Source: a virus. From it: a stretch of 64,000 nucleotides of DNA. Shown here one piece after another: positions 1 to 64,000 of this stretch; within the stretch, counting starts at the first letter, position 1, and each line of letters starts with the position of its first letter. Both the position numbers and the translations under genes were made by a program. The notes beneath the pieces are model-generated. The model worked only from the letters and a program-made list of their open reading frames with translations. It ran no database searches and had not been told where the DNA came from. Location of the stretch: the IMG/VR virus record IMGVR_UViG_3300042301_002170; one strand, 5' to 3'.

Positions 1-1
1 A

Positions 2-232
2 ATATATCCAAAAATTAAAGCAACCGATAATGATATGTATGTAATATCGGAAACAAGTGATAGATTGGATATATTAGCAAGTAAATATTATGGAGATAAA
101 TCATATTGGTGGGTAATATCAATTGCAAATAATTTAAACGATGCTTCATTTCACATAGAACCAGGTATTCAGTTAAGAATACCATCCGATTTACCAACAA
201 TTTTAAGAGATTTTAACAAAATAAATAAATAA
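2..232 (+). CDS. LysM/tail-X-like baseplate wedge protein, 5'-partial (frame open to the window edge; first ATG at 35)
   Basis: DRLDILASKYYGDKSYWWVISIAN..PGIQLRIP matches the gp53/tail-X LysM-like pattern. Confidence 0.7.
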   Translation: MYPKIKATDNDMYVISETSDRLDILASKYYGDKSYWWVISIANNLNDASFHIEPGIQLRIPSDLPTILRDFNKINK

Positions 233-235
233 GTT

Positions 236-2494
236 ATGCCCGCAATTCCATATATCCAGCCCATACCAAAGTGGATTGAAGAAGAATTAAAATCAAGAGC
301 CAATAATCAAGCTCGAATGATTAGAACAACTCCGTTTGTTATGCTTACATCACCCGCAGTTGTAACAAGTGCCGAACATAGTGTAGGTATGATTGAATCC
401 GAAAATTATGCTGGAAAATATTATGGATGTGTTTTATCAAATACAACCGATATTAGTAAATTATATCAAACTGGTAATACTATTGCAGGATATGATTTAA
501 ATGGAAAGGCAATTGAAGTAACCGGAGAATCAAATAGAAAATTATCAGTACCTTTAATTATTGATTTACAAATTGAAGATGGTGCTGAAAACGCTGCATT
601 AAAAACTGCAAAATTAAACATAAAAGTATTTTCATTAAAACAATTGGAAATGTTTGAATTGTTTTTTTTAAGACCAGGTATGCAATTGTTATTGGAATAT
701 GGAAATAATTCCGATTTAACTACCAATACCAATACAATTAGTAATTATTTATTTCCAAAAAATAGTTGGGAATCTTTTGTAAATCAATTTACAAGTGTAT
801 ATTCTCCATTGGATTCAAAATGGGAAGCTAATAAAACGGAATACACAAATAAATTAAAATATACAAAAGGTAATTATGATGTTTGGACGGGTAAAGTTTT
901 AACTTATTCATTTTCGGTTGATACGGATGGAACATATAATGTAAGTTTAGAAATATCAGCAGGAAATGAACTGGCATCTCAATTACTTAGTCAATCTTCA
1001 AAACCAGAAGGTAAAAAAAGTGCAAAAGTAATAAAAGGTGATGTAAAATCATATATTACAAAAATTGCAGAAGATATAGATAACAACTTATTACAAACTT
1101 TTAAAGATACAAAACAATGGGAAAAGGAGTTTTTTAATTGGGGCATAGAAGAGAAAAAAGCAGAAGATAACACAATATCAAAAACTCCTTACATTTCGTT
1201 TAGATTGATATTAGAAATTATAAACTCTTTACATCTTTCACCTAATATAATATGTGGTACGGTTGGTGATAATAAAGTGTTACCAGTATCGGCTACAAAA
1301 TTTATGATGTCATCCAACGAAAATGTTATTTTTCCTGGAACATTACCTGATATAAATGTAGATATTGATGGAAACATTAAAGTTGGACATGTAAAAGTTA
1401 CCGACCCTAAAACACAAAAACAAACATTTAAAGTTTCCGATGGAAAAAAATCTTTAATAAACGGTTATTCATTTATTTTAGATGAAAGTGGTGAAAAAAT
1501 TACTAATTTTAAATTACCAACCGACCCAACGAATATAGAATTACCGGCTTATACTGGAAATTTATTAAATATCTTTATAAATTATGAAACATTTGTAAAT
1601 TTAAAAAAGAATTCAATTAAAAATTCGGATTTATTGTATGAACTTTTAACTTTAATTCAGATGAGTATGTATGGGTATTCTTATCTTGAATTATCAACTC
1701 CTGATAGTAGTTCAAATCCAAATCGTGGATTAACAATTATTGATAGAAAACTACCAAGAGTATTTACTCCAACGGCAAACTCTTCTACATATAGATTCCC
1801 AATTGGACCAACTAATTCAATTGTACACACATTTTCATTTGATTTTCAAATGGGTGATATGATGGCAGGACAAACTTTGTACGCAGGTCAATTGCAAGTT
1901 TCAGAAGCAACGGAGAGTGATACTACTCAACAATCTGAAAATTTAAGATATAAACAAAATCTAGCTGAAAGTGCAGATATGAAAACTCTTAAAAATGCAG
2001 ATGGACTACATTCTATAAATCCAATTGAAGTTAAAATACAAAAAGAACTTTATAAGAAAAAATTGGCAGATGCTGCAAAGGCTGCAAAAGATGCCAAAGA
2101 TATACCTAAAAAAGAATTGGATGCAGCTAAGATAGCAAAAGAAAAAGAAAAAACAGAAAAAGTAAAACAAGCTAATGAATCTTTGAATAACACTTTTGTT
2201 AGATTTAAAATTGGTAATGACAAACATAATTTAATTTATACAGATGAATCTTTATTAAAATATTATTTAGTAAAAAAACCATCACCAGACACAGTTTTGG
2301 TTTCCGGTATAGATGTTACTATTGCAATTGATGGTATGTCTGGATTTTCTACTGGTGATTATTTTCTTATAGATGGCGTTCCAGAAGTATATAATCAAAA
2401 TGGATGCTTTCAAATTACATCAATACAACAAGGAATTAATAACGATGGTTGGCTAACTACGATTACCGCTGGTTGGTTAAGAAAACAAATATAA
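236..2494 (+). CDS. Probable baseplate hub / tail protein
   Basis: 752 aa; follows the LysM-like gene; C-terminal IDGMSGFSTGDYF..FQITSIQQ..GWLTTITA resembles the hub/late-control-D terminus. Confidence 0.5.
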   Translation: MPAIPYIQPIPKWIEEELKSRANNQARMIRTTPFVMLTSPAVVTSAEHSVGMIESENYAGKYYGCVLSNTTDISKLYQTGNTIAGYDLNGKAIEVTGESNRKLSVPLIIDLQIEDGAENAALKTAKLNIKVFSLKQLEMFELFFLRPGMQLLLEYGNNSDLTTNTNTISNYLFPKNSWESFVNQFTSVYSPLDSKWEANKTEYTNKLKYTKGNYDVWTGKVLTYSFSVDTDGTYNVSLEISAGNELASQLLSQSSKPEGKKSAKVIKGDVKSYITKIAEDIDNNLLQTFKDTKQWEKEFFNWGIEEKKAEDNTISKTPYISFRLILEIINSLHLSPNIICGTVGDNKVLPVSATKFMMSSNENVIFPGTLPDINVDIDGNIKVGHVKVTDPKTQKQTFKVSDGKKSLINGYSFILDESGEKITNFKLPTDPTNIELPAYTGNLLNIFINYETFVNLKKNSIKNSDLLYELLTLIQMSMYGYSYLELSTPDSSSNPNRGLTIIDRKLPRVFTPTANSSTYRFPIGPTNSIVHTFSFDFQMGDMMAGQTLYAGQLQVSEATESDTTQQSENLRYKQNLAESADMKTLKNADGLHSINPIEVKIQKELYKKKLADAAKAAKDAKDIPKKELDAAKIAKEKEKTEKVKQANESLNNTFVRFKIGNDKHNLIYTDESLLKYYLVKKPSPDTVLVSGIDVTIAIDGMSGFSTGDYFLIDGVPEVYNQNGCFQITSIQQGINNDGWLTTITAGWLRKQI

Positions 2495-2496
2495 TA

Positions 2497-2871
2497 ATGT
2501 ACACAGATTTAATTAAAAATAAAGAACTACCATCATTGTTTACACCACAGACGATTGTACCATCACCAACTGAAAATGATTATGCGAGAGGTTTTGTAGA
2601 AAGATTTTTTACTCAAAAAGCAAATGATATAAATGGGTTTGTATATGAAATAGATGATAAAACTTACATCCAATTGTTAAAAAATCCATATTGGTTATCC
2701 CAAAGTATTTATTGGAGAATATCAGGTCCTTTGGATATGGTATATAATGATAATGGTATGGTTACGGATAAGGGGGTATTTAACTCAAATACGGCATCCA
2801 TACGATTGGGTGCGGAAACATTAAAAAATTTAGGATTATATTTACCCAATATCTTACAATTTCATAAATAA
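2497..2871 (+). CDS. Hypothetical protein (tail region)
   Basis: ATG at 2497, 2 nt after the upstream stop, preferred over 2449. Confidence 0.6.
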   Translation: MYTDLIKNKELPSLFTPQTIVPSPTENDYARGFVERFFTQKANDINGFVYEIDDKTYIQLLKNPYWLSQSIYWRISGPLDMVYNDNGMVTDKGVFNSNTASIRLGAETLKNLGLYLPNILQFHK

Positions 2872-2873
2872 AT

Positions 2874-2904
2874 TTTGAAATGTGAATTATTTTTTGTATC
2901 TTTG
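2874..2904 (+). promoter_or_regulatory. Bacteroidota sigma70-type promoter
   Basis: TTTG 2874-2877, 19-nt spacer, TATCTTTG 2897-2904. Confidence 0.75.
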
Positions 2905-2909
2905 TAGAT

Positions 2910-4169
2910 ATGAATATAATTGAAACAGATAAAGATTTACACTTATTAAATCCAGAGGAGATTTTATTGATAGTTCCTGTATGGAGTTCTCAAAGGGGAC
3001 ATCAATCAATGTTTCCAATATCATTCGTATATATAAAAACCAAAGATACGGATTTTATTTTAAATTTCCAACACATCGATGCAGATTCCGTTACACCATT
3101 CCCAATATCTAAACTCTGCAATCCAAACACATTAGTATTAGGAAACCGATATATCCAATCAAACGGACTTGATTATGAGTGGGTATATTTTGAATCAGTA
3201 GGTAAACCATTTATATTTAATGATTTTGTAGAAACTCTTTTTAAGGGGTATAGAAACGATTATCTTTTCAACAATGACTGTATTCCTCTTATGAAGTGGT
3301 ACGAACTCTTAAAATCAATACCTGAAGGGTTTGAGATAAAGGATTGGTATCGTAAATATTCGGATTCTATTTCTCTATTAGGAAAAGTGGAAGGGGCGGG
3401 GGTTCAAGTCGAAGTGGAAAATTTTATTGATAGATTTAGCTTCGATTCACGTTACATAGATGAGGGTAAAGTGTACACACAATACAATCCATATACTATT
3501 ACGGGTAGACCATCCAATAGACATTTAAACGTAAATTACTCTGCTCTTCCTAAAGGTGATGGGAGTAGGGGAACTATTATTAGTAGGTGGACGTTTGGGA
3601 GTTTAATTCAATTTGATTATGAATCTTACCACATCCGTTTAATCGCGGGGTTGGTAGGGTATAAGTTTCCAATAGGTATATCTGCTCACCAATACCTCGC
3701 AAATTACTATGGGTGTGATTACGATACTGCAAAAGGTTTAACCTTTAAGTATTTGTATGGAGGTTTAGACGACTTTGCGAGAGGAATACCGTTCTTTCAA
3801 AAAGTAGATTCATACATCGAAACTTTGTATCAACGGTATGTAATTTCGGGTAAATTAACGACACCTTTATTTAAAAGGGAAATTAATCATAATCGAATCG
3901 AATTACCGAATCAACAAAAAATATTTAACTATCTTCTACAAGCATTAGAAACTGAAATAAATTATATGAAGATGGTAGAGATGTTGGAGTTTATGAGTGG
4001 GATGAAATCGAAAATAATCTTATACACCTATGATGCGTTCTTAATCGACACTCACCCATCGGAAAGAGATAAAATTTTGAACCTCCTACCGACCATTATG
4101 GAAAAAGGTGGATTCCCCGTCAAAGCAGATGAAGGAACGAATTATGATAATTTGGTTCATTTACAATAA
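2910..4169 (+). CDS. polA: Minimal family A DNA polymerase
   Basis: Motif A QFDYESYHIRLIA, motif B AKGLTFKYLYG, motif C YTYDAF; only 419 aa. Confidence 0.8.
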   Translation: MNIIETDKDLHLLNPEEILLIVPVWSSQRGHQSMFPISFVYIKTKDTDFILNFQHIDADSVTPFPISKLCNPNTLVLGNRYIQSNGLDYEWVYFESVGKPFIFNDFVETLFKGYRNDYLFNNDCIPLMKWYELLKSIPEGFEIKDWYRKYSDSISLLGKVEGAGVQVEVENFIDRFSFDSRYIDEGKVYTQYNPYTITGRPSNRHLNVNYSALPKGDGSRGTIISRWTFGSLIQFDYESYHIRLIAGLVGYKFPIGISAHQYLANYYGCDYDTAKGLTFKYLYGGLDDFARGIPFFQKVDSYIETLYQRYVISGKLTTPLFKREINHNRIELPNQQKIFNYLLQALETEINYMKMVEMLEFMSGMKSKIILYTYDAFLIDTHPSERDKILNLLPTIMEKGGFPVKADEGTNYDNLVHLQ

Positions 4170-4174
4170 ACTTT

Positions 4175-4184
4175 TATATTTATA
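4175..4184 (+). promoter_or_regulatory. Class-B (putative phage/late) promoter motif
   Basis: TATATTTATA 25 nt upstream of ATG 4210; no TTTG -33 element. Confidence 0.5.
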
Positions 4185-4209
4185 ACATATACAGAAACAC
4201 AAATAAATT

Positions 4210-6264
4210 ATGTATCCAAATTTTGAAGAGATATTAGAAGAGTTAAGTTATAAAGTAGGGATTGTTGATTTAACAAACGAATCCCACAAACAGATATTAG
4301 TAAAACTTTTAAGAGAAAGAGGTATAGATTCTGCACAACAACTTACAGATAGAGCATCTGTTGTGTTTGAGTATATAAAAGAGAACACTCCAAAACCAAA
4401 ACGTATTCTTAAAGAGGATACTGTTGTAAAAGGCAAAGATTCAGGTAACATCTATACGGTTAAAACATTTAATGCAGATAGACACGTTAAACCAACTCCT
4501 GCTGAAATAGAAAAAGCTAAAAAAGATAATGGTGGTAACTTACCATCAGAACCTAAAGAACCTGCTCAGGGTGCAAGTGTATTTGGTAATGATGGTGGTG
4601 CGAGTGTATTTCCTGAACCAACCCCTACTCAAACAGAACCAAAATCTGATTTTTCAGAATTAGAAACTGTAAATAAAAATTCATTAGATTCATTTGTTAA
4701 AAATGGATTTGCAAAAAGTGCGGGAGCACCTGGTACTGCTGGTTCTATGTTAAATGAAATCGTATCAACCACATCTGCTACAAATGTATTAAATTCAAAT
4801 GAAGATTTTAATTATGATTCTCAATTAGAATCCAATATTACAATATTAAAAGACACAGAATTGGGTAAAGAAAATGATGGTAATAAACCAGCGAGTGGTG
4901 TTAAAAAATCAGAAGCAGCCGAAGTTGGTAAAAAATATGGTATATCAATAGGACTTGCATCCAAAGCAATCATTGCAACAAGAGCAGCACAGAGTAAAAC
5001 TAATCATGTAAAACAGGCAATCATAGAAAAAAACGGTATTAAAAACGCAACATCTATACCATTTTTTGGAGATGCCAAAGGTTTAAAAGCACAAGAAGCT
5101 GCCGTAAATACTACCAAAGGTAAAGTATTTTTAGGAAACACCGAAATTTCAAAAGAAGAAGCAACTGAAATCATCAGAAATAGTGGTGGGGGTGAAAACC
5201 CATCAGATACTGCTATATTTATTTTAAATAAAGATACTGGTGATTTACATATGACATTTTATTCCGATAAGGATAATGTAAATGCAATTGTTGCCCAATC
5301 TACAATCAAAGCCGAAGCGGAATTTAAAAAGAAACAAATTGATGATTTTGTTCAAAAAGGATTAATTACACCAGAACAAGGTGAAGTAGTTAAAAAGACA
5401 ATAGTAAGTGCTATAAAAGATTATCAGCAATTAGAAACCGATTTAGATACGGTTGTTAATGAACCAATTATACATTTACAAAGTGTAGACCCTAATACTT
5501 TAATAGAATTAACAAAAACACTATCTACTGGTGCAAATAAAGATAAGTATTGGAATGGTGATAAGAATGTAAGAGGAGTTGCTCAATTAATGACAACATC
5601 CAAAAAACATATGGCATATTTACCAGATGGACACACTACTCCACCTACCGAAGTAGAAATGATGCAAGGATTTATTAAGTATGCATCAGATACAAAAAAT
5701 ACTTTAACACAACCAGAACAAAAAGTTTTATCAGAGTTATCAAATAAAACAAATGGTCCTAATTTAGGTCCTAAATTGGGTCAAATTAGAAAAAAAACCG
5801 TTGAAACCGATTTAAATTTGATTAAAAAATTGGATGAGCAAACTGTAAATATAAACGGAGTACAAGTTGGTATTGGAACTTTATTAGAAGCTGAATCAGT
5901 AGCTGAAAAACTACACCTTAATATTATGTTTGGTGGTAGTGGTGTATATAAAGACGAGGATGCATTCTATCAAGAAAGTGGTGGTGTTGCAGTTAATAAA
6001 GCTACTATGGAAAAATGTTTTCCATTTGATGATAAAAATGATATGGTTTCTCATTTTGAAGTAGGTGAAGAAAGAGAAACTACTAAAAGAGGTGAAACAA
6101 CTATAACAGGTGGTTCTAAAATAGTATATGCTATATCAAAAAATGGACAGAGATACCCAATAGGAGAAAAAATCCAACGTTCTAAGAGTGGTATTTTAGG
6201 TAAATTACAAACAGTTTATAAATATCATCCAGATGTTCAGGCTTGTTTTGCTAAAAATGGATAG
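4210..6264 (+). CDS. Large hypothetical protein, probably virion/head-associated
   Basis: 684 aa; shares a 46-aa module with CDS 50674. Confidence 0.55.
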   Translation: MYPNFEEILEELSYKVGIVDLTNESHKQILVKLLRERGIDSAQQLTDRASVVFEYIKENTPKPKRILKEDTVVKGKDSGNIYTVKTFNADRHVKPTPAEIEKAKKDNGGNLPSEPKEPAQGASVFGNDGGASVFPEPTPTQTEPKSDFSELETVNKNSLDSFVKNGFAKSAGAPGTAGSMLNEIVSTTSATNVLNSNEDFNYDSQLESNITILKDTELGKENDGNKPASGVKKSEAAEVGKKYGISIGLASKAIIATRAAQSKTNHVKQAIIEKNGIKNATSIPFFGDAKGLKAQEAAVNTTKGKVFLGNTEISKEEATEIIRNSGGGENPSDTAIFILNKDTGDLHMTFYSDKDNVNAIVAQSTIKAEAEFKKKQIDDFVQKGLITPEQGEVVKKTIVSAIKDYQQLETDLDTVVNEPIIHLQSVDPNTLIELTKTLSTGANKDKYWNGDKNVRGVAQLMTTSKKHMAYLPDGHTTPPTEVEMMQGFIKYASDTKNTLTQPEQKVLSELSNKTNGPNLGPKLGQIRKKTVETDLNLIKKLDEQTVNINGVQVGIGTLLEAESVAEKLHLNIMFGGSGVYKDEDAFYQESGGVAVNKATMEKCFPFDDKNDMVSHFEVGEERETTKRGETTITGGSKIVYAISKNGQRYPIGEKIQRSKSGILGKLQTVYKYHPDVQACFAKNG

Positions 6265-6301
6265 TAATAATCTGTAAAAAATCGTTTTTAGTTTGTAATT
6301 T

Positions 6302-6311
6302 TATATTTATC
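6302..6311 (+). promoter_or_regulatory. Class-B promoter motif
   Basis: TATATTTATC 25 nt upstream of ATG 6337. Confidence 0.45.
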
Positions 6312-6336
6312 CGTAAAGTTAATAAACTAATAATAG

Positions 6337-6744
6337 ATGAATACACAGTTATTATGTCTCTTTACTACCAAAGAAGAACTAGATAAATCATTAGAATTCG
6401 TTCTAAACCAATATATACTTACAAATCCAAACGTTTTTGTATTAGAAAGCAAAACAAATGTGGGAGAACTTTATATTACATTTAATGTAGAAAAGGGTTC
6501 TGTTGCAATTCCTTCCCAATGGAAAACAATTTTAGTTCATAGAAAAAAACAATCCAATACAATCTACACCATCAACGCACTTAACGAAGTAGTTAAATCA
6601 AAAACAGGTGGTATGCTAGATAATACTTATCAGTTAGAGTGGGATGAATACAAAAACTGTATTATTACAACATCTCCAAACGGATACAAAAAAATTCCTA
6701 CAAAAGTTTTTAAATCAATTAATATAGATAATTTGGAAAAGTAA
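6337..6744 (+). CDS. Hypothetical phage protein
   Basis: 135-aa ORF, codon usage like its neighbours. Confidence 0.7.
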   Translation: MNTQLLCLFTTKEELDKSLEFVLNQYILTNPNVFVLESKTNVGELYITFNVEKGSVAIPSQWKTILVHRKKQSNTIYTINALNEVVKSKTGGMLDNTYQLEWDEYKNCIITTSPNGYKKIPTKVFKSINIDNLEK

Positions 6745-6763
6745 AATATTTTTCTTATATTTG
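6732..6763 (+). promoter_or_regulatory. Bacteroidota sigma70-type promoter
   Basis: TTTG 6732-6735, 20-nt spacer, TATATTTG 6756-6763. Confidence 0.75.
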
Positions 6764-6768
6764 TATTA

Positions 6769-7110
6769 ATGAAAGCAGAAAAATTCGTACCATTACAGAT
6801 TTCGGAAAACAATCCAAACGAACTATTTGAAAATCACCAAACCGAACTTGCAAAAGCAATAATTCGTGCAATAGATTATGCCCTAACAAACAGAAGAAAA
6901 AAAATAGATTTTGCAGAAGTAATTGTAAAAGATATTCTTCTTATTGCATTAACAATTAGAAGTGATGAATTTGATGGTTTGTTAGATGAAAATATAAAAA
7001 TTTTGGAAAAAAACGAAGAATACGAATTGTGCGCATTAGCAGTAAAACTTAAAAACAAAATAAAAAAAACAAATGAAGCAGTTACTAAAAAAAATCGAAT
7101 TGTGGATTGA
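6769..7110 (+). CDS. Hypothetical protein with a C-terminal UVR-like coiled-coil motif
   Basis: LEKNEEYELCALAVKLKNKI resembles the UvrB/UvrC E.YE.AA motif. Confidence 0.5.
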   Translation: MKAEKFVPLQISENNPNELFENHQTELAKAIIRAIDYALTNRRKKIDFAEVIVKDILLIALTIRSDEFDGLLDENIKILEKNEEYELCALAVKLKNKIKKTNEAVTKKNRIVD

Positions 7111-7201
7111 CATCCATGTAGTGTATTTTCTGTATAACGGAAACAAAACACAAAGGTATTACACAATGTTAGAAAAAAAGTGGGGAATTAAAAAATAAGT
7201 T

Positions 7202-7558
7202 ATGTCAGAAACCAAACTAGAACAGTCGGCAATTGCATATTGCGAAGAAATTTATCCAGAAACGTGTGATGAATTCAAAGTTATTTTAAACGAAATGTAT
7301 GAAACATTTTGTAAGAAACAAAGAAACTACGGACCTGGTAATATTTCCGTAGGAACTGCTCTGCAAACCAAAGAAGATATTAAATTATCTTTAACAGGAT
7401 TGTGGTTCAGACAAAACGATAAAATAAACAGATTAAAACAATTAGTAGTTATGGGTCAACCAGATGAAGTTGGAGAATCTGTTGAAGATACTTACCAAGA
7501 CCTTTCTATATATTCCGTAATTGCTCAATTAGTGAGTAGAGGAAAATGGGCAAAATAA
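7202..7558 (+). CDS. DUF1599 / nucleotide-modification-associated all-alpha domain protein
   Basis: KKQRNYG..N, RQNDKINRL, ESVEDTYQDLSIYSVI pattern. Confidence 0.7.
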   Translation: MSETKLEQSAIAYCEEIYPETCDEFKVILNEMYETFCKKQRNYGPGNISVGTALQTKEDIKLSLTGLWFRQNDKINRLKQLVVMGQPDEVGESVEDTYQDLSIYSVIAQLVSRGKWAK

Positions 7559-7583
7559 AGGTTTTTTATTGGGCAAAATAAAG
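7547..7583. repeat. 14-bp direct repeat
   Basis: TGGGCAAAATAAAG at 7547-7560 and 7570-7583. Confidence 0.9.
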
Positions 7584-7615
7584 CTTGGAAAAGTAAAAAA
7601 AATGTTGTATCTTTA
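7584..7615 (+). promoter_or_regulatory. Bacteroidota sigma70-type promoter (variant)
   Basis: CTTG 7584-7587, 20-nt spacer, TATCTTTA 7608-7615. Confidence 0.6.
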
Positions 7616-7631
7616 TACAACAAAATGTAAA

Positions 7632-7713
7632 AAGGTTATATTTAGATATAGGTAATCGCGATATAACCTTAAAATTTAAAACAATTTATTAACACTTAAA
7701 ACTTAAAAAAGCA
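7632..7713 (+). promoter_or_regulatory. Structured leader of the ssDNA-binding protein gene (candidate autogenous operator)
   Basis: 10-bp perfect inverted repeat 7632-7641/7661-7670, followed by four TTAAA repeats before the ATG. Confidence 0.45.
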
Positions 7714-8580
7714 ATGGACATTTCATTAGCATTAAAGAGATTTAGCTCTCTTCAAACAAACACAAAGAAGTCGGATTCAATTTGGAAACCGGCAAACGGA
7801 AAATCTCAAATCCGTTTAGTACCTTACAAATTTAATAAGGACAATCCTTTTATTGAATTGTATTTTCACTACAATATTAACAACAAAACTTATCTATCTC
7901 CAATTTCATTTGGTAGACCTGACCCAATCGTAGAGTTTGCAGAAAAACTTAAACGTACAGGTGATACAGATGATTGGAAAGCAGGCAAGAAGATGGAGCC
8001 AAAATTAAGAACATTCGCACCTGTAATCGTAAGAGGTAAGGAAAGTGAAGGAGTTAAGTTTTGGGGATTTGGTAAAACTGTTTATCAGGACATCTTAGGA
8101 TACATTGCAGACCCTGATTACGGTGATATTACAGACCCACACACAGGACGTGATATTGTATTAGAAGTAGTATCTGCTGAGGAATCAAATGCAGCATACC
8201 CAACAACTACAATCAGAGTTAAACCTGCGGTATCTAAAATCTTACCAGAAGCAGAAGCAGTAACTGAATTATTGAACGCACAAAAAGATATTACGGAATT
8301 GTATTCTGAATTATCTTACGCAGAATTAAAATCAGTATTAGAAAATTGGTTAAACCCAACTGCAGGAGCTAACGGTGATAGTGATGAGGTTGTTGCTGAA
8401 TTAGAAGCACCAAAACCAAAACCAACAGTATCACATGATTTAGGTGGAACAACGGAATCAAAACCAGTAGTAGATACACTACCTTGGGATGATGAACTTC
8501 CTATCACACCGGCACCAAAAGCAGCAGTAACAACAAAAGATGATGTTACTTCGGCATTTGACGATTTATTTAACAACTAA
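7714..8580 (+). CDS. gp32: T4 gp32-like single-stranded DNA-binding protein
   Basis: Pattern GKSQIRLVP..PFIELYFHY..SFGRPDPI..GVKFWGFGK; acidic tail ending AFDDLFNN. Confidence 0.85.
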   Translation: MDISLALKRFSSLQTNTKKSDSIWKPANGKSQIRLVPYKFNKDNPFIELYFHYNINNKTYLSPISFGRPDPIVEFAEKLKRTGDTDDWKAGKKMEPKLRTFAPVIVRGKESEGVKFWGFGKTVYQDILGYIADPDYGDITDPHTGRDIVLEVVSAEESNAAYPTTTIRVKPAVSKILPEAEAVTELLNAQKDITELYSELSYAELKSVLENWLNPTAGANGDSDEVVAELEAPKPKPTVSHDLGGTTESKPVVDTLPWDDELPITPAPKAAVTTKDDVTSAFDDLFNN

Positions 8581-8592
8581 AATTAGTTACAA

Positions 8593-9696
8593 ATGGCAAA
8601 AAGAGAAGATGATTTAGCAAGTTTACTTGCCGATTCTCTAAACAAACAAAATAAGGATGGGAAGATTGCCTATTTCTTAGACGATGATAGTTCGGATGCA
8701 CCGACAAACGTCAAAGATTGGTTATCTACGGGAAACGCAATGTTAGATGTTGCAATCTCAAACAGACCTTATGGTGGATTGCCAGTTGGTAGAATAACAG
8801 AAATAACGGGTTTAGAGCAGAGTGGAAAATCTCTGCTCTCTGCCCATTTATTAGCTGAAGCACAACGTAAAGGTGGTGTTGCAGTTCTGATTGATACCGA
8901 AACCGCAGTTAGTAGAGAATTTTTAGAAGCAATTGGAGTGGATATTTCCAAACTCCTTTATGTTTCAGTAGATACCGTTGAAGGTATTTTTGAAGCTTGT
9001 GAAACAATTATTGAGCAAGTTCGTAAGGGTGATAAGGATAGATTAGTTACAATCGTAGTAGATTCAGTAGCAGCAGCATCTTCGAAGAAAGAGATGGAAG
9101 CTGATTATGATAAAGACGGTTATGCAACTGATAAGGCAATCATCATTTCAAAAGCAATGAGAAAGATTACCAATATGATTGGTAGACAATCTATTGCATT
9201 AGTATTCACAAATCAATTAAGACAGAAGATGAACGCAATGTTTGGAGACCCTTGGACAACATCGGGTGGTAAAGCATTAGCATTCCACGCATCTGTTAGA
9301 TTGAGATTGAAGAATATGGGACAATTGAAAGCAGGGGATAGAATCGTAGGTATTAAGGTTCGTTGTCAGGTTATCAAAAACAGAATGGGACCTCCTTTGA
9401 GACACGCAGATTTTGATATTTTCTTTGATAGAGGTATTGATAATTACGGTGGTTGGATTTCAGTTATGAAAGATGCTAAATTGGTAAAACAAGGTGGTGC
9501 ATGGTACACATATACTGATATTGAATCAGGGGAGGAAATTAAATTCCAAGCAAAAGACTTCGTATCTATTTTAGAAGATGAATCTTTAAAAGACCAAATC
9601 TATCGTAGAATCTGCGAAGCAACTATTTTACAATATAAAACATCAGCATCAGAGGAAGTTGAAATAACAACGGATGAAGGCAATGAGTCAGATTAA
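8593..9696 (+). CDS. recA: RecA/UvsX recombinase
   Basis: GRITEITGLEQSGKS P-loop, VVDSVAA, TNQLR, TTSGGKALAFHASVRL. Confidence 0.95.
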   Translation: MAKREDDLASLLADSLNKQNKDGKIAYFLDDDSSDAPTNVKDWLSTGNAMLDVAISNRPYGGLPVGRITEITGLEQSGKSLLSAHLLAEAQRKGGVAVLIDTETAVSREFLEAIGVDISKLLYVSVDTVEGIFEACETIIEQVRKGDKDRLVTIVVDSVAAASSKKEMEADYDKDGYATDKAIIISKAMRKITNMIGRQSIALVFTNQLRQKMNAMFGDPWTTSGGKALAFHASVRLRLKNMGQLKAGDRIVGIKVRCQVIKNRMGPPLRHADFDIFFDRGIDNYGGWISVMKDAKLVKQGGAWYTYTDIESGEEIKFQAKDFVSILEDESLKDQIYRRICEATILQYKTSASEEVEITTDEGNESD

Positions 9697-10741
9697 CAAA
9701 CGGTATTTAGATATACTAAAACAAATAGATAAAGAACATAATGAATTTGGTGATTTACATCGTAACTCCAAAACATTGATTATTGATGGTCTTAATACCT
9801 TCATTCGTTCTTGGTCAACTGCTCCAAATCTTAACGATAATGGAGACCACATCGGAGGCATAGTCGGTACTTTAAAAAGTATCGGCTACGCAATCCGTAC
9901 AATCAATCCTACCCGATGTATCATTGTATTTGATGGTAAAGGTGGTAACAAAAGCAGACAAGATATATACTCTGGTTACAAAGCAGATAGAGGCAAGAAC
10001 AAAATCAAAATGAGATTGAATCGTGCTGCATCTGTTGAAATGAATCAAGAAGAAGAAAGTGAATCAATGAGACGACAAATGTTCGGATTGGGTGAATTAC
10101 TGTCTTCTTTACCAGTATCCATTATGATTTATGATGGAATCGAAGCTGATGATGTTATTGCTTACATCACTACTCAATTAAAGAAAGAAGATGAAAAGGT
10201 TGTGATAATGAGTTCCGATAAAGATTTCTTACAATTGGTAAATAAAGATGTGAGTGTTTATTCACCATCTAAAAAGAAAATCTACAATATACCAGAAGTG
10301 GTAGAAGAGTTCGGAATTCATCCACACAACTTTGTCAATTTCAGAATGATTGATGGAGATAAATCCGATAATTTAAATGGTTTACCTGGATTAGGATTAA
10401 AAACAATTATAAAAAACTTTCCAATATTAACTGAAGAAACGGTACAAACTACTGAATCTTTGTTAGAATATATCAAAGAGCAACCAAAGAAAACAAAAGC
10501 TTACGATTTATTTCAAAATAACTTGGAAATATTAAAAAGAAATCGTAAATTGATGCAATTATCAGAACCAGAATTTAGTGGTACTATTCGTATGAAGATT
10601 ATAGATAGATACAATGAAGATACTGTTAAGTTTGATAAGCAAGGTTTCTTAAAATTGGGATTAAGGCATAAAGTATTAGACGCATTCCCTAACGTAACTG
10701 ATTGGTTACAAAGTACATTTTTACACATTTCAAAATTTTAA
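9683..10741 (+). CDS. 5'-3' exonuclease / flap endonuclease (T4 RNase H, PolI N-domain type)
   Basis: IIDGLN, VFDGKGG, YKADR, EADDVIA, SSDKDFLQL, GDKSDNLNGLPGLGLKT. Confidence 0.9.
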   Translation: MSQINKRYLDILKQIDKEHNEFGDLHRNSKTLIIDGLNTFIRSWSTAPNLNDNGDHIGGIVGTLKSIGYAIRTINPTRCIIVFDGKGGNKSRQDIYSGYKADRGKNKIKMRLNRAASVEMNQEEESESMRRQMFGLGELLSSLPVSIMIYDGIEADDVIAYITTQLKKEDEKVVIMSSDKDFLQLVNKDVSVYSPSKKKIYNIPEVVEEFGIHPHNFVNFRMIDGDKSDNLNGLPGLGLKTIIKNFPILTEETVQTTESLLEYIKEQPKKTKAYDLFQNNLEILKRNRKLMQLSEPEFSGTIRMKIIDRYNEDTVKFDKQGFLKLGLRHKVLDAFPNVTDWLQSTFLHISKF

Positions 10742-10746
10742 AACAA

Positions 10747-11055
10747 ATGGCAGAAGAAAGATTAGCAAAACCGTTAGGAGATAGAGTTCTTTTAACAGAA
10801 TTAGAATCAGAGGTTTCACAGACAGCAGGTGGTATTATTATACCTGATTCGGTTAAAAACGAAGATATTAAAAGAGCAAAAGTAGAATCAGTAGGACCTG
10901 GTATTTACACACAATCTGGAACATTGATTCCAATGAATTTAGAAGTAGGTGATGAAGTAATCATTCCACCATACCATCAAGGATTGGAGATTAAAGTAGG
11001 TGGTAACAAATACATCTTACTTAGAGAATCAGAAATTTTAATGGTAGTTAAATAA
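10747..11055 (+). CDS. groES: Co-chaperonin GroES
   Basis: KPLGDRVLL, TAGGIIIPD, VGPG, ILLRESEIL. Confidence 0.92.
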   Translation: MAEERLAKPLGDRVLLTELESEVSQTAGGIIIPDSVKNEDIKRAKVESVGPGIYTQSGTLIPMNLEVGDEVIIPPYHQGLEIKVGGNKYILLRESEILMVVK

Positions 11056-11077
11056 TTTTAAATTAAACACGGAATAG

Positions 11078-11296
11078 ATGAAGTGCATTAAAAATAAAGA
11101 AGGAGAAATCCGCAGAGTAAAAGAAGAAGAAGCAGATTTAAAAGTATTACAATACGGTTGGGTGTTCGTTCCTAAATCAGAATGGAAAGCACTTCGTAAA
11201 CCGACTAACCCCCGACCAAGCTCCGACCAAGCTACCGACGTAGCTGAGTTATCGATTGAGGAAAAAAAATTAGCAAGAAAGAAAAAAACTAAATAA
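11078..11296 (+). CDS. Small basic hypothetical protein
   Basis: 72 aa; stop overlaps the next start. Confidence 0.65.
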   Translation: MKCIKNKEGEIRRVKEEEADLKVLQYGWVFVPKSEWKALRKPTNPRPSSDQATDVAELSIEEKKLARKKKTK

Positions 11297-12654
11297 TGGA
11301 AGCAGTAGATACATTGGTAAAGTATGGACAATCGTATCAATCTAAAGTAGTTGCTTCTCTTATATCAGATGTAAAGTTTTTAGAGCAGGTAAGTGAAATC
11401 ACCAAAGCTGCATTCTTTGAATCCGAAGCAAATAAATGGATTATAAACGAAGTAATTGATTACTTTGGTGAATATCGTGCAGTACCAACAATGGAGGTTT
11501 TCAAAATCAAAGTTGGTACAGTTGAGGATAAAGGATTGAAGCAGACCATTGTTGAGCAACTGAAAAGTGTGTATCAACAAATGGAGGCAAATGATTTGCC
11601 CTATGTTAAAAACGAATATCTTACATTTGCTAAAAATCAAAAAGTTAAAGATGCTCTTTTAAAATCTGTAGAGTTATTAAAGTTAGGTCAATACGATAAA
11701 ATTATTGACACTATGACAGCAGCATCCAAAGTAGGTGTTGAATCTGATTTGGGTTTGGATTATATTGAAGAATTCGAATCCATTATGGAAGATGTTAAAA
11801 GAGATTCAGTACCTACTGGATGGGATGTTATCGATGAACTAATGGATGGTGGTTTAGGGCCAGGTGAATTAGGAGTGGTCATGGCTCCGTCTGGTATAGG
11901 AAAGAGTTGGTTCTTATCAAAGATAGCTTGTTCGGCATTACAAAGAGGAATCGATGTATTACATTATACATTAGAATTATCCGAAAGTTATGTAGGACAA
12001 AGATATACCACTATCCTTACAAACATCCAAACATCCGAACATAAGGATAGAAAAGATGAGGTAATCAGAAAAATTAAAGCAGTTCCTGGTAGAGTTCGTA
12101 TTAAATACTACCCACCACAATTTGCATCAGCTAAAACCTTATCTGCCCACGTTGAGAAGATGAGACAAATTGGTTTTAATCCACAACTTATTATTATTGA
12201 TTACGCAGATTTATTAAAATCTGGAAATGGTAGTAGAGATGGGTTGTATGCAGAGTTGGGTGGAATCTATGAGGAGTTGCGAGGATTGAGTGGTATTGCT
12301 AAAATACCGATATGGACTGCAACACAAACTAACAGAGCAGCTATTGACCACGAGGTTATCCAAGCCGATTCGGTTGGAGATTCGTATAAGAAAGTTCAAA
12401 CGGCTGATTTCATTATGAGTGTTAGTAGAAAAACAAAGGATAAGTTATCAAACACAGGTCGTATTCACATCGTTAAGAATCGATTTGGACCTGATGGATT
12501 AACGTTTCCTGCGAAGATTGATACATTCACAGGTGTTATGGATGTGTTTGCAGCTTCATCGGCAGATGGTATGGCATCTACCAGAGATAGTAAAGATGGA
12601 GAAGGATTAGAGAAGAAATTGCTCCATAAAAAGTATGTTGATAATATGGGATAA
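11296..12654 (+). CDS. gp41: DnaB/gp41-like replicative helicase
   Basis: MAPSGIGKS, IIDYADLL, WTATQTNR, IVKNRFG. Confidence 0.92.
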   Translation: MEAVDTLVKYGQSYQSKVVASLISDVKFLEQVSEITKAAFFESEANKWIINEVIDYFGEYRAVPTMEVFKIKVGTVEDKGLKQTIVEQLKSVYQQMEANDLPYVKNEYLTFAKNQKVKDALLKSVELLKLGQYDKIIDTMTAASKVGVESDLGLDYIEEFESIMEDVKRDSVPTGWDVIDELMDGGLGPGELGVVMAPSGIGKSWFLSKIACSALQRGIDVLHYTLELSESYVGQRYTTILTNIQTSEHKDRKDEVIRKIKAVPGRVRIKYYPPQFASAKTLSAHVEKMRQIGFNPQLIIIDYADLLKSGNGSRDGLYAELGGIYEELRGLSGIAKIPIWTATQTNRAAIDHEVIQADSVGDSYKKVQTADFIMSVSRKTKDKLSNTGRIHIVKNRFGPDGLTFPAKIDTFTGVMDVFAASSADGMASTRDSKDGEGLEKKLLHKKYVDNMG

Positions 12655-12700
12655 TTGTATAAAATTTTCTAAAGAAAACGGAAAATTTATCCAATCGTTA

Positions 12701-12710
12701 CATAGTTATA
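12701..12710 (+). promoter_or_regulatory. Class-B promoter motif
   Basis: CATAGTTATA 32 nt upstream of nrdB. Confidence 0.35.
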
Positions 12711-12742
12711 TCTACACTTTGAACAATAAATTTTAAAAAAAT

Positions 12743-13756
12743 ATGAGCAAATTATTTACAGAAAGGATACCATACAAACCATTTGAATATCCAGTTTATT
12801 ATACGGAAGGTTGGTTACAACAAGCTCAGGCATTTTGGTTGCATACGGAGATTCCAATGCAAGGAGATGTTAAAGATTGGAACGAAAATCTATCGGTAGA
12901 AGAAAAGAATTTAGTTGGAAACATTCTTTTGGGTTTTGCTCAAACAGAATGTGCAGTTTCTGATTATTGGACGGGTATGGTTACTAAGTGGTTTCCAAAG
13001 CACGAAATCAAACAGATGGCAATGTTATTTGGTTCACAAGAAACAATCCATTCAGTTGCATACTCTTACTTAAATGAAACATTAGGATTAGATGACTTCG
13101 CAGGATTCTTACACGATGATTCAATGAAAGCTAGATTTGAAAACTTAACTCAAACTACGGCAGATTGGACACCCGAAGATTTACAAACAAATGTAAAGGC
13201 AAGAATTGAAGTAGCAAAGAGTTTAGCAATCTTTTCTGCATTCACAGAGGGTGTAGCATTGTACTCTTCATTTGCAGTTCTTTATAGTTTCCAAATGAGA
13301 AACAAATTAAAAGGAATTGGACAACAAATGAAGTGGAGTGTTAGAGATGAATCCCTACATTCAAAGATGGGTTGCCAATTATTCAGACATATGTGTGAAG
13401 AGTTTCCAGAACTATTAGAAGAAGCTAAATCTGCAATCTATCAAGCAGCACACATAATGCAAGGATTGGAGTTTAACTATATTGATAAGATATTTGAAAT
13501 GGGTGATTTGGAAAACCTTAAAAAAGAAGACCTTAAAAACTTTATTTCACAAAGAATCAATGAGAAGTTACGAGAATTGGGTTATAATCCTACAACAGAT
13601 GGGGATGAGTATTTCACTTACGATACAGAATCGGCAAATCAATTAGAATGGTTCTATCATTTAACGGGAGGAGTAACACATACAGACTTCTTTGCAATGA
13701 GACCTACCGATTACTCAAAACCAGGTGAAGACGAAGATTGGTCTGATATATTTTAA
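12743..13756 (+). CDS. nrdB: Class Ia ribonucleotide reductase beta subunit
   Basis: ETIHSVAYS (radical Tyr), EGVALYSSF, RDESLH. Confidence 0.95.
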   Translation: MSKLFTERIPYKPFEYPVYYTEGWLQQAQAFWLHTEIPMQGDVKDWNENLSVEEKNLVGNILLGFAQTECAVSDYWTGMVTKWFPKHEIKQMAMLFGSQETIHSVAYSYLNETLGLDDFAGFLHDDSMKARFENLTQTTADWTPEDLQTNVKARIEVAKSLAIFSAFTEGVALYSSFAVLYSFQMRNKLKGIGQQMKWSVRDESLHSKMGCQLFRHMCEEFPELLEEAKSAIYQAAHIMQGLEFNYIDKIFEMGDLENLKKEDLKNFISQRINEKLRELGYNPTTDGDEYFTYDTESANQLEWFYHLTGGVTHTDFFAMRPTDYSKPGEDEDWSDIF

Positions 13757-13759
13757 ATT

Positions 13760-15538
13760 ATGAAAAATTACGGAGAAGAATTAGGATGGGAGGTCGATGT
13801 AGACTTCCCTCAATGGGGGAATAATGAGATATATGTAAAAACTATATCCAAAGACTACTTGCAATCAGGTGAAAAACCAAAGGATGCATATTGGAGAGTT
13901 GCAACAACGGTTGCAAAAAGATTAGGTAAACCAGAGATGGCAACCAAGTTCTTTGATTATATTTGGAAAGGGTGGCTATGTTTGGCAACTCCTGTTATTT
14001 CAAATACAGGAACTGATAGAGGTTTACCAATCTCTTGTTTTGGTATTGATGTAGGTGATAGTATCTATGAAATTGGTTCAAAGAATTTAGAACTAATGTT
14101 GTTAGCAAAGCATGGTGGTGGTGTTGGTATTGGTATAAACCAAATCAGACCAGCAGGAGCAAAAATTACGGGTAATGGTACATCCGATGGTGTAGTTCCA
14201 TTCTGTAAGATTTACGATTCAACTATACTTGCAACAAATCAAGGTTCAGTTCGTAGAGGTGCAGCATCTGTAAATATGAACATTGAACACAAAGATTTTG
14301 AAGATTGGTTAGAGATTAGAGAACCTAAAGGTGATGTAAATCGTCAATCTCTTAACTTACATCAATGTGCAGTTGTTGGAGATAAGTTTATGAGAAAGTT
14401 AAACGAAGGTAATCCGGAAGCAAGAAGAAAGTGGGCAAAACTTTTACAAAAAAGAAAAGCAACCGGTGAACCTTATATCTTATTCAAAGGTAATGTTAAT
14501 AAACAAAACCCTGAAATGTATAAGAAGAACGGATTAAAAGTTCATATGACTAACATTTGTTCTGAAATCGTTTTACACACAGATGAATCACATTCGTTTG
14601 TATGTTGTTTATCATCATTGAATCTTGCTAAATACGATGAGTGGAGAGATACCGATTTAGTATATACTGCTACGGTCTTTTTAGATGGCGTATTAGAGGA
14701 GTTCATACAGAGAGCTAAGGGATTGACTGGATTTGAAAATTCAGTTCGTTCAGCATCAAAAGGAAGAGCATTAGGATTGGGAGTTTTAGGGTGGCATACC
14801 TACCTACAACAAAAAGGTATTCCGTTTGAAGGATTGCATGCACAATTTGAAACTCGTAAGATATTCTCTCAAATTAAGATTGAATCTGAAAGAGCAAGTA
14901 GAGATATGGCATCCGAATATGGAGAACCACTATGGTGTAGAGATACAGGTTTCAGAAACACACACCTAAGAGCAGTAGCACCTACACAATCAAACTCTAA
15001 GTTGAGTGGAAATGTAAGTAGTGGTATTGAACCTTGGAAAGCAAATGTATTTACAGAGCAAACTGCAAAGGGAACATTCATTCGTAAAAATTATGAATTG
15101 GAAAAAACTTTAAAGAAGATTGGTAAAAACACCAAAGAAGTTTGGGACCAGATTTTATCAGATGAAGGTTCTGTATTAGGTTTAGACTTTTTAGATGATT
15201 ATTGTTTTGTAGATGGTAAGGTAGTTAAATGTGTAGAAATATCAGAAACAGATAAACTAAAAGCATATTCTGTTAAAGATGTATTTAGAACATTTAAGGA
15301 AATCAACCAATTGGATTTGGTAAGACAAGCGGGTGTAAGACAACAATACATAGACCAATCGGTTTCATTGAACTTAGCATTCCCAAAATCTGCAGAACCA
15401 AAATGGATTAATCAAGTAACTATGGAAGCATGGAAGCAAGGGGTTAAAACACTCTACTATTTAAGAAGTGAATCCGTATTAAGAGGAGATATTGCTGCAA
15501 GAGCAATGGATGAGAATTGTGTTAGTTGTGAAGGTTAA
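13760..15538 (+). CDS. nrdA: Class Ia ribonucleotide reductase alpha subunit, no ATP cone
   Basis: ATPV..N.G, PISCF, TNICSEI, APTQSNS, GIEP, C-terminal CVSCEG. Confidence 0.95.
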   Translation: MKNYGEELGWEVDVDFPQWGNNEIYVKTISKDYLQSGEKPKDAYWRVATTVAKRLGKPEMATKFFDYIWKGWLCLATPVISNTGTDRGLPISCFGIDVGDSIYEIGSKNLELMLLAKHGGGVGIGINQIRPAGAKITGNGTSDGVVPFCKIYDSTILATNQGSVRRGAASVNMNIEHKDFEDWLEIREPKGDVNRQSLNLHQCAVVGDKFMRKLNEGNPEARRKWAKLLQKRKATGEPYILFKGNVNKQNPEMYKKNGLKVHMTNICSEIVLHTDESHSFVCCLSSLNLAKYDEWRDTDLVYTATVFLDGVLEEFIQRAKGLTGFENSVRSASKGRALGLGVLGWHTYLQQKGIPFEGLHAQFETRKIFSQIKIESERASRDMASEYGEPLWCRDTGFRNTHLRAVAPTQSNSKLSGNVSSGIEPWKANVFTEQTAKGTFIRKNYELEKTLKKIGKNTKEVWDQILSDEGSVLGLDFLDDYCFVDGKVVKCVEISETDKLKAYSVKDVFRTFKEINQLDLVRQAGVRQQYIDQSVSLNLAFPKSAEPKWINQVTMEAWKQGVKTLYYLRSESVLRGDIAARAMDENCVSCEG

Positions 15539-15552
15539 TAAACAAATAATTT

Positions 15553-16275
15553 ATGGGTGAGAACTTATCTAATAAAAACAAAGAGTTGACAGAAAAAATA
15601 AAAGAAGAATTAATTGATAAACCAAAAGGACCAATTAAATTTCAGGTTCAGTTAAACGATGAACAAAAAGAAGCAAAGGAAAAAATCCTAAACAACGCAA
15701 TTACAATATTAAGTGGCAAAGCAGGTAGTGGTAAAACACTACTTGCCTGCCAAGTAGCATTAGATATGTTGTTTAAGAAAACCGTAACCAAAATCATCAT
15801 CACTCGTCCTACTGTAAGTAAAGAAGAGATTGGTTTTTTACCAGGTGATTTAAGAGAGAAGATGGAACCCTGGATGCAACCTGTTTATTCAAACTTTTAT
15901 CAATTATATAACAAAGAAAAGATTGATAAGATTTTACAAAACGGACAAGTAGAAATTGTACCTTTGGCATTTATGAGAGGTAGAACTTTTTTGGATTCAT
16001 TTATTATTGTAGATGAAGCACAGAATTGTACAAACGACCAGATGGAAATGATTACATCTCGTTTAGGATTAAGAAGTAAAATGGTTGTATGTGGTGATTC
16101 ACAACAAGTAGATTTAAAGTATAAAGGAGAAAGTGGATTTAAGTTTTTAGTTACTGCAGCAAAGAAGATTAAAGATATGGATTCTCAAACTCTATTAGTA
16201 AATCACAGACATCCAGTAGTAGATGCATTATTAGATGCATATGATGAATTTAAAGAAAAACAAAATAAAATATGA
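15553..16275 (+). CDS. phoH: PhoH-family ATPase
   Basis: GKAGSGKT, RP.V..EEIGFLPG, FMRGRT, DEAQN, GDSQQVD. Confidence 0.93.
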   Translation: MGENLSNKNKELTEKIKEELIDKPKGPIKFQVQLNDEQKEAKEKILNNAITILSGKAGSGKTLLACQVALDMLFKKTVTKIIITRPTVSKEEIGFLPGDLREKMEPWMQPVYSNFYQLYNKEKIDKILQNGQVEIVPLAFMRGRTFLDSFIIVDEAQNCTNDQMEMITSRLGLRSKMVVCGDSQQVDLKYKGESGFKFLVTAAKKIKDMDSQTLLVNHRHPVVDALLDAYDEFKEKQNKI

Positions 16276-16544
16276 TAACTGTAAAGAAATTTTCCGCATC
16301 ATGGTGTGGACCGTGTAGAACTTTGAAACCAATCTTTGAAGAAGTAAGAAATGGTTATGGTAGTAACATTGTTAAATTTGAAGAATACGATGTTGATGAA
16401 TCATCCGATGTTGCATCTAAATATAATATTCGTTCAGTACCAACTGTTATTGTTGAAAAGAATGGTAAAGAGGTAGGTAGATTTGCAGGTGTTCAATCTA
16501 AAATCGCCTATGTTAATTTAATAAACGAACAAATATTGAAATAA
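16272..16544 (+). CDS. trxA: Thioredoxin
   Basis: WCGPC active site; IRSVPT cis-Pro loop. Confidence 0.92.
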   Translation: MITVKKFSASWCGPCRTLKPIFEEVRNGYGSNIVKFEEYDVDESSDVASKYNIRSVPTVIVEKNGKEVGRFAGVQSKIAYVNLINEQILK

Positions 16545-16545
16545 G

Positions 16546-16577
16546 CTTGTTTTATTCAATTTTTTTTCGTAAATTTG
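16546..16577 (+). promoter_or_regulatory. Bacteroidota sigma70-type promoter
   Basis: CTTG 16546-16549, 20-nt spacer, TAAATTTG 16570-16577. Confidence 0.6.
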
Positions 16578-16580
16578 GTT

Positions 16581-17345
16581 ATGTATAAACATTTAGATTT
16601 TCATTTAGAAAGATATAACTATGAGGTGAATTTACCACCTATCGTAGTTCAAACCATCGGAGGTATAAAGGTTGTTAGAGATGACCTTTTACCTGGCGGT
16701 ACAAAACGTAGATTCGCATATGCATATATGTTGGCATACCCACAGGTAGAGCAATGGATTTATGCATCACCAAGACAAGGATACGGACAAGTTGCATTAG
16801 CATATGCTTGTAGAGATTTAGGAAAAAAAGCAATAGTGTATGTTCCACAAGGTCAGAGAACCGAACTTACATTAGAAGCTGAAATGGTGGGTGCAGAAAT
16901 CAACGAAGTTCCTATGGGATACTTAACTAACTTAAACCGAAAGGCAAAAGATAGACAAGGAAACGGATGGGATAAGATTAAATTAGTTCCATTCGGATTT
17001 GATGACCCAATCATTCTAAACACAATTGTAGAAACGGCAAGAAAACTACCATTCACACCAAAAGAAGTTTGGAGTGTAATGAGTTCTGGAACTTTGAGTA
17101 GAGGTTTGCAGTTAGCATGGCCTGATGCAAAAGTATATGGGGTTCAGATTGGACACAACACATCAATAGTTCAGCAAGGTAGAGCAATCACAATACCAAA
17201 AAGAATGCCCTTCCACAAAGATTGTAAATTGGAAGATAGACCTCCATTCCCATCATCACTAACATATGATAGTAAAGCATGGAAACATATTCAGGAGATG
17301 GCAACAATTAGTGAAGATACTTTATTTTGGAATGTTGGAAAATAA
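16581..17345 (+). CDS. Fold-type II PLP-dependent enzyme (ACC deaminase / D-cysteine desulfhydrase-like)
   Basis: VRDDLLPGGTKRR (Schiff-base Lys), SSGTLSRG phosphate loop, TYDSKAW, FWNVG. Confidence 0.8.
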   Translation: MYKHLDFHLERYNYEVNLPPIVVQTIGGIKVVRDDLLPGGTKRRFAYAYMLAYPQVEQWIYASPRQGYGQVALAYACRDLGKKAIVYVPQGQRTELTLEAEMVGAEINEVPMGYLTNLNRKAKDRQGNGWDKIKLVPFGFDDPIILNTIVETARKLPFTPKEVWSVMSSGTLSRGLQLAWPDAKVYGVQIGHNTSIVQQGRAITIPKRMPFHKDCKLEDRPPFPSSLTYDSKAWKHIQEMATISEDTLFWNVGK

Positions 17346-17350
17346 ATGAG

Positions 17351-17379
17351 AAAATGCTTGGAAATACCAAGCATTTTTT
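17351..17379 (+). terminator. Intrinsic terminator
   Basis: AAAATGCTTGG-AAATA-CCAAGCATTTT perfect 11-bp stem with T run. Confidence 0.75.
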
Positions 17380-17388
17380 GTATATTAG
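17357..17388 (+). promoter_or_regulatory. Sigma70-type promoter overlapping the terminator
   Basis: CTTG 17357-17360, 20-nt spacer, TATATTAG 17381-17388. Confidence 0.55.
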
Positions 17389-17435
17389 TATTATAAAACA
17401 AACCGTTGCCGGACCGTACACCGGTATTAAAAGTT

Positions 17436-17789
17436 ATGAAAACATTTTTCAAAGAAACTCCAAAAGGAGCATTAGTAGAATCTACATTAATTGGACGTAA
17501 TCCAAATAGACCAGATGAATCCGTTTGGGTTAGATTTAAAAAAGAAACATCAGGAAGATATACTGTTGAAATACATTCAAATAGTAAAGATTCCGACCAA
17601 CCTTGGAATAAAGAAAATAAACCGTGGAACAATACACAATTAATTGCAGCTAAATTATATGCAATAGATGTAACTCCTGAAAGTGTATTTCGAACTAAAT
17701 CATCTTTTAATTCAAATTCAATAGATGATGCATTAAAATCCAAAGATAAACTAACTCAATTTGCTAAAAAATTGACTCAATTATTTTAA
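17436..17789 (+). CDS. Hypothetical protein
   Basis: ATG 17436 preferred over TTG 17406. Confidence 0.65.
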   Translation: MKTFFKETPKGALVESTLIGRNPNRPDESVWVRFKKETSGRYTVEIHSNSKDSDQPWNKENKPWNNTQLIAAKLYAIDVTPESVFRTKSSFNSNSIDDALKSKDKLTQFAKKLTQLF

Positions 17790-17799
17790 AATACATAAT

Positions 17800-18312
17800 A
17801 TGAAAAGCAGAGAAGAAGTAGAAAAGTGGATGCGAAATGAAGTTTCTAATCCTATAATTGGTGATTTAATTATGAGAATGACGGAAGATGGATTACCGAT
17901 GGATGAAATTTTAGAAATGATAAAACCATTAGTAGATAATACACCAAATGTAGAAAGAAAATTGGTAGAAGATTATATGAAAAAAGAAAGAATTGAAGAT
18001 GGGGATGTTATAACATCTAAAATAGAAGAGTTTGCAAACATCGCAGAACTTAATGGTTTTGAAACAATATTTTCCGTATATGAAGTTAATAATATAAATG
18101 AACTATCTGGCATTACTGCCGATTATATTACAAACGGATTAGATGCTACTCAAATCGAATTGGAAAATAAAGAATTGACTTGGTTAGAGTTATGGGCAGC
18201 TGCCGATAATTTATACAAAAAGATTGGAGATACGGAACATTTGTTTGTAGAAAGTTTTGATGTTATTCAGAATGGAGATAAAACAGAAGTTCAGGTATTC
18301 TTTGGAAGTTAA
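17800..18312 (+). CDS. Acidic hypothetical protein
   Basis: 170-aa ORF. Confidence 0.7.
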   Translation: MKSREEVEKWMRNEVSNPIIGDLIMRMTEDGLPMDEILEMIKPLVDNTPNVERKLVEDYMKKERIEDGDVITSKIEEFANIAELNGFETIFSVYEVNNINELSGITADYITNGLDATQIELENKELTWLELWAAADNLYKKIGDTEHLFVESFDVIQNGDKTEVQVFFGS

Positions 18313-18331
18313 AAATAAATAAAACAAAATG

Positions 18332-18363
18332 ATTGATAATACCAAATATATTTCGTATATTTG
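18332..18363 (+). promoter_or_regulatory. Bacteroidota sigma70-type promoter
   Basis: ATTG 18332-18335, 20-nt spacer, TATATTTG 18356-18363. Confidence 0.65.
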
Positions 18364-18368
18364 TATTA

Positions 18369-18431
18369 ATGAACCAGTGGAGCAGAACCCACTTTAAAAA
18401 ACGAAACGTTTATAACAACGCTATTATTTAA
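18369..18431 (+). CDS. Candidate leaderless 20-aa upstream peptide MNQWSRTHFKKRNVYNNAII
   Basis: Same TATATTTGTATTAATGAA context as the gene at 6769. Confidence 0.3.
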   Translation: MNQWSRTHFKKRNVYNNAII

Positions 18432-18487
18432 TAACTTCATAAACATATAAATTGAAGTTAAAAATGTAGCATAAAACACAAACAATT

Positions 18488-19834
18488 ATGAGTAATTTTA
18501 TTGATGGCTTAGTAGCCGCAGAAATCGAGCACGCGAATCAGACTCGCGATTTACAAATCAACGCACGAGCAAACGAAACAAGACGTGAGCATGGGGCAAC
18601 ATTTGAAAAGTATGTAGACACTTTATTAGTTAAAAGTGGTTTAGGATGTCAAAGAACACGTGTTAAGACATCGGATGGTGAGAAGATTAGTGACCATACG
18701 TTTAATAATGTTTGGATGGAATCCACTACATTTTTTGATAAGAAACGTGTAAACGAATTCATTCTCAAGAAAAGAGTAATTGAAGAAGCAACTGCTGATT
18801 TTACAAAATTCTTTTTGTTTTATGAGAGAAACATTACTAAATTAACAGAAGGTCTTGTAGAGAAGTTGGTAAATGCTGGATGGGTAGTGTTATGTGGTAA
18901 GAATAAAATTGAAACATTTATTAGTGCATATGGGAAGCATGCATCAAATGTTACAAATGATGTTATTCAGGTCGCGAAACCACAGTTAATTGATATAGAT
19001 TTATTAATTAAAAACCCATTTAATAGAGAACAAAATAGTAAGGGTGTAGAATCTATTGCAAAATCAATTATAAATGAAGGATTTTTAACTTGTTTATATG
19101 TTGTTCCACGAAAAGATAAAAATGGTAAGATAACAGGATATATGTTATTTGAAGGTCATCATAGATTAAGTGCAGCGATACAGGTGAGGTCTTGGGGGTT
19201 TTCATTAAATCAATTACCATGTGTAGTTGTTGATTGGTTATCTACCGATAATATGGAAAAATTATCAAGATTGTTAATTAAAATAAACGTAGAATACAGA
19301 AGTTGGAAATTGGGTGATTATATTAAACACCATTTTGATGTTGCAGAACTTTTAATCAAAGATAAGAACACTGCTTCAACTATTGTTAAAAAACAATACT
19401 CATATCAAACATTATTAAATTGGATGAAAATTGGTAAGCAATATGGATTTGGTGATAATGGGTTAATTTATATATTAGGACCTTTAACTGGTAGTGATAG
19501 GTGGTTAGACCAGGATTTGATTAGAGGTGGTGATTATATCGTAGAACAATCGGAAGTTGAAAATTATGCAACTCCATTTTTTGATGTAATGAAAAATTTT
19601 ATATCAAAGGCAAAACAAAATGCTGAATATAGAAAAGATGTATATCAATTATTCTGTTGTGAATTATATGAAAAGTTAAAAGATGGTACAGTATCGTTGG
19701 ATGAAATAAACAATTATTTTTTAGCATATAATATGTTGGATTCTACCGAAGTTCCTAATAAAAAATCCGATGTTAAAAACATATACCAAAAATTGGATGA
19801 TAATATTAAACATTTCAAAAACGGATTTAAATAA
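18488..19834 (+). CDS. Restriction-endonuclease-like domain fused to a ParB/Srx domain
   Basis: N-terminal FEKYV..ISDH..MEST (PD-(D/E)XK-like); central NPFNR..IAKSI..EG..MLFEGHHRLSA (ParB). Confidence 0.6.
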   Translation: MSNFIDGLVAAEIEHANQTRDLQINARANETRREHGATFEKYVDTLLVKSGLGCQRTRVKTSDGEKISDHTFNNVWMESTTFFDKKRVNEFILKKRVIEEATADFTKFFLFYERNITKLTEGLVEKLVNAGWVVLCGKNKIETFISAYGKHASNVTNDVIQVAKPQLIDIDLLIKNPFNREQNSKGVESIAKSIINEGFLTCLYVVPRKDKNGKITGYMLFEGHHRLSAAIQVRSWGFSLNQLPCVVVDWLSTDNMEKLSRLLIKINVEYRSWKLGDYIKHHFDVAELLIKDKNTASTIVKKQYSYQTLLNWMKIGKQYGFGDNGLIYILGPLTGSDRWLDQDLIRGGDYIVEQSEVENYATPFFDVMKNFISKAKQNAEYRKDVYQLFCCELYEKLKDGTVSLDEINNYFLAYNMLDSTEVPNKKSDVKNIYQKLDDNIKHFKNGFK

Positions 19835-19840
19835 CAATAA

Positions 19841-21070
19841 ATGTATATAAAATACTTTGATAAGTTTAAAAATATGACTCCATATCTTCACATCAATAGT
19901 GAAGAGTGGAGTTATATTAAAACAACATTTGATAGAGATGATGTAAAAGACTCTCTTGCACAGATATGTATGGAGTATGAACTTCCGTATGCAGAAATAT
20001 CAGAAACCGAAGCTAGAAAGGAATATCTTGCTCTCAAAGGAACTCGTTACAACGAACTACTTAAAGAGGGTGAGTGGTTTCCTCGTAAAGCATCGGAAAG
20101 TAAGTATCCTTTAACATTCAGAGGTAAACAACAATTCGTAAGAAGGTTGAATACTGGCAACTCTTCATCCAATTACTTCCAACAAGCAAATCGTTGGAGT
20201 GTAGATGGTACAGTTTCACCAGGACCTCATAGAACTTGGAATAGTAAGGATTTTATGACGAGTTTAATGGGTGGATTATACACTCTTAAATTTGATGAAG
20301 TGGGAAGGAACGAACTAAGAGTTTGTTTGAGTTTAAGAAAGTACATTTGCTCACAATTCAAACCTAATGTTGCCAAAGCACTCTACGATATGGTAGGTGC
20401 AAAGAATGTGTTAGACATTTCGGCAGGGTGGGGAGATAGATTATGTGGTTTTATGGCGAGTGAAAAAGGAGAGCATTACGTGGGAATTGACCCGAGAAAA
20501 GAAAATCATCCAATTTATGAACAACAAGCAGAATTCTACAAAAAACACAACGGTTTTTTCGAAACGGATAAAAAAACTACATTCCATTGCTCACCAGCGG
20601 AAGACATGGATTATAGTGATTACACCGATTATTTTGATATTGTTTTCAGCTCACCCCCGTATTTCAATGTTGAACGATATTCTTACGATGATACCCAGAG
20701 TTGGGTTAGATACAACAACATTGATGCGTGGAATAAGTTATTCCTACACAAGACAATTGAAAAGGTTTGGCCAACTATTCGGAAGGGAGGATACCTAGCA
20801 ATCAATATCGCAGATGTGTACGCAGCATCTAAAGGAGATGGTAAAGGATACCAAGAGATTACAAACCCTATGAACGATTATATTAAATCAATAGGAGGAG
20901 AATATGAAGGTTGCTTGGGCATGGAAATGGCCAAGAGACCGGGCAGCGCGGGAGCAGGTGCAATTATAGACGGTGATGAAGGTAGATATACCGAAGAATC
21001 ATTAAGAAAAGCAGAAGAGGTTAAAAATAAAACATTCTGTGAGCCAGTTTGGGTATGGAAAAAACCATAA
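19841..21070 (+). CDS. Amino-methyltransferase-fold protein (N4C/N6A type), paralogue 1
   Basis: Motif I VLDISAGWGDRL; motif IV FSSPPYFNVERYS. Confidence 0.8.
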   Translation: MYIKYFDKFKNMTPYLHINSEEWSYIKTTFDRDDVKDSLAQICMEYELPYAEISETEARKEYLALKGTRYNELLKEGEWFPRKASESKYPLTFRGKQQFVRRLNTGNSSSNYFQQANRWSVDGTVSPGPHRTWNSKDFMTSLMGGLYTLKFDEVGRNELRVCLSLRKYICSQFKPNVAKALYDMVGAKNVLDISAGWGDRLCGFMASEKGEHYVGIDPRKENHPIYEQQAEFYKKHNGFFETDKKTTFHCSPAEDMDYSDYTDYFDIVFSSPPYFNVERYSYDDTQSWVRYNNIDAWNKLFLHKTIEKVWPTIRKGGYLAINIADVYAASKGDGKGYQEITNPMNDYIKSIGGEYEGCLGMEMAKRPGSAGAGAIIDGDEGRYTEESLRKAEEVKNKTFCEPVWVWKKP

Positions 21071-21073
21071 ACA

Positions 21074-21105
21074 TTTGGAAATATCAAAAAATTATAGTAT
21101 CTTTG
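21074..21105 (+). promoter_or_regulatory. Bacteroidota sigma70-type promoter
   Basis: TTTG 21074-21077, 20-nt spacer, TATCTTTG 21098-21105. Confidence 0.75.
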
Positions 21106-21134
21106 TAAAACAAATAAATTAAAATAAAGTAAGT

Positions 21135-21854
21135 ATGAACAAAACAAGAATTACACGATTCATCCAAAAGTATAATTTGGCAGGATTAGTAGAATCAGTT
21201 GCATGGAAAGCAGCAGATGGCAAATTGGTTACCCGTTTTATCTCTGATGATAAAACAGTATTAGGTGAAATCCAATTAGATAATTTTACATTTAATGCAC
21301 CGGAGTTGGGAGTATATACAACATCCACATTAAATAAATTATTATCAGTAGTTGGAGAAGATGTTGAATTAGAAGTTCAGGAGCAAAACGGAAATGCAGT
21401 TAATTTATTCATTAAGAGCGAAGGAACAAAAGCACAATTCCAATTAGCAGATTTGGCAGTTATTCCAACTGTACCTGATTTGAAATCATTACCTGACTTT
21501 GATGTTAAGATTGAATTCGATGGTAAGTTTATTGACAAATTTATCAAAGGTAAAAATGCATTATCTGATGTAGATACTTTTACAGTATTAAGTGAGGGTG
21601 GTGAATTAAAAATTGTATTGGGTTATTCAAATGTAAATTCAAACCGAATTGCATTCTCTGCTGAAAAGGATTATACAGGAACTGTTAAACCTATTTCATT
21701 CTCTGCAAAGTATCTTAAAGAAATCTTCTCAGCAAACAAAGAAGCAAACGCAGTTACATTAAATGTATCAACATCTGGTCTTGCTCACGTTGAGTTTAAG
21801 ATTGATGACTTTACTGCAAAATATTATTTAGTAGAAGTTCAACTAACTACCTAG
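21135..21854 (+). CDS. gp45: Sliding clamp (gp45/PCNA-like)
   Basis: 239 aa with a two-domain clamp-like pattern; lies in the PolB/clamp-loader operon. Confidence 0.75.
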   Translation: MNKTRITRFIQKYNLAGLVESVAWKAADGKLVTRFISDDKTVLGEIQLDNFTFNAPELGVYTTSTLNKLLSVVGEDVELEVQEQNGNAVNLFIKSEGTKAQFQLADLAVIPTVPDLKSLPDFDVKIEFDGKFIDKFIKGKNALSDVDTFTVLSEGGELKIVLGYSNVNSNRIAFSAEKDYTGTVKPISFSAKYLKEIFSANKEANAVTLNVSTSGLAHVEFKIDDFTAKYYLVEVQLTT

Positions 21855-21855
21855 A

Positions 21856-23427
21856 ATGGCATTCAATTACGAAAAGAAGTATTTTTACGAAAGAAACGAT
21901 TGGATTTACTCTCCAGAAATAAATCTTAAATACGAAGATGTATTGAAGATGCCTTTTCCAGAGTTTGGTAAATGGGTTGATTTCTTTCGTAAGACTGCCA
22001 TTGAGCAGTGGAACAGAACGGATGCACCACCGAGAATTGGTATGGACGAAGCTGAAATTATTGAAAACTTTTCTAAACTACAAACATACAAAGTTAATGA
22101 GTTTAGTAAGGTAGACAAAGATGGTGATGAAGTTATTTTTAACTTTAACAAATTTGCCACTTGTGTAAATCAATTCTTTCCTGCAATGTACAAAACAGGT
22201 ATTGGTGGTTCTGCGTATGATAATCCAAAACCATCTATCTATGATATTTTTGTAGAAGATGAGTATTTACCAAACTTCATCAAACAGATGAATCGTCTAA
22301 CTCGTCAAGATGGTATGTATCGTTTTTCTAAAACTTTACACTTAAACCATCCTGATTTTCATAACTCACATATCCAAACTGGTAAAGAATGGATTGAGAA
22401 ATGGGCAGAGGGTGATACTCAAAAAGGATTTGGGTTTTGTTTATCTCAGGCAGATAGTAAAGTTCCATCTCCACCAATTACCGCACAAGAAGTAAGAGAT
22501 TTGTATAACGCGGGTATATTGAAGTATGAGAATATTTCATCACTTAAAACTGCGGATTGGGGTGAGAATATTGATAATCTAATTGATATTCCAAAACAAC
22601 CTATACAGATTAAAACATATCCTTTTGGTCAAACTATCTTTCCAGAAGCAACTGCGGCATTCCGTATTGGTATGGGAACACAGGCAGTAGTTAATTTTCC
22701 ACCATTAACTGCAAAGTATCTTTATCAAAGATTTACAGAGCACATTAAGGAACAAAAGAAGATTAACATTTATGACCCATCAGCAGGTTGGGGTGGTAGA
22801 ATTTTAGGAGCATTATCGGTAGATGATAGAAACATTCACTACATAGGTAATGACCCTAATACTGAAAACCAAATACCGGAAATTGGTAAGACAAGATATG
22901 AGTATTTAGCAGAATTCTTTAACAATAAGATTCCAGGTGCAAGTAATCCTTTTTGGGGACACCAAAACACTTACGAAATCTTTACAACTGGTTCTGAAAT
23001 TATTCATTTAGATTCTAACTTTCAAAAGTATAAAGGAGAATTAGATTTTGTATTTACATCTCCACCATACTTTGATAGAGAAAGATATTCAAACGATGAA
23101 ACTCAATCATTTAAGAAGTTCAGTAACTACGATAGTTGGAGAGATGGATTTTTAAGACCTACTTTAACAACTGCATTTGAATATCTTCGTAATGATAGAT
23201 ACATCCTTTGGAACATTGCGGATATTAAAATGGGTAAGGATAAGTTTTTCCCATTAGAGCAAGATTCAATTGATATTCTTACGGAGTTGGGTTGTGAGTA
23301 CAAAGGTAAGATTAAGATGACAATGAGTCCTATGACCGGTGTTGATTTGAGTGGAGTGAAAAATAGTATGAAAATAGGTGATATGGTTTACAAATACGAA
23401 CCAATCTTCATTTTCTACAAACCTTAA
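21856..23427 (+). CDS. Amino-methyltransferase-fold protein, paralogue 2
   Basis: Motif I IYDPSAGWGGRILG; motif IV FTSPPYFDRERYS; C-terminal YEPIFIFYKP. Confidence 0.8.
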   Translation: MAFNYEKKYFYERNDWIYSPEINLKYEDVLKMPFPEFGKWVDFFRKTAIEQWNRTDAPPRIGMDEAEIIENFSKLQTYKVNEFSKVDKDGDEVIFNFNKFATCVNQFFPAMYKTGIGGSAYDNPKPSIYDIFVEDEYLPNFIKQMNRLTRQDGMYRFSKTLHLNHPDFHNSHIQTGKEWIEKWAEGDTQKGFGFCLSQADSKVPSPPITAQEVRDLYNAGILKYENISSLKTADWGENIDNLIDIPKQPIQIKTYPFGQTIFPEATAAFRIGMGTQAVVNFPPLTAKYLYQRFTEHIKEQKKINIYDPSAGWGGRILGALSVDDRNIHYIGNDPNTENQIPEIGKTRYEYLAEFFNNKIPGASNPFWGHQNTYEIFTTGSEIIHLDSNFQKYKGELDFVFTSPPYFDRERYSNDETQSFKKFSNYDSWRDGFLRPTLTTAFEYLRNDRYILWNIADIKMGKDKFFPLEQDSIDILTELGCEYKGKIKMTMSPMTGVDLSGVKNSMKIGDMVYKYEPIFIFYKP

Positions 23428-23436
23428 AATTAAAGT

Positions 23437-25995
23437 ATGTATCAAAATATTTATTACGAAAGACAAAAGAATTTAATTCACTTATGGGATGATACCAATG
23501 GGTATCAGACATTTCCATACAGAAAGTATGCATATGTTAAAGACCAACATGGTGAACATCGTTCTATGTATGGTGATAAATTACGGAAGATTTCTAAATG
23601 GGAAAAAGATGAATCACCTGATTTATTTGAATCCGATGTACCAGAAACAACCAGAGTATTAGTTGATATATATGATTCTGATATTCCATCAAAAGGAAAC
23701 AGAACAATGACCTTTGATATTGAGGTTGAAATGATTAGTGGTTTGCCAAATACCTTTGATGCAAAAAACGAAATCACTGCAATTGCTTCGCACGATAGTG
23801 TAACCAAATTGTATGATGTGTTTGTGTTGGATAAGGCAAGAAAGGTAAAAAACACTGCTCAACAATTCAATAAAGATGGTCGTAGTGTGAGTGTACACAT
23901 CTTTGATAATGAGAAGAATTTGCTATTAGCATTTTTAACTTATTATCAAGGTGTGAATCCTACTATTCTAACAGGTTGGAATATTGACTTCTTTGATATT
24001 CCTTATTTATACAATCGTATTAAGAGAGTATGTGGTGAAGGACATGCAAAGAGATTATCACCCATTTCAGAAACATTCTATTCTCCTTACAGACAAAGAT
24101 GGAGTTTTGGTGGTGTATCCATTTTAGATTACATCAACCTCTACAAAAACTACAACTATGGTTTAGAAAGTTCATATACATTAGACCACATAGCAAAGAA
24201 AGAGTTGGGCAGAGGTAAGATTGAATATGAAGGAAGTTTGGATGATTTATTCGAAAACGATTTAGAAAAGTTTATTGAATATAACATTGTCGATGTAGAC
24301 TTGGTAGTATCAATGGATGAGAAACTTCAATTCATTGAGTTATGTAGAGCAATCTGCCACGCGGGATTTGTTCCGTATGAAGATTATATGTTCTCATCAA
24401 AGTATTTGGAAGGCGCGTGTTTAGCGTATCTGAAAAAGAAAGGTTTAGTAGCACCAAATAAACCAAAGGATAGGAAAGAGAAGATGCAGGCACTTCGTGA
24501 TAATAACGAAGAGAAGTTTATCGGAGCTTATGTAAAAGAACCCATTGTTGGTAAGTATGATTGGATTTATGACTTGGACTTAACATCCCTATATCCATCA
24601 ATCATTATGACCCTAAATATTTCACCCGAAACAAAGATTGGTAAGATTTCTAATTGGGAACCTGAAGAATGGGTAAGAGGTATAAATAAGAATTATACAA
24701 TTGTTGGAAAAGATGATACTTATGAATATAGTAGTTCAGAACTCCAAGATGTTATAAAAGATAGCAACTTAGGAGTTGCAGCAAACGGAGTTTTGTACAA
24801 TCAGGACAAACCTGGACTTATTGCTGATATTCTGGATACTTGGTTTAAACAACGAGTTGAATTCAGAAAATTAGAAAAACAATATGGTGAAGCGGGTGAT
24901 ACGGAAAAATATGAGTTTTATGCGAAACGCCAGCTTGTCCAAAAGATTCTTCTTAACTCTATGTATGGTGTTCTTGGTCTTCCTGCCTTTCGGTTTTACG
25001 ATATTGATAATGCAGAGGCAGTTACGATTACGGGGCAAACTGTTATTAAGAAAACGGCAGAGATGGCAAACATCAAATATTGGAAAGAGTTAGGTACAAA
25101 AGAAGATTACAATGTCTACATAGATACCGATTCAATCTATATGATGGCAGAACCTTTGGTTAAACATCGTTATCCAGATTACAAAACATTTGATGAACAA
25201 AGAATGGCAGATGAAGTTAATACTATTGCAGAAGAAACCCAAACATTCTTAAACAACTTTTACGATTTATTATCAGAAAGATTCTTCGGAATACCAAAAG
25301 ATAAACATAGATTTGAAATCAAAAAAGAATACATCTCCAAAGCAGGATTTTGGGTAGCAAAGAAACGTTACGCACAATGGATGGTATTGAAAAATGGTAT
25401 CAAATGTGATAAGTTGGACGTAAAAGGTTTAGATGTAGTTCGTTCATCATTCCCCAAAGCATTTCAAGGATTCATGTCAACAATGTTAAAAGACATTTTG
25501 ATGGGTAAAGATAATGATTATATAGATAAAACCCTAATTGAATTTAAGAATAGTTTACCAACACTTCCTGTTAAAACTATTGCAAAGGGTGGGGCAATTA
25601 AAGAGTTGAGTAAGTATGATGATGGTAAGTGGAGAAAAGATAGTGGGTTACAGATTGCAGTGTTTGAGAAAGGAACACCTGCACACGTTAAAGCAGGAAT
25701 TGCATACAACCGATTATTGAAATTCTTCAATTCACCGTTTAAGCATGAACCAATTAGAGATGGTGATAAAGTTAAGTGGGTGTATTTAAGACAAAATCCA
25801 TTAGGATTGGATACGGTTGCTTTTAAAGATTACAATGACCCTAAAGAAATTATGGATTTCATTGAACAGTACATAGATAGAGACATGATTTATAAAGCAG
25901 AGTTAGAAAACAAATTAGATGATTTTTACAACGCACTAAAATGGAACAAAGCATCTAACGAAGTTCAAACTGCAAAAAAATTCTTTGATTTCTAA
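23437..25995 (+). CDS. gp43: Family B DNA polymerase
   Basis: Exo motifs FDIEV and GWNIDFFDIPY; DLTSLYPS, KILLNSMYG, YIDTDS. Confidence 0.97.
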   Translation: MYQNIYYERQKNLIHLWDDTNGYQTFPYRKYAYVKDQHGEHRSMYGDKLRKISKWEKDESPDLFESDVPETTRVLVDIYDSDIPSKGNRTMTFDIEVEMISGLPNTFDAKNEITAIASHDSVTKLYDVFVLDKARKVKNTAQQFNKDGRSVSVHIFDNEKNLLLAFLTYYQGVNPTILTGWNIDFFDIPYLYNRIKRVCGEGHAKRLSPISETFYSPYRQRWSFGGVSILDYINLYKNYNYGLESSYTLDHIAKKELGRGKIEYEGSLDDLFENDLEKFIEYNIVDVDLVVSMDEKLQFIELCRAICHAGFVPYEDYMFSSKYLEGACLAYLKKKGLVAPNKPKDRKEKMQALRDNNEEKFIGAYVKEPIVGKYDWIYDLDLTSLYPSIIMTLNISPETKIGKISNWEPEEWVRGINKNYTIVGKDDTYEYSSSELQDVIKDSNLGVAANGVLYNQDKPGLIADILDTWFKQRVEFRKLEKQYGEAGDTEKYEFYAKRQLVQKILLNSMYGVLGLPAFRFYDIDNAEAVTITGQTVIKKTAEMANIKYWKELGTKEDYNVYIDTDSIYMMAEPLVKHRYPDYKTFDEQRMADEVNTIAEETQTFLNNFYDLLSERFFGIPKDKHRFEIKKEYISKAGFWVAKKRYAQWMVLKNGIKCDKLDVKGLDVVRSSFPKAFQGFMSTMLKDILMGKDNDYIDKTLIEFKNSLPTLPVKTIAKGGAIKELSKYDDGKWRKDSGLQIAVFEKGTPAHVKAGIAYNRLLKFFNSPFKHEPIRDGDKVKWVYLRQNPLGLDTVAFKDYNDPKEIMDFIEQYIDRDMIYKAELENKLDDFYNALKWNKASNEVQTAKKFFDF

Positions 25996-26014
25996 AATAT
26001 TTTTCGTATATTTG
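25984..26014 (+). promoter_or_regulatory. Bacteroidota sigma70-type promoter
   Basis: TTTG 25984-25987, 19-nt spacer, TATATTTG 26007-26014. Confidence 0.7.
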
Positions 26015-26036
26015 TAAACAATTAAATAAAAATAAA

Positions 26037-26369
26037 ATGGCAGAACAATTAGATTTATTTCCACAAGAGGAATTACAACAACAAGACGCGGGTAGTGTTC
26101 AATCACCTGAATTAACCCCAATAGCAGATGCAGAGTGGTGTTTTCAATTTTTTAACAACGAACCAATAACATTTGCATGGTCAAATGAGGGAGAAGAAGC
26201 TGCACCATTGGTTTTACAAATTCAACCACAAGAAGGTGAAGGGTTAAATTTTCAACAAAACGGAATGACTTTTAGAATTTTCCCAAGACCAATTACAGAA
26301 GAAACTAAACAAGCAAGAAAAGAACAAAATGAAAGTAAAAATCAAACTACTGAACAATCAGGCAACTAA
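26037..26369 (+). CDS. Small acidic protein with an N-terminal QLDLF motif
   Basis: Begins MAEQLDLFPQ. Confidence 0.7.
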   Translation: MAEQLDLFPQEELQQQDAGSVQSPELTPIADAEWCFQFFNNEPITFAWSNEGEEAAPLVLQIQPQEGEGLNFQQNGMTFRIFPRPITEETKQARKEQNESKNQTTEQSGN

Positions 26370-26754
26370 ACCAAAGTACGCAAAAGAAAGTGATGCAGGA
26401 TTAGATTTGGTGGCAACATCAATTATATCAAACACAACATTTCAGGTAACATATGGTTTGGGTATTGCAATGGAAATACCAGAAGGTATGGTTGGTTTAG
26501 TATTTCCCCGTTCTTCAATAAGAAACACAGAATTGATACTAAGTAATTCAGTTGGTGTAATTGATGCAGGTTATAGGGGTGAATTACAAGCAACATTTAT
26601 CAAATTAAATGGTTTAGATTCAGTTGCATATAATGTTGGTGATAGAGTTTGTCAAATCATTATAGTTCCTCATCCTGTAGTACAATTACAGGTAGTAGAT
26701 GAGTTAAGTGAAAGTGCAAGAGGTATAGGTGGGTTTGGTTCAACAGGTAAATAA
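26329..26754 (+). CDS. dut: Trimeric dUTPase
   Basis: AGLDL, PRSS, GVIDAGYRGE, RGIGGFGSTG. Confidence 0.95.
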   Translation: MKVKIKLLNNQATKPKYAKESDAGLDLVATSIISNTTFQVTYGLGIAMEIPEGMVGLVFPRSSIRNTELILSNSVGVIDAGYRGELQATFIKLNGLDSVAYNVGDRVCQIIIVPHPVVQLQVVDELSESARGIGGFGSTGK

Positions 26755-26760
26755 AAAAAG

Positions 26761-27708
26761 ATGAGTTTTTTCGCAAACGAAAATAGTAAAAGAGAGCATA
26801 GTTTATGGGTGGAGAAATACCGCCCACAAACTCTTGCCGAATATGTTGGTAATGAAACCGTAAAGGAAACGATTCAACAATATTTGGATAATAATGATAT
26901 TCCACATTTGTTATTACATGGTAAAGCGGGTACGGGTAAGACCACACTTGCAAAACTAATTGTAAATACTATTAAATGTGATAGTATGATTATCAACGCA
27001 TCGGATGAGAACAACGTAGATACAGTTCGGAATAAGGTGAAGAACTTTGCATCCTCTATGGGATTTGCAGGATTTAAGATTATCATTTTGGATGAGTTTG
27101 ATTATATGACTCCAAACGCACAAGCAATTTTGCGTAACTTAATGGAAACGTTTTCTAAACATTGTAGATTTATCTTAACGTGTAATTACCACGAAAAGAT
27201 TATTGACCCAATAAAAAGTAGATGTCAAACATTTGCAATCACACCTCCAACTAAAAAGGATGTTGCAATTCAGGTTACTAGAATTTTGGATGCGGAAAAG
27301 ATTAAATACGATTTAAAAAATGTTGCTGATATAATCAGTTCATATTACCCAGATATTCGTAGAATCTTAAATACTTGCCAATTACAATCTGCAAAAGGAG
27401 AGTTGAAAGTAGACCATCAAATTATGGTGGAATCTAACTTCCAAACTAAATTGGTAGATTTGTTAAAAGCAAATGATGACAAGAGAAATATGTTTATGAA
27501 TATCAGACAAGCAGTTGCTGATAATAGATTAAACGATTATTCAGAAATGTATTCTATGTTATACGATAAGGTAGATGAATACGCAGCAGGTAATACGGCA
27601 AATGTAATTTTAACTATTGCAGAAGGTATATCCAAAGATGCATTAGTAGTAGATAAGGAAATCGTATTTATGAGTACAATTATTCAAATTTTAAACATTA
27701 TAAAGTAA
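26761..27708 (+). CDS. gp44: Clamp loader AAA+ subunit (RFC small / gp44)
   Basis: LWVEKYRP, HLLLHGKAGTGKT, ILDEFD, SRC. Confidence 0.93.
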   Translation: MSFFANENSKREHSLWVEKYRPQTLAEYVGNETVKETIQQYLDNNDIPHLLLHGKAGTGKTTLAKLIVNTIKCDSMIINASDENNVDTVRNKVKNFASSMGFAGFKIIILDEFDYMTPNAQAILRNLMETFSKHCRFILTCNYHEKIIDPIKSRCQTFAITPPTKKDVAIQVTRILDAEKIKYDLKNVADIISSYYPDIRRILNTCQLQSAKGELKVDHQIMVESNFQTKLVDLLKANDDKRNMFMNIRQAVADNRLNDYSEMYSMLYDKVDEYAAGNTANVILTIAEGISKDALVVDKEIVFMSTIIQILNIIK

Positions 27709-27947
27709 TGGAACAAGGATTACCAATGGGCATCAATATAAGTGATGCAAGAGATATGGATTGTGAATGTGGCAACAAAGTATTTATGCCAGGATTTAGA
27801 TTCAAAAAATTATCAAGATTAGTAACAGGCCAAGCACAAGATTCAATCATTCCAATTGAGATGTATCTTTGTACTCAATGTGGTAAAGCATTGCAAGAGT
27901 TATTACCTTTGGAATTAAGAGATAAACCATCATCAATAGTAGAATAA
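27708..27947 (+). CDS. Small zinc-ribbon protein
   Basis: CECG and CTQCG pairs. Confidence 0.65.
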   Translation: MEQGLPMGINISDARDMDCECGNKVFMPGFRFKKLSRLVTGQAQDSIIPIEMYLCTQCGKALQELLPLELRDKPSSIVE

Positions 27948-28399
27948 TGGCAGGGAAAAAGTTATTTGACCACATTGCTGCAATTACAACGGAACAAGAC
28001 CCAAACTACTTTGATAAATTATCAGAGGAAGATATTAAGACATGGAGTAACTTTATGATTAATAGATTTCTTTCGATGAAACCTGAGTGGGTAGAACTCA
28101 TTGCAACTTTATTACCTTTGACACAAACATTAGAACCAAAGGAAATGTATAAGTTATATATCAGTCTTATTCCTAAAGGAAAGTATTACCTAAAATATAT
28201 TAAAGGAAAAGCAGGAGAAAAATATGAAGAATGGCTTGTTAATCTCATAAAAAATGATTATATTTGTTCTGAGCATCAAGCTATTGATTACATAGAAATT
28301 CTATATTCTTCGAGAGAAGGTAGAGAAAACATTAAGTTCATCTGTGAAAAATATGGTATTGATTCAAAACAAATTACCAAACTTAAACTTAAAATATAG
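27947..28399 (+). CDS. gp62: Clamp loader small subunit (gp62-like)
   Basis: NFMINRFLSM..IPKGKYYLKYIK..EHQAIDYIEIL; next to gp44. Confidence 0.7.
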   Translation: MAGKKLFDHIAAITTEQDPNYFDKLSEEDIKTWSNFMINRFLSMKPEWVELIATLLPLTQTLEPKEMYKLYISLIPKGKYYLKYIKGKAGEKYEEWLVNLIKNDYICSEHQAIDYIEILYSSREGRENIKFICEKYGIDSKQITKLKLKI

Positions 28400-29271
28400 T
28401 GGGAAGAGTTTCTTTTAGTCAATACTCAATGTGGAGCGGATGCCCATATCAGTATAAGTTGAATTATATTGATGGTCTATCCATCTCTACATCAAATATC
28501 CATTTAGTATTTGGTACTGCAATGCACGAAACACTCCAAACTTATTTGGATAAATGTTTGCGTATTTCTAAATCCCAAGCAGATAAACTAATGGATACAA
28601 AAGCATTCTTGAAAGAGAAGATGCGTGAGTTGTATCTAAAAGAATCATTAGATGGTACAAATCCAATTTGTACAAAAGAGGAACTAGTAGAGTTTTTAGA
28701 AGATGGGAATCTTATCTTAGATTATTTCCAAAAACCTAAAAACTTTAATAGTTTCTTTTCATTAACAAACGATGAGTTGGTTGCAATCGAACAACCTATC
28801 AATACTAAAATTGCAGAAAATGTGAGTTTTTTAGGATTTTTAGATATGGTTGTTAGAAATAGAGTTTCAGGCCGTTACCGTATTATAGATTTTAAAACAT
28901 CTACAATGGGATGGAACAAATACCAAAAAGCAGATGAGATTAAAAACGCACAGATTCTTCTTTATAAGAAATTCTATGCAGAGTTATTGAATATATCCCA
29001 AGATATGATTGATGCTGAATTCATCATATTAAAACGTAAAGTATCAGAATCTACAGAATATACAATACCTCGTATTTCAAAACATATACCTGCAAGTGGT
29101 AAACCATCTGTAAACAAAGCATGGACTTCTTTTAGAGAATTTGTAGACAGTGTATTTGATGAAAACGGTGAATACAGACAAGTAGAGTTTGTAAAGAATC
29201 CTGGTAAAAATAAAAAGAATTGTAAATGGTGTGAGTTCTCCCAAAGGGGAATATGTGATGGAAAAATCTAA
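28399..29271 (+). CDS. PD-(D/E)XK exonuclease with a 4-Cys Fe-S cap (Cas4/AddB-like)
   Basis: GTG start; SFSQYS..GCPYQY, GFLDMV, IIDFKT, CKWCEF..C. Confidence 0.85.
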   Translation: MGRVSFSQYSMWSGCPYQYKLNYIDGLSISTSNIHLVFGTAMHETLQTYLDKCLRISKSQADKLMDTKAFLKEKMRELYLKESLDGTNPICTKEELVEFLEDGNLILDYFQKPKNFNSFFSLTNDELVAIEQPINTKIAENVSFLGFLDMVVRNRVSGRYRIIDFKTSTMGWNKYQKADEIKNAQILLYKKFYAELLNISQDMIDAEFIILKRKVSESTEYTIPRISKHIPASGKPSVNKAWTSFREFVDSVFDENGEYRQVEFVKNPGKNKKNCKWCEFSQRGICDGKI

Positions 29272-29282
29272 ATTCCAATACA

Positions 29283-29292
29283 TATAATTATA
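29283..29292 (+). promoter_or_regulatory. Class-B promoter motif
   Basis: TATAATTATA, overlapping a T4-late-like TATAAATA at 29289-29296, just before the GT island. Confidence 0.35.
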
Positions 29293-29302
29293 AATAAAAG
29301 TT

Positions 29303-30685
29303 ATGGCAAAAAAGAAAATATTATTACTATCGGATGACCTCCGAATGGCTAGTGGAATAGCCAATGTTTCCAAACAATTAGTTATGGGAACAGTTGATAA
29401 GTACGATTGGGTACAATTAGGAGCAGCAATCAAACATCCAGAAGCAGGTAAAGTTTTAGATTTAAATGAAGATGTCCGTACCAGAACAGGTATAGTAGAT
29501 GCTTCCGTTAAAATTTATCCATCCGATGGATATGGTAATCCTGATATTATCCGTCAATTGTTGATGATTGAAAAACCAGATGCAATCTTACACTTTACAG
29601 ACCCGAGATATTGGATTTGGTTGTATGAGATTGAGCATGAAATTCGTCAATCAGTACCACTTTTCTTTTACCATATTTGGGATGATTTACCAGACCCAAA
29701 ATACAATAGAGATTATTACGAAAGTTGTGATTGGATTGGATGTATTTCAAAACAAACTTATGGTATTACTCGTAGAGTTTGGGGTTGGGATAAGGAGAAA
29801 CATTGGGTTAAACCTGCAGATTGGCAAGTAAGTTATGTACCACATGGTATTAATTCCGAATTGTATAAACCAGTTGAAGTACCAGCTGAATTTAAAAAAG
29901 AAATCTTTGGTGATAAAGAATATGATTTTGTTTTATATTGGAATAATAGAAACATTCGTAGAAAACAACCAATTGATGTTATTTTAGCATTTGATAAGTT
30001 CGTTGAAGCACTTGCACCGGAACATAGAGATAAAGTATGTTTATTGATGCACACACAACCTGTGGAAGAGCATGGAACAGATTTACCGAGAACTATAGCA
30101 GAGTGTTGTTCACCTGAAACAAATGTAGTATTTGCACCAAACAGATATACGGAAGAGCAACTAAACTATCTTTATAATTTAGGAGATGTAACAATCAATG
30201 TGGCATCCAATGAAGGGTTTGGATTAGCAACCGCAGAATCTGTGATGGCAGGAACACCAATCATTGTAACAGTTACAGGTGGATTACAAGACCAATGTGG
30301 ATTCAGAGATAAAGCAAGTGGTAAGTTATTAACTGCTGAAGATTATGTAGAAATTGGTTCATTACACGATAGACATAAAAAAGCAGGTGTAGTTTGGGGT
30401 GATTGGGTTAAGCCAATTTGGCCAGTTCGTTCAACAACAGGTTCAGTTCCTACACCATACATCTTTGATGATAGAGTTGATTTTGAAGATATTTCACCTT
30501 TGATTATGGATTGGTATAGAATGCCAAAAGAAGATAGAGATGCAGCAGCATTGAAAGGTAGAAAGTGGATGTTGGGAGATGGGTTGTTGAGTAGAGAAGC
30601 AATGTGTAAAACATTGGTTGATGGAATGGAGGGAGCATTTGAAAATTGGACACCAAAGAAAAAATTTAAGTTAATAGAGTTATAA
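29303..30685 (+). CDS. GT4-like (GT-B) glycosyltransferase
   Basis: LLSDDLR..SGIA, NRNIRRKQ, ASNEGFGLATAES. Confidence 0.85.
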   Translation: MAKKKILLLSDDLRMASGIANVSKQLVMGTVDKYDWVQLGAAIKHPEAGKVLDLNEDVRTRTGIVDASVKIYPSDGYGNPDIIRQLLMIEKPDAILHFTDPRYWIWLYEIEHEIRQSVPLFFYHIWDDLPDPKYNRDYYESCDWIGCISKQTYGITRRVWGWDKEKHWVKPADWQVSYVPHGINSELYKPVEVPAEFKKEIFGDKEYDFVLYWNNRNIRRKQPIDVILAFDKFVEALAPEHRDKVCLLMHTQPVEEHGTDLPRTIAECCSPETNVVFAPNRYTEEQLNYLYNLGDVTINVASNEGFGLATAESVMAGTPIIVTVTGGLQDQCGFRDKASGKLLTAEDYVEIGSLHDRHKKAGVVWGDWVKPIWPVRSTTGSVPTPYIFDDRVDFEDISPLIMDWYRMPKEDRDAAALKGRKWMLGDGLLSREAMCKTLVDGMEGAFENWTPKKKFKLIEL

Positions 30686-30686
30686 T

Positions 30687-31958
30687 ATGAAACCAACATT
30701 AGTATTTCAGGCACCAGTAGCAACAAGGAGTGGATATGGTGACCACGCGAGAGATTTATTACATTCTCTATATAAATTAGATAAATTTGATATTAAAATT
30801 ATTAGCACTCGTTGGGGACAAACCCCAATGGATGTGCTTAATTATGATAATGAATTTCACAAATGGGTAGTTGATAATATAATTCCAGGTGTGCAAGAAA
30901 AACCTGACATTTATATTCAAATTACAGTTCCAAATGAATTTCAACCCGTTGGTGCTTATAACATTGGAATTACGGCAGCAATCGAAACAACACATTGTGC
31001 ATTGGATTGGATACATGGTTGTAATAGAATGGATTTAATTATAGTACCATCCGAACATTCTAAAAAGAGTTTAGTTGATACAGTTTATAATGAAGCAGAT
31101 AAGCAAACAAATCAATTAATTGCACAACATAAAATTCAAAAACCAGTAGAAGTTCTTTTTGAAGGATTTAACGAAAATTTTGGTACTAACGATTTTCAAT
31201 ATGTGTCAGAATTGGATGAAATCAAAGAAGATTTCGCATTCCTATTCGTAGGACATTGGTTGAGAGGTGATTTGGGTGAAGATAGAAAGAATGTAGGAAT
31301 GATGATTAAAACATTCGCAATGGCATTCAAAAATGAAAAGAAAAAACCCGCATTAGTTCTTAAAACTTCATCAGCAGGATTTAGTATTTTAGATAGAGAA
31401 GCGACTATTAAAAAGATTAGAGAAGTGTTAGGTAAAGATTATGGACAAGTTCCCATTTATTTACTACATGGTGATTTAACTGAAGCCGAAATGAATGGGT
31501 TATATGAACATCCAAAAGTAAAAGCAATGTTAAACTTTACAAAAGGTGAGGGATTTGGTAGACCTTTGTTAGAATTTAGTTTAACTGGCAAACCTATAAT
31601 AGTAAGTGGATGGAGTGGGCATTTAGATTTCTTAAAGAGTGGAGCAGTGTTATTGGAAGGTGAATTAAAAGAAGTACATGAATCAGCAGCAGACCAATTC
31701 TTATTAAAAGAAGCAAAGTGGTTTAATGTAAATATTTCAAAAGCATTATCAATAATTAAAGATGTTTATAAAAACTACAATAAATACAAAATTGAATCAT
31801 CTAAGTTAGGAAAACAAAATAAACAGAATTTTAGTTTAGGAAAAATGACAGAATTGTTTGATGGTATTTTGGGAAATTATGGTATTTATACTAAAGTACA
31901 ACCTAAGTTTCAACAGTTACAATTACCTAAATTAAAGATGTTAAAGAAAGGTGAGTAA
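30687..31958 (+). CDS. GT4-like glycosyltransferase
   Basis: RSGYG.HAR, DRKNVG, TKGEGFGRPLLE. Confidence 0.82.
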   Translation: MKPTLVFQAPVATRSGYGDHARDLLHSLYKLDKFDIKIISTRWGQTPMDVLNYDNEFHKWVVDNIIPGVQEKPDIYIQITVPNEFQPVGAYNIGITAAIETTHCALDWIHGCNRMDLIIVPSEHSKKSLVDTVYNEADKQTNQLIAQHKIQKPVEVLFEGFNENFGTNDFQYVSELDEIKEDFAFLFVGHWLRGDLGEDRKNVGMMIKTFAMAFKNEKKKPALVLKTSSAGFSILDREATIKKIREVLGKDYGQVPIYLLHGDLTEAEMNGLYEHPKVKAMLNFTKGEGFGRPLLEFSLTGKPIIVSGWSGHLDFLKSGAVLLEGELKEVHESAADQFLLKEAKWFNVNISKALSIIKDVYKNYNKYKIESSKLGKQNKQNFSLGKMTELFDGILGNYGIYTKVQPKFQQLQLPKLKMLKKGE

Positions 31959-32454
31959 TTTCAATCCACTATATAGAAGATTCATTGATGATTCAAATAA
32001 AGTTACTCCTAATCAAATGGTTAGGGGTAACTTTTATATTATTAAAGAATATGAATATGTAGATGGACATAAAGGAAATTATTCGGAAACAACTGCACCT
32101 ATAATCTATACTTTATTTGTATCCAAATCAAAAGATATAGTTCATGCAATTAAAGTATCAAATGTGAATCCACAATTGATAAAGAAATTCTTTGGTAAAT
32201 TTGTAAATGAAGATACTGAATTAAATATTAGAGGTGGTGCTAAAAACTTTTATGAAAAGATAGTAAGTTCAGTACCTATAATATCTAATGATTCGTATAG
32301 AACTTACAAATTAAGTGGTTTAGGAAAGATTACACATATTAATATGGATAATACTCAATTAGTTCCTAAAAACAAATTACCAAAACCACAACCACAACCT
32401 GCGGCAACATTTAAAAATCAACCAACAAACGATTCAATAGTAAAAGAACAATAG
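31951..32454 (+). CDS. Hypothetical protein
   Basis: 167-aa ORF overlapping the upstream stop. Confidence 0.65.
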   Translation: MSNFNPLYRRFIDDSNKVTPNQMVRGNFYIIKEYEYVDGHKGNYSETTAPIIYTLFVSKSKDIVHAIKVSNVNPQLIKKFFGKFVNEDTELNIRGGAKNFYEKIVSSVPIISNDSYRTYKLSGLGKITHINMDNTQLVPKNKLPKPQPQPAATFKNQPTNDSIVKEQ

Positions 32455-32456
32455 TT

Positions 32457-32921
32457 ATGACATCAAAAGAATTTATCCTTTGGTTAAAGGGGTTTTCAGA
32501 AGGAGTACATGAATACAATATTACTCCAAAACAATGGGATATTGTAAAAGAAAAATTGGCAGAAGTTAAAGATGAACCAACACCATCTTTACCATTTGGA
32601 GTTCCGAATACTGCACCAATTGTAACATTACCATATATTACACCTGGTCCATCAACAGACCCGTACAACCCATATAAGATACATTGTGGTACAACTAGTG
32701 GAATATTGACGGTGGCAACCGGAAGTGGTGGAACTATTACATATAATCCATCTTCAACAACTCAATGGAATCCAAGTGGTTCTAATTGGAGTTATACGAA
32801 TAATACATATGTATCATCGGCTGATATGTGGTCAGAACATCAAGCAAGAATGGCACACTATAAACCATATCAACCATATACAACGGGTGGAGAAGACGAA
32901 GTTATAAAAACAGAAGAATAA
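32457..32921 (+). CDS. Hypothetical protein with a Pro/Thr-rich tail
   Basis: 154-aa ORF. Confidence 0.6.
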   Translation: MTSKEFILWLKGFSEGVHEYNITPKQWDIVKEKLAEVKDEPTPSLPFGVPNTAPIVTLPYITPGPSTDPYNPYKIHCGTTSGILTVATGSGGTITYNPSSTTQWNPSGSNWSYTNNTYVSSADMWSEHQARMAHYKPYQPYTTGGEDEVIKTEE

Positions 32922-33544
32922 TGAAAATAAGTTACGCAATTACAGTATGTAATGAATTCGATGAAACGATTAAATTACTTACTCAGTTATTAAACTATAA
33001 AGGAGAGAATTCCGAAATAGTAGTCCTATTAGATACACCCAAAGCACAACCCGAATTATTAGAGTATTTAGAATTACAGGCAAATGCTGATAAAATCAAT
33101 TTGATTGAATCGGAATTTGATAATGATTTTGCACAATGGAAAAACTTTTTAAATTCACAATGTAGTGGTGAATGGATTTTTCAGTTGGATGCGGATGAAT
33201 TATTAGATGAGAATTTAATTGTTAATTTAGAAGAAATTTTAGATGCAAACACAGATAAGGATTTGATATTAGTTCCACGTATAAACATAGTAAATGGTTT
33301 AACGGATGTACATATCAAACAATGGGGATGGGATGTAAACGAATACGGTTGGGTTAATTTTCCAGATGCACAGACTCGTATTTACAAAAACAAACCAACT
33401 ATTGGTTGGAGTGGTAAGGTACATGAAAGAATCGGTGGGTTTGAATCATATACAAATCTTCCAGGTGATGAGGTATATTGTATTAAACATATCAAAGAAA
33501 TTACAAGACAAGAAAAACAAAATAGTTACTATAACACTTTATAA
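32921..33544 (+). CDS. GT2-like glycosyltransferase
   Basis: ISYAITVCNE, WIFQLDADE (DxD), KVHE. Confidence 0.85.
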   Translation: MKISYAITVCNEFDETIKLLTQLLNYKGENSEIVVLLDTPKAQPELLEYLELQANADKINLIESEFDNDFAQWKNFLNSQCSGEWIFQLDADELLDENLIVNLEEILDANTDKDLILVPRINIVNGLTDVHIKQWGWDVNEYGWVNFPDAQTRIYKNKPTIGWSGKVHERIGGFESYTNLPGDEVYCIKHIKEITRQEKQNSYYNTL

Positions 33545-34236
33545 TGGTTCACATATATTATCACATATATTCGATTGAGGGTGTTGAATCTATTATAGAT
33601 GAGCAACTTAAACTTATTGAAACTCATTTCGATATACCTTTTATTCTAAATGTTGGTATTTCGATAGCAGATGATAATTCACCAACCGATACAATAATAA
33701 AAAGATTTTATGATTATCAAAAACCAAATTATAGAATAAGAGATGTTCGTTCAAAAGGACATGAATTTGTTACTTTAGACTTAATAGAAAAAGATAAAGA
33801 AACATTTGGAAATTCGGATTATATTTTGTATCTTCACACTAAAGGAGCATCTAAACAAAAAGATGCACAATACCCAAACATAGTAAGTTGGAGAAATTTA
33901 ATGCAATACTTTAATATTGAAAAAATTAAAAATGTATTTAGAATATTTGATAAAACCGATTTTAACACATATGGTGTATTATTGGAAACTGTAAATAGTT
34001 CGAATCACACAATATATTCTGGCAATTTTTGGTGGATGAAAGCAGAATATGCAAAAACTATAAACATAGATAGTGTTAAGAAAAATAGATGGAACGCTGA
34101 GTTACAATATGTGCAGAAAGGAGTAGATTGGAAACCATATTCTGAATTTAATAAAGATGAAAATGATTCTATGATGCAAAAAAGAAATATTTACGAAATA
34201 AATTTTAAAAGAGAAGATTATACTTCATTAATATAA
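33544..34236 (+). CDS. Putative glycan-related enzyme (GT-A-like)
   Basis: ILYLHTKG..W and YSGNFWW motifs; island context. Confidence 0.45.
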   Translation: MVHIYYHIYSIEGVESIIDEQLKLIETHFDIPFILNVGISIADDNSPTDTIIKRFYDYQKPNYRIRDVRSKGHEFVTLDLIEKDKETFGNSDYILYLHTKGASKQKDAQYPNIVSWRNLMQYFNIEKIKNVFRIFDKTDFNTYGVLLETVNSSNHTIYSGNFWWMKAEYAKTINIDSVKKNRWNAELQYVQKGVDWKPYSEFNKDENDSMMQKRNIYEINFKREDYTSLI

Positions 34237-34239
34237 TTT

Positions 34240-35118
34240 ATGAAAATAACATTCATATACGATTACAAAGATGGGGAGATGTGGTCTACACCATTAGCAC
34301 TCTTAAACGAATTCAAAGAAAGAGGGTGGGAAACTGAAATCGTACCAATTAAAGCAAATGATGATTCAGCATTACAGTTATGGATTCAACAAGATATTCC
34401 AACGGATATTGTATTGTTTATGGATTGGGGTAGAATTGATTCAAAATGGTTAGATAAGAATTTAAAACCAAATACATTTTGGATACAAGAAAGTGGAGAT
34501 GACCCACAAAACTTTGAAAGAAACTATCCAAAAGCAAATCGTTTCCATTACACAATTACACCAGATAAGCAATCTGCACAAGAATATCGTAATAGAGGTA
34601 TAAATGCAGAATGGATAAATCACTTTGCAGATACGGCAGTTCAATTTCCATTAAACATAGAACCACAATATGTAGCGGTTACTACTAGAGGGTATGGTAA
34701 TTCCGAATTTTTAGATTATCTTACACGGTGGGCAGAAGGTGGAATTGGTAATAAGAACGGATTAGATGCAAAAGAACATACTGAATTTTTAAATACGGGT
34801 TTAATGGTAGTTCAGAATAGTAGATGGAAAGAAATCACTCGTAGAATCTTTGAAGGAATGGCGTGTGGTAAATTGGTATTAACAGACAATCTACCACCCG
34901 AAACTGGATTGCGAGATATGTTTGCAGATGGTGAAGATATTGTTTATTACGATGATATGTTTGATTGTATAGAGAAGATGAACTATTACAATGAAAACGA
35001 AGAGGAGAGAGAACGAATCGCACACAATGGGATGATGAAAGTATTACACAACTACACACAAATACAAGTAGTAGATAGGTTAGTAACGGAATTTAATAAC
35101 TTTAAAAAAATTAAATAA
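34240..35118 (+). CDS. GT-B glycosyltransferase (CgeB / Glyco_trans_1_2-like)
   Basis: TRRIFEGMACGKLVLT..F.DGEDIVYY..ERIAHNG..HNYT. Confidence 0.8.
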   Translation: MKITFIYDYKDGEMWSTPLALLNEFKERGWETEIVPIKANDDSALQLWIQQDIPTDIVLFMDWGRIDSKWLDKNLKPNTFWIQESGDDPQNFERNYPKANRFHYTITPDKQSAQEYRNRGINAEWINHFADTAVQFPLNIEPQYVAVTTRGYGNSEFLDYLTRWAEGGIGNKNGLDAKEHTEFLNTGLMVVQNSRWKEITRRIFEGMACGKLVLTDNLPPETGLRDMFADGEDIVYYDDMFDCIEKMNYYNENEEERERIAHNGMMKVLHNYTQIQVVDRLVTEFNNFKKIK

Positions 35119-35339
35119 TGGGATTATTAAAATTAGATTGCGAATCAAGCGTTAAATCTCAAGGAAAATTTGTCACCCAAATAATACATTTTGTAGGTGG
35201 AGAAAAACGAACTTTTGAAAATGTAGAATCAGAATACATTAAACAAGGTCAGTTTACTAAACTTATGACAAGTGATGGTAGAATGATTTTGGTAAATGAT
35301 AAAAATGTATTATGTATAGAAGTATTTAAACAACCATAG
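35118..35339 (+). CDS. Small hypothetical protein
   Basis: 73 aa; translationally coupled. Confidence 0.65.
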   Translation: MGLLKLDCESSVKSQGKFVTQIIHFVGGEKRTFENVESEYIKQGQFTKLMTSDGRMILVNDKNVLCIEVFKQP

Positions 35340-35341
35340 AC

Positions 35342-36082
35342 ATGAAAAAACTACCAATCAGTATAGGAATATTGGCATGGCATAGTGGGCAGGTATTAGT
35401 AGATACATTAACTACCTATTATGAAAATGGATTGTTTGATATTGTAAATGATGCTACAATATTATTTCAAGAAGTAAGTGCACAAGATATAGAAATTGCA
35501 AATCATTTTGGATTGGATTTTATAGGTTTACAAAAAAATATTGGTATAGGTCAAGCATTTATTAGATTGACCGAATCTGCTCAAAGTGATAATGTTTTGG
35601 TATTAGAACATGATTGGAATCTAATAGAGAATAAAGAAACTACATATGAAAGATTGGAATCTGGATTAGAATTATTGGGTGGTAGTGTTGATGTTGTAAG
35701 ATACAGACATAGACAACAACCAGGTAATCCACATTTTTCATTTAGAAATAAAGGAAAAGAATTAACTTATTACGATGATGAAATCGAATGTACCTCACCT
35801 CACCTTTTAGATTCATTGCATTGGTTAGACCCTAAAAAAGAATTTCCTCAACATATTGGACAATTCGGTGAATACTTTTTAGCAGGCTCTCGTTATGGTA
35901 ATTGGACTAACAATCCTTGTTTATATAAAAAACAATTTTATTTAGATACCGTAAAGCCATTTGCAGGAGAAGGTATTACATTGGAAGGAAACATTAGTAA
36001 ATGGTGGGCACAGCAAAATTATAGTGTTGCACATGGTGAAGGGTTATTTAAACACAATGATTGGCAAAAATACGGAAAATAA
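35342..36082 (+). CDS. GT2-like glycosyltransferase
   Basis: NIGIGQAF..VLVLEHDW, WTNNP. Confidence 0.65.
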   Translation: MKKLPISIGILAWHSGQVLVDTLTTYYENGLFDIVNDATILFQEVSAQDIEIANHFGLDFIGLQKNIGIGQAFIRLTESAQSDNVLVLEHDWNLIENKETTYERLESGLELLGGSVDVVRYRHRQQPGNPHFSFRNKGKELTYYDDEIECTSPHLLDSLHWLDPKKEFPQHIGQFGEYFLAGSRYGNWTNNPCLYKKQFYLDTVKPFAGEGITLEGNISKWWAQQNYSVAHGEGLFKHNDWQKYGK

Positions 36083-36093
36083 ATTATAATAAT

Positions 36094-36738
36094 ATGGCAA
36101 ACGGGATTTATAAAATAACGGAAGATTTTGAAAACGCATTAAGTGATTATACAGGTGCACCTTATGTGGTAACTGTTGATAATATGAGTAATGCATTATT
36201 TTTAGCATTATATTATGAGCATCATGTGAAAAATAGTATCACAGATAATTCGGTTAAAATACCTTGTAGAACATACCCATCAGTACCTTGTGAAATCATT
36301 CACGCTGGATTAAAGGTAGAATTTGAACCGGTTAAAGGTAAAACTATTAAAGGTGCATATAATTTAAAAGGAAGTAACGTATGGGATTCCGCATTATCAT
36401 TCACTGCTGATATGTACAAAAAAGGAACACATATGTGTGTTTCATTTACAGGTCCTTATAAACATTTTAAATTAAGTAAAGGTGGTGCTATTTTAACGGA
36501 TAGTGATGAAGCATATGCTTGGTTTAAAAGAGCAAGATATAGTGGTAGAAGAGAATGTTCGTATCACGAAGACCACTTTGATATGTTAGGGTGGAATTTC
36601 TATATGATGCCTGAATTGGCAGCAAGAGGATTGTTATTAATGAACCAATTTTATACGACTAGAGGTAATAAAAAAGTAAATGAGGATTTAGAATTGCCAT
36701 ATCCAGATTTATCTAAATTCGAAATTTACAAACAATAA
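36094..36738 (+). CDS. Short DegT/DnrJ/EryC1/StrS-like aminotransferase
   Basis: FENALSDYTG..VTVDNMSNALFLAL, WDSA, SF..YKH..LSKGGAIL, GWNFYM. Confidence 0.8.
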   Translation: MANGIYKITEDFENALSDYTGAPYVVTVDNMSNALFLALYYEHHVKNSITDNSVKIPCRTYPSVPCEIIHAGLKVEFEPVKGKTIKGAYNLKGSNVWDSALSFTADMYKKGTHMCVSFTGPYKHFKLSKGGAILTDSDEAYAWFKRARYSGRRECSYHEDHFDMLGWNFYMMPELAARGLLLMNQFYTTRGNKKVNEDLELPYPDLSKFEIYKQ

Positions 36739-36740
36739 TA

Positions 36741-36772
36741 TTTGGAATTATCAAATATATTTCGTATATTTA
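36741..36772 (+). promoter_or_regulatory. Bacteroidota sigma70-type promoter (variant)
   Basis: TTTG 36741-36744, 20-nt spacer, TATATTTA 36765-36772. Confidence 0.65.
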
Positions 36773-36790
36773 CACTATAAAACATATTAT

Positions 36791-38974
36791 ATGCAACGCT
36801 TACTTTCTATAATAATACCTTCTTACAATAGAACGGATTTATTGGTAGATATTATAACCAAACTAACTCATAATTTGAAAATATTAAATTTTCATGATTA
36901 TGAAATAGTTGCAGTAAATAGTGGTGTATCCGAAACTAACAAAAATGTAGAAACAATATTTGATGAAAATGTTGTAATATATAATTTACCAAATAGAATG
37001 CAACCTGGTATTGCAAGAAATTATGGAATTGAAAATTCTTCATCTAAATGGGTTTGGTTTATAGATGATGATGATGATTTCTACTTTGATAATATAAGTA
37101 CTATACTTAAACTAATTGAAGATTCTAAATTGGATTTAATAGCACATTCTTTAAAGATGAGTTATGATGAAAATACAAAATCCGAATTGGTAAAAAATGT
37201 TTTTTCGTTCAAAGAAAAGCAAGAATTATTTAACTATATTTTTAAAAGAAAAATAGTTGAATTAAATGAAATTAAATTTTCAGATGGTATTCATGAAGAT
37301 ATACGATATGTAGTAGAATTATTATTACTATCTAATAATATTGAAATATTGGATTCATCTATATACAAAAAAATTGATAGAGAGGATTCCATTACAAAAG
37401 AATTAAATCTTAATAGAATTGATGGATATTTAACTGCAATTAAAGAAATTGTAAATATTGATAATCCAATTATTATTGAATCTAAAAATGAAATTGTATC
37501 TCAATGTTTAGGAACAATTTTATATATCATAAACAAATCAAATACAGAAGATAAAGCTAAATTTTTAGAGTATTTACAGAGCAATTTTTCATCCGAATTG
37601 AGAGCACTTATAACAGAAAAGTATAATAAAAATAATACCAATTTTAAATACGCGGTATCTTTATTTTTAAAACATACTAATGTAGATAAATTAATATCGG
37701 AATTGGATTATTGTTTTAGAACGTATTTATCTTGTTCTGATTTAAAAAACTCTATATTTTTTGGACCTGGTGAAATTATAGGATGTTGTAAAAGATTCTT
37801 TCATAAAGGTAAAATGAAAGGAGATATTGTATTGATGCCAAATTCATCTAATATAACATTAAATACTATATTAGATAGAAAAAAAGAAGTTGAAGATTTA
37901 ATCAATGTAGAAAAGTTTGAAGAATGCGAGGGATGTCCATATTTACAGAGATTTGAAAAAACCGATGATGAAAAGGTAAATTACATTTCATTAGAAAATT
38001 TTACATATTGTAATATGAAATGTAATTACTGCTCTCCAAAATATTATGGTGGCAGAGAACCATCATATGATACGGATTCTATAATTTTTGATTTAATAAA
38101 TGGAGATTATTTGGATAATAATGTGCATATTGTATGGGGAGGGGGAGAACCTACACTAAAACCAAAGTTTGATACTATAAATAAAACCTTATTAGATAGT
38201 AGTAAAGTTTCTAAAATAAGAGTATTGACAAACAGTCTTAAATATTCCGAATCTTTAAATGATATTGTATCAAATGAGAAAATACGAATTGTTACATCAA
38301 TAGATGCCGGAAATCAAACCACATTTAAAGAGGTAAGAGGTAGAGGTAATATATTAAAAGTTTTTGATAATCTTAAAACTTATAAGCAAAAAATACACTC
38401 ACAAGAAAATTTAACAATAAAATATATCTTAACCGAAGATAATTATTTTTCTAATGAATTAGATGGGTTTGTTAAATTACTTAAAGATTATGAATTTGAA
38501 GATAATTTTATACAGATAAGTTGTAATTTTAAATTAGAAGTACCACCAACTGAAATGATATATTCTATATATGAATTGGCGGGTAAACTATTTACAAACG
38601 GATTTAATTTTGTATATTTTGATGATTTAATTAGAGATAGATTGCAAATTTCGGAATCAATGGCAAATGATTTAATAACTCATTTAAAATCGGAAAACAT
38701 ATTTCATAAAAATATCTTATCACATCAAAGTAATGAGAAAGTAATTTTATGGGGCAATGGTTATCAATCCAAATGGATAAAGAATAAAACACTATTTGGA
38801 AAAGCAGGAAAAGTTTCTAAAATAATTTCAAATGAAGAAGATTTAAATGGTATAGATTTAACGGATGAAAACTTAATAATATGTCCAGCTGCTATACAAT
38901 CTTTGCCTGACATTTATAAACAAATTAAAAAATCCAAAGTAACAGATAAAGTTGTTTTTGGTGTATTCATATGA
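36791..38974 (+). CDS. GT2 glycosyltransferase - radical SAM fusion
   Basis: LSIIIPSYNR, PGIARNYG, FIDDDD; then C..GCC..CEGCP, CNMKCNYC, WGGGEP. Confidence 0.85.
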   Translation: MQRLLSIIIPSYNRTDLLVDIITKLTHNLKILNFHDYEIVAVNSGVSETNKNVETIFDENVVIYNLPNRMQPGIARNYGIENSSSKWVWFIDDDDDFYFDNISTILKLIEDSKLDLIAHSLKMSYDENTKSELVKNVFSFKEKQELFNYIFKRKIVELNEIKFSDGIHEDIRYVVELLLLSNNIEILDSSIYKKIDREDSITKELNLNRIDGYLTAIKEIVNIDNPIIIESKNEIVSQCLGTILYIINKSNTEDKAKFLEYLQSNFSSELRALITEKYNKNNTNFKYAVSLFLKHTNVDKLISELDYCFRTYLSCSDLKNSIFFGPGEIIGCCKRFFHKGKMKGDIVLMPNSSNITLNTILDRKKEVEDLINVEKFEECEGCPYLQRFEKTDDEKVNYISLENFTYCNMKCNYCSPKYYGGREPSYDTDSIIFDLINGDYLDNNVHIVWGGGEPTLKPKFDTINKTLLDSSKVSKIRVLTNSLKYSESLNDIVSNEKIRIVTSIDAGNQTTFKEVRGRGNILKVFDNLKTYKQKIHSQENLTIKYILTEDNYFSNELDGFVKLLKDYEFEDNFIQISCNFKLEVPPTEMIYSIYELAGKLFTNGFNFVYFDDLIRDRLQISESMANDLITHLKSENIFHKNILSHQSNEKVILWGNGYQSKWIKNKTLFGKAGKVSKIISNEEDLNGIDLTDENLIICPAAIQSLPDIYKQIKKSKVTDKVVFGVFI

Positions 38975-40095
38975 TAAAGATAGAAAACAAAATACCGATT
39001 GCCGTTATAGGTGGGGGATTAAACTCTGCGGTAGGATATGCGCACTTTTCTGCAATAAACTTATCAAATAAGTTTAAAATAGTAGCAGGAAGTTTTAGTA
39101 AATCCAATGAAACTAACAAAGAAACTTCAAATGTATATGGGGTATCGGATGAACACTTATATTCGGACTATAAAACTATGTTGTTGAGTGAACAAAAGAA
39201 TATTGAAGCGGTTGTTATATTAACACCAAATAATCAACATATTGAACAAATCATATACGCAACAGAATTGGGCATTCCAATCATATGTGAAAAAGCATTA
39301 ACAACTAATTACAATGAAATCGAAAGAATAAAGGAATTGAGTAATTCTAATTTTATTTCTGTTGTTTTCAATTATGTGTGTTATCCAATGATAAAGGAAC
39401 TTAAACAAATTATCAAAAGAGGTGAGTTGGGTAACGTAACGCAGGTTCAAATTGAAATGCAACAAGAGGGATTTTTACGATTGAGAGATGGAAAACCTAT
39501 GAAACCTCAAGATTGGAGATTAGTGGATGGTATTGTACCAACCATATCATTAGATTTGGGGTCTCATACTTATTCAATAGTAAAATTCTTAACGGATGAA
39601 ACCCCAATAGAAACAATTGCTACTGAAAATAGTTTTGGTAATTTTCCAAATGTTATTGATGATATAAACTCAATAATAAAATATTCAAATGATGTAGTGT
39701 GTAATATGTGGTATAGTAAATCCGCATTGGGTAGTAGAAATGGGTTAAAGGTTAGAGTGTATGGAACAAAGGGTAGTGCGGAATGGTTACAATCGGAACC
39801 CGAATATTTGAAAATGGCAGATAATAGTGGGAAACTATACACATTGGATAGAAGTTCAGAACAATCTACCACTGCTTCCAAATTACGCTATAATAGATTT
39901 AAAGTAGGTCATCCTGCGGGTTACATTGAAGCTCTTGCAAACTTTTATGAAGATGCATCGGATGATTTGGAAAACTTCAAAGTTGGTAATAAAGATAGAA
40001 TTACATACGGCATAGAAGAATCGGAGGAATGTATATTACTACTTGAAGCAATTTCAAAATCTGCACAAAAAAGTTCTTGGACAAAAATAAAATAA
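38971..40095 (+). CDS. Gfo/Idh/MocA-family oxidoreductase
   Basis: IAVIGGG..VG..H, ILTPNNQH, ICEKAL, DLGSH. Confidence 0.88.
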   Translation: MIKIENKIPIAVIGGGLNSAVGYAHFSAINLSNKFKIVAGSFSKSNETNKETSNVYGVSDEHLYSDYKTMLLSEQKNIEAVVILTPNNQHIEQIIYATELGIPIICEKALTTNYNEIERIKELSNSNFISVVFNYVCYPMIKELKQIIKRGELGNVTQVQIEMQQEGFLRLRDGKPMKPQDWRLVDGIVPTISLDLGSHTYSIVKFLTDETPIETIATENSFGNFPNVIDDINSIIKYSNDVVCNMWYSKSALGSRNGLKVRVYGTKGSAEWLQSEPEYLKMADNSGKLYTLDRSSEQSTTASKLRYNRFKVGHPAGYIEALANFYEDASDDLENFKVGNKDRITYGIEESEECILLLEAISKSAQKSSWTKIK

Positions 40096-41250
40096 ATGAA
40101 AAAAGCATTGTTATTGGATACTAATGTATCATCATTTCCTATTTACGAATTTCTTTTAAGTAAGGGTTATAATGTATATGTTATCGGTGGAAACCCATCG
40201 GATTGTTTAGCAAAATATACAACTAATTATATAAACTGCAATTATTCAAATCCTGAACTTTTACAAAATGTAATTTCAGAATACGGGTTTGATATTATAG
40301 TTCCTGGTTGTAACGATATGTCTTATTTATCGGCAACAAAGGTAAATGGGAGTAATAAATTTTATGGATTGGATTCTACCGAAGTAACTGAAATTATAAA
40401 CAATAAAAATAAATTTAGAAATTTTGGAATTTCAAATGGATTACACATACCAGAATTATTTGATAAAGAAGAAGCGTATTTACAAACAAATTCTATAATA
40501 GTAAAACCAGTAGATGCTTATAGTGGTAGGGGAGTTTCTGTAATAACAAATCCTAACAAAGATAATGTAGATACTGCCATTGAAAACGCAATTAGTTTTT
40601 CATCTTCTAAAAACTATTTAATAGAAGAATATATTGAAGGACAACTATATAGTCATACTGCGTTTGTTTCTAACAAAAAGATAATTGCAGATTTTATAGT
40701 AATTGAAGATGGTAGTACTAACGAATTTACCGTTGATACTAGTAATGTTGTTACAGACTTTTCAGAATCAATTCTTTCAGAAATTAGAACTGATATAGAA
40801 ACAATGGCTGAAAAATTAGATTTGGTAGATGGTCTTATACACACTCAATTTATTAAAACAGAAAATTCGTTTAGAATACTCGAAGTAACTCGTAGATGCC
40901 CAGGTGATTTGTATAGTTTTTTAATTGAAAAAACAACCGGATTTAAATATTCCGAATATTATACAAAACCATTTATAAATGAAAAAATTAGTGTAGATGG
41001 GTTTATTCCAAATACTAATTATATATTAAGACATACATTATCAGTATCAAACGATACATCTTTTATTGGGGTACAATACAACAGAGAACTAAATGTTGAT
41101 TTGTTTATACCGATGAATACTACTGGTACAGAAATAAAAAAGAGTCCATTTGGTAGAGTTGGATTGACATTTATAAAATGTAATTCTATTGAAGAATTGA
41201 ACGATATAAAACAAGATATATTAAACAGAAACTTATACATTATAAAATAG
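40096..41250 (+). CDS. ATP-grasp domain protein
   Basis: NKNKFR, IIVKPVDAYSGRGVS, LIEEYIEG, HTQF..ILEVTRR. Confidence 0.85.
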   Translation: MKKALLLDTNVSSFPIYEFLLSKGYNVYVIGGNPSDCLAKYTTNYINCNYSNPELLQNVISEYGFDIIVPGCNDMSYLSATKVNGSNKFYGLDSTEVTEIINNKNKFRNFGISNGLHIPELFDKEEAYLQTNSIIVKPVDAYSGRGVSVITNPNKDNVDTAIENAISFSSSKNYLIEEYIEGQLYSHTAFVSNKKIIADFIVIEDGSTNEFTVDTSNVVTDFSESILSEIRTDIETMAEKLDLVDGLIHTQFIKTENSFRILEVTRRCPGDLYSFLIEKTTGFKYSEYYTKPFINEKISVDGFIPNTNYILRHTLSVSNDTSFIGVQYNRELNVDLFIPMNTTGTEIKKSPFGRVGLTFIKCNSIEELNDIKQDILNRNLYIIK

Positions 41251-41254
41251 AATT

Positions 41255-41887
41255 ATGGAGAATACTATAACATTTAATTATATGCCATACATTTATTTTG
41301 AATCATATAAAAATGCTTTAAATAATGTTAGGAAACACTACCCAACTGCGGACATATTTATTTATTTTGATTCATTTAGAGATGATATTGAAAAATACCG
41401 TAAAGTAGCAGATGAACATAATTGTAAATTCATCATAAGAGAATCTCATGTATTTTATACTAACAGAGAAGATTCAATTGAAATAAACACTCCAAAACTT
41501 GTTGAGGTATTTGAAAGAATCAAACACACTTGTGAAACAACAGATTCGAAATGGATATTGATAATGGAAGATGATGTTCTTATAAAAAAACCAATTGAAA
41601 ACTTCCCAAAAGCAGATGTTGGTACGTGTAGATATTATAATAGACCAGGTGGTGGTTCGGTTTTTAGTAGAACTGTGTTTTTAGATTCTTTAAAAGTTGC
41701 AGATATTCCTAATATAATTTCGATGGCAGGTGATAATAAATGGGCAGCGGATGTTGTGTTACAAAATATTTTTACCAAAAATAATGCAACATTTGAAGTA
41801 TGGGAAGAGTTGGCTGAACCCGAACTTAGAGATGACCAACCACATTCGGTTTATCATGGATATAAAGATTTATATAAATTAGGTTAA
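41255..41887 (+). CDS. GT-A-like glycosyltransferase
   Basis: WILIMEDDVL, GGSVF, ADVVL. Confidence 0.55.
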   Translation: MENTITFNYMPYIYFESYKNALNNVRKHYPTADIFIYFDSFRDDIEKYRKVADEHNCKFIIRESHVFYTNREDSIEINTPKLVEVFERIKHTCETTDSKWILIMEDDVLIKKPIENFPKADVGTCRYYNRPGGGSVFSRTVFLDSLKVADIPNIISMAGDNKWAADVVLQNIFTKNNATFEVWEELAEPELRDDQPHSVYHGYKDLYKLG

Positions 41888-41888
41888 T

Positions 41889-42743
41889 ATGAAAGATGTG
41901 GTTATTGGATGTATAACAAACTATACATTTGAAAGTATTAAGTTATTCGTAAATTCAATAGATAGAAGTGGATTTGATGGATATAAGGTGATGATAGTTT
42001 ATAATGTCCCATTTTCAACAGTTGAGGAATTGAAAAAAAGAGATTGGATTGTAGTTGCATTCAACGAAGATACTAAAAATCAATGGTACACTTATAGAGA
42101 TAATTTTATAGTAACAGTTGATAGACATTTACACTATTATCTTACTTTAAAACAATTAGCAGAAGAAACTCCAGAAGGTTTGAGATATGTGATGGCATTA
42201 GACCCAAAGGATGTTATATTCCAATACAACCCATCGGAGTGGTTAGAAAAAAATATCGGTGATAAAAAAATCAATGCAGGGTGTGAGAGTGTTAAGTATG
42301 AACATGAGGTATGGGGTAGAAGTAATATGATTGAAAGTTTTGGTGAAGTTGTTTATGAAAAATGCAAAGATAATATAACGGTAAACGCAGGTACAATATC
42401 AGGAGTATGGGATACTATGTGTGAATTATTTCTAAATGTATATCTTATGTGTCAAGGTAGTCCATCGGCAACTCCAGACCAAGCAGCAGTAAATGTGGCA
42501 TTATCTTTTTCACCATATAGAGAATTGACGAAATTTACAAATTCAGAAGAAGGATGGGCAGCACAATGTGGAACAACGGTTGACCCACGAATGGTTAATC
42601 AATATGGAAATAACTTATTAGAACCTGCACCTATTATGGATGGTGATATTGTTAAGACAAGTACGGGAATTCCATTTGCAATGGTACATCAATACGATAG
42701 GATACCTGAATGGAATGAAATTATAACAAAAAAATATCAATAA
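41889..42743 (+). CDS. GT-A-like glycosyltransferase / nucleotide-sugar transferase
   Basis: LDPKDVIFQ.NP, VNAGTI.G, PDQAAVN, VHQYDR. Confidence 0.6.
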   Translation: MKDVVIGCITNYTFESIKLFVNSIDRSGFDGYKVMIVYNVPFSTVEELKKRDWIVVAFNEDTKNQWYTYRDNFIVTVDRHLHYYLTLKQLAEETPEGLRYVMALDPKDVIFQYNPSEWLEKNIGDKKINAGCESVKYEHEVWGRSNMIESFGEVVYEKCKDNITVNAGTISGVWDTMCELFLNVYLMCQGSPSATPDQAAVNVALSFSPYRELTKFTNSEEGWAAQCGTTVDPRMVNQYGNNLLEPAPIMDGDIVKTSTGIPFAMVHQYDRIPEWNEIITKKYQ

Positions 42744-43234
42744 TGATTGTAGGAAGGGGTGATATAGCATCTGTGCTAAACGATAGAGAAGATGTAACAT
42801 TCTTTGTATCTGGTGTTTCTAATAGTAATGAAACAAGAGATTCTGAATTTATGCGTGAAATGGAATTGTTGGATAAACAAGATAGAACAAAGTGTTTATT
42901 CTATTTAAGTTCTATTTCAGTTGATGATATTGAAAAGGTAGGTGGTAACAAATACTTACAACATAAACGAAGAATGGAAATGTTAATCAAATCTAATTTT
43001 GAAAACTACAACATTATTAGAATCGGTAATATCACATGGGGAAGTAATCCAAATACATTTATTAATTATATTAAAAATAAAAAAAGTAAGGGAGAACCTG
43101 TTCAGATAAAGGATGAATACAAATATGTAATAGATAAAGAACAATTTGTTATGCTAACTGATAACTTACCATCGGTTGGACAAAATACAATATGCGTATT
43201 TGGTAGAATGGCAAAAGTAGCAGAATTAGTATGA
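42743..43234 (+). CDS. Short NAD-dependent epimerase/dehydratase-like protein
   Basis: IVGRGDIA, FYLSSIS, Y..HK..ME, IIRIGN. Confidence 0.6.
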   Translation: MIVGRGDIASVLNDREDVTFFVSGVSNSNETRDSEFMREMELLDKQDRTKCLFYLSSISVDDIEKVGGNKYLQHKRRMEMLIKSNFENYNIIRIGNITWGSNPNTFINYIKNKKSKGEPVQIKDEYKYVIDKEQFVMLTDNLPSVGQNTICVFGRMAKVAELV

Positions 43235-44124
43235 TAGAAATTGTAATTTGGGTATCACCAACTGATATTGGGGATTTGGAAAAATCTTTGAATAGATTGG
43301 ATATTGGAAAAGATTATTTAACAAAAAAACAACAAAAAAACATTAAATTTAATGTTGTTATGTGTGTTTCGGATGAAATAATTGATTGGGGTAAAAGTAG
43401 TGTTACTAAAGAAGAATGTACTAAAAAGTTCTTAGGATTAAAACCATTAACAGATTGGGCAGGAAACGTAATATTTGAAACAACAACTACTATTAATGGT
43501 TGCACTTCTATGAGAAGGTTATCTGGTTATTCTGATTCAAAATATTATTTATGGTTAGATACTGATATTATATTTGAACCACAAACATTAGCACATTCGA
43601 TAAATTCAATAAAAATATTGGAACGTAGTGGTATTACTAAATTTGTATCTATTCCAGAAATAGTAAGACAATGGGATTTCACTTGGGATTGTTTAGTAAA
43701 TGAAAGATTTATAAATAAACCAATAGGGTATCAGGCAACCAACAACCCACATATTGATGCTATTATTTATGGTGACCCCGAATTAGAAGAAGTTCGTAAT
43801 AATGTTCCAAATCAACCATATATGAAATTCGGTGGCGGGTGGTTTGCATTGATTTCAAAAGAATTGATGAAAGTAATTCCATTTCCAGAAAACTATGGAC
43901 ATTATGGGTTAGATGATACTTACTTAATGTGGGGAGCAGAAATACTAAAAGACCCTATGATAAAACAATTCAAAATAAAAAATGTTGTTGTTTGTGAAAA
44001 TTACTTTGATAGAGAAACTACTTACAAAGAAAATATACAATTTATAGATAAAAGAGAAGAGTTTAAGAAATATAATGAAGAAATGTTCTATATTGGACTA
44101 GAAAATTTGATGAAGAATAAATAA
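43231..44124 (+). CDS. GT2-like protein
   Basis: YLWLDTDI (DxD), GGGWF, YGHYGLDDTY. Confidence 0.55.
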   Translation: MIEIVIWVSPTDIGDLEKSLNRLDIGKDYLTKKQQKNIKFNVVMCVSDEIIDWGKSSVTKEECTKKFLGLKPLTDWAGNVIFETTTTINGCTSMRRLSGYSDSKYYLWLDTDIIFEPQTLAHSINSIKILERSGITKFVSIPEIVRQWDFTWDCLVNERFINKPIGYQATNNPHIDAIIYGDPELEEVRNNVPNQPYMKFGGGWFALISKELMKVIPFPENYGHYGLDDTYLMWGAEILKDPMIKQFKIKNVVVCENYFDRETTYKENIQFIDKREEFKKYNEEMFYIGLENLMKNK

Positions 44125-44127
44125 TTT

Positions 44128-44137
44128 TATATTTATA
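44128..44137 (+). promoter_or_regulatory. Class-B promoter motif
   Basis: TATATTTATA 24 nt upstream of ATG 44162. Confidence 0.5.
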
Positions 44138-44161
44138 CCCATATATACAATCAATATTAAT

Positions 44162-44803
44162 ATGAAATTTGAAGTAACCAACCCAAAAGTTTGGAAAGCA
44201 TTAAGTGAAAAGGATATACCAATGTCTGATAAGATTAAGGTATATGAAAAATTAGGAGGAGCATATCGTTTAGGAGAAGATGAGGGAGAGCAAGTGTTTA
44301 ACAAACTTACAGAATTGCTAAAACATAGAATTAAAGAAGATGATGATAATTCCTCACCGGAAGAAACATTGGCAGGATTAAAGGATATGGCAATGGGTAA
44401 TTTGGAAAGAATTGCCGATTATGCAAATATGATTGAAGTTAGAATGCAAGACGGACAAGAGTTAGATTCTTGGATGTATTCTCAACTCACAGTAGCATTG
44501 GAAAATTTAAATTCAGTACATGATGCAATGGATGGGGATGATGGTGAAAGAGAACCAATGAAAGAAGGTGTATCACCAAAAGAATTAGATACTATCAAAT
44601 CGGCAGTAGAAGCAGCATCATCATTTATGAATGTAGGTGCTCAATTAAAGAGTGCAGGTTTACGATACACATTCGCAACAGAACCGTTGGCAATTTACAT
44701 TGTACAACCAACCCCAAATAGTAAAGTAGCAATTATTAACAAAAGATATGCAACTAGTCCCGATTTCGTAGTTGGTGATATTGCAGTTGGTGTAATGGAC
44801 TAA
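44162..44803 (+). CDS. Hypothetical protein (possibly virion-internal)
   Basis: 213 aa, acidic, with IKE/MKE motifs. Confidence 0.6.
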   Translation: MKFEVTNPKVWKALSEKDIPMSDKIKVYEKLGGAYRLGEDEGEQVFNKLTELLKHRIKEDDDNSSPEETLAGLKDMAMGNLERIADYANMIEVRMQDGQELDSWMYSQLTVALENLNSVHDAMDGDDGEREPMKEGVSPKELDTIKSAVEAASSFMNVGAQLKSAGLRYTFATEPLAIYIVQPTPNSKVAIINKRYATSPDFVVGDIAVGVMD

Positions 44804-44805
44804 TT

Positions 44806-45114
44806 ATGGAAAATATATATTCAGTATTAATAACGGCAGTAACAGTATTAGGTGGAACAGGAGCTTTCCGTTATTACGAAAAAAGAGCTCAAAAGAAAGA
44901 AAAAGATGATGAGTTCATCAGACACGATTGTAAAGACCGTATTTCAAAATTAGAAGCATTGTTAGTGGAAGCAGGTAAGGAAAAGGATTCTCTAAGAGAT
45001 ATGGTATTGGCACTTACAAAAGAAGTTGCTGCACTATCTGTTAAAGTAGAATATCTAACAAAAGAAAACGAAAAACTTTCTAAAGTAGGAGGTAAGAAAA
45101 TATTAAATGGCTAA
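44806..45114 (+). CDS. Membrane-anchored coiled-coil protein
   Basis: N-terminal hydrophobic helix followed by heptad repeats. Confidence 0.6.
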   Translation: MENIYSVLITAVTVLGGTGAFRYYEKRAQKKEKDDEFIRHDCKDRISKLEALLVEAGKEKDSLRDMVLALTKEVAALSVKVEYLTKENEKLSKVGGKKILNG

Positions 45115-45775
45115 ATCAACAACTGGTATTTGGAACGGTAGAAAAGTTGAATTTGGTAAGGTTTATGGAAACCCTATGGTAAATGCCTTTGGACAAGTTA
45201 AAGAGGTTATGGGAAAAAAGTTACGAGTATTTGATTTTGATGATACATTAGTTCAGACAAAATCAAACATATATATCACACACAAAGACGGTAAAAAATC
45301 AACATTAACTCCTGGTGAATATGCAGTATATGAACCAAAGAAAGGTGATAAGTTTGATTTTTCAGATTTTCAACAAGTAAAACAACCACAAGAAATTAAA
45401 GGTGTTACTGATTTATTGAGAAAATTGGCAAAAGCAGAAGGTGAACGTTCAATTGTAATTCTAACCGCAAGAGGAGTTTATAAACCAATTAAAGATTATT
45501 TATCAGATATTGGTTTAAGAGATATATACGTTGTTGCTCTCAATAGTGCTGACCCACAAGATAAAGCAGATTGGATAGAACAAAAAATTAAAGAAGGTTA
45601 TAACGATGTGTTCTTTATAGATGATTCACATAAGAACGTACAAGCAGTTAAGGCATTAGAAAAGAAATATCCTAATATTAAATTGCAAGTAAGACAGGTT
45701 CGACACAATGTACCTAACGCACCAAAAGAAGAAAGTATAAATAAATTAAAATCATTATTACCTAATAAGTTATGA
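45107..45775 (+). CDS. HAD-superfamily phosphatase
   Basis: RVFDFDDTLV, ILTAR, K, FIDDS. Confidence 0.8.
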   Translation: MAKSTTGIWNGRKVEFGKVYGNPMVNAFGQVKEVMGKKLRVFDFDDTLVQTKSNIYITHKDGKKSTLTPGEYAVYEPKKGDKFDFSDFQQVKQPQEIKGVTDLLRKLAKAEGERSIVILTARGVYKPIKDYLSDIGLRDIYVVALNSADPQDKADWIEQKIKEGYNDVFFIDDSHKNVQAVKALEKKYPNIKLQVRQVRHNVPNAPKEESINKLKSLLPNKL

Positions 45776-46218
45776 TATACCTTTTTACAGGTCAGCCAGG
45801 AAGTGGTAAAACTACAATGGCAAAGAAGTTACAATTTTGGTTGCAAACTGATAAAAAGAATTGGAGAAAAGATGTATTCCACATCGATGGTGACCAATTA
45901 AGAGAACTATTCCCAAACACAGATTATTCCAAAGAAGGTAGAGAAAAAAATATTCAAAAAGCATTTGATATTGCAAAATATTTAGATGATTGTGGTAGTG
46001 ATGTAGTAATATCATTGGTATCACCATACATAGAGTTGAGAGAGCAATTTAAATCAGAATGTAAAGTACAAGAAATTTACTGTCATACTAAAAAAATGAG
46101 AGGTAGAGAAAAATTCTTTGCATTAGATTATCAACCACCTACAGAATTTTATGTAGATTTAGATACATCCGATACACCAGATAATACATTTTCAAAATTA
46201 ATAAAAATTTTAGTTTGA
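45772..46218 (+). CDS. cysC: Adenylylsulfate-kinase-like P-loop protein
   Basis: TGQPGSGKTT, IDGDQLR, GREKNI, SLVSPY, YQPP..DT. Confidence 0.75.
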   Translation: MIYLFTGQPGSGKTTMAKKLQFWLQTDKKNWRKDVFHIDGDQLRELFPNTDYSKEGREKNIQKAFDIAKYLDDCGSDVVISLVSPYIELREQFKSECKVQEIYCHTKKMRGREKFFALDYQPPTEFYVDLDTSDTPDNTFSKLIKILV

Positions 46219-46228
46219 TATACTTATT
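46219..46228 (+). promoter_or_regulatory. Class-B promoter motif
   Basis: TATACTTATT 23 nt upstream of ATG 46252. Confidence 0.45.
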
Positions 46229-46251
46229 AATAAAAACAAATAGTTATTAGT

Positions 46252-46857
46252 ATGGAAAATGAAGAAGAAAGTGAAAGTGGTTTTTTCCCTAACATAGAAG
46301 TTAAGGCAAACACCACAAAAAGAGGGTTAGGTGCAAAACCCCTATTAGAATCACAAATCAAAGCAGCACAAGAAAAATCAAAATCAGCATTTGAGGCAGC
46401 AAGAACATTAGGTGTATCTTACAACACATATAAGAAGTATGCCAAATTATACGGTATTTTTGAAGACCTTAAAAATCCATTTGGTGTTGGTATTCAGAGA
46501 AACGTTGGAATTAGAAATATCAAATACAATATAGAGGATTTAATAAATGGAAAACATTTAAAATATCCATTACATAAGTTTAAAAACAAATTATTTGCAA
46601 GTGGGTATGTACCAAAAGTATGTAGTAGTTGTGGATTTGGTGAAGAACGAATTAGTGATGGTAGAATGCCTCTTTTGATTGATTTTTTAGATGGTAATTT
46701 AAACAACAGAGTATTGGATAATATCAGACCTCTTTGTTACAACTGTTTCTTCTTATTAGTAGGAGATAGAAACGTTAAAAATTGGTATGCTGATAACGGT
46801 GGAATACCTGAAAATGATGACATTTTAAACAATTTAAACATAAATGAAGATGAGTAA
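46252..46857 (+). CDS. HTH plus degenerate HNH/zinc-finger protein
   Basis: AARTLGVSYNTYKKY; CSSCG..LLIDFLDGNLNN..DNIRPLCYNC. Confidence 0.65.
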   Translation: MENEEESESGFFPNIEVKANTTKRGLGAKPLLESQIKAAQEKSKSAFEAARTLGVSYNTYKKYAKLYGIFEDLKNPFGVGIQRNVGIRNIKYNIEDLINGKHLKYPLHKFKNKLFASGYVPKVCSSCGFGEERISDGRMPLLIDFLDGNLNNRVLDNIRPLCYNCFFLLVGDRNVKNWYADNGGIPENDDILNNLNINEDE

Positions 46858-47254
46858 CAGAAAGTATTTGCCTACATTGGCAGAGTTAATTGACAGATTG
46901 AGTATAGCTCAATTAAAAGAAGTAAAAATTCCAGAACATAAAGCAGAATATGCACAGGAAATATCGGATATTGTACACGATATTCAATTGTGCTTAGATA
47001 GTAGTGATACACCAATTAGTGGTGAAACTATTAGAGCAATTGTAGTTCTTTCACAAATTAACGCACATATATGGGCTAACGAATCGAATTATCGTAAAGG
47101 AATTAAAGAAGGAAACAACTTAGAATTAACACATGGTATCAATGGTATAAGAAACACAGCCAAAAACAAAATACAAGAAGTTGTTGGTGGTAGAATGGAT
47201 TACAAAATTGATTGTTTAGCAGCGGAGTTTAAAGATTGGGAAATCAGTTGGTAA
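46850..47254 (+). CDS. All-alpha hypothetical protein
   Basis: TLAELIDRLSI.QLK.. helical pattern. Confidence 0.65.
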   Translation: MSNRKYLPTLAELIDRLSIAQLKEVKIPEHKAEYAQEISDIVHDIQLCLDSSDTPISGETIRAIVVLSQINAHIWANESNYRKGIKEGNNLELTHGINGIRNTAKNKIQEVVGGRMDYKIDCLAAEFKDWEISW

Positions 47255-47255
47255 T

Positions 47256-47816
47256 ATGAACTACGAAACTATAACATATAATAATCATAAGATATACAAA
47301 GTAAAAGTTGATTTGGATATTGAATCGATTTTAAAAGAAATATCTATAGATGAACAGTATGTAAGAGTAACATATTCTACCGATGCATTTACTGGAATAC
47401 ACACACGTCAAATGTATCAAGATTGTTATAAAGCTTTAAAAAAAGTATATGAAATAGAATTAAATAAACCTATTATAACTGGATATCAATGTGGTTGGAT
47501 GTTTCATGCACATAATCATACTGATACGGGAAATTATCATATACATACGATATTGGGTAAACAATATGAAGATTCAAATCACCTACTTCTTTCGGATTAT
47601 TCTTGGACATACTATTTAGATGTTCCTAATAATGTATCTGAAACAGAAGGGCATTTATCTTTTAAAGATGATGATAGTGAACCGATTTCATTTTTACCTG
47701 AAAAAGGTTATTTATATTCATTTCCATCTTCGTTATCACATAGACCAAATGAAGCACCAAACTCAACAAATAGAAGAATAGTTGGTGTTGCAAATATAAA
47801 ATTTATATATGAATAA
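47256..47816 (+). CDS. Putative 2OG-Fe(II) oxygenase
   Basis: W..YHIH..SWTYYL..G.L.F..FPSSLSH.P..RRI. Confidence 0.65.
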   Translation: MNYETITYNNHKIYKVKVDLDIESILKEISIDEQYVRVTYSTDAFTGIHTRQMYQDCYKALKKVYEIELNKPIITGYQCGWMFHAHNHTDTGNYHIHTILGKQYEDSNHLLLSDYSWTYYLDVPNNVSETEGHLSFKDDDSEPISFLPEKGYLYSFPSSLSHRPNEAPNSTNRRIVGVANIKFIYE

Positions 47817-47973
47817 TAAAATAAAATTTGAAAGAACATATAAAACTGCAGAATGTATTTCTATATGGAAATATGATTTGAGTAAATTTACAAACGGTCC
47901 CATATCCGTAGAACACAAATGGAATCAAGAATATTTAAAAGAAATAGCATTAAAACAAAAAAGAGGAAGATAA
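47809..47973 (+). CDS. Small hypothetical protein, 54 aa (not in the ORF track)
   Basis: MNNKIKFERTYKTAECISIWKYDLSKFTNGPISVEHKWNQEYLKEIALKQKRGR; overlaps the upstream stop and fills the gap. Confidence 0.6.
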   Translation: MNNKIKFERTYKTAECISIWKYDLSKFTNGPISVEHKWNQEYLKEIALKQKRGR

Positions 47974-48005
47974 TTTGGAAAATTGAAAAAAAAGTATTAT
48001 CTTTG
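47974..48005 (+). promoter_or_regulatory. Bacteroidota sigma70-type promoter
   Basis: TTTG 47974-47977, 20-nt spacer, TATCTTTG 47998-48005. Confidence 0.75.
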
Positions 48006-48020
48006 TAGAAACAAAATTAA

Positions 48021-49667
<1,647 letters not shown>

Positions 49668-49698
49668 AATTTAAACAAACAATAAAAAACAAACAGTT

Positions 49699-49905
49699 AT
49701 GGCAAAGTATTACGCAGTTACAGTAGCAGTAGAAGTTGAGGATGCAAAAGGCAAAATCAAAAAACAAAGAGAGCAGTATTTAGTAGATGCATTATCCGTT
49801 ACGGAAGCAGAAGCAAAGTTAGTTCAAAAGTTTGTAGATGAGGCAGTACAACTTGAATATGAAGTAGTTAAAGTTTCAGATACAAAGATTTTAGAAGTAT
49901 TCTAA
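49699..49905 (+). CDS. DUF4494-like protein
   Basis: EQYLVDALSVTEAEAK..EYEVVKV, the Bacteroidota DUF4494 N-domain pattern. Confidence 0.7.
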   Translation: MAKYYAVTVAVEVEDAKGKIKKQREQYLVDALSVTEAEAKLVQKFVDEAVQLEYEVVKVSDTKILEVF

Positions 49906-49906
49906 T

Positions 49907-50155
49907 ATGGAAACCGAACTTAAAGAAGAAAAAGTATTAGTTCTTAAAAGAGTTCCACCTGGAGATAGATGGGTATTTGCCGATGGTTCAACCAAAAGCA
50001 TTTATCCATCTCTTACGGATGGGTTGGAAGCATGGTATCAATCAAACGGAGATACCAACTTTTATATTGAAGCACGAAAAGGAACAGTTGAAATTGTTGT
50101 AGAAGAAGAGGTTGATGTTCCAGTAAAAAGATTTTCTTTGTACGGAGAAGATTAA
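49907..50155 (+). CDS. Hypothetical protein
   Basis: 82-aa ORF. Confidence 0.65.
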   Translation: METELKEEKVLVLKRVPPGDRWVFADGSTKSIYPSLTDGLEAWYQSNGDTNFYIEARKGTVEIVVEEEVDVPVKRFSLYGED

Positions 50156-50165
50156 CATTTTTTTA

Positions 50166-50175
50166 TATATTTATA
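50166..50175 (+). promoter_or_regulatory. Class-B promoter motif
   Basis: TATATTTATA 24 nt upstream of ATG 50200. Confidence 0.5.
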
Positions 50176-50199
50176 ATAAACAATTTAAACCAAACAATC

Positions 50200-50484
50200 A
50201 TGAGTACAGTTATTATAGTTTTAGCTTTATTAGCTATTGGTGTGGGTACTATAATTTACCTAACCAAAAAATCAATTATTAAAGATACCGATGGAGATTT
50301 AATTCCAGATGTTGTTGAAGAAAAAGTTGAAGAAGTAAAGAAAAGAGTAGAACGAGTTAAAGAAGAAATTTCAGATGTTGTGAAAATTGCTAAACAATTT
50401 AACCCACAGATTACAGATGTGGCAGAAGCAGCAAGTGGAAAATCTAAATCTCGTAAAGGTAGAAAACCTGCTCCAAAGAAATAG
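50200..50484 (+). CDS. Small membrane-anchored protein
   Basis: N-terminal TM helix, DTDGDLIPD motif, basic tail. Confidence 0.65.
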   Translation: MSTVIIVLALLAIGVGTIIYLTKKSIIKDTDGDLIPDVVEEKVEEVKKRVERVKEEISDVVKIAKQFNPQITDVAEAASGKSKSRKGRKPAPKK

Positions 50485-50539
50485 TAGTTAAGAGTATCAA
50501 TCGGTTATGTTATAATTTTTACTTATAAATTGTAACAAA

Positions 50540-50674
50540 ATGGCAAAAGCAAAAAGTTCTGTTGGTAACAGTAATAAAAAGGTAACATTCGGAAAAAGAG
50601 GAAAAGGTAAAGCTAAAAAGGCATTTTCTAAATACGAAGAAAAACCAAAAAAGTATAGAGGACAAGGAAGATAA
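50540..50674 (+). CDS. 44-aa highly basic peptide (not in the ORF track)
   Basis: MAKAKSSVGNSNKKVTFGKRGKGKAKKAFSKYEEKPKKYRGQGR; stop overlaps the next ATG. Confidence 0.7.
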   Translation: MAKAKSSVGNSNKKVTFGKRGKGKAKKAFSKYEEKPKKYRGQGR

Positions 50675-51888
50675 TGATACGATTAAAATCACTACTCAAA
50701 GAGGAAGAGGTTGTAAAAAACAAAGAAACTGGTAATGTATATGTGGTTCAGACGATGAATCCAGACAAACACGTTAAACCTACACCTGCTGAAATTGAAA
50801 AAGCAAAAGCAAAAAATGGTGGACAATTACCAAAATCAGAACCACAATCTCCACAGAAACCACAAAATACTGCACCTACTAAACCAGGTCAAAAATTGAG
50901 TGGTAGTGATTTTGCATCATCTGCTGAAAAAAAATCAGATGGAATGGCAACTGTGAATTCAATTGCAGCTAAGACAGGATTAAGAGCACAAGCAGTAGCT
51001 GGATGGGCTGATGAGAATGGGGTTAATTTATCAAAAGTATCTGATGATTTACAATCCAAAAAGTTAAAACCGTTTGATTTTATGACTGCGGTAGTTGGTA
51101 AACCTGGTAATAATTATTCAAAGGCAATAATTGCAAAGTATTCTAACAACCAGAGTCCAAAAAACGATGTGATGCCAAAGTTGAAAGACTTGATGCCAAA
51201 TGCAGACTTCTCCAATAGACCACTTTCGCAAGTAACTCCAATTGAAAGACAACAAATATCTACCATTGTAGATAAGTTAGCTGAATTGGGTAAGCAAGCA
51301 AAAGAAAAGGGAGAGCAAGCACCAAATTTCAATTTATGTCAAGTATCTATTCCAGGTACCAACTTATATTGTGATGGTAATAAAGGTATTGAAAGAGGTG
51401 ATATGCCTCAATTCAAAGGAACACCTCAACCTGGTTCACCTGCTGATAAACTTCCAAAAGATGAAAACGGAGAAGCTGATACTGAAGAATTCTTCAAACA
51501 AATGTTGAATAAACAAGGTATCAAAGTATCAAAACCAGCAGCAGTTCCACCAGATAGACTAAAAGCAACTCAATCGGAATTAGTTGGTGTTAAAGTTGCA
51601 GGAATGAGTAAGGTATTAGAAAACCCTAATCACCCTGCATACGGAAAGATTACCGCACCTATATATGTATCCAATGATGGGTACGTTTTAGATGGACATC
51701 ATAGATGGGCAGCAGTTGTTGCACATAATGCGGCAAATCCTAAAAATCAAATTCCAATGAATGTTCGAGTTATCGATGAACCAATTGAACCATTGGTAAA
51801 ACGTTCAAACGCATTTGCAGAAAAGATGGGTATTAGAGCTAAAAAAGCAGATACAGGAGCAAAAGGAGGACCATCACCAATAGCATAA
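50674..51888 (+). CDS. Probable virion-associated protein with a C-terminal ParB/Srx-like domain
   Basis: N-terminal MIRLKSLLKE; LKATQSEL..PIYVSNDGYVLDGHHRWAA. Confidence 0.65.
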   Translation: MIRLKSLLKEEEVVKNKETGNVYVVQTMNPDKHVKPTPAEIEKAKAKNGGQLPKSEPQSPQKPQNTAPTKPGQKLSGSDFASSAEKKSDGMATVNSIAAKTGLRAQAVAGWADENGVNLSKVSDDLQSKKLKPFDFMTAVVGKPGNNYSKAIIAKYSNNQSPKNDVMPKLKDLMPNADFSNRPLSQVTPIERQQISTIVDKLAELGKQAKEKGEQAPNFNLCQVSIPGTNLYCDGNKGIERGDMPQFKGTPQPGSPADKLPKDENGEADTEEFFKQMLNKQGIKVSKPAAVPPDRLKATQSELVGVKVAGMSKVLENPNHPAYGKITAPIYVSNDGYVLDGHHRWAAVVAHNAANPKNQIPMNVRVIDEPIEPLVKRSNAFAEKMGIRAKKADTGAKGGPSPIA

Positions 51889-51889
51889 T

Positions 51890-52660
51890 ATGTTTCCAGT
51901 TAGAGGATATTATAAACCAGAAGCATTGTTCCATACTATTTCAGAATGGGAAGGGATAGCTAATGAGTTTTTAGCATTGGAAAAACAAGGATACGATACA
52001 AGAGGTGGTGTTATTGATAACAATTCTACATTAGTAGGTTTAATTAATAAACACTTTGGGTATCAACTATATGTTGAAACCGAACAGTACGATGAATATA
52101 CTAAAAAGCAAGTATTAGATTTCATTGAAGATTTTGTGAACCACAGAGTATGGGGATTGAAAACTGAATTTGAAAAATACATTGTGAATATAGATAATGA
52201 TAAAGTTGCATTCTTCTATTCAAGAGGAGCATTAGAACCTTATGTATTATTAGATAAGGAATTTACACAAGAAACTTATGGTAGTACGGATATTGAAGTT
52301 GAAACACTTCATTGGGCATCCGAACAAGGTTTAAAAAATATTGCAGATGGAATTCAACAAGGATTTCAATATTCAATATCAACATTTACAACACAGGCAA
52401 AAGAATTCTTTAGACCTGAAAGTAATGTATTAGTTAAAATAAAAGGTAAGTTAGTAGCAGCTTTTCAATCTGATGCGAAGACTTTGGTTACAGACCGTGG
52501 CAATAGAGCCGCAAATCTATTTCGTTTTTCCTACCCAGACAATGAGAACAATCTTTGTAGGAATTGGGAACAATGTAAAAATGATAAAACATTTTTATGG
52601 AACGAAATTGTTGTAAAACCAATATCTATATTAGATTATAAAAAAGTAGAAAAATACTAA
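51890..52660 (+). CDS. Hypothetical protein (possible ADP-ribosyltransferase-like fold)
   Basis: TLHWAS..GL..I, SISTFT, WNEIVV. Confidence 0.35.
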   Translation: MFPVRGYYKPEALFHTISEWEGIANEFLALEKQGYDTRGGVIDNNSTLVGLINKHFGYQLYVETEQYDEYTKKQVLDFIEDFVNHRVWGLKTEFEKYIVNIDNDKVAFFYSRGALEPYVLLDKEFTQETYGSTDIEVETLHWASEQGLKNIADGIQQGFQYSISTFTTQAKEFFRPESNVLVKIKGKLVAAFQSDAKTLVTDRGNRAANLFRFSYPDNENNLCRNWEQCKNDKTFLWNEIVVKPISILDYKKVEKY

Positions 52661-52672
52661 ACTCAACCAATT

Positions 52673-53560
52673 ATGCTATTAAAAAGAGGAGATAACAACG
52701 AAGATGTAAAAAAATTACAGACTAAGTTGGGCTTAGAACCAATTGGAAATTTTGGTCCTAAAACGGAAGATGCGGTAAAGGCATTTCAAACTAAAAACGG
52801 ATTAACTGCCGATGGAAAGGTTGGACCTAACACATGGGCAAAAATTATGGGTGAAACACAAGTTGTTAAACCTGCATTTGTACCACCTACACCGGCACCG
52901 GTTGTAGCAACACCTACACCACAACCAGTAGCAACACCTGTTGCAGCATCATATCCAGGTCTTAAATTGGATAAGTTAAAAGGGCACATTCCTGCTAACG
53001 TAATTGCAATGATTCCTGATACTGCTGCAAAATTTGGTATCAATACACCATTAAGATTAGCACATTTCTTAGCACAATGTGGACACGAAAGTGGTGGATT
53101 CAGAGCAACACAAGAAAATCTAAATTATTCGGCAAAAGGTTTATTGGGTATATTTAAAAAGTATTTCCCAACAGTTGCATTGGCAACGGCATATCAAAGA
53201 AAACCTGAAATGATTGCAAGTAGAGTATATGGTGGTAGAATGGGTAACGGAGCTGAAGCAACGAGAGAAGGATACAAATTCAGAGGTCGGGGTTATATCC
53301 AATTGACAGGAAAGGAAAACTATACTGCATTTGGTAAATCAATTGGTGAAGATATGACAGTAAACCCTGATAAGGTATCATCACACTACGCATTATTATC
53401 AGCAGCTTGGTTCTTTTCTAAAAACGGATTACATAAAATTGCAGATGAAGGTTCTTCGGATGCAGTTGTAACAAAGATTACTAAAAGAGTAAACGGAGGT
53501 ACAATTGGTTTGGCAGACCGTATCAAACACTTTAAAGAGTATTATTACTTATTAGCTTAG
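52673..53560 (+). CDS. Endolysin: peptidoglycan-binding domain plus GH19 catalytic domain
   Basis: LKRGD..VKKLQ..FQ..ADGKVGPNTW; HFLAQCGHES, FRGRGYIQLTG, TKRVNGG. Confidence 0.92.
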   Translation: MLLKRGDNNEDVKKLQTKLGLEPIGNFGPKTEDAVKAFQTKNGLTADGKVGPNTWAKIMGETQVVKPAFVPPTPAPVVATPTPQPVATPVAASYPGLKLDKLKGHIPANVIAMIPDTAAKFGINTPLRLAHFLAQCGHESGGFRATQENLNYSAKGLLGIFKKYFPTVALATAYQRKPEMIASRVYGGRMGNGAEATREGYKFRGRGYIQLTGKENYTAFGKSIGEDMTVNPDKVSSHYALLSAAWFFSKNGLHKIADEGSSDAVVTKITKRVNGGTIGLADRIKHFKEYYYLLA

Positions 53561-53567
53561 TTATTTT

Positions 53568-54506
53568 ATGAGAATATTTGTTTTAGGAGACTCATTTGCA
53601 GATAATTTGTTTAAAAATGCATATGAAGAAATTACCAATTATAATTCTGATTCACTATATCCGTTATCCGAAATTGCAAACTATTTAATATCATTGCAAA
53701 ATGAAAATATTGATAATCCAGTATGGTGGACGGATTGGTTGGAAAAATGGGGATATGAAGTTATAAATTTTGGATTAGGTGGGTGTGGTAATGAAAATAT
53801 TTTTTATCAATTTGCAAAAATAGATAAAGAATTTAAAGAAGGTGATAGAATAATATTACATTGGTCAGACCATTGCAGATTTGATTGGATGGTATATGAA
53901 GATGGACGTTATATGACAATTCACCCTAATGTAAACGCAAGTCATTTTGAATTTATTAATTCACAAGAAAAAAGATTTTTAAGTAATCAATCAATTTACA
54001 GAGATGAATCTTTTACAAAAGAACATGCATATTTAAATAATAATTTAATTCCATTTATGGATTGGATTGTTGAAAAACATTCAGAATATAATCCAATAGT
54101 TTGGTCCATATTTTCAAATACAACAAATCATCTCAATACATCTAGATTAATTTGGCATAATTCGCCTGATTTTTTAAAAAATTTAAATAATAAATTAACA
54201 ATTAAAAAAGAAAGTAATGAAATGTTCAATGATGGTCATTATGGTAGATATGGTAATTATTATATGGCAGTTTTATTTGATGAAATGATAAAAAGTGGAA
54301 TTACTACAAATTTTGATGATACACGTAATAGCTCACTTATATATTATAATTCAATAAATAGAATTAAAAATGAAAATTTAATTTTTACAAATCCATCAGA
54401 TTGGCCGACCTATATTAAAGAAAATATTAAAGAAAATATTGCACCTGCAAATAATTTTTCAAATTGGATTACTCAAAAACATAAAAACTGGTTTAATTCT
54501 ATTTAA
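53568..54506 (+). CDS. SGNH/GDSL-like hydrolase or acyltransferase
   Basis: VLGDSFA, NFGLGGCGN, DGHYG. Confidence 0.6.
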   Translation: MRIFVLGDSFADNLFKNAYEEITNYNSDSLYPLSEIANYLISLQNENIDNPVWWTDWLEKWGYEVINFGLGGCGNENIFYQFAKIDKEFKEGDRIILHWSDHCRFDWMVYEDGRYMTIHPNVNASHFEFINSQEKRFLSNQSIYRDESFTKEHAYLNNNLIPFMDWIVEKHSEYNPIVWSIFSNTTNHLNTSRLIWHNSPDFLKNLNNKLTIKKESNEMFNDGHYGRYGNYYMAVLFDEMIKSGITTNFDDTRNSSLIYYNSINRIKNENLIFTNPSDWPTYIKENIKENIAPANNFSNWITQKHKNWFNSI

Positions 54507-54512
54507 ATAAAA

Positions 54513-55298
54513 ATGAAAGATTTATTAATAACTTTAGGAGATTCGTTTACTTGTGGCGAAGGACTGGAATATTATGTGTGGCAAGAAAAATATAATAATA
54601 GTTATGAAATTTTTAAACCCATTCAAGATAATAATTATCCAGTTAAAAGAGTATTTCAGCAAACAAATCAAGAATTTATTGATTTTCGTATTTTAAACAG
54701 ATATGCGAATTTATTAAATGAAAAATTAGGAACTAAATTACTTATACAATCACATAATGGTGGTAATAATTTAAATAGGTTAAGTGATTTACATACTCTT
54801 ATTGAATTATTTAAAAATGAACCAAAGTTTGTTCCAAAGTATTGTATATTTCAATTTACTCATACCTGTAGAGATGTAGAACCTATTCTAAATAAGGAAC
54901 AATTACATACTAATGCGTTAAACTTTTTTGGAGAAGAATTTTGTAAAAAAATAGAAAATGAAATTGATAATTTTGATTATATTTTTAATGAAATTTTAAT
55001 TAAAGAAGTTGAAGTATTGAAATCAAAATTTGAATTTTTAGAAAAAACATATAATTGTAAATGTTTTTATTTTTTTGGATTAGGAGATGTTAATTCTATA
55101 AATAATAATAATGAATTATTTAAAAAAGACCATCAATTTATTGAATTAAATTATAATTCTCAAAATTATGCAACTTGGTTAAAATTAATAGAAAAAAATA
55201 ATTTAAGATTAAGAGACGAAATTGGAGTAAATGATGACCATCCGAATTTAGAATCACATAGATGGATGTCTGAATATTTGTACCATAAAATAATTTAA
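54513..55298 (+). CDS. SGNH/GDSL-like protein
   Basis: TLGDSFTCGEG, GGNN, DDHPNLESH. Confidence 0.6.
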   Translation: MKDLLITLGDSFTCGEGLEYYVWQEKYNNSYEIFKPIQDNNYPVKRVFQQTNQEFIDFRILNRYANLLNEKLGTKLLIQSHNGGNNLNRLSDLHTLIELFKNEPKFVPKYCIFQFTHTCRDVEPILNKEQLHTNALNFFGEEFCKKIENEIDNFDYIFNEILIKEVEVLKSKFEFLEKTYNCKCFYFFGLGDVNSINNNNELFKKDHQFIELNYNSQNYATWLKLIEKNNLRLRDEIGVNDDHPNLESHRWMSEYLYHKII

Positions 55299-55299
55299 T

Positions 55300-55336
55300 A
55301 AAAGGGAAACATAAAAGTTTTCCTTTTTTCTTTTTT
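55300..55336 (+). terminator. Intrinsic terminator
   Basis: AAAAGGGAAAC-ATAAAA-GTTTTCCTTTT followed by a T run. Confidence 0.7.
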
Positions 55337-55340
55337 GTTC

Positions 55341-55350
55341 TATATTTATA
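55341..55350 (+). promoter_or_regulatory. Class-B promoter motif
   Basis: TATATTTATA 18 nt upstream of ATG 55369. Confidence 0.5.
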
Positions 55351-55368
55351 ACTGATAAAGTTTATAAT

Positions 55369-56025
55369 ATGACTAATAAATTGAATGTAGGTGATTTACT
55401 TACAAAAGGGTTAATATATTTGGTATCCTTTTGGATTTGTGTTGCTCTTATAACGCAAGGATATTTCATTTATTTAAAATTTAGTGGTAATTCAGAAACT
55501 GCGAAAGAGTTAGTAGATAAATTCCAAACAAAATTTGATGGTAATTACAAAAGTGACCCAAACAACATATTCTATAACGGAAAACAACAGTTATACTATA
55601 TGGAAGAAAACGAAGTGTGGGTTGATGGTGTAACAAATCAAGTTAAAATTGGTAAGTTAGCAGGTAATAGAAATTTAGAATTTGGAGTTAGAAATATATT
55701 AGAAGAATACATCCAAGAAGCAGGATATGCTCTTTCTGATAATGCAGGTAAAAAAATAAAAGTAGAAATCGTTTATTTAGATGTATTAACTACTAAAACA
55801 AACATTTCGGTATTTCACAGAGATAATGCCGAGGTAGTTATCCGATTAAAGGGAATTCTTTATAAGGATGGCAAAAAAGTCAAAGAGGTTATGGTTGAAG
55901 AATCTTCATCAGAAATCTCGATGTCTACCTTAATAGTAGATGGTGGCGGTAAGTTCAACCAAACTTCTTTAAGTAATGCACTTAAAAAAGGTTGCGAACA
56001 AATCATCACTAAACTATTAGGATAA
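55369..56025 (+). CDS. Membrane-anchored protein with a CsgG/TolB-N-like alpha/beta domain
   Basis: N-terminal TM; C-terminal FNQTSLSNALKKGCEQII parallels FNQSTIGTSTKKALDIACARIL in CDS 61397. Confidence 0.45.
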   Translation: MTNKLNVGDLLTKGLIYLVSFWICVALITQGYFIYLKFSGNSETAKELVDKFQTKFDGNYKSDPNNIFYNGKQQLYYMEENEVWVDGVTNQVKIGKLAGNRNLEFGVRNILEEYIQEAGYALSDNAGKKIKVEIVYLDVLTTKTNISVFHRDNAEVVIRLKGILYKDGKKVKEVMVEESSSEISMSTLIVDGGGKFNQTSLSNALKKGCEQIITKLLG

Positions 56026-56029
56026 AACT

Positions 56030-57655
56030 ATGAAAAAATTCTTATTAATTCTATTACTTTCTGTATTAGGATTCACGTCTTACGGACAACTTATTATTAA
56101 TCAAGAAATTGTAAACTCAAAACCTTATAGAGTTGGAGATACTCTAACTATGAGATACAATATCATTAAAGGAACTACGAACCCTAGATTCCTTTGGATG
56201 CGTTATCAATACTCAAACAAACACTTACAAAAATTAGGTCAAACTGTATTCTCACAAGGACAAACTGCACAAAACTTTGAAGCAGCTTGGCCAAATTATA
56301 CGTTTGGTCAAAACCCAATAATTGGAGTTGGTGAATTGGATAAACAATATGCTTCAACCCCTTGGAACTATACTGCAAACAATGATTGGATAGTAAAGCA
56401 ATTTACAACACAGAGAGCAGATGCAGTAATTGATGGATTGTGGGCAACTGAAAAGTATATCTTATTAGAAAATACATCTTATCAAGCAATACACAAATTG
56501 GATTTAGCAACCGCAACTGGAACAAATGATTTACCAATTACACCGATTGGTTCTCAAGTTCTTCAATTATCATTTGCTCCTGGAGATGTAAAATATGTTT
56601 CGGCATTTAGAGTAAAGGTTGGCTATCCATCCGGATTTAACCCTACATCATTATCTGTTTTAATCCAACCATTGAATACAGATGGAACTACTAATTTTAC
56701 TGCTCCACAAATAGCAAAGAAAGCATTAAACTCAGCAGGAATTGCAGATTTTGAACAATTTAACATTGGTGATAAGTTTGGAGTATATATTGTTCCAACT
56801 ACAGGAGCAGATTACCTAAACAATGTAGTAACTGTTACAGATGCTTATAGAGCATTCTTAGCAGTAACTGATGTTGGGTTAGGTGGTACATCATCTACAT
56901 TTCAATACCCTGCAATCGAAAAGGTAATTGGTAATGTAACAATTGGTGATGGTGATTTTAATACAAACGATGCTTATTATTTATTTGCACACATTTTAGG
57001 ACAAGATGTTGCTTCAAAGGCAAATATAACAAGACAAGCGGCAAATCCATTACAATTTATATCGGTAAAACAATCGGCATTTCCAAACTTTGCAGCTGCA
57101 GCAACTAACAATTCTGTAACCATTACTTTAGCTAATCAAACAGAATTATTCTCTTACGCATTTAGTGGTGATTTGGATTTCTCTCACTCATCTAACCCTG
57201 GTAACCCAATAACGGCAAATAGTGTAGGTGGACAAGGAACAATGAATAGAACGATAGCTAACGCAGGTATCTACGCAAATCAAGTTACTAAAACTGCAAC
57301 TTTAAGTTTATCATCTAAAATTGAAAACAACAAAGTTATATTAAATGGTAACTTAACACAAGAAGGATTGGCAGGTTTGGAAGTTATTTTGAAATACGAT
57401 GACTCTAAATTAACTTTGGATGGTATTGTATTTGATGCCGGTTCAACTGTAACTAACTTCTCAACTAACAAAGATGGTAGATTAACATTTGGTTCTATGG
57501 ACCAAATTAAAACTGGTAGAATTAAAACTGGTACACCATACAAATTAACTTTTACATCAAATGTTCCTCTAACAAATACTGCGGGTTTATTCTATACTGA
57601 ATTGGCAGATGCAGTTGATGGAAAAGGAAATAAGATTGGATTAAATGTAGAGTAA
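56030..57655 (+). CDS. Secreted protein with cohesin-like and dockerin-like modules
   Basis: SPI signal ending SYG/Q; VGDTLTM..YQYS..L; VTVTDAY..IGNVTIGDGDFNTNDAYYL; C-terminal LAGLEVILKYDDSKL..LTFGS. Confidence 0.6.
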   Translation: MKKFLLILLLSVLGFTSYGQLIINQEIVNSKPYRVGDTLTMRYNIIKGTTNPRFLWMRYQYSNKHLQKLGQTVFSQGQTAQNFEAAWPNYTFGQNPIIGVGELDKQYASTPWNYTANNDWIVKQFTTQRADAVIDGLWATEKYILLENTSYQAIHKLDLATATGTNDLPITPIGSQVLQLSFAPGDVKYVSAFRVKVGYPSGFNPTSLSVLIQPLNTDGTTNFTAPQIAKKALNSAGIADFEQFNIGDKFGVYIVPTTGADYLNNVVTVTDAYRAFLAVTDVGLGGTSSTFQYPAIEKVIGNVTIGDGDFNTNDAYYLFAHILGQDVASKANITRQAANPLQFISVKQSAFPNFAAAATNNSVTITLANQTELFSYAFSGDLDFSHSSNPGNPITANSVGGQGTMNRTIANAGIYANQVTKTATLSLSSKIENNKVILNGNLTQEGLAGLEVILKYDDSKLTLDGIVFDAGSTVTNFSTNKDGRLTFGSMDQIKTGRIKTGTPYKLTFTSNVPLTNTAGLFYTELADAVDGKGNKIGLNVE

Positions 57656-59589
57656 TGAAAAAACTGCTTGTTGTAATAATAATATTATTATCCAGTAGTA
57701 TATCCATAGCACAATCCATTACACAACCTGCCGCTAGAAAGTTTGAATTAAACGTAAGTGGGCAGGCGTGTAGTGGATTTGTTTTGAATGGATTTACTTC
57801 TACTGATATTTTATTGGCATCAATCGGTTTTATTAATCCACCAGCAGGTACAACATTTAATCTAACCACAACAACCGGATTAACTCCAGCATCTGGTTTT
57901 ACTTTAAGTGGTAATAAAAGTAAATTAGTTTTTACAGGTACAATGGCAAACATAAACAATGCATTGGCAACCTTAAAAATCAATACAGGTGCAACTGCAG
58001 GTAGTGTTCAAGTATCAGTATCTGCAACTATAAATCCAACCGGATTTTATTACAACCCAATAAATGGACACTTTTACAAACCTGTAACTCCCGGAAATAG
58101 TTATACGGGTGCAAGAGCCGCATCGTTACTAACAACATTCAAAGGACAAACAGGATATTTGGTAACTATTACTTCTGCCGATGAAAATTCTTTTATATTT
58201 GTTAATGTTCCTCAAGCTAATATATGGTTTGCGGCAACGGATGAAGTTAAAGATGGAACTTGGGTAATTGATGCTGGACCTGAAAAGGGAACGATAATGA
58301 AAACATCAAATGGACAATTTACAGGAAACGTTTCGGGTGTGTATAATAACTGGGCACAAGGTGAACCAAATGGTGTAAATGGTAGTGAAAACTATGCGGT
58401 AACAAATTGGAACGGACAATCAACATGGAATGACTTATCAAACAATTGGACTAATCCATACATAATTGAATATGGAACTTGGACTAATCCTGATTCACAA
58501 ACCTTTACCGATTTTTATTCAGCAAATGTAATAAACCCCATAGATGTTCCATCATCAAAAGTTAATTTTTATTTTGGTGGTAATATAAACCCATCACAAT
58601 GGTCTGTAAAAGCATATACTGCAAATGGTGTAACTCCTGTTAGCACAACTAATGGTTTAACTTTGGGTGCAAATGGTAGTGTGGTTAATACAACGGATTT
58701 TGTTAAATCTAAAACTGATATGGTACTATATTTATCGAAACTCCCATCTGCCACTTTAACAAGCCTATATGGAAGTGTATTAACTGTTGGTGATGCGTAT
58801 TTGGCATTTCAAGAGTTATCTGATAGAGGATTGACCGGAACTGAAAGTAAAGCATTTACAAGTGGAGTTCAATTTTTAAACGGAGATGTGGATGGTAACA
58901 ATGTATTTAACGAAATAGATTCCTACAAAATATTACAACACGTTGTAGGTAGTACACCAATTGTTTCTACTTGGAGTGAAAGTAATTTATTTAGATTTGT
59001 AAAAAAATCTACATTTGATGGTATAACCAAAGCAAATTGGGCAACAACAAATACACCATATTCAGCAATTTATCCTTTGGCAGTTAATGCAACTATAAAT
59101 GATTATGTGTACGATGTGGTAGTAGCACCAAAGGGTGATGTAAATCTTTCACATACAATAGCACAAAATACACAAGCTACTGCAAGTACAAATCGTACAA
59201 TGAATTTGGTTACACCGATGGAGGTTTCTACATATATTTCAAGTGAAATTGTTGATGGTAAGGTGGTAGTATCTATAAAAGTTAATACATTAGGACAGTT
59301 GTTAAAAGCAATTCAGTTAAAGTTAAACTATGATAGTGATATTTTAAAATATGAAAGTACCCAATACACAACTTCAGGTAATCCTTTGAATTTTTCAAAT
59401 GATATTGGAAACTTTATAAATTTTGGTTCTTTAATTTACAATGGAACTGGATTACTAAACGATAATACAGAATACAAATTGATATTTACACCAAAAGAAA
59501 CTATAACTAATACAATTGGTTTGACATCGATTGAAGGAGTAGACGCTATAAATGCAGGTGCTTCAACTCTTAAAATTAAAAACTTATAA
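57655..59589 (+). CDS. Secreted protein with C-type lectin, dockerin-like and cohesin-like modules
   Basis: SPI signal ending SIA/Q; NGHFY..GYLVTITS.DEN..YNNWAQGEPN..ENY..WNDL; GDVDGNNVFNEIDSYKILQHVVG; AIQLKLNYDSDILKY. Confidence 0.7.
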   Translation: MKKLLVVIIILLSSSISIAQSITQPAARKFELNVSGQACSGFVLNGFTSTDILLASIGFINPPAGTTFNLTTTTGLTPASGFTLSGNKSKLVFTGTMANINNALATLKINTGATAGSVQVSVSATINPTGFYYNPINGHFYKPVTPGNSYTGARAASLLTTFKGQTGYLVTITSADENSFIFVNVPQANIWFAATDEVKDGTWVIDAGPEKGTIMKTSNGQFTGNVSGVYNNWAQGEPNGVNGSENYAVTNWNGQSTWNDLSNNWTNPYIIEYGTWTNPDSQTFTDFYSANVINPIDVPSSKVNFYFGGNINPSQWSVKAYTANGVTPVSTTNGLTLGANGSVVNTTDFVKSKTDMVLYLSKLPSATLTSLYGSVLTVGDAYLAFQELSDRGLTGTESKAFTSGVQFLNGDVDGNNVFNEIDSYKILQHVVGSTPIVSTWSESNLFRFVKKSTFDGITKANWATTNTPYSAIYPLAVNATINDYVYDVVVAPKGDVNLSHTIAQNTQATASTNRTMNLVTPMEVSTYISSEIVDGKVVVSIKVNTLGQLLKAIQLKLNYDSDILKYESTQYTTSGNPLNFSNDIGNFINFGSLIYNGTGLLNDNTEYKLIFTPKETITNTIGLTSIEGVDAINAGASTLKIKNL

Positions 59590-59933
59590 TGAAACGTGTT
59601 AAAATTATAATTCTGTGTTGTGTGTTTTCTATAATATCGTGTCAAAAAGAAGACATTGTAGAACCACAAACGATTGATATTTTCAAAGTAGAACAATCCA
59701 CCTTATCAAACAAAAGTGAAATTAGTTTTAATGTAGAGACAGAGGGGGTATATATTATAACAATTATAGATAAAAATACCAACCAAGTTTTAAGTAGAGA
59801 GAAAATAAAATGTATTATAGGTAAAAATAAAATAAAGATTTATACGAAATCGTTACAAAGTAGATATTTATATTTGTTATTGGAAGATGTTACTAAAAAA
59901 GAAATAGGAAAAACAACTATCATAACACAATGA
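59589..59933 (+). CDS. Lipoprotein with a T9SS-CTD-like Ig domain
   Basis: Lipobox IISC followed by QKED; ISFNV..EGVYIITIID..GKNKIKI. Confidence 0.55.
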   Translation: MKRVKIIILCCVFSIISCQKEDIVEPQTIDIFKVEQSTLSNKSEISFNVETEGVYIITIIDKNTNQVLSREKIKCIIGKNKIKIYTKSLQSRYLYLLLEDVTKKEIGKTTIITQ

Positions 59934-60301
59934 AAAAAATAATTTTAGGATTAGCAATAATCGCAACCTTAGTAAGTTGCCAAAATGAAGAAGCATTATT
60001 ACCAACTCCAACAGAAGTAACTGAAAAATTACAAATAGTTGGAAATATGGGAATTAAAGTAGAAACACCATTTGTAAAAGAAGAAGTTGCTATGAATGTA
60101 AAAGCAGAAACTGCTGGAACATATGTAGTAAAAATATTAAACATAGCGAATAAATCGGTATCAAAAGAAGAGGTAACGATAAAAGCAGGAGATAATCTAT
60201 TAAAGATTTACGCAAATGCTTTACCATCTTCGGCATACAGAATTGGTTTATTTGATATGCAAGGAAATTTATTAGGAATTACAGATTTTAACAAATTATA
60301 A
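59930..60301 (+). CDS. Lipoprotein with a T9SS-CTD-like Ig domain
   Basis: Lipobox LVSC followed by QNEE; AGTYVVKILNI..KAGDN..I..LPSSAY.I.L.D..G. Confidence 0.6.
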   Translation: MKKIILGLAIIATLVSCQNEEALLPTPTEVTEKLQIVGNMGIKVETPFVKEEVAMNVKAETAGTYVVKILNIANKSVSKEEVTIKAGDNLLKIYANALPSSAYRIGLFDMQGNLLGITDFNKL

Positions 60302-60314
60302 AATAAAACAAAAA

Positions 60315-60638
60315 ATGGCAGAAGAAACAGAAAACTCAGGTGGGGGTTCATTGAAAAGTATTTTAATTGGACTTGCTAGTACAATCGCATTGGGAGTTGG
60401 TGGTTACGCAACCAAACAACTAACAGGTGAAGGAGATGAACCAGCGGCAGCAGTATCAGCACCCGCACCGGTAATCAACATCACTAATTCTAACCAACAA
60501 GCTCAACAACAGGCAGCAGGTGGTAAGACGGTAATCATCAAAGAAAAAACAGTTCAAGGAGCAGCACAACCTGCACCAGCACCTAAACCTAAGAAAAAGG
60601 AAGGTGATGAATTTAAGGAAGAAAAACCTCAATGGTAA
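60315..60638 (+). CDS. Membrane-anchored protein with a Pro/Gln/Ala-rich disordered tail
   Basis: ILIGLASTIALGVGGYA TM helix. Confidence 0.65.
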   Translation: MAEETENSGGGSLKSILIGLASTIALGVGGYATKQLTGEGDEPAAAVSAPAPVINITNSNQQAQQQAAGGKTVIIKEKTVQGAAQPAPAPKPKKKEGDEFKEEKPQW

Positions 60639-60644
60639 TATAAT

Positions 60645-60992
60645 ATGGAACAACAAACTCCATCGGGATTTAAGGATTTATTAAACCAAATGATGAAAAG
60701 AAGGTGGTTAATGACATTAATTGTCTTAATTACTTTTATGTTTACTACATTTGGAATTCTTATTTCTATACACGCAGATACTGTTGTTGGACAAGAATGG
60801 AAAGAATTATTACTTTTATTATTAGGAGCATTTATAGGCTCTTATGGTAAAATTATAGATTATTGGTTTTCAGATACCGACAAAGATAAGATGTTGGTTC
60901 AAAAAATGGATGAAGAAGATGGTGTATCTCTTTCAAATACAGGTGGTGGAGCACCGACAGATGATAAAAATATACATCACAATATAGATTAG
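60645..60992 (+). CDS. Two-TM membrane protein
   Basis: Two hydrophobic helices; YWFSDTDKD. Confidence 0.65.
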   Translation: MEQQTPSGFKDLLNQMMKRRWLMTLIVLITFMFTTFGILISIHADTVVGQEWKELLLLLLGAFIGSYGKIIDYWFSDTDKDKMLVQKMDEEDGVSLSNTGGGAPTDDKNIHHNID

Positions 60993-61001
60993 AATAAGTT
61001 A

Positions 61002-61011
61002 CATAGTTATT
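61002..61011 (+). promoter_or_regulatory. Class-B promoter motif
   Basis: CATAGTTATT 20 nt upstream of ATG 61032. Confidence 0.35.
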
Positions 61012-61031
61012 AACATTTTAAACAAACAATT

Positions 61032-61331
61032 ATGGGATTTATTTCAGAATTATTCAATGATGACAACAACATAAACGAAAAATCGGTTGTTGGATTCGCA
61101 TCATTTGCAGTTATGGTATTAGCTATAACTGTAGATTTGGTAACCGGTTGGTTAGGTAAAGAATTACTTATCAACGAGTATATTTTTAATGGTTTCTTAA
61201 CAATTACATTAGGTTCATTTGGTATTGCATCAGTTGATAAATTTGTAAATAAGAAAGCAGAAAATGATAAACTAGCTCATTTGGATAGCATCCAACCCGA
61301 ACCGATTAAGGAAGAGGAAGAATTAGGATAG
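61032..61331 (+). CDS. Two-TM membrane protein (holin-like size)
   Basis: Two TM helices and an acidic C-terminus. Confidence 0.6.
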   Translation: MGFISELFNDDNNINEKSVVGFASFAVMVLAITVDLVTGWLGKELLINEYIFNGFLTITLGSFGIASVDKFVNKKAENDKLAHLDSIQPEPIKEEEELG

Positions 61332-61336
61332 TAATT

Positions 61337-61364
61337 AAAGGGAGATTTATTCTCCCTTTTTTTT
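61337..61364 (+). terminator. Intrinsic terminator
   Basis: AAAGGGAGA-TTTAT-TCTCCCTTT followed by a T run. Confidence 0.8.
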
Positions 61365-61373
61365 ATACTTATA
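61364..61373 (+). promoter_or_regulatory. Class-B promoter motif
   Basis: TATACTTATA 23 nt upstream of ATG 61397. Confidence 0.5.
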
Positions 61374-61396
61374 GGTAAACCAAAACTATATTATGT

Positions 61397-62116
61397 ATGA
61401 AAAATTTATTGCTATTATTAAGTTTATGTTCGTTAAGCAGTGTTGCAGTAGGACAAACGGTAGGAACAACAAAAACTGAAAACTACAAAGCATCATTTGA
61501 AACGAAGGTGGACATTAGTGAATTGATGGATTATGATGGTCCAACTATTCCAGTACAAATCTTAAAATGTGGAATAAGTGATGAAATTTTGGAACAGTAT
61601 CCGGAACTTAAAGAAAAGAAGGTGGGCTTGGGTGTTGCTAATATATCTATGGAATACCTTGAAAATCTCAATCGTTTTACTTTTACTGAGGATAAGACAG
61701 AATTAAAGAATAGAATGGTTGCCCAATTCAAAGCATCTCAATCTGGTATATCACAAGATAAATTAGATGGTAGAGGTAAGATTAGATTGGCACACTATTT
61801 CGTAACGATTGAGGTATATGATTTTTCAGTATCGGAAGATGAGACAGTAAATCTAAAAGATGGAGTTAAAAACAAAATGGTAACTCGTTTAGGTTTGCAA
61901 GTTAGATTCACAGATGCTGAAACAGGTGAAGTATTTGGGGCATCTGGTTTAGGTGAAGCAACTACAACTCGTGAATTATCTTTATTATCAGATGCAACCG
62001 TAGATGAGGTTAAATTTAATCAATCTACAATTGGAACATCAACAAAGAAAGCATTGGATATTGCTTGTGCCCGTATTCTATTAAGAATGATTAAGAAGGG
62101 AAAATTTCAAAAATAA
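61397..62116 (+). CDS. Secreted CsgG/HfaB-like protein
   Basis: SPI signal ending AVG/Q; GLGVANI..L.N.NRF....K.EL; GRGKI..AHYFV...VYDF; LGLQVRFTDAETGEV. Confidence 0.6.
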   Translation: MKNLLLLLSLCSLSSVAVGQTVGTTKTENYKASFETKVDISELMDYDGPTIPVQILKCGISDEILEQYPELKEKKVGLGVANISMEYLENLNRFTFTEDKTELKNRMVAQFKASQSGISQDKLDGRGKIRLAHYFVTIEVYDFSVSEDETVNLKDGVKNKMVTRLGLQVRFTDAETGEVFGASGLGEATTTRELSLLSDATVDEVKFNQSTIGTSTKKALDIACARILLRMIKKGKFQK

Positions 62117-62122
62117 TAAATT

Positions 62123-62863
62123 ATGACAAAAAAGGAAGTATTATATAATGCTAGTTTAGCAGTATTAGCTTATTCTAAACAAGAAGAAATTAAGTGGGAT
62201 GAATACGGATTAGAATTAGTTAAGTGGATTGAAAATAAAAAATCAGACACACAAGGATTTGTAGCAACAAAAGATAAATCAATCTATGTTGTATGGAGAG
62301 GTAGTGAATCAAAGAAGGATTTCCAAAACGATGCTTCAATTGATAAAGTACCATTCTTAAACGAAGGTGAAAAAGTACATATTGGATTTAAATATTGTTG
62401 GGAATCGGTAGTGGGTGATGCATATGACGCAATTGATACTGCAATAGAAAACCTACAAGGTAAAACTAAAGATATTGTAGTTTGTGGACATAGTTTGGGT
62501 GGGGCAGTTGCAACATTATATGCACACTCAATAAAGAAACACTATCCTGATTATAATATCAAATCTGTAACAATCGGAAGTCCAAGAGTTGGTAATAAAA
62601 CATTCAAAGATAATTATGATTTATCTGATATAGATACTTTACGAATCGTTCATAATAACGATTTAGTAACTCACACACCATACATTAAATTTTACCACGT
62701 AAACTATCAGTTACGATTGGATAATAATGGTAATATATTAAAGAGAGATAAATCATTAGATGCATTGTGGTTGTACATAAAAGCATTATTTTCAGGTAAA
62801 AATATCAAAGACCATATGTGCGATGGGTATATGGAAGCTCTACAAAATTGGGCAAAGAAGTAA
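62123..62863 (+). CDS. Class 3 lipase
   Basis: YVVWRGS, VHIGF, CGHSLGGAVA, TIGSPRVGN, RIVHNNDLV..P, DH. Confidence 0.9.
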   Translation: MTKKEVLYNASLAVLAYSKQEEIKWDEYGLELVKWIENKKSDTQGFVATKDKSIYVVWRGSESKKDFQNDASIDKVPFLNEGEKVHIGFKYCWESVVGDAYDAIDTAIENLQGKTKDIVVCGHSLGGAVATLYAHSIKKHYPDYNIKSVTIGSPRVGNKTFKDNYDLSDIDTLRIVHNNDLVTHTPYIKFYHVNYQLRLDNNGNILKRDKSLDALWLYIKALFSGKNIKDHMCDGYMEALQNWAKK

Positions 62864-62865
62864 TC

Positions 62866-62887
62866 TTAACAATTTGGTAACATTGAT
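62866..62887 (+). promoter_or_regulatory. Pho-box-like 11-nt-period direct repeat
   Basis: TTAACAATTTG GTAACATTGAT; cores at 62866 and 62877. Confidence 0.45.
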
Positions 62888-62911
62888 AATAGTATTTTAA
62901 TAAGATAGTTT

Positions 62912-62921
62912 CCTACTTATT
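62912..62921 (+). promoter_or_regulatory. Class-B promoter motif (variant)
   Basis: CCTACTTATT 19 nt upstream of ATG 62941. Confidence 0.35.
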
Positions 62922-62940
62922 GTAAACCAAAAATACAATA

Positions 62941-64000
62941 ATGAGGAAACTATTTTTATTATCATTTCTGTTACTAACACATCAATTATTATCACAAACC
63001 TTATCAGGTAAAGTAAAATCAAACAAAGAAGAACTTATAGGTGTAACCGTTTGGATTACCAATAATACAACGAATAAGAAAGTAGGTACAACATCCGATA
63101 TAGATTCCAAATATCAATTTTCCAATATACAAAAAGGAAATTATTCAGTAAAAGCATCATTTGTTGGATATAAAGAGTACAATAAACAAATACAAATTGA
63201 TACAACAACTAATTTAGATATTCAATTAGAAGAGGATACTAAATTATTGCAAGAAGTTGTGGTAAAGCAAGTAGCAAAGAAAGAAACTGCAACTGCACTT
63301 ATCAACACACTTAAAGCATCTTACATTGTAGCAGATGGGTTATCAATTGAATCCATAAAGAAAACACCAGATAGAACTGTTGGAGATGCACTTAAAAGAG
63401 TAAGTGGTGTAACAATCCAAAACGATAAGTTTGTTTTAGTTAGAGGTTTAGCTGATAGATACAACTCGGCTCTACTAAACAAATCAATCTTACCATCAAC
63501 CGAACCCGATAGAAGGGCATTCTCATTTGATATTATCCCAACATCACTTATAGATAATATTATCATCAACAAAGGAGCATCGGCAAACCTACCGGGTGAT
63601 TTCGCAGGAGGTTTAGTACAAATAACAACAAAAGAAGTTAGTGGTGATTTCTTAAATGTATCATTGGGAGGAAGTTGGGGTTCATTATCAACTGGACAGA
63701 ATTTTAGATTGGTAGACCCTATACAATTCCCATCAACATTTCCATCAACAAACACATATAGGATTGCTGGATTAGGTGATAGGAGAGCATACACTAAACT
63801 AATAGGTTCTCCACAATCCGAAGAGTTTTCATCTATTCCAAACTTAAATGGTAACTTATCATTTGGTGTTGTAAAAAACAAATGGAACATCTTATTCAGT
63901 TCAACTGCAAGAAACACATACTCTGCTAACACAACTGAAAGAATAGATTATCAATCATCAACGGAATTAGCATACAATTACAAAGACTTAAATTACTCAA
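62941..64000 (+). CDS. TonB-dependent receptor, 3'-partial (not in the ORF track)
   Basis: Open to the window end (353 codons). SPI signal MRKLFLLSFLLLTHQLLS/Q; CarboxypepD_reg-like ..SFVGY..L.EVVV; plug DALKRVSGVT..VRGLADRYN..LPSTEPDRRAFSFDIIP..I.I.KG..PGDFAGGLVQITTK. Confidence 0.9.
   Translation, partial: MRKLFLLSFLLLTHQLLSQTLSGKVKSNKEELIGVTVWITNNTTNKKVGTTSDIDSKYQFSNIQKGNYSVKASFVGYKEYNKQIQIDTTTNLDIQLEEDTKLLQEVVVKQVAKKETATALINTLKASYIVADGLSIESIKKTPDRTVGDALKRVSGVTIQNDKFVLVRGLADRYNSALLNKSILPSTEPDRRAFSFDIIPTSLIDNIIINKGASANLPGDFAGGLVQITTKEVSGDFLNVSLGGSWGSLSTGQNFRLVDPIQFPSTFPSTNTYRIAGLGDRRAYTKLIGSPQSEEFSSIPNLNGNLSFGVVKNKWNILFSSTARNTYSANTTERIDYQSSTELAYNYKDLNYS

Follow-up and report, generated by a model that had tools for sequence, protein, structure and literature searches.

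Gene content of the locus

A 64-kb stretch of viral DNA (the window) was analysed, in which candidate DNA-modification genes are interspersed with replication genes, all on the + strand. The first is a gene for a compact fold-type II PLP enzyme (16575..17345), which was assigned by PF00291, PHROG 7093 and homology to gp52 of phage M6. A hairpin resembling an intrinsic terminator (17351..17377; an 11-bp palindromic stem followed by a T run) begins 6 nt past its stop codon, and two ORFs come next. The 127-aa ORF at 17406..17789 (+) has no family match and no copy in the related loci searched, and it occupies the same position in other metagenome assemblies, where it was called as 117 aa. The 170-aa ORF at 17800..18312 (+) gave a single weak, chance-level Pfam match; a 93% identical copy lies just upstream of MT1 in a related locus (L084), and its presence varies among close relatives. 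They are followed by a fusion of PD-(D/E)XK nuclease and ParB/Srx domains (18488..19834), recognised from its predicted structure and from ParB PHROGs, and by MT1 (19841..21070), a 409-aa protein whose class I SAM-dependent methyltransferase fold was recognised from its predicted structure and motifs I and IV. A sliding clamp gene (21135..21854; PCNA_C, E 2.8e-4; syntenic in relatives) sits between MT1 and its 523-aa paralogue MT2 (21856..23427; PF01555, E 2.8e-5, below cut-off), and the family B DNA polymerase PolB (23437..25995; PF00136, E 1.6e-34; PHROG 262, E 2e-182) is the next gene after MT2. The four ORFs that a preliminary description had grouped as one modification system (the PLP enzyme, the nuclease-ParB protein, MT1 and MT2) are all real and lie on the + strand amid the clamp and PolB genes, and the normal dUTPase it had listed is present as well (26329-26754, +). 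The gene order of the window recurs in several independent metagenome assemblies. The source phage is uncultured and aquatic; its genome measures about 200 kb, of which the window is a part.

The PLP enzyme belongs to a family of DNA-adduct decarboxylases

The PLP protein comprises 256 aa when translated from the TTG codon at 16575 and 254 aa from the ATG at 16581. It matches PF00291 under the Pfam cut-off (E 1.5e-7) and PHROG 7093, annotated as threonine dehydratase, with E 4e-36. Both the catalytic lysine (Lys44, within a GGTK motif) and the phosphate-binding glycine loop of fold-type II enzymes were found, and G42, K44, G172 and W252 are invariant across 48 relatives. A BLASTP comparison with M6 gp52 gave 26% identity over residues 16-256, which is full length (E 2e-16), and placed Lys44 opposite gp52 Lys36. 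This homology bears out the proposed kinship to the decarboxylases of thymidine hypermodification, and on sequence grounds the protein is classified as a member of the family of DNA-adduct decarboxylases that includes M6 gp52 and ViI gp226. M6 gp52 decarboxylates C-alpha-glycinyl-thymidine in DNA in vitro, and both phage proteins, the sole characterised members of the subfamily, are decarboxylases (PMC8989533). The PLP family is large: clustering at 50% identity gives about 1,000 sequence clusters, and among the best 150, roughly a fifth are multi-domain fusions.

MT1 and MT2 are paralogous methyltransferase-fold proteins

MT1 and MT2 are paralogous over their catalytic halves (29% identity, E 4e-26), while the N-terminal region of MT2 is longer than, and unlike, that of MT1. 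Motif I reads DISAGWGDR in MT1 and DPSAGWGGR in MT2 (shared pattern D(I/P)SAGWG), and motif IV reads SSPPYF and TSPPYF, respectively (shared SPPYF). The features of class I SAM-binding proteins, namely the GxG loop of motif I, an acidic motif II and a (D/N/S)PPY motif IV, are all present in MT1. Among 25 orthologues MT1 is conserved over its whole length, including the N-terminal domain, with D192, G196, W197, G198, D217 and S271-P-P-Y274 invariant. Pfam matches stayed below the gathering cut-offs: MT2 scored 24.6 bits against PF01555 (cut-off 26.7) and MT1 matched only Methyltransf_31 with 17.1 bits (cut-off 27). A structural model of MT1 (pLDDT 88.6) is closest among solved folds to the tRNA m2G enzymes Trm11, TrmN and Trm14 (Z ~15.6), and whole-length structural relatives were found in Pithovirus and a poxvirus. 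The protein collection holds 2440 relatives of MT2. Distant MT relatives in Vibrio and Staphylococcus phages, whose genomes lack a PLP gene, are annotated as methylases. MT1 was detected in 78 IMG/VR loci and is a near-universal core gene of this phage group.

The nuclease-ParB protein

The AlphaFold model of the nuclease-ParB protein (pLDDT 86) shows a PD-(D/E)XK fold at residues 34-155 (VIA matches: AF1548, Z 11.6; Can2, 10.5; PspGI, 10.5; EcoRII, 8.8), a ParB/Srx domain at residues 160-270 (PadC, Z 12.0; sulfiredoxin, Z 10.0) and a helical C-terminal region. The match to ParB PHROGs reached E 2e-11, and the GxxR box of the ParB fold lies in an EGHHR motif. E40, D69, H70, E78, S79, T80, K94 and the EGHHR box are invariant among 19 homologues. 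For the catalytic D...(D/E)xK pattern, the invariant D69 and E78 are candidate acidic residues, but Thr80 takes the expected lysine position; the invariant K94, or R87, might substitute for the missing catalytic lysine. The gene is patchily distributed: of about 150 related IMG/VR loci, just one carries it. A full-length homologue follows the PLP gene in another lineage, and MT-PLP pairs elsewhere are repeatedly accompanied by ParB domains and by nucleases of the ParB superfamily.

The PLP gene is accessory and is exchanged between sister phages

The terminator-like hairpin and the two ORFs behind the PLP gene uncouple it from the MT genes in the window. Phages whose PolB is 99% identical to that of the window (L131) have no PLP gene, and MT1 and MT2 are kept in phages that lack it. 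In near-identical phages, the place of the PLP gene upstream of MT1 is taken by an asparagine-synthase-like gene together with a GNAT gene, or by other cassettes, one of which encodes a divergent PLP enzyme and a 2-hydroxyacid dehydrogenase. In relatives of the L092 type, a divergent PLP enzyme lies beside a weak thymidylate-synthase (TS)-like gene and a P-loop-GNAT fusion. The PLP gene is an accessory gene, with its own terminator-like hairpin and a slot in which other enzymes take its place. The alternative cassettes of this slot are all predicted to work on a carboxylate or amine end; the asparagine-synthase-like protein clears the NCBIfam cut-off for true asparagine synthase, and its gene could be a metabolic gene instead. 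As the PLP gene is swapped in sister phages for other enzymes of amino-acid ends, the DNA decoration is probably variable between strains.

PLP and MT genes are linked in unrelated lineages

Linkage of the two families was assessed from fusions and gene neighbourhoods. Among 49 long PLP-domain proteins, 26 matched PF01555, three an Eco57I methylase and one Methyltransf_15. In at least 13 of the PLP fusions, the partner is an xAGWG...SPPY domain from the family to which MT1 and MT2 belong (BLAST E 1e-15 to 1e-31). In another fusion type the PLP domain interrupts the methyltransferase, with motif I ahead of it and a CPPY motif IV behind it. In the tree, MT-PLP fusions fall into at least three clades; one is the sister group of MT2 (97/87), and another branches on the side of MT1. 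Gp1 of Erythrobacter phage R6L is an MTase-PLP fusion, ParB, MTase and PLP genes are consecutive in Microcystis phage Mae-JY30, a further locus has the order PLP, YunG+MTase and ParB (L162), and the same PLP-MT pairing is present in MAG contigs (L174-L179). Between the window and a second phage lineage (L018), the genes in common are limited to PLP (58%), MT1 (59%), MT2 (45%) and PhoH (31%); in L018 the MT2 gene directly precedes the PLP gene, and the neighbours are an MTA/SAH-nucleosidase-like gene, a TET-associated glycosyltransferase (TAGT), a GmrSD-HNH nuclease and two copies of MT1. Since fusions and adjacency recur, with the fusions in at least three separate clades, the PLP and MT families are considered to be functionally linked.

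An MT-family gene was present in 19 of the 20 PLP loci that had at least 5 kb on both sides. For 42 of the 78 MT1 loci, a 10-kb neighbourhood contained no tailoring gene, and among T4-like relatives shared synteny could account for much of the co-occurrence. The suggestion of a single module is supported for the PLP and SPPY-type MT genes, on the basis of fusions and conserved adjacency in unrelated lineages, and does not hold for all four genes as one conserved unit, given the accessory PLP gene and the rarity of the nuclease-ParB gene.

These distributions also bear on the view that MT1 and MT2 are ordinary anti-restriction m4C/m6A methylases and that a hypervariable slot within the replication module holds the PLP gene, the small ORFs and the nuclease-ParB gene as unrelated cargo. 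MT1 as a core gene that often stands alone, the absence of PLP next to a 99% identical PolB, the hairpin behind PLP and the phage relatives annotated as methylases in genomes devoid of PLP would all agree with it. This view is nevertheless unlikely: PLP domains were fused independently and repeatedly to this MT family and to other amino-methyltransferases, the adjacency extends to unrelated siphoviruses and MAG contigs, and a methylated base offers a PLP enzyme no substrate.

The fusion type with the PLP domain between motifs I and IV suggests a composite active site, and with it a different division of labour, in which the PLP domain itself would form the C-N bond (with SAM as substrate of a gamma-replacement, or a serine derivative as substrate of a beta-replacement), leaving to the MT fold only the flipping and presentation of the base or the binding of the adenosyl part of SAM. 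Precedents are the beta- and gamma-substitutions that fold-II enzymes catalyse and, in nucleoside antibiotic pathways, a PLP-dependent transfer of the aminobutyryl group from SAM. Bond formation by the PLP domain is still clearly unlikely, as M6 gp52 and ViI gp226, the characterised subfamily members, act as decarboxylases (PMC8989533), MT1 shows no variation in its SAM-binding motifs, and MT1 and MT2 persist without PLP in some phages.

A substrate other than polymeric DNA, either RNA (tRNA, rRNA or giant-virus mRNA caps) or free nucleotides before replication, would be in line with the tRNA m2G enzymes as nearest folds of MT1, with whole-length structural relatives in Pithovirus and a poxvirus, and with the HD phosphohydrolases that often lie beside PLP in other lineages, as in dNTP-pool-editing phages. 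It is quite improbable in view of the location of the genes between clamp and PolB, fusion partners that comprise ParB domains and PF01555 DNA methylases, the DNA-base glycosyltransferase family (TAGT) and GmrSD-type nuclease neighbouring the genes in the second lineage, and the activity of the characterised PLP homologue on DNA.

Genes of the hydroxymethyluracil and CmoA pathways were not detected

A phmmer search of all six frames of the window with M6 gp51, gp53, gp54 and gp58, a TS-like protein and ThyX returned nothing at E <= 1, in agreement with the earlier claim that hmU-pathway genes are missing. Neither the window nor the relatives' contigs yielded a 5-hmdU kinase, an amino-acid:DNA transferase, a TET, a C5-methylase or CmoA. 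In the contigs of five relatives, one of them a complete 288-kb genome, no match was obtained for ADDT (PF18724), HMUDK (PF18748), CmoA (TIGR00740; controls matched), C5-MTase or Tet_JBP (the last searched without a positive control). ADDT also had no match in the complete R6L and Mae-JY30 genomes, while the M6 positive control was matched. The only TS-like gene is the weak one confined to the L092 lineage. It is therefore very improbable that the PLP enzyme serves classical thymidine hypermodification with a kinase and an amino-acid:DNA transferase encoded beyond the 64-kb window, even though the window covers only part of the genome and the L092-type relatives combine a weak TS-like gene, a P-loop-GNAT fusion and a divergent PLP enzyme; the missing PF18724 and PF18748 matches in the relatives, the missing PF18724 match in R6L and Mae-JY30, the normal dUTPase and the failure to find TS and ThyX in the window all speak against it.

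A proposed base hypermodification module

Taken together, MT1, MT2 and the PLP enzyme probably form a DNA base hypermodification module that bypasses the hydroxymethyl-uracil route, and the literature searched contained no description of such an MT-PLP module. Its chemistry (methyl versus aminocarboxypropyl transfer, A versus C as target) is inferred, and neither sequence nor model tells methyl and aminocarboxypropyl transfer apart. In the proposed pathway, the MT-fold proteins would bind SAM, flip a base and place its exocyclic amine at the S-P-P-Y motif, whose serine would favour cytosine N4, the probable target. The group that they transfer would carry an amino acid; the simplest and probable candidate is the 3-amino-3-carboxypropyl arm of SAM, with release of methylthioadenosine. 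By homology to M6 gp52, the PLP enzyme would form a Schiff base with the free alpha-amine of the adduct and remove CO2 to leave an aminopropyl group, and in sister phages the asparagine-synthase-like amidotransferase and the GNAT acetyltransferase would tailor the amino-acid end. The nuclease-ParB protein, predicted to be co-transcribed with MT1, would be an optional companion that could attack DNA without the mark or help to load the transferase. As a tentative possibility, aminocarboxypropyl transfer to DNA would have its first enzymes in MT1 and MT2, which would modify replicated phage DNA at cytosine N4 or adenine N6, with strain-specific cassettes converting the product to aminopropyl (PLP decarboxylase), carboxamide and/or N-acetyl (AsnB-like protein and GNAT) or hydroxy-acid forms (divergent PLP enzyme and 2-hydroxyacid dehydrogenase). 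The PLP partners span several methyltransferase classes, and this more specific proposal needs a change of the transferred group in each.

Known phage DNA hypermodifications start from hydroxymethyl-pyrimidines, 7-deazaguanine and, since 2025, carboxymethyl-cytosine. The proposed module would add a further entry point, an amino-methyltransferase-fold enzyme acting with a DNA-adduct PLP enzyme, probably on a Watson-Crick face amine of C or A. If aminocarboxypropyl groups are transferred, abundant aquatic phages would carry a family of cationic or zwitterionic DNA bases that have so far escaped notice. Marine and freshwater viromes contain thousands of MT family members, and the family extends into giant viruses; as both it and the PLP family are large, the modification could be common in nature. 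It would be invisible to standard sequencing and annotation, and such bases would bear on restriction and CRISPR resistance in phage-host arms races, on biases of metagenome library preparation and on enzymatic tools for site-specific DNA labelling with amine handles. The question is open to direct testing because MTase-PLP pairs occur in two phages in culture, Erythrobacter R6L and Microcystis Mae-JY30.

Comparison with known systems

MT1 and MT2 have motif I, the (S/D/N)PPY motif IV, weak PF01555 matches and a frequent ParB partnership in common with N4-cytosine and N6-adenine DNA methyltransferases (PF01555) and phage ParB-methylase fusions. They differ in Pfam scores below the gathering cut-off, in large conserved N-terminal domains and in the recurrent fusion of their family to PLP domains, which have no role in simple methylation. 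TYW2 of wybutosine synthesis has a class I MT fold and attaches the amino-acid arm of SAM to a nucleobase; the match of the MT1 model to TYW2 (3a27, Z 13.5) is lower than that to many ordinary methyltransferases, neither sequence nor structure shows a specific affinity to TYW2 past the shared fold, and the TYW2 target is a tRNA carbon. To our knowledge, no DNA substrate is known for any MT-fold 3-amino-3-carboxypropyl transferase.

GmrSD-type modification-dependent nucleases and ParB-dependent T-dioxygenase activators similarly have a ParB-superfamily domain joined to, or acting alongside, a nuclease or DNA-modifying enzyme in hypermodification clusters (PMC13229309), and a GmrSD_N-HNH protein occupies the position of the window's PD-(D/E)XK-ParB protein in the second phage lineage (L018). 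Domain order and nuclease type are unlike those of the window protein. In the CmoA/CmoX/CmoY system of Synechococcus phage S-B43, CmoX, a C5-cytosine methylase homologue, uses carboxy-SAM from CmoA, and the resulting 5-carboxymethylcytosine is a handle for hypermodification (PMC12783734). There too, a DNA-methyltransferase homologue adds a larger reactive group that a second enzyme elaborates, and ParBc proteins often co-occur. However, the transferases of the window are of the amino-methyltransferase type, the five relatives' contigs lack CmoA, and the PLP-dependent tailoring enzyme needs a primary amine, which a carboxymethyl group does not have.

The pathways of M6 (5-NedU) and ViI (5-NeOmdU) consist of a 5-hmdU DNA kinase, an amino-acid:DNA transferase and a PLP decarboxylase (PMC8989533). 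The window's PLP enzyme is a full-length gp52 homologue with the same catalytic lysine, and the overall logic looks the same, with an amino-acid group attached to DNA and then processed by interchangeable tailoring enzymes (PLP decarboxylase, acetyltransferase, amidotransferase). In contrast to M6 and ViI, the window has no source of 5-hmdU, no kinase and no amino-acid:DNA transferase, and the conserved partner is an S/CPPY MT-fold protein. For these reasons, the target is probably an exocyclic amine of C or A instead of uracil C5, and the donor is probably SAM instead of a free amino acid.

Genomic setting of the region

The source phage is uncultured, myovirus-like and of low GC content (about 32%), and the region sits within its replication module. 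Genes for gp32, RecA, a DnaB-like helicase, RNR, PhoH and a thioredoxin-like protein are located 5' of the region, followed on its 3' side by PolB, a dUTPase and a clamp loader. Every gene of the region is carried on the + strand, in the order thioredoxin-like orf90, PLP enzyme (16575/16581-17345), a terminator-like hairpin, orf127 (17406-17789), orf170 (17800-18312), a promoter-like site, nuclease-ParB (18488-19834), the SPPY protein MT1 (19841-21070), clamp (21135-21854), the second SPPY protein MT2 (21856-23427) and PolB (23437-25995). MT1 begins six bases past nuclease-ParB. An identical gene order was recovered from several independent metagenome assemblies, and the 7-kb region had no blastn match among 50,697 phage records. 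Judged by PolB, Microcystis phage Mel-JY01 is the nearest cultured relative (49.7% identity); this phage contains neither the PLP gene nor the MT genes.

Elsewhere in the window, the phage encodes a bacterial-type RecA (8593-9696; PF00154, E 4e-61) and a GroEL-type chaperonin (48030-49667; E 1e-73). A 419-aa ORF at 2910-4169 gave a weak, below cut-off match to family A DNA polymerases (PF00476, E 1.6e-7); replication in this phage relies on a family B polymerase. At 47256-47816 lies a gene for a small protein resembling 2OG-Fe(II) oxygenases (PF13640, E 3e-4, below cut-off). A glycosylation island at 29303-44124 comprises a GT4 enzyme of the 'conflict systems' family (PF20706), a sugar-transfer-associated ATP-grasp protein, a GT2-radical SAM fusion, a Gfo/Idh/MocA oxidoreductase and a DegT-type aminotransferase fragment; the island may act on DNA, on the virion or on the surface of the host.

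The PLP enzyme

The PLP protein is short (254-256 aa) and belongs to fold-type II. It scored under the Pfam PALP cut-off and strongly matched PHROG 7093, and a tblastn search of phage genomes recovered the Pseudomonas YuA/M6-like phages. Alignment over the whole protein with gp52 of phage M6, a characterised PLP decarboxylase, gave 26% identity (E 2e-16), placed Lys44 opposite Lys36 of gp52 and revealed a common C-terminal PPFP...YD.KAW...FWN motif. The PHROG match and this full-length alignment bear out the preliminary assignment as a fold-II PLP enzyme. Purified gp52 and ViI gp226 act as decarboxylases on thymidine-linked amino acids in DNA (PMC8989533). A library-wide phmmer search matched 1,073 cluster representatives at E <= 1e-3, and residues G42, K44, G172 and W252 are invariant across 48 relatives. 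A PDB sequence search yielded weak matches only, to diaminopropionate ammonia-lyase and serine dehydratase.

The paralogous proteins MT1 and MT2

MT1 and MT2 have their catalytic half in common (29% identity, E 4e-26), with D-x-SAGWG as motif I, an acidic G(I/N)DP as motif II and S-P-P-Y-F as motif IV. Across 25 MT1 orthologues these motifs do not vary, nor does much of the N-terminal domain. The MT1 model adopts a class I methyltransferase fold (pLDDT 88.6), and its best solved matches are the amine-directed enzymes Trm11, TrmN, Trm14, METTL5 and HemK2 (Z about 15); TYW2 aligned with a Z of 13.5, which does not discriminate. By Foldseek and VIA, neither DNA methylases, RNA methylases nor aminocarboxypropyl transferases stood out as the nearest MT1 fold. 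PDB sequence searches with MT1, MT2 and nuclease-ParB returned no match, and for the N-terminal region of MT2 the protein Atlas matches were all unnamed viral clusters with scores no better than chance. The viral structure library contains further proteins with the full two-domain architecture of MT1: those of Pithovirus carry the annotation N4-cytosine methylase, one comes from a salmon gill poxvirus, and another, a Satyrvirus fusion of 699 aa, bears the name glutathione synthase. Among amino-methyltransferases, N4-cytosine enzymes typically have a serine in motif IV, and this residue therefore points weakly to cytosine as the target.

Linkage between the PLP enzyme and the MT family

Three independent lines of evidence, namely gene fusions, adjacency and module transfer, support a functional link between PLP and MT. 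Dozens of multi-domain proteins emerged when the PLP relatives were searched for longer members and among cluster representatives. Within the 49 that were scanned, PF01555 was the partner in 26 and an Eco57I methylase in three, besides YunG (PF24585; 9/49), an Asp/Asn beta-hydroxylase-type 2OG oxygenase (3/49) and ParB_N (1/49). DUF3102 was also found fused to the PLP domain, P0132, P0229 and other fusion proteins being examples of the varied partners. At least 13 fusions hold the xAGWG...SPPY domain of the window's own MT family (BLAST E 1e-15 to 1e-31). In a second fusion group the PLP domain separates motif I from a CPPY motif IV, in some cases with an N-terminal ParB. A maximum-likelihood tree placed MT-PLP fusions in at least three clades; the MT2 clade has one of them as its sister (97/87), and another groups on the MT1 side.

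The pairing was also observed in unrelated viruses. In Erythrobacter phage R6L, gp1 is an MTase-PLP fusion, annotated in the R6L paper only as a CcrM-like methylase; ParB, MTase and PLP genes are consecutive in Microcystis phage Mae-JY30, and a Tara contig has the order PLP, YunG-MTase, ParB. A narrow PLP alignment detected 16 loci in the genome collection, all in MAGs and none in cultured organisms; on MAG contigs, PLP adjoins MT2-like, MT-PLP-MT or ParB-MTase genes. The lineage of contig L018 and the window have only PhoH (31% identity), PLP (58%), MT1 (59%) and MT2 (45%) in common, and in L018 PLP lies immediately 3' of MT2. The dense island of this contig (L018:5299-17854) encodes ThyX, a phosphoribosyltransferase, PhoH, an MTA/SAH-nucleosidase-like protein, an MT2-like protein, PLP, a GT-B enzyme, a TET-associated glycosyltransferase, a GmrSD_N-HNH nuclease, an HD protein and two MT1 copies. 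An MT-family gene was present in 19 of the 20 PLP loci with enough flanking sequence, although shared synteny explains part of this co-occurrence among T4-like relatives.

A variable slot upstream of MT1

The survey was also anchored on MT1, which identified MT1 and not PLP as the stable element (78 loci). No tailoring gene was found within 10 kb at 42 of the 78 loci. An asparagine-synthase-like gene with a GNAT gene, the end of which overlaps the MT1 start, was present at 18. A divergent PLP enzyme occurred at eight loci together with an AsnB-like gene and a weak TS-like one, and at three to four it was paired with a 2-hydroxyacid dehydrogenase. A PLP of the window type occurred in only 5/78. 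The four genes proposed as a system do not form a single conserved unit, PLP being an accessory member.

The slot directly 5' of MT1 is hypervariable among close relatives. In contig L131, the PolB of which is 99% identical to that of the window, an AsnB-like gene and a GNAT gene overlapping the MT1 start (L131:7985-10010) occupy the exact place of PLP, orf127, orf170 and nuclease-ParB. Two further viral contigs carry an AsnB-like protein, a 2-hydroxyacid dehydrogenase, a divergent 279-aa PLP enzyme and an unknown 756-aa protein (L082:4412-9990), or a P-loop-GNAT fusion, a weak thymidylate-synthase-like gene, an AsnB-like gene and a divergent PLP enzyme (L092:11238-15508). As the AsnB-like protein scored above the NCBIfam cut-off for true asparagine synthase, its role may be purely metabolic.

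The nuclease-ParB protein

The predicted fusion of a nuclease with ParB was confirmed in the structural model (pLDDT 86), in which residues 34-155 form a PD-(D/E)XK core and residues 160-270 a ParB/Srx domain. Residues E40, D69, H70, E78-S-T-T, K94 and EGHHR are invariant, and threonine replaces the usual lysine of the ExK motif. Just 43 relatives were found in a large protein collection, and only one related IMG/VR locus contains the protein. A protein Atlas feature match to DndB (0.81) is a lead only. Contig L172 (72 kb) was binned with a Candidatus Pelagibacter MAG. Directly 3' of its PLP gene (56% identity) lie genes for a full-length nuclease-ParB homologue (33% identity, E 3.5e-68) and an HD protein (L172:33-3093); possibly, this lineage infects hosts of the SAR11 type. 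A comparable place in L018 is taken by the ParB-superfamily (GmrSD_N) and HNH nuclease. ParB homologues have been described to activate phage T-dioxygenases, and ParBc proteins accompany CmoX (PMC13229309 and PMC12783734). Together, these two loci and the published partnerships make it plausible that nuclease-ParB is a companion of the putative modification module. As a hypothetical function, it might distinguish modified DNA.

A possible aminocarboxypropyl pathway

The classical pathways were searched for in the window and its relatives. Profiles for the amino-acid:DNA transferase (PF18724) and the 5-hmdU DNA kinase (PF18748) had no match in the contigs of five relatives, including a complete 288-kb genome; PF18724 also had none in the R6L and Mae-JY30 genomes and was clearly positive in M6. 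A phmmer search of the window, a partial genome, with the M6 pathway proteins was empty. The reported absence of hmU-pathway genes is borne out within the scope of the window and the relatives' contigs. Tet_JBP, C5-methylase and CmoA had no match in the relatives' contigs.

The substrate of a PLP decarboxylase must offer a primary alpha-amine and a carboxylate, and SAM carries an amino-acid arm with both groups. The only conserved partner of PLP has a SAM-binding, amine-directed transferase fold. Since other attachment machinery was not found, transfer of this arm is the simplest coherent model. In its chemical steps, all of which we infer, a 3-amino-3-carboxypropyl group would be moved from SAM onto an exocyclic amine, and the PLP enzyme would then decarboxylate the adduct to an aminopropyl group. 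With the alternative cassettes, the same arm might be converted to an amide, acetylated, or deaminated and reduced. MTA/SAH nucleosidase-like neighbours fit a heavy use of SAM and are compatible with either methyl or aminocarboxypropyl transfer. No account of aminocarboxypropyl or aminopropyl DNA modification in phages, nor of methylase-PLP fusions, was found in the literature searched. The nearest precedents of the proposed pathway are the M6/ViI pathways and the CmoA/CmoX/CmoY system.

Follow-up and report, generated by a model that had tools for sequence, protein, structure and literature searches.

TonB-dependent transporter and beta-helix lipoprotein genes of large freshwater phages, a putative phosphorus-uptake pair preceded by a host-type Pho-box-like repeat

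What would a phage gain from an outer-membrane transporter? The question is raised by the last 1,060 bases of a viral DNA stretch of 64,000 nucleotides (hereafter the window, meaning the whole stretch that was analysed), where the frame of a TonB-dependent transporter (TBDT) stays open until the window limit cuts it off, with no stop codon. The frame and its parts are placed as follows.

62941 to 63999, plus strand: 5' part of the TBDT gene, a single open frame of 353 codons, open at its 3' end (ORF listing)
62941 to 62997, plus strand: signal peptide, residues 1-19, read directly from the translation, with cleavage predicted before Q/T
63001 to 63264, plus strand: N-terminal CarboxypepD_reg-like beta-sandwich, residues 21-108 (Pfam PF13715 and PF13620)
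63250 to 63267, plus strand: TonB-box-like motif QEVVVK, residues 104-109, seen in the sequence between the N-terminal domain and the plug
63340 to 63612, plus strand: plug domain, residues 134-224 (Pfam PF07715)
63649 to 63999, plus strand: first strands of a 22-strand barrel, residues ~237-353, placed from the model of a relative (P0001) and cut by the window end

What this frame encodes is the N-terminal portion of a TonB-dependent transporter that derives from a host. The signal peptide, MRKLFLLSFLLLTHQLLSQ followed by TLSG, was read from the frame with no dedicated predictor. In Pfam, the N-terminal domain matched PF13715 (CarbopepD_reg_2) with an E-value of 9.3e-17, above the cut-off, as well as PF13620 with an E-value of 1.9e-13. 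The plug matched PF07715 with an E-value of 4e-9 (37.4 bits, the cut-off being 23.9) and is the most conserved stretch in the homologue alignments. Bacteroidota transporters carry a similar TonB box between the N-terminal domain and the plug. In the alignments of phage and cellular homologues, V106 and V108 of QEVVVK are invariant or nearly so, and the same stretch is disordered in the AlphaFold model of P0001 (pLDDT below 50 at 105-112).

Since the window holds the first 353 codons only, the end of the barrel, the next gene (referred to below as the lid gene) and the genes further downstream are known from relatives. Scanning IMG/VR with an exact 36-mer and under protein guidance yielded 23 related loci, carried by contigs that reach 207 kb; neither IMG/VR nor the JGI metagenomes contained a 35-mer specific to the window. 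The Lake Mendota time series seems to be the origin of many related contigs and of many Aquirufa bins. In most of the related phage loci showing the whole gene, the transporter is ~825-833 aa long. The closest full-length phage copies, of 827 aa, share 88-93% identity with the window fragment, and the relatives' gene continues for ~474 codons past the point where the window ends, with a C-terminal part that belongs to the barrel family PF14905 (E 1e-22). The full-length transporter of P0001 was modelled with AlphaFold (pLDDT 86.4, pTM 0.77). A helix at residues 2-15 had low pLDDT and strands were found at 21-86, and in the predicted order the beta-sandwich is joined to the plug by a linker, disordered where the TonB-box-like motif lies, after which the barrel runs from residue 237 to 826. 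A Foldseek search with this model retrieved the solved TBDTs PhuR, FepA, FecA and BtuB, all four at probability 1.00 and with E-values from 6e-25, the best, for PhuR, to 1e-19. The relatives end in SLTLNYNL, with leucine last and tyrosine at -3, and lack the terminal aromatic residue expected of a barrel-assembly signal. The Aquirufa consensus conserves the same ending, which makes it a subfamily trait and not damage.

The DNA around the gene is that of a phage. All substantial ORFs of the window lie on the plus strand, and PHROG and Pfam matches identified genes for a T4-type family B DNA polymerase, UvsX and DnaB, along with both RNR subunits, gp32, clamp loader, dUTPase, GroEL and Cpn10. 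PhoH is encoded as well (E 4.6e-64). By its DNA polymerase, the nearest isolate is Microcystis phage Mel-JY01 at 49.7% identity, followed by T4-like cyanophages at ~32%, and within the window phage genes for exported and surface proteins form a block ahead of the TBDT gene. In relatives' contigs of 111-148 kb, the transporter and lid genes sit mid-contig with same-strand genes on both sides. Most of the flanking genes have no known family, and tail-lysin-like and M15 endolysin-like proteins are found among them.

When the ORFs of all related loci were clustered, the TBDT-lid core proved constant and its flanks fell into five or more different contexts, across which the phage copies of the pair are 63-100% identical. 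The ratio dN/dS (Nei-Gojobori) was 0.08-0.17 for the transporter and 0.08-0.22 for the lipoprotein among phage copies, and 0.14-0.23 for the window fragment against its relatives, while the base composition of the pair is phage-like (GC3 ~0.2). The pair has thus been kept for long by these phages under purifying selection as a functional part, the function itself being an inference. It is scarce among the phage records of GenBank: 5 of 50,697 matched the transporter and 3 of 50,697 the lid, all at less than 50% identity, and no isolate was among them.

An initial annotation, made without database searches, had proposed a phage-encoded TonB-dependent receptor composed of a signal peptide, a CarboxypepD_reg-like domain, a plug and the start of a barrel. 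The composition held in the frame and in Pfam, and the identity held through the domains, the relatives and the models. Two outcomes had been named that would have refuted it, namely that the contig switches to host chromosome at this point or that the barrel is truncated downstream. Neither was met, as the relatives continue with phage genes and the barrel is complete in them according to PF14905, the model and Foldseek.

The second gene of the pair encodes 400 aa and directly follows the transporter gene in 21 of the 21 phage loci that show both. In one of these loci (L018), its start overlaps the TBDT stop by 4 nt, and translational coupling of the two genes is inferred for this phage group. 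The product is a lipoprotein, with MKKLLVLFASLTIFGC preceding SKD and with the lipobox FGC. It had no match in the local Pfam, NCBIfam and PHROG libraries, its precomputed family label is PF28492, and a PDB sequence search returned nothing for either the transporter or the lid. The lid was modelled as a right-handed parallel beta-helix (pLDDT 90.1, pTM 0.88). Against 48,161 PDB representatives, VIA-align ranked AlgG (Z 23.1), AlgE4 (Z 23.0) and NosD (Z 22.9) as the nearest structural neighbours of this model, followed by PL6 lyases and tailspikes; Foldseek gave weak beta-helix matches only, with E-values of 7.5e-3 or worse. For the predicted structure, these matches establish the fold, a pectin-lyase-like beta-helix, and not the function. 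The initial annotation had suggested looking for a SusD-like partner. A SusD-type partner was rejected, since no match to PF07980, PF12741, PF12771 or PF14322 was obtained and a beta-helix is predicted; the partner found in the relatives is the beta-helix lid lipoprotein.

The phage transporter is clearly of cellular origin. Its closest cellular counterpart, together with that of the lid, is found in Aquirufa, a freshwater genus of Cytophagales, with 70% identity over the full length of the transporter and 78% for the lid. In A. antheringensis, the transporter and lid genes come first, then an alkaline phosphatase superfamily gene that matched Metalloenzyme and Phosphodiest in Pfam, then the gene of a PHO4 phosphate transporter. 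The pair is widespread beyond this genus, as lid homologues were present in 197 of 301 sampled Bacteroidota genomes, and the lid gene came directly after a TBDT homologue, on the same strand, in all 19 of the diverse Bacteroidota loci that were fetched.

Two types of the pair exist in Aquirufa. Among 64 species genomes, 12 had a short, phage-like lid, 41 a longer native one and 11 no match, and none had more than one lid match. Identity is 77-80% for the short type and 46-50% for the native type. Among 121 sampled genomes of the family, the short type occurred only in the Aquirufa genome on which the search was centred (G001), and the other genomes had transporters of 930-980 aa with 31-44% identity. 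Aligned with the long type, the short transporter is missing ~68 residues, distributed over eight short stretches of the barrel portion, and the short-type lid is 40-200 residues shorter than the long-type one. At one and the same site, two Aquirufa species with flanking proteins of 89-98% identity differ in the pair they carry, which is a native one of 945 and 596 aa plus two small ORFs in one case and a short one of 846 and 402 aa in the other. This is a site-specific xenologous replacement, the direction of which is unresolved. The Aquirufa short type is nested among phage lineages in the transporter tree, in which phage monophyly was not rejected by the AU test (p 0.0996), and in the lid tree the phage and the Aquirufa short type are reciprocally monophyletic. 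GC3 did not discriminate between directions either, since native pairs, too, are richer in AT than their surroundings.

Two elements lie upstream of the phage gene or across its start.

62866 to 62882, plus strand: Pho-box-like direct repeat TTAACA-atttgg-TAACA with an 11-bp period, 59-75 nt before the start codon
62902 to 62956, plus strand: RNA hairpin enclosing the start codon and codons 2-4 (dG -20.6 kcal/mol, z -7.8)

The repeat is the only match in the 64-kb window, and with a chance mean of 0.35 it is not significant on its own. Divergent phage contigs have the same repeat ahead of the transporter, including those with another gene upstream. In its strict form, the motif was found in 7 of 11 phage TBDT upstream regions versus 6 of 277 upstream regions of other phage ORFs (Fisher p 1.7e-8). 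Phage copies have two to three TAACA-N6 repeats versus three to six before the orthologues of Aquirufa and other Bacteroidota; the A. antheringensis pair has three or four TAACA motifs with the 11-bp period. When periodic repeats were counted within 150 nt upstream of cellular genes, three or more TAACA-like repeats preceded 24 of 39 transporter orthologues versus 32 of 480 other ORFs (Fisher p 3e-16), and many of these 32 are PHO4 or phosphatase-like genes. With one mismatch allowed, no more than two loci of the 2.5-Mb Aquirufa genome bear the triple TAACA-N6 repeat, one being the TBDT-lid operon and the other lying ~60 nt upstream of a second PHO4 gene. Because the repeat is enriched before transporter orthologues and also found before PHO4 and phosphatase-like genes, it is very likely the Pho box of these bacteria, the binding of PhoB being inferred. 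That phage copies retain a host-type Pho-box-like repeat upstream is shown for the motif; its recognition by PhoB is, here too, an inference.

The neighbours of the pair point the same way. Among 110 neighbour proteins from the 19 Bacteroidota loci, Metallophos proteins and PstCA-type permeases were each found five times, PstS-type binding proteins and OmpR/PhoB-type regulators three times each, and PHO4, PhoU_div and histidine kinases twice each. Regulator pairs lie beside 3 of the 19 loci and had PhoB and PhoR among their top NCBIfam matches, below the cut-offs. No CAZyme family was present among the 25 most frequent neighbour families of the pair.

The initial annotation had linked the receptor to phosphorus, citing PhoH, RNR and a Pho-box-like site. 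This link held and was strengthened by the Aquirufa operon, in which a Pho box is followed by the pair, a phosphatase-like gene and PHO4. The phoH and RNR genes are indeed both in the window, the window repeat is backed by its enrichment across relatives, and a phosphatase-like gene, a kind of partner that had been proposed for searching, is found in the Aquirufa operon. The guess that organic phosphorus or nucleotides are the substrate is not settled, polyphosphate and phosphate being open as well.

On balance, the evidence leans towards the TBDT-lid pair of this large freshwater phage being a set of auxiliary genes for phosphorus uptake controlled by host PhoB, a reading in which substrate, expression and benefit are all inferred. 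In this scenario, PhoB of a phosphate-starved Aquirufa or close relative would bind the TAACA-N6 repeats of the phage and turn the pair on. The host machinery would then put the barrel in the outer membrane and export the lipoprotein to the cell surface, and host TonB-ExbBD would power periplasmic import of a phosphorus-bearing substrate whose identity is open. Host phosphatase and PHO4 or Pst transporters would bring the phosphate to the cytoplasm, where it may supply nucleotides for copying the large phage genome.

Several points count against this uptake reading or limit it. Assembly of outer-membrane transporters is slow compared with many lytic cycles. The start-codon hairpin could possibly limit translation in the subgroup that has it: it also exists in two related loci (L018 and L012), where the inner stem is different but compensated, and other phage subgroups and hosts show it weakly or not at all. 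No consensus fold emerged for the 5' regions in a structure alignment, in which divergent subgroups misalign, and a terminator scan found none. Finally, the uptake reading rests on inference from sequence, predicted structure, context and literature on other organisms, and for phage copies neither expression nor binding nor uptake data back it.

The alternative that survives best is receptor replacement, already raised in the initial annotation as a decoy or replacement receptor and not excluded here, even if it appears unlikely. TonB-dependent transporters are classic phage receptors. According to this explanation, a loop-trimmed importer is installed in the host, or shed on vesicles, so as to block or divert phages (superinfection exclusion), and uptake is secondary. 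The native long importer would then be the phage receptor, and competing phages or the phage's own progeny would be diverted. In its favour, the phage and Aquirufa short transporter is trimmed by the ~68 residues described above, whether in loops or strands being undetermined, and its lid is shorter. Receptor-driven selection could also cause the swap between short and native pairs seen in 12 of 64 Aquirufa species, and the block of exported and surface proteins before the gene would suit such a role. On the contrary, the plug, the TonB-box-like motif and the lid are kept under purifying selection, whereas a mere decoy needs none of them, and the retained Pho-box-like repeat is not accounted for. 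Moreover, the short type heads the phosphatase-PHO4 operon in the Aquirufa species that bear it, and it therefore works there as an importer.

Another explanation, likewise improbable but not ruled out, is that the pair imports a nutrient devoid of phosphorus, such as a glycan fragment, a metal chelate or a cofactor, and that the phosphate context is a regulatory coincidence. In support of it, the best structural neighbours of the lid are polysaccharide epimerases, polysaccharide lyases and tailspikes (Z ~23). The best NCBIfam match of the transporter is TIGR01782, below the cut-off, a subfamily that includes carbohydrate importers, and no family member has a demonstrated substrate. Against it, phosphate-linked neighbours recur over the 19 distant Bacteroidota loci, from whose most frequent neighbour families CAZymes are absent, and the TAACA-N6 repeat is common to the pair and PHO4 genes. 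In addition, the pair of homologous type in F. johnsoniae answers phosphate depletion and is repressed under nitrogen or iron limitation (PMC8115612).

The weakest explanation, that host DNA was wrongly joined to a phage contig or that the gene is a useless, neutral passenger, could invoke the cellular origin of the gene and its place at the extreme end of the window, but it is very unlikely and contradicted by the mid-contig position between phage-type genes in contigs of 111-148 kb, by the five or more phage contexts, by the phage-like GC3 of ~0.2 and by dN/dS of 0.08-0.23; host contamination of the contig was rejected on the same ground, that relatives carry the pair among phage genes.

To our knowledge, phage auxiliary genes for phosphate do not reach beyond the periplasm and cytoplasm; they are pstS, phoA and phoH, mostly in cyanophages. 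If the phosphorus-uptake reading is true, the idea of phage phosphate genes extends both to freshwater Bacteroidota with a heterotrophic way of life and to the outer membrane, with a complete TonB-powered importer and its surface partner retaining the host phosphate switch in a phage. The pair is also a natural handle on an uncharacterised TBDT-lid family present in about two-thirds of the sampled Bacteroidota genomes, and the exchange of native and phage-type pairs at one site in Aquirufa offers a clean case of nutrient-uptake genes passing between phage and host. A bolder reading, which is no more than possible, is that the cassette is a module traded in both directions: large phages have the trimmed importer and lid, and this trimmed form has taken the place of the native pair, at one chromosomal site, in about one fifth of Aquirufa species. 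Should the native importer be a phage receptor, the phage pair would be both a nutrient-uptake gene set and a receptor-replacement device, and the Pho regulon of the hosts would be undergoing remodelling by phages.

Among known systems, SusC/SusD pairs, including the phosphate-induced PusCD, resemble the phage pair by a TonB-dependent barrel, a CarboxypepD_reg-like domain and a downstream surface lipoprotein. Here, however, the partner is a predicted beta-helix instead of a SusD fold, and no SusC-specific family was matched.

In cyanophages, the auxiliary genes pstS and phoA are controlled by the host PhoBR system. They share with the present pair the status of a host-derived Pho-regulon gene in a large T4-like phage, with a Pho box and with phoH in the genome. 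They differ in that a periplasmic binding protein or phosphatase is made in cyanobacteria, whereas a two-part TonB-powered outer-membrane importer of Bacteroidota is involved here, and in that regulation of the present pair is inferred from a DNA motif only. As for phage-encoded TBDTs as auxiliary genes, no description of a TBDT-lid pair was found in the literature searched.

The nearest likeness is with cellular pairs. In F. johnsoniae, Fjoh_0545 is a TBDT with PF13715, PF07715 and PF14905, and Fjoh_0546 is a lipoprotein named FII with a pectin-lyase fold; together they form the cluster PUSIV, which adjoins phoBR (Lidbury et al. 2020, PMC8115612). Their log2 fold changes were 8.0 and 9.9 on phosphate depletion only, and loci of this type were repressed when nitrogen or iron was limiting (PMC8115612). 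The phage pair has the same three transporter Pfam families, a beta-helix lipoprotein next to them and an association with the Pho regulon, and it differs by being phage-encoded. BT4055/BT4056 were described as a TBDT and a putative non-SusD lid, neighbours in 621 genera; BT4056 shares 40% identity with Fjoh_0546 and is a relative of Caulobacter ElpS, and no substrate has been shown for any member of this family (Price, 10.1101/2023.03.17.533168). ElpS itself is a surface lipoprotein made under phosphate starvation, with an adjacent TBDT (PMC2996285). In these systems, as in the phages, a TBDT and a beta-helix lipoprotein are adjacent, conserved and on the same strand; on the other hand, those papers describe no phage copies, and most cellular versions exceed the phage pair in length (~910-950 + 440-600 aa versus 827 + 400 aa). 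By analogy, with no direct alignment, it is likely that the phage pair belongs with the Fjoh_0545/0546, BT4055/BT4056 and ElpS type, because architecture, fold, adjacency, gene context and the shared repeat all agree.

The same chromosomal site in close Aquirufa species holds either the native, longer pair of receptor and lid genes (locus L096) or the short, phage-like pair (locus L027), as is also seen across loci L093-L102. The proteins flanking the swapped site are 89-98% identical between species, and the short type occurs in 12 of the 64 Aquirufa species. As for the TAACA-N6 direct repeats found upstream of the receptor genes, the Aquirufa antheringensis genome contains a sole further site with three or more of them:

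L073:7726-7763, minus strand: three or more TAACA-N6 repeats
L073:6207-7664, minus strand: downstream gene, a second PHO4-family phosphate transporter

Because these repeats precede the second PHO4-family gene, by about 60 nt, the reading of the motif as a Pho box is supported.

In the window, the receptor is preceded by a series of phage genes whose products are exported or sit in membranes, including two paralogous large secreted proteins, one of them with a weak C-type-lectin match, as well as two small lipoproteins. The run ends with a class 3 lipase in which a signal peptide was not obvious.

Window 55369-62863: run of genes for exported and membrane proteins
Window 62123-62863: class 3 lipase, final gene of the run (Pfam E 2e-29)

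A strong RNA hairpin covers the receptor start codon and codons 2-4, and equivalents occur in two related phages.

Window 62902-62956, plus strand: start-codon hairpin
L018:9960-10016: equivalent hairpin
L012:9913-9968: equivalent hairpin

In these three sequences, dG ranges from -20.6 to -26.2 kcal/mol and z from -7.5 to -8.8, and between subgroups the sequence of the inner stem changes while its pairing is preserved. The hairpin is weak or missing in the Aquirufa copies and in other phage subgroups. It might act as a gate on translation or lend stability to the 5' end.

Receptor and lid trees conflict for some phages: the receptor of phage locus L012 clusters with that of L008 and its lid with that of L014, which points to recombination within the cassette among phages. 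In three divergent phage loci (L019, L021 and L023) the receptor match begins only at residues 96-101, and in these proteins a different N-terminal region appears to replace the CarboxypepD_reg-like domain.

Distant homologues of the receptor and the lipoprotein (28% and 36% identity, respectively) were found in L113, an uncultured megaphage record of 634,780 bp and 29.7% GC (GenBank LR745206.1), in which the lipoprotein lies upstream of the receptor.

L113:7455-10088 and about 10003-11300, both minus strand: homologue pair

No open frame is listed for this lipoprotein under table 11, so a different genetic code is conceivable. Here a pair of this type appears to have been captured independently.

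Some related phages have two added genes directly 3' of the lid gene, as in phage locus L002.

L002:1340-2119 and L002:532-1242, both minus strand: added genes

One is a GT2/Glyco_transf_21-like glycosyltransferase and the other a Metallophos phosphoesterase whose top NCBIfam match is LpxH-like. Both also occur in L003, L020, L022 and L024; they are not present in L018, L013 and others, and the window's own stretch 3' of the receptor is not visible. Under phosphate starvation, the PlcP and glycosyltransferase system swaps out phospholipids. The phage glycosyltransferase and Metallophos pair resembles this system.
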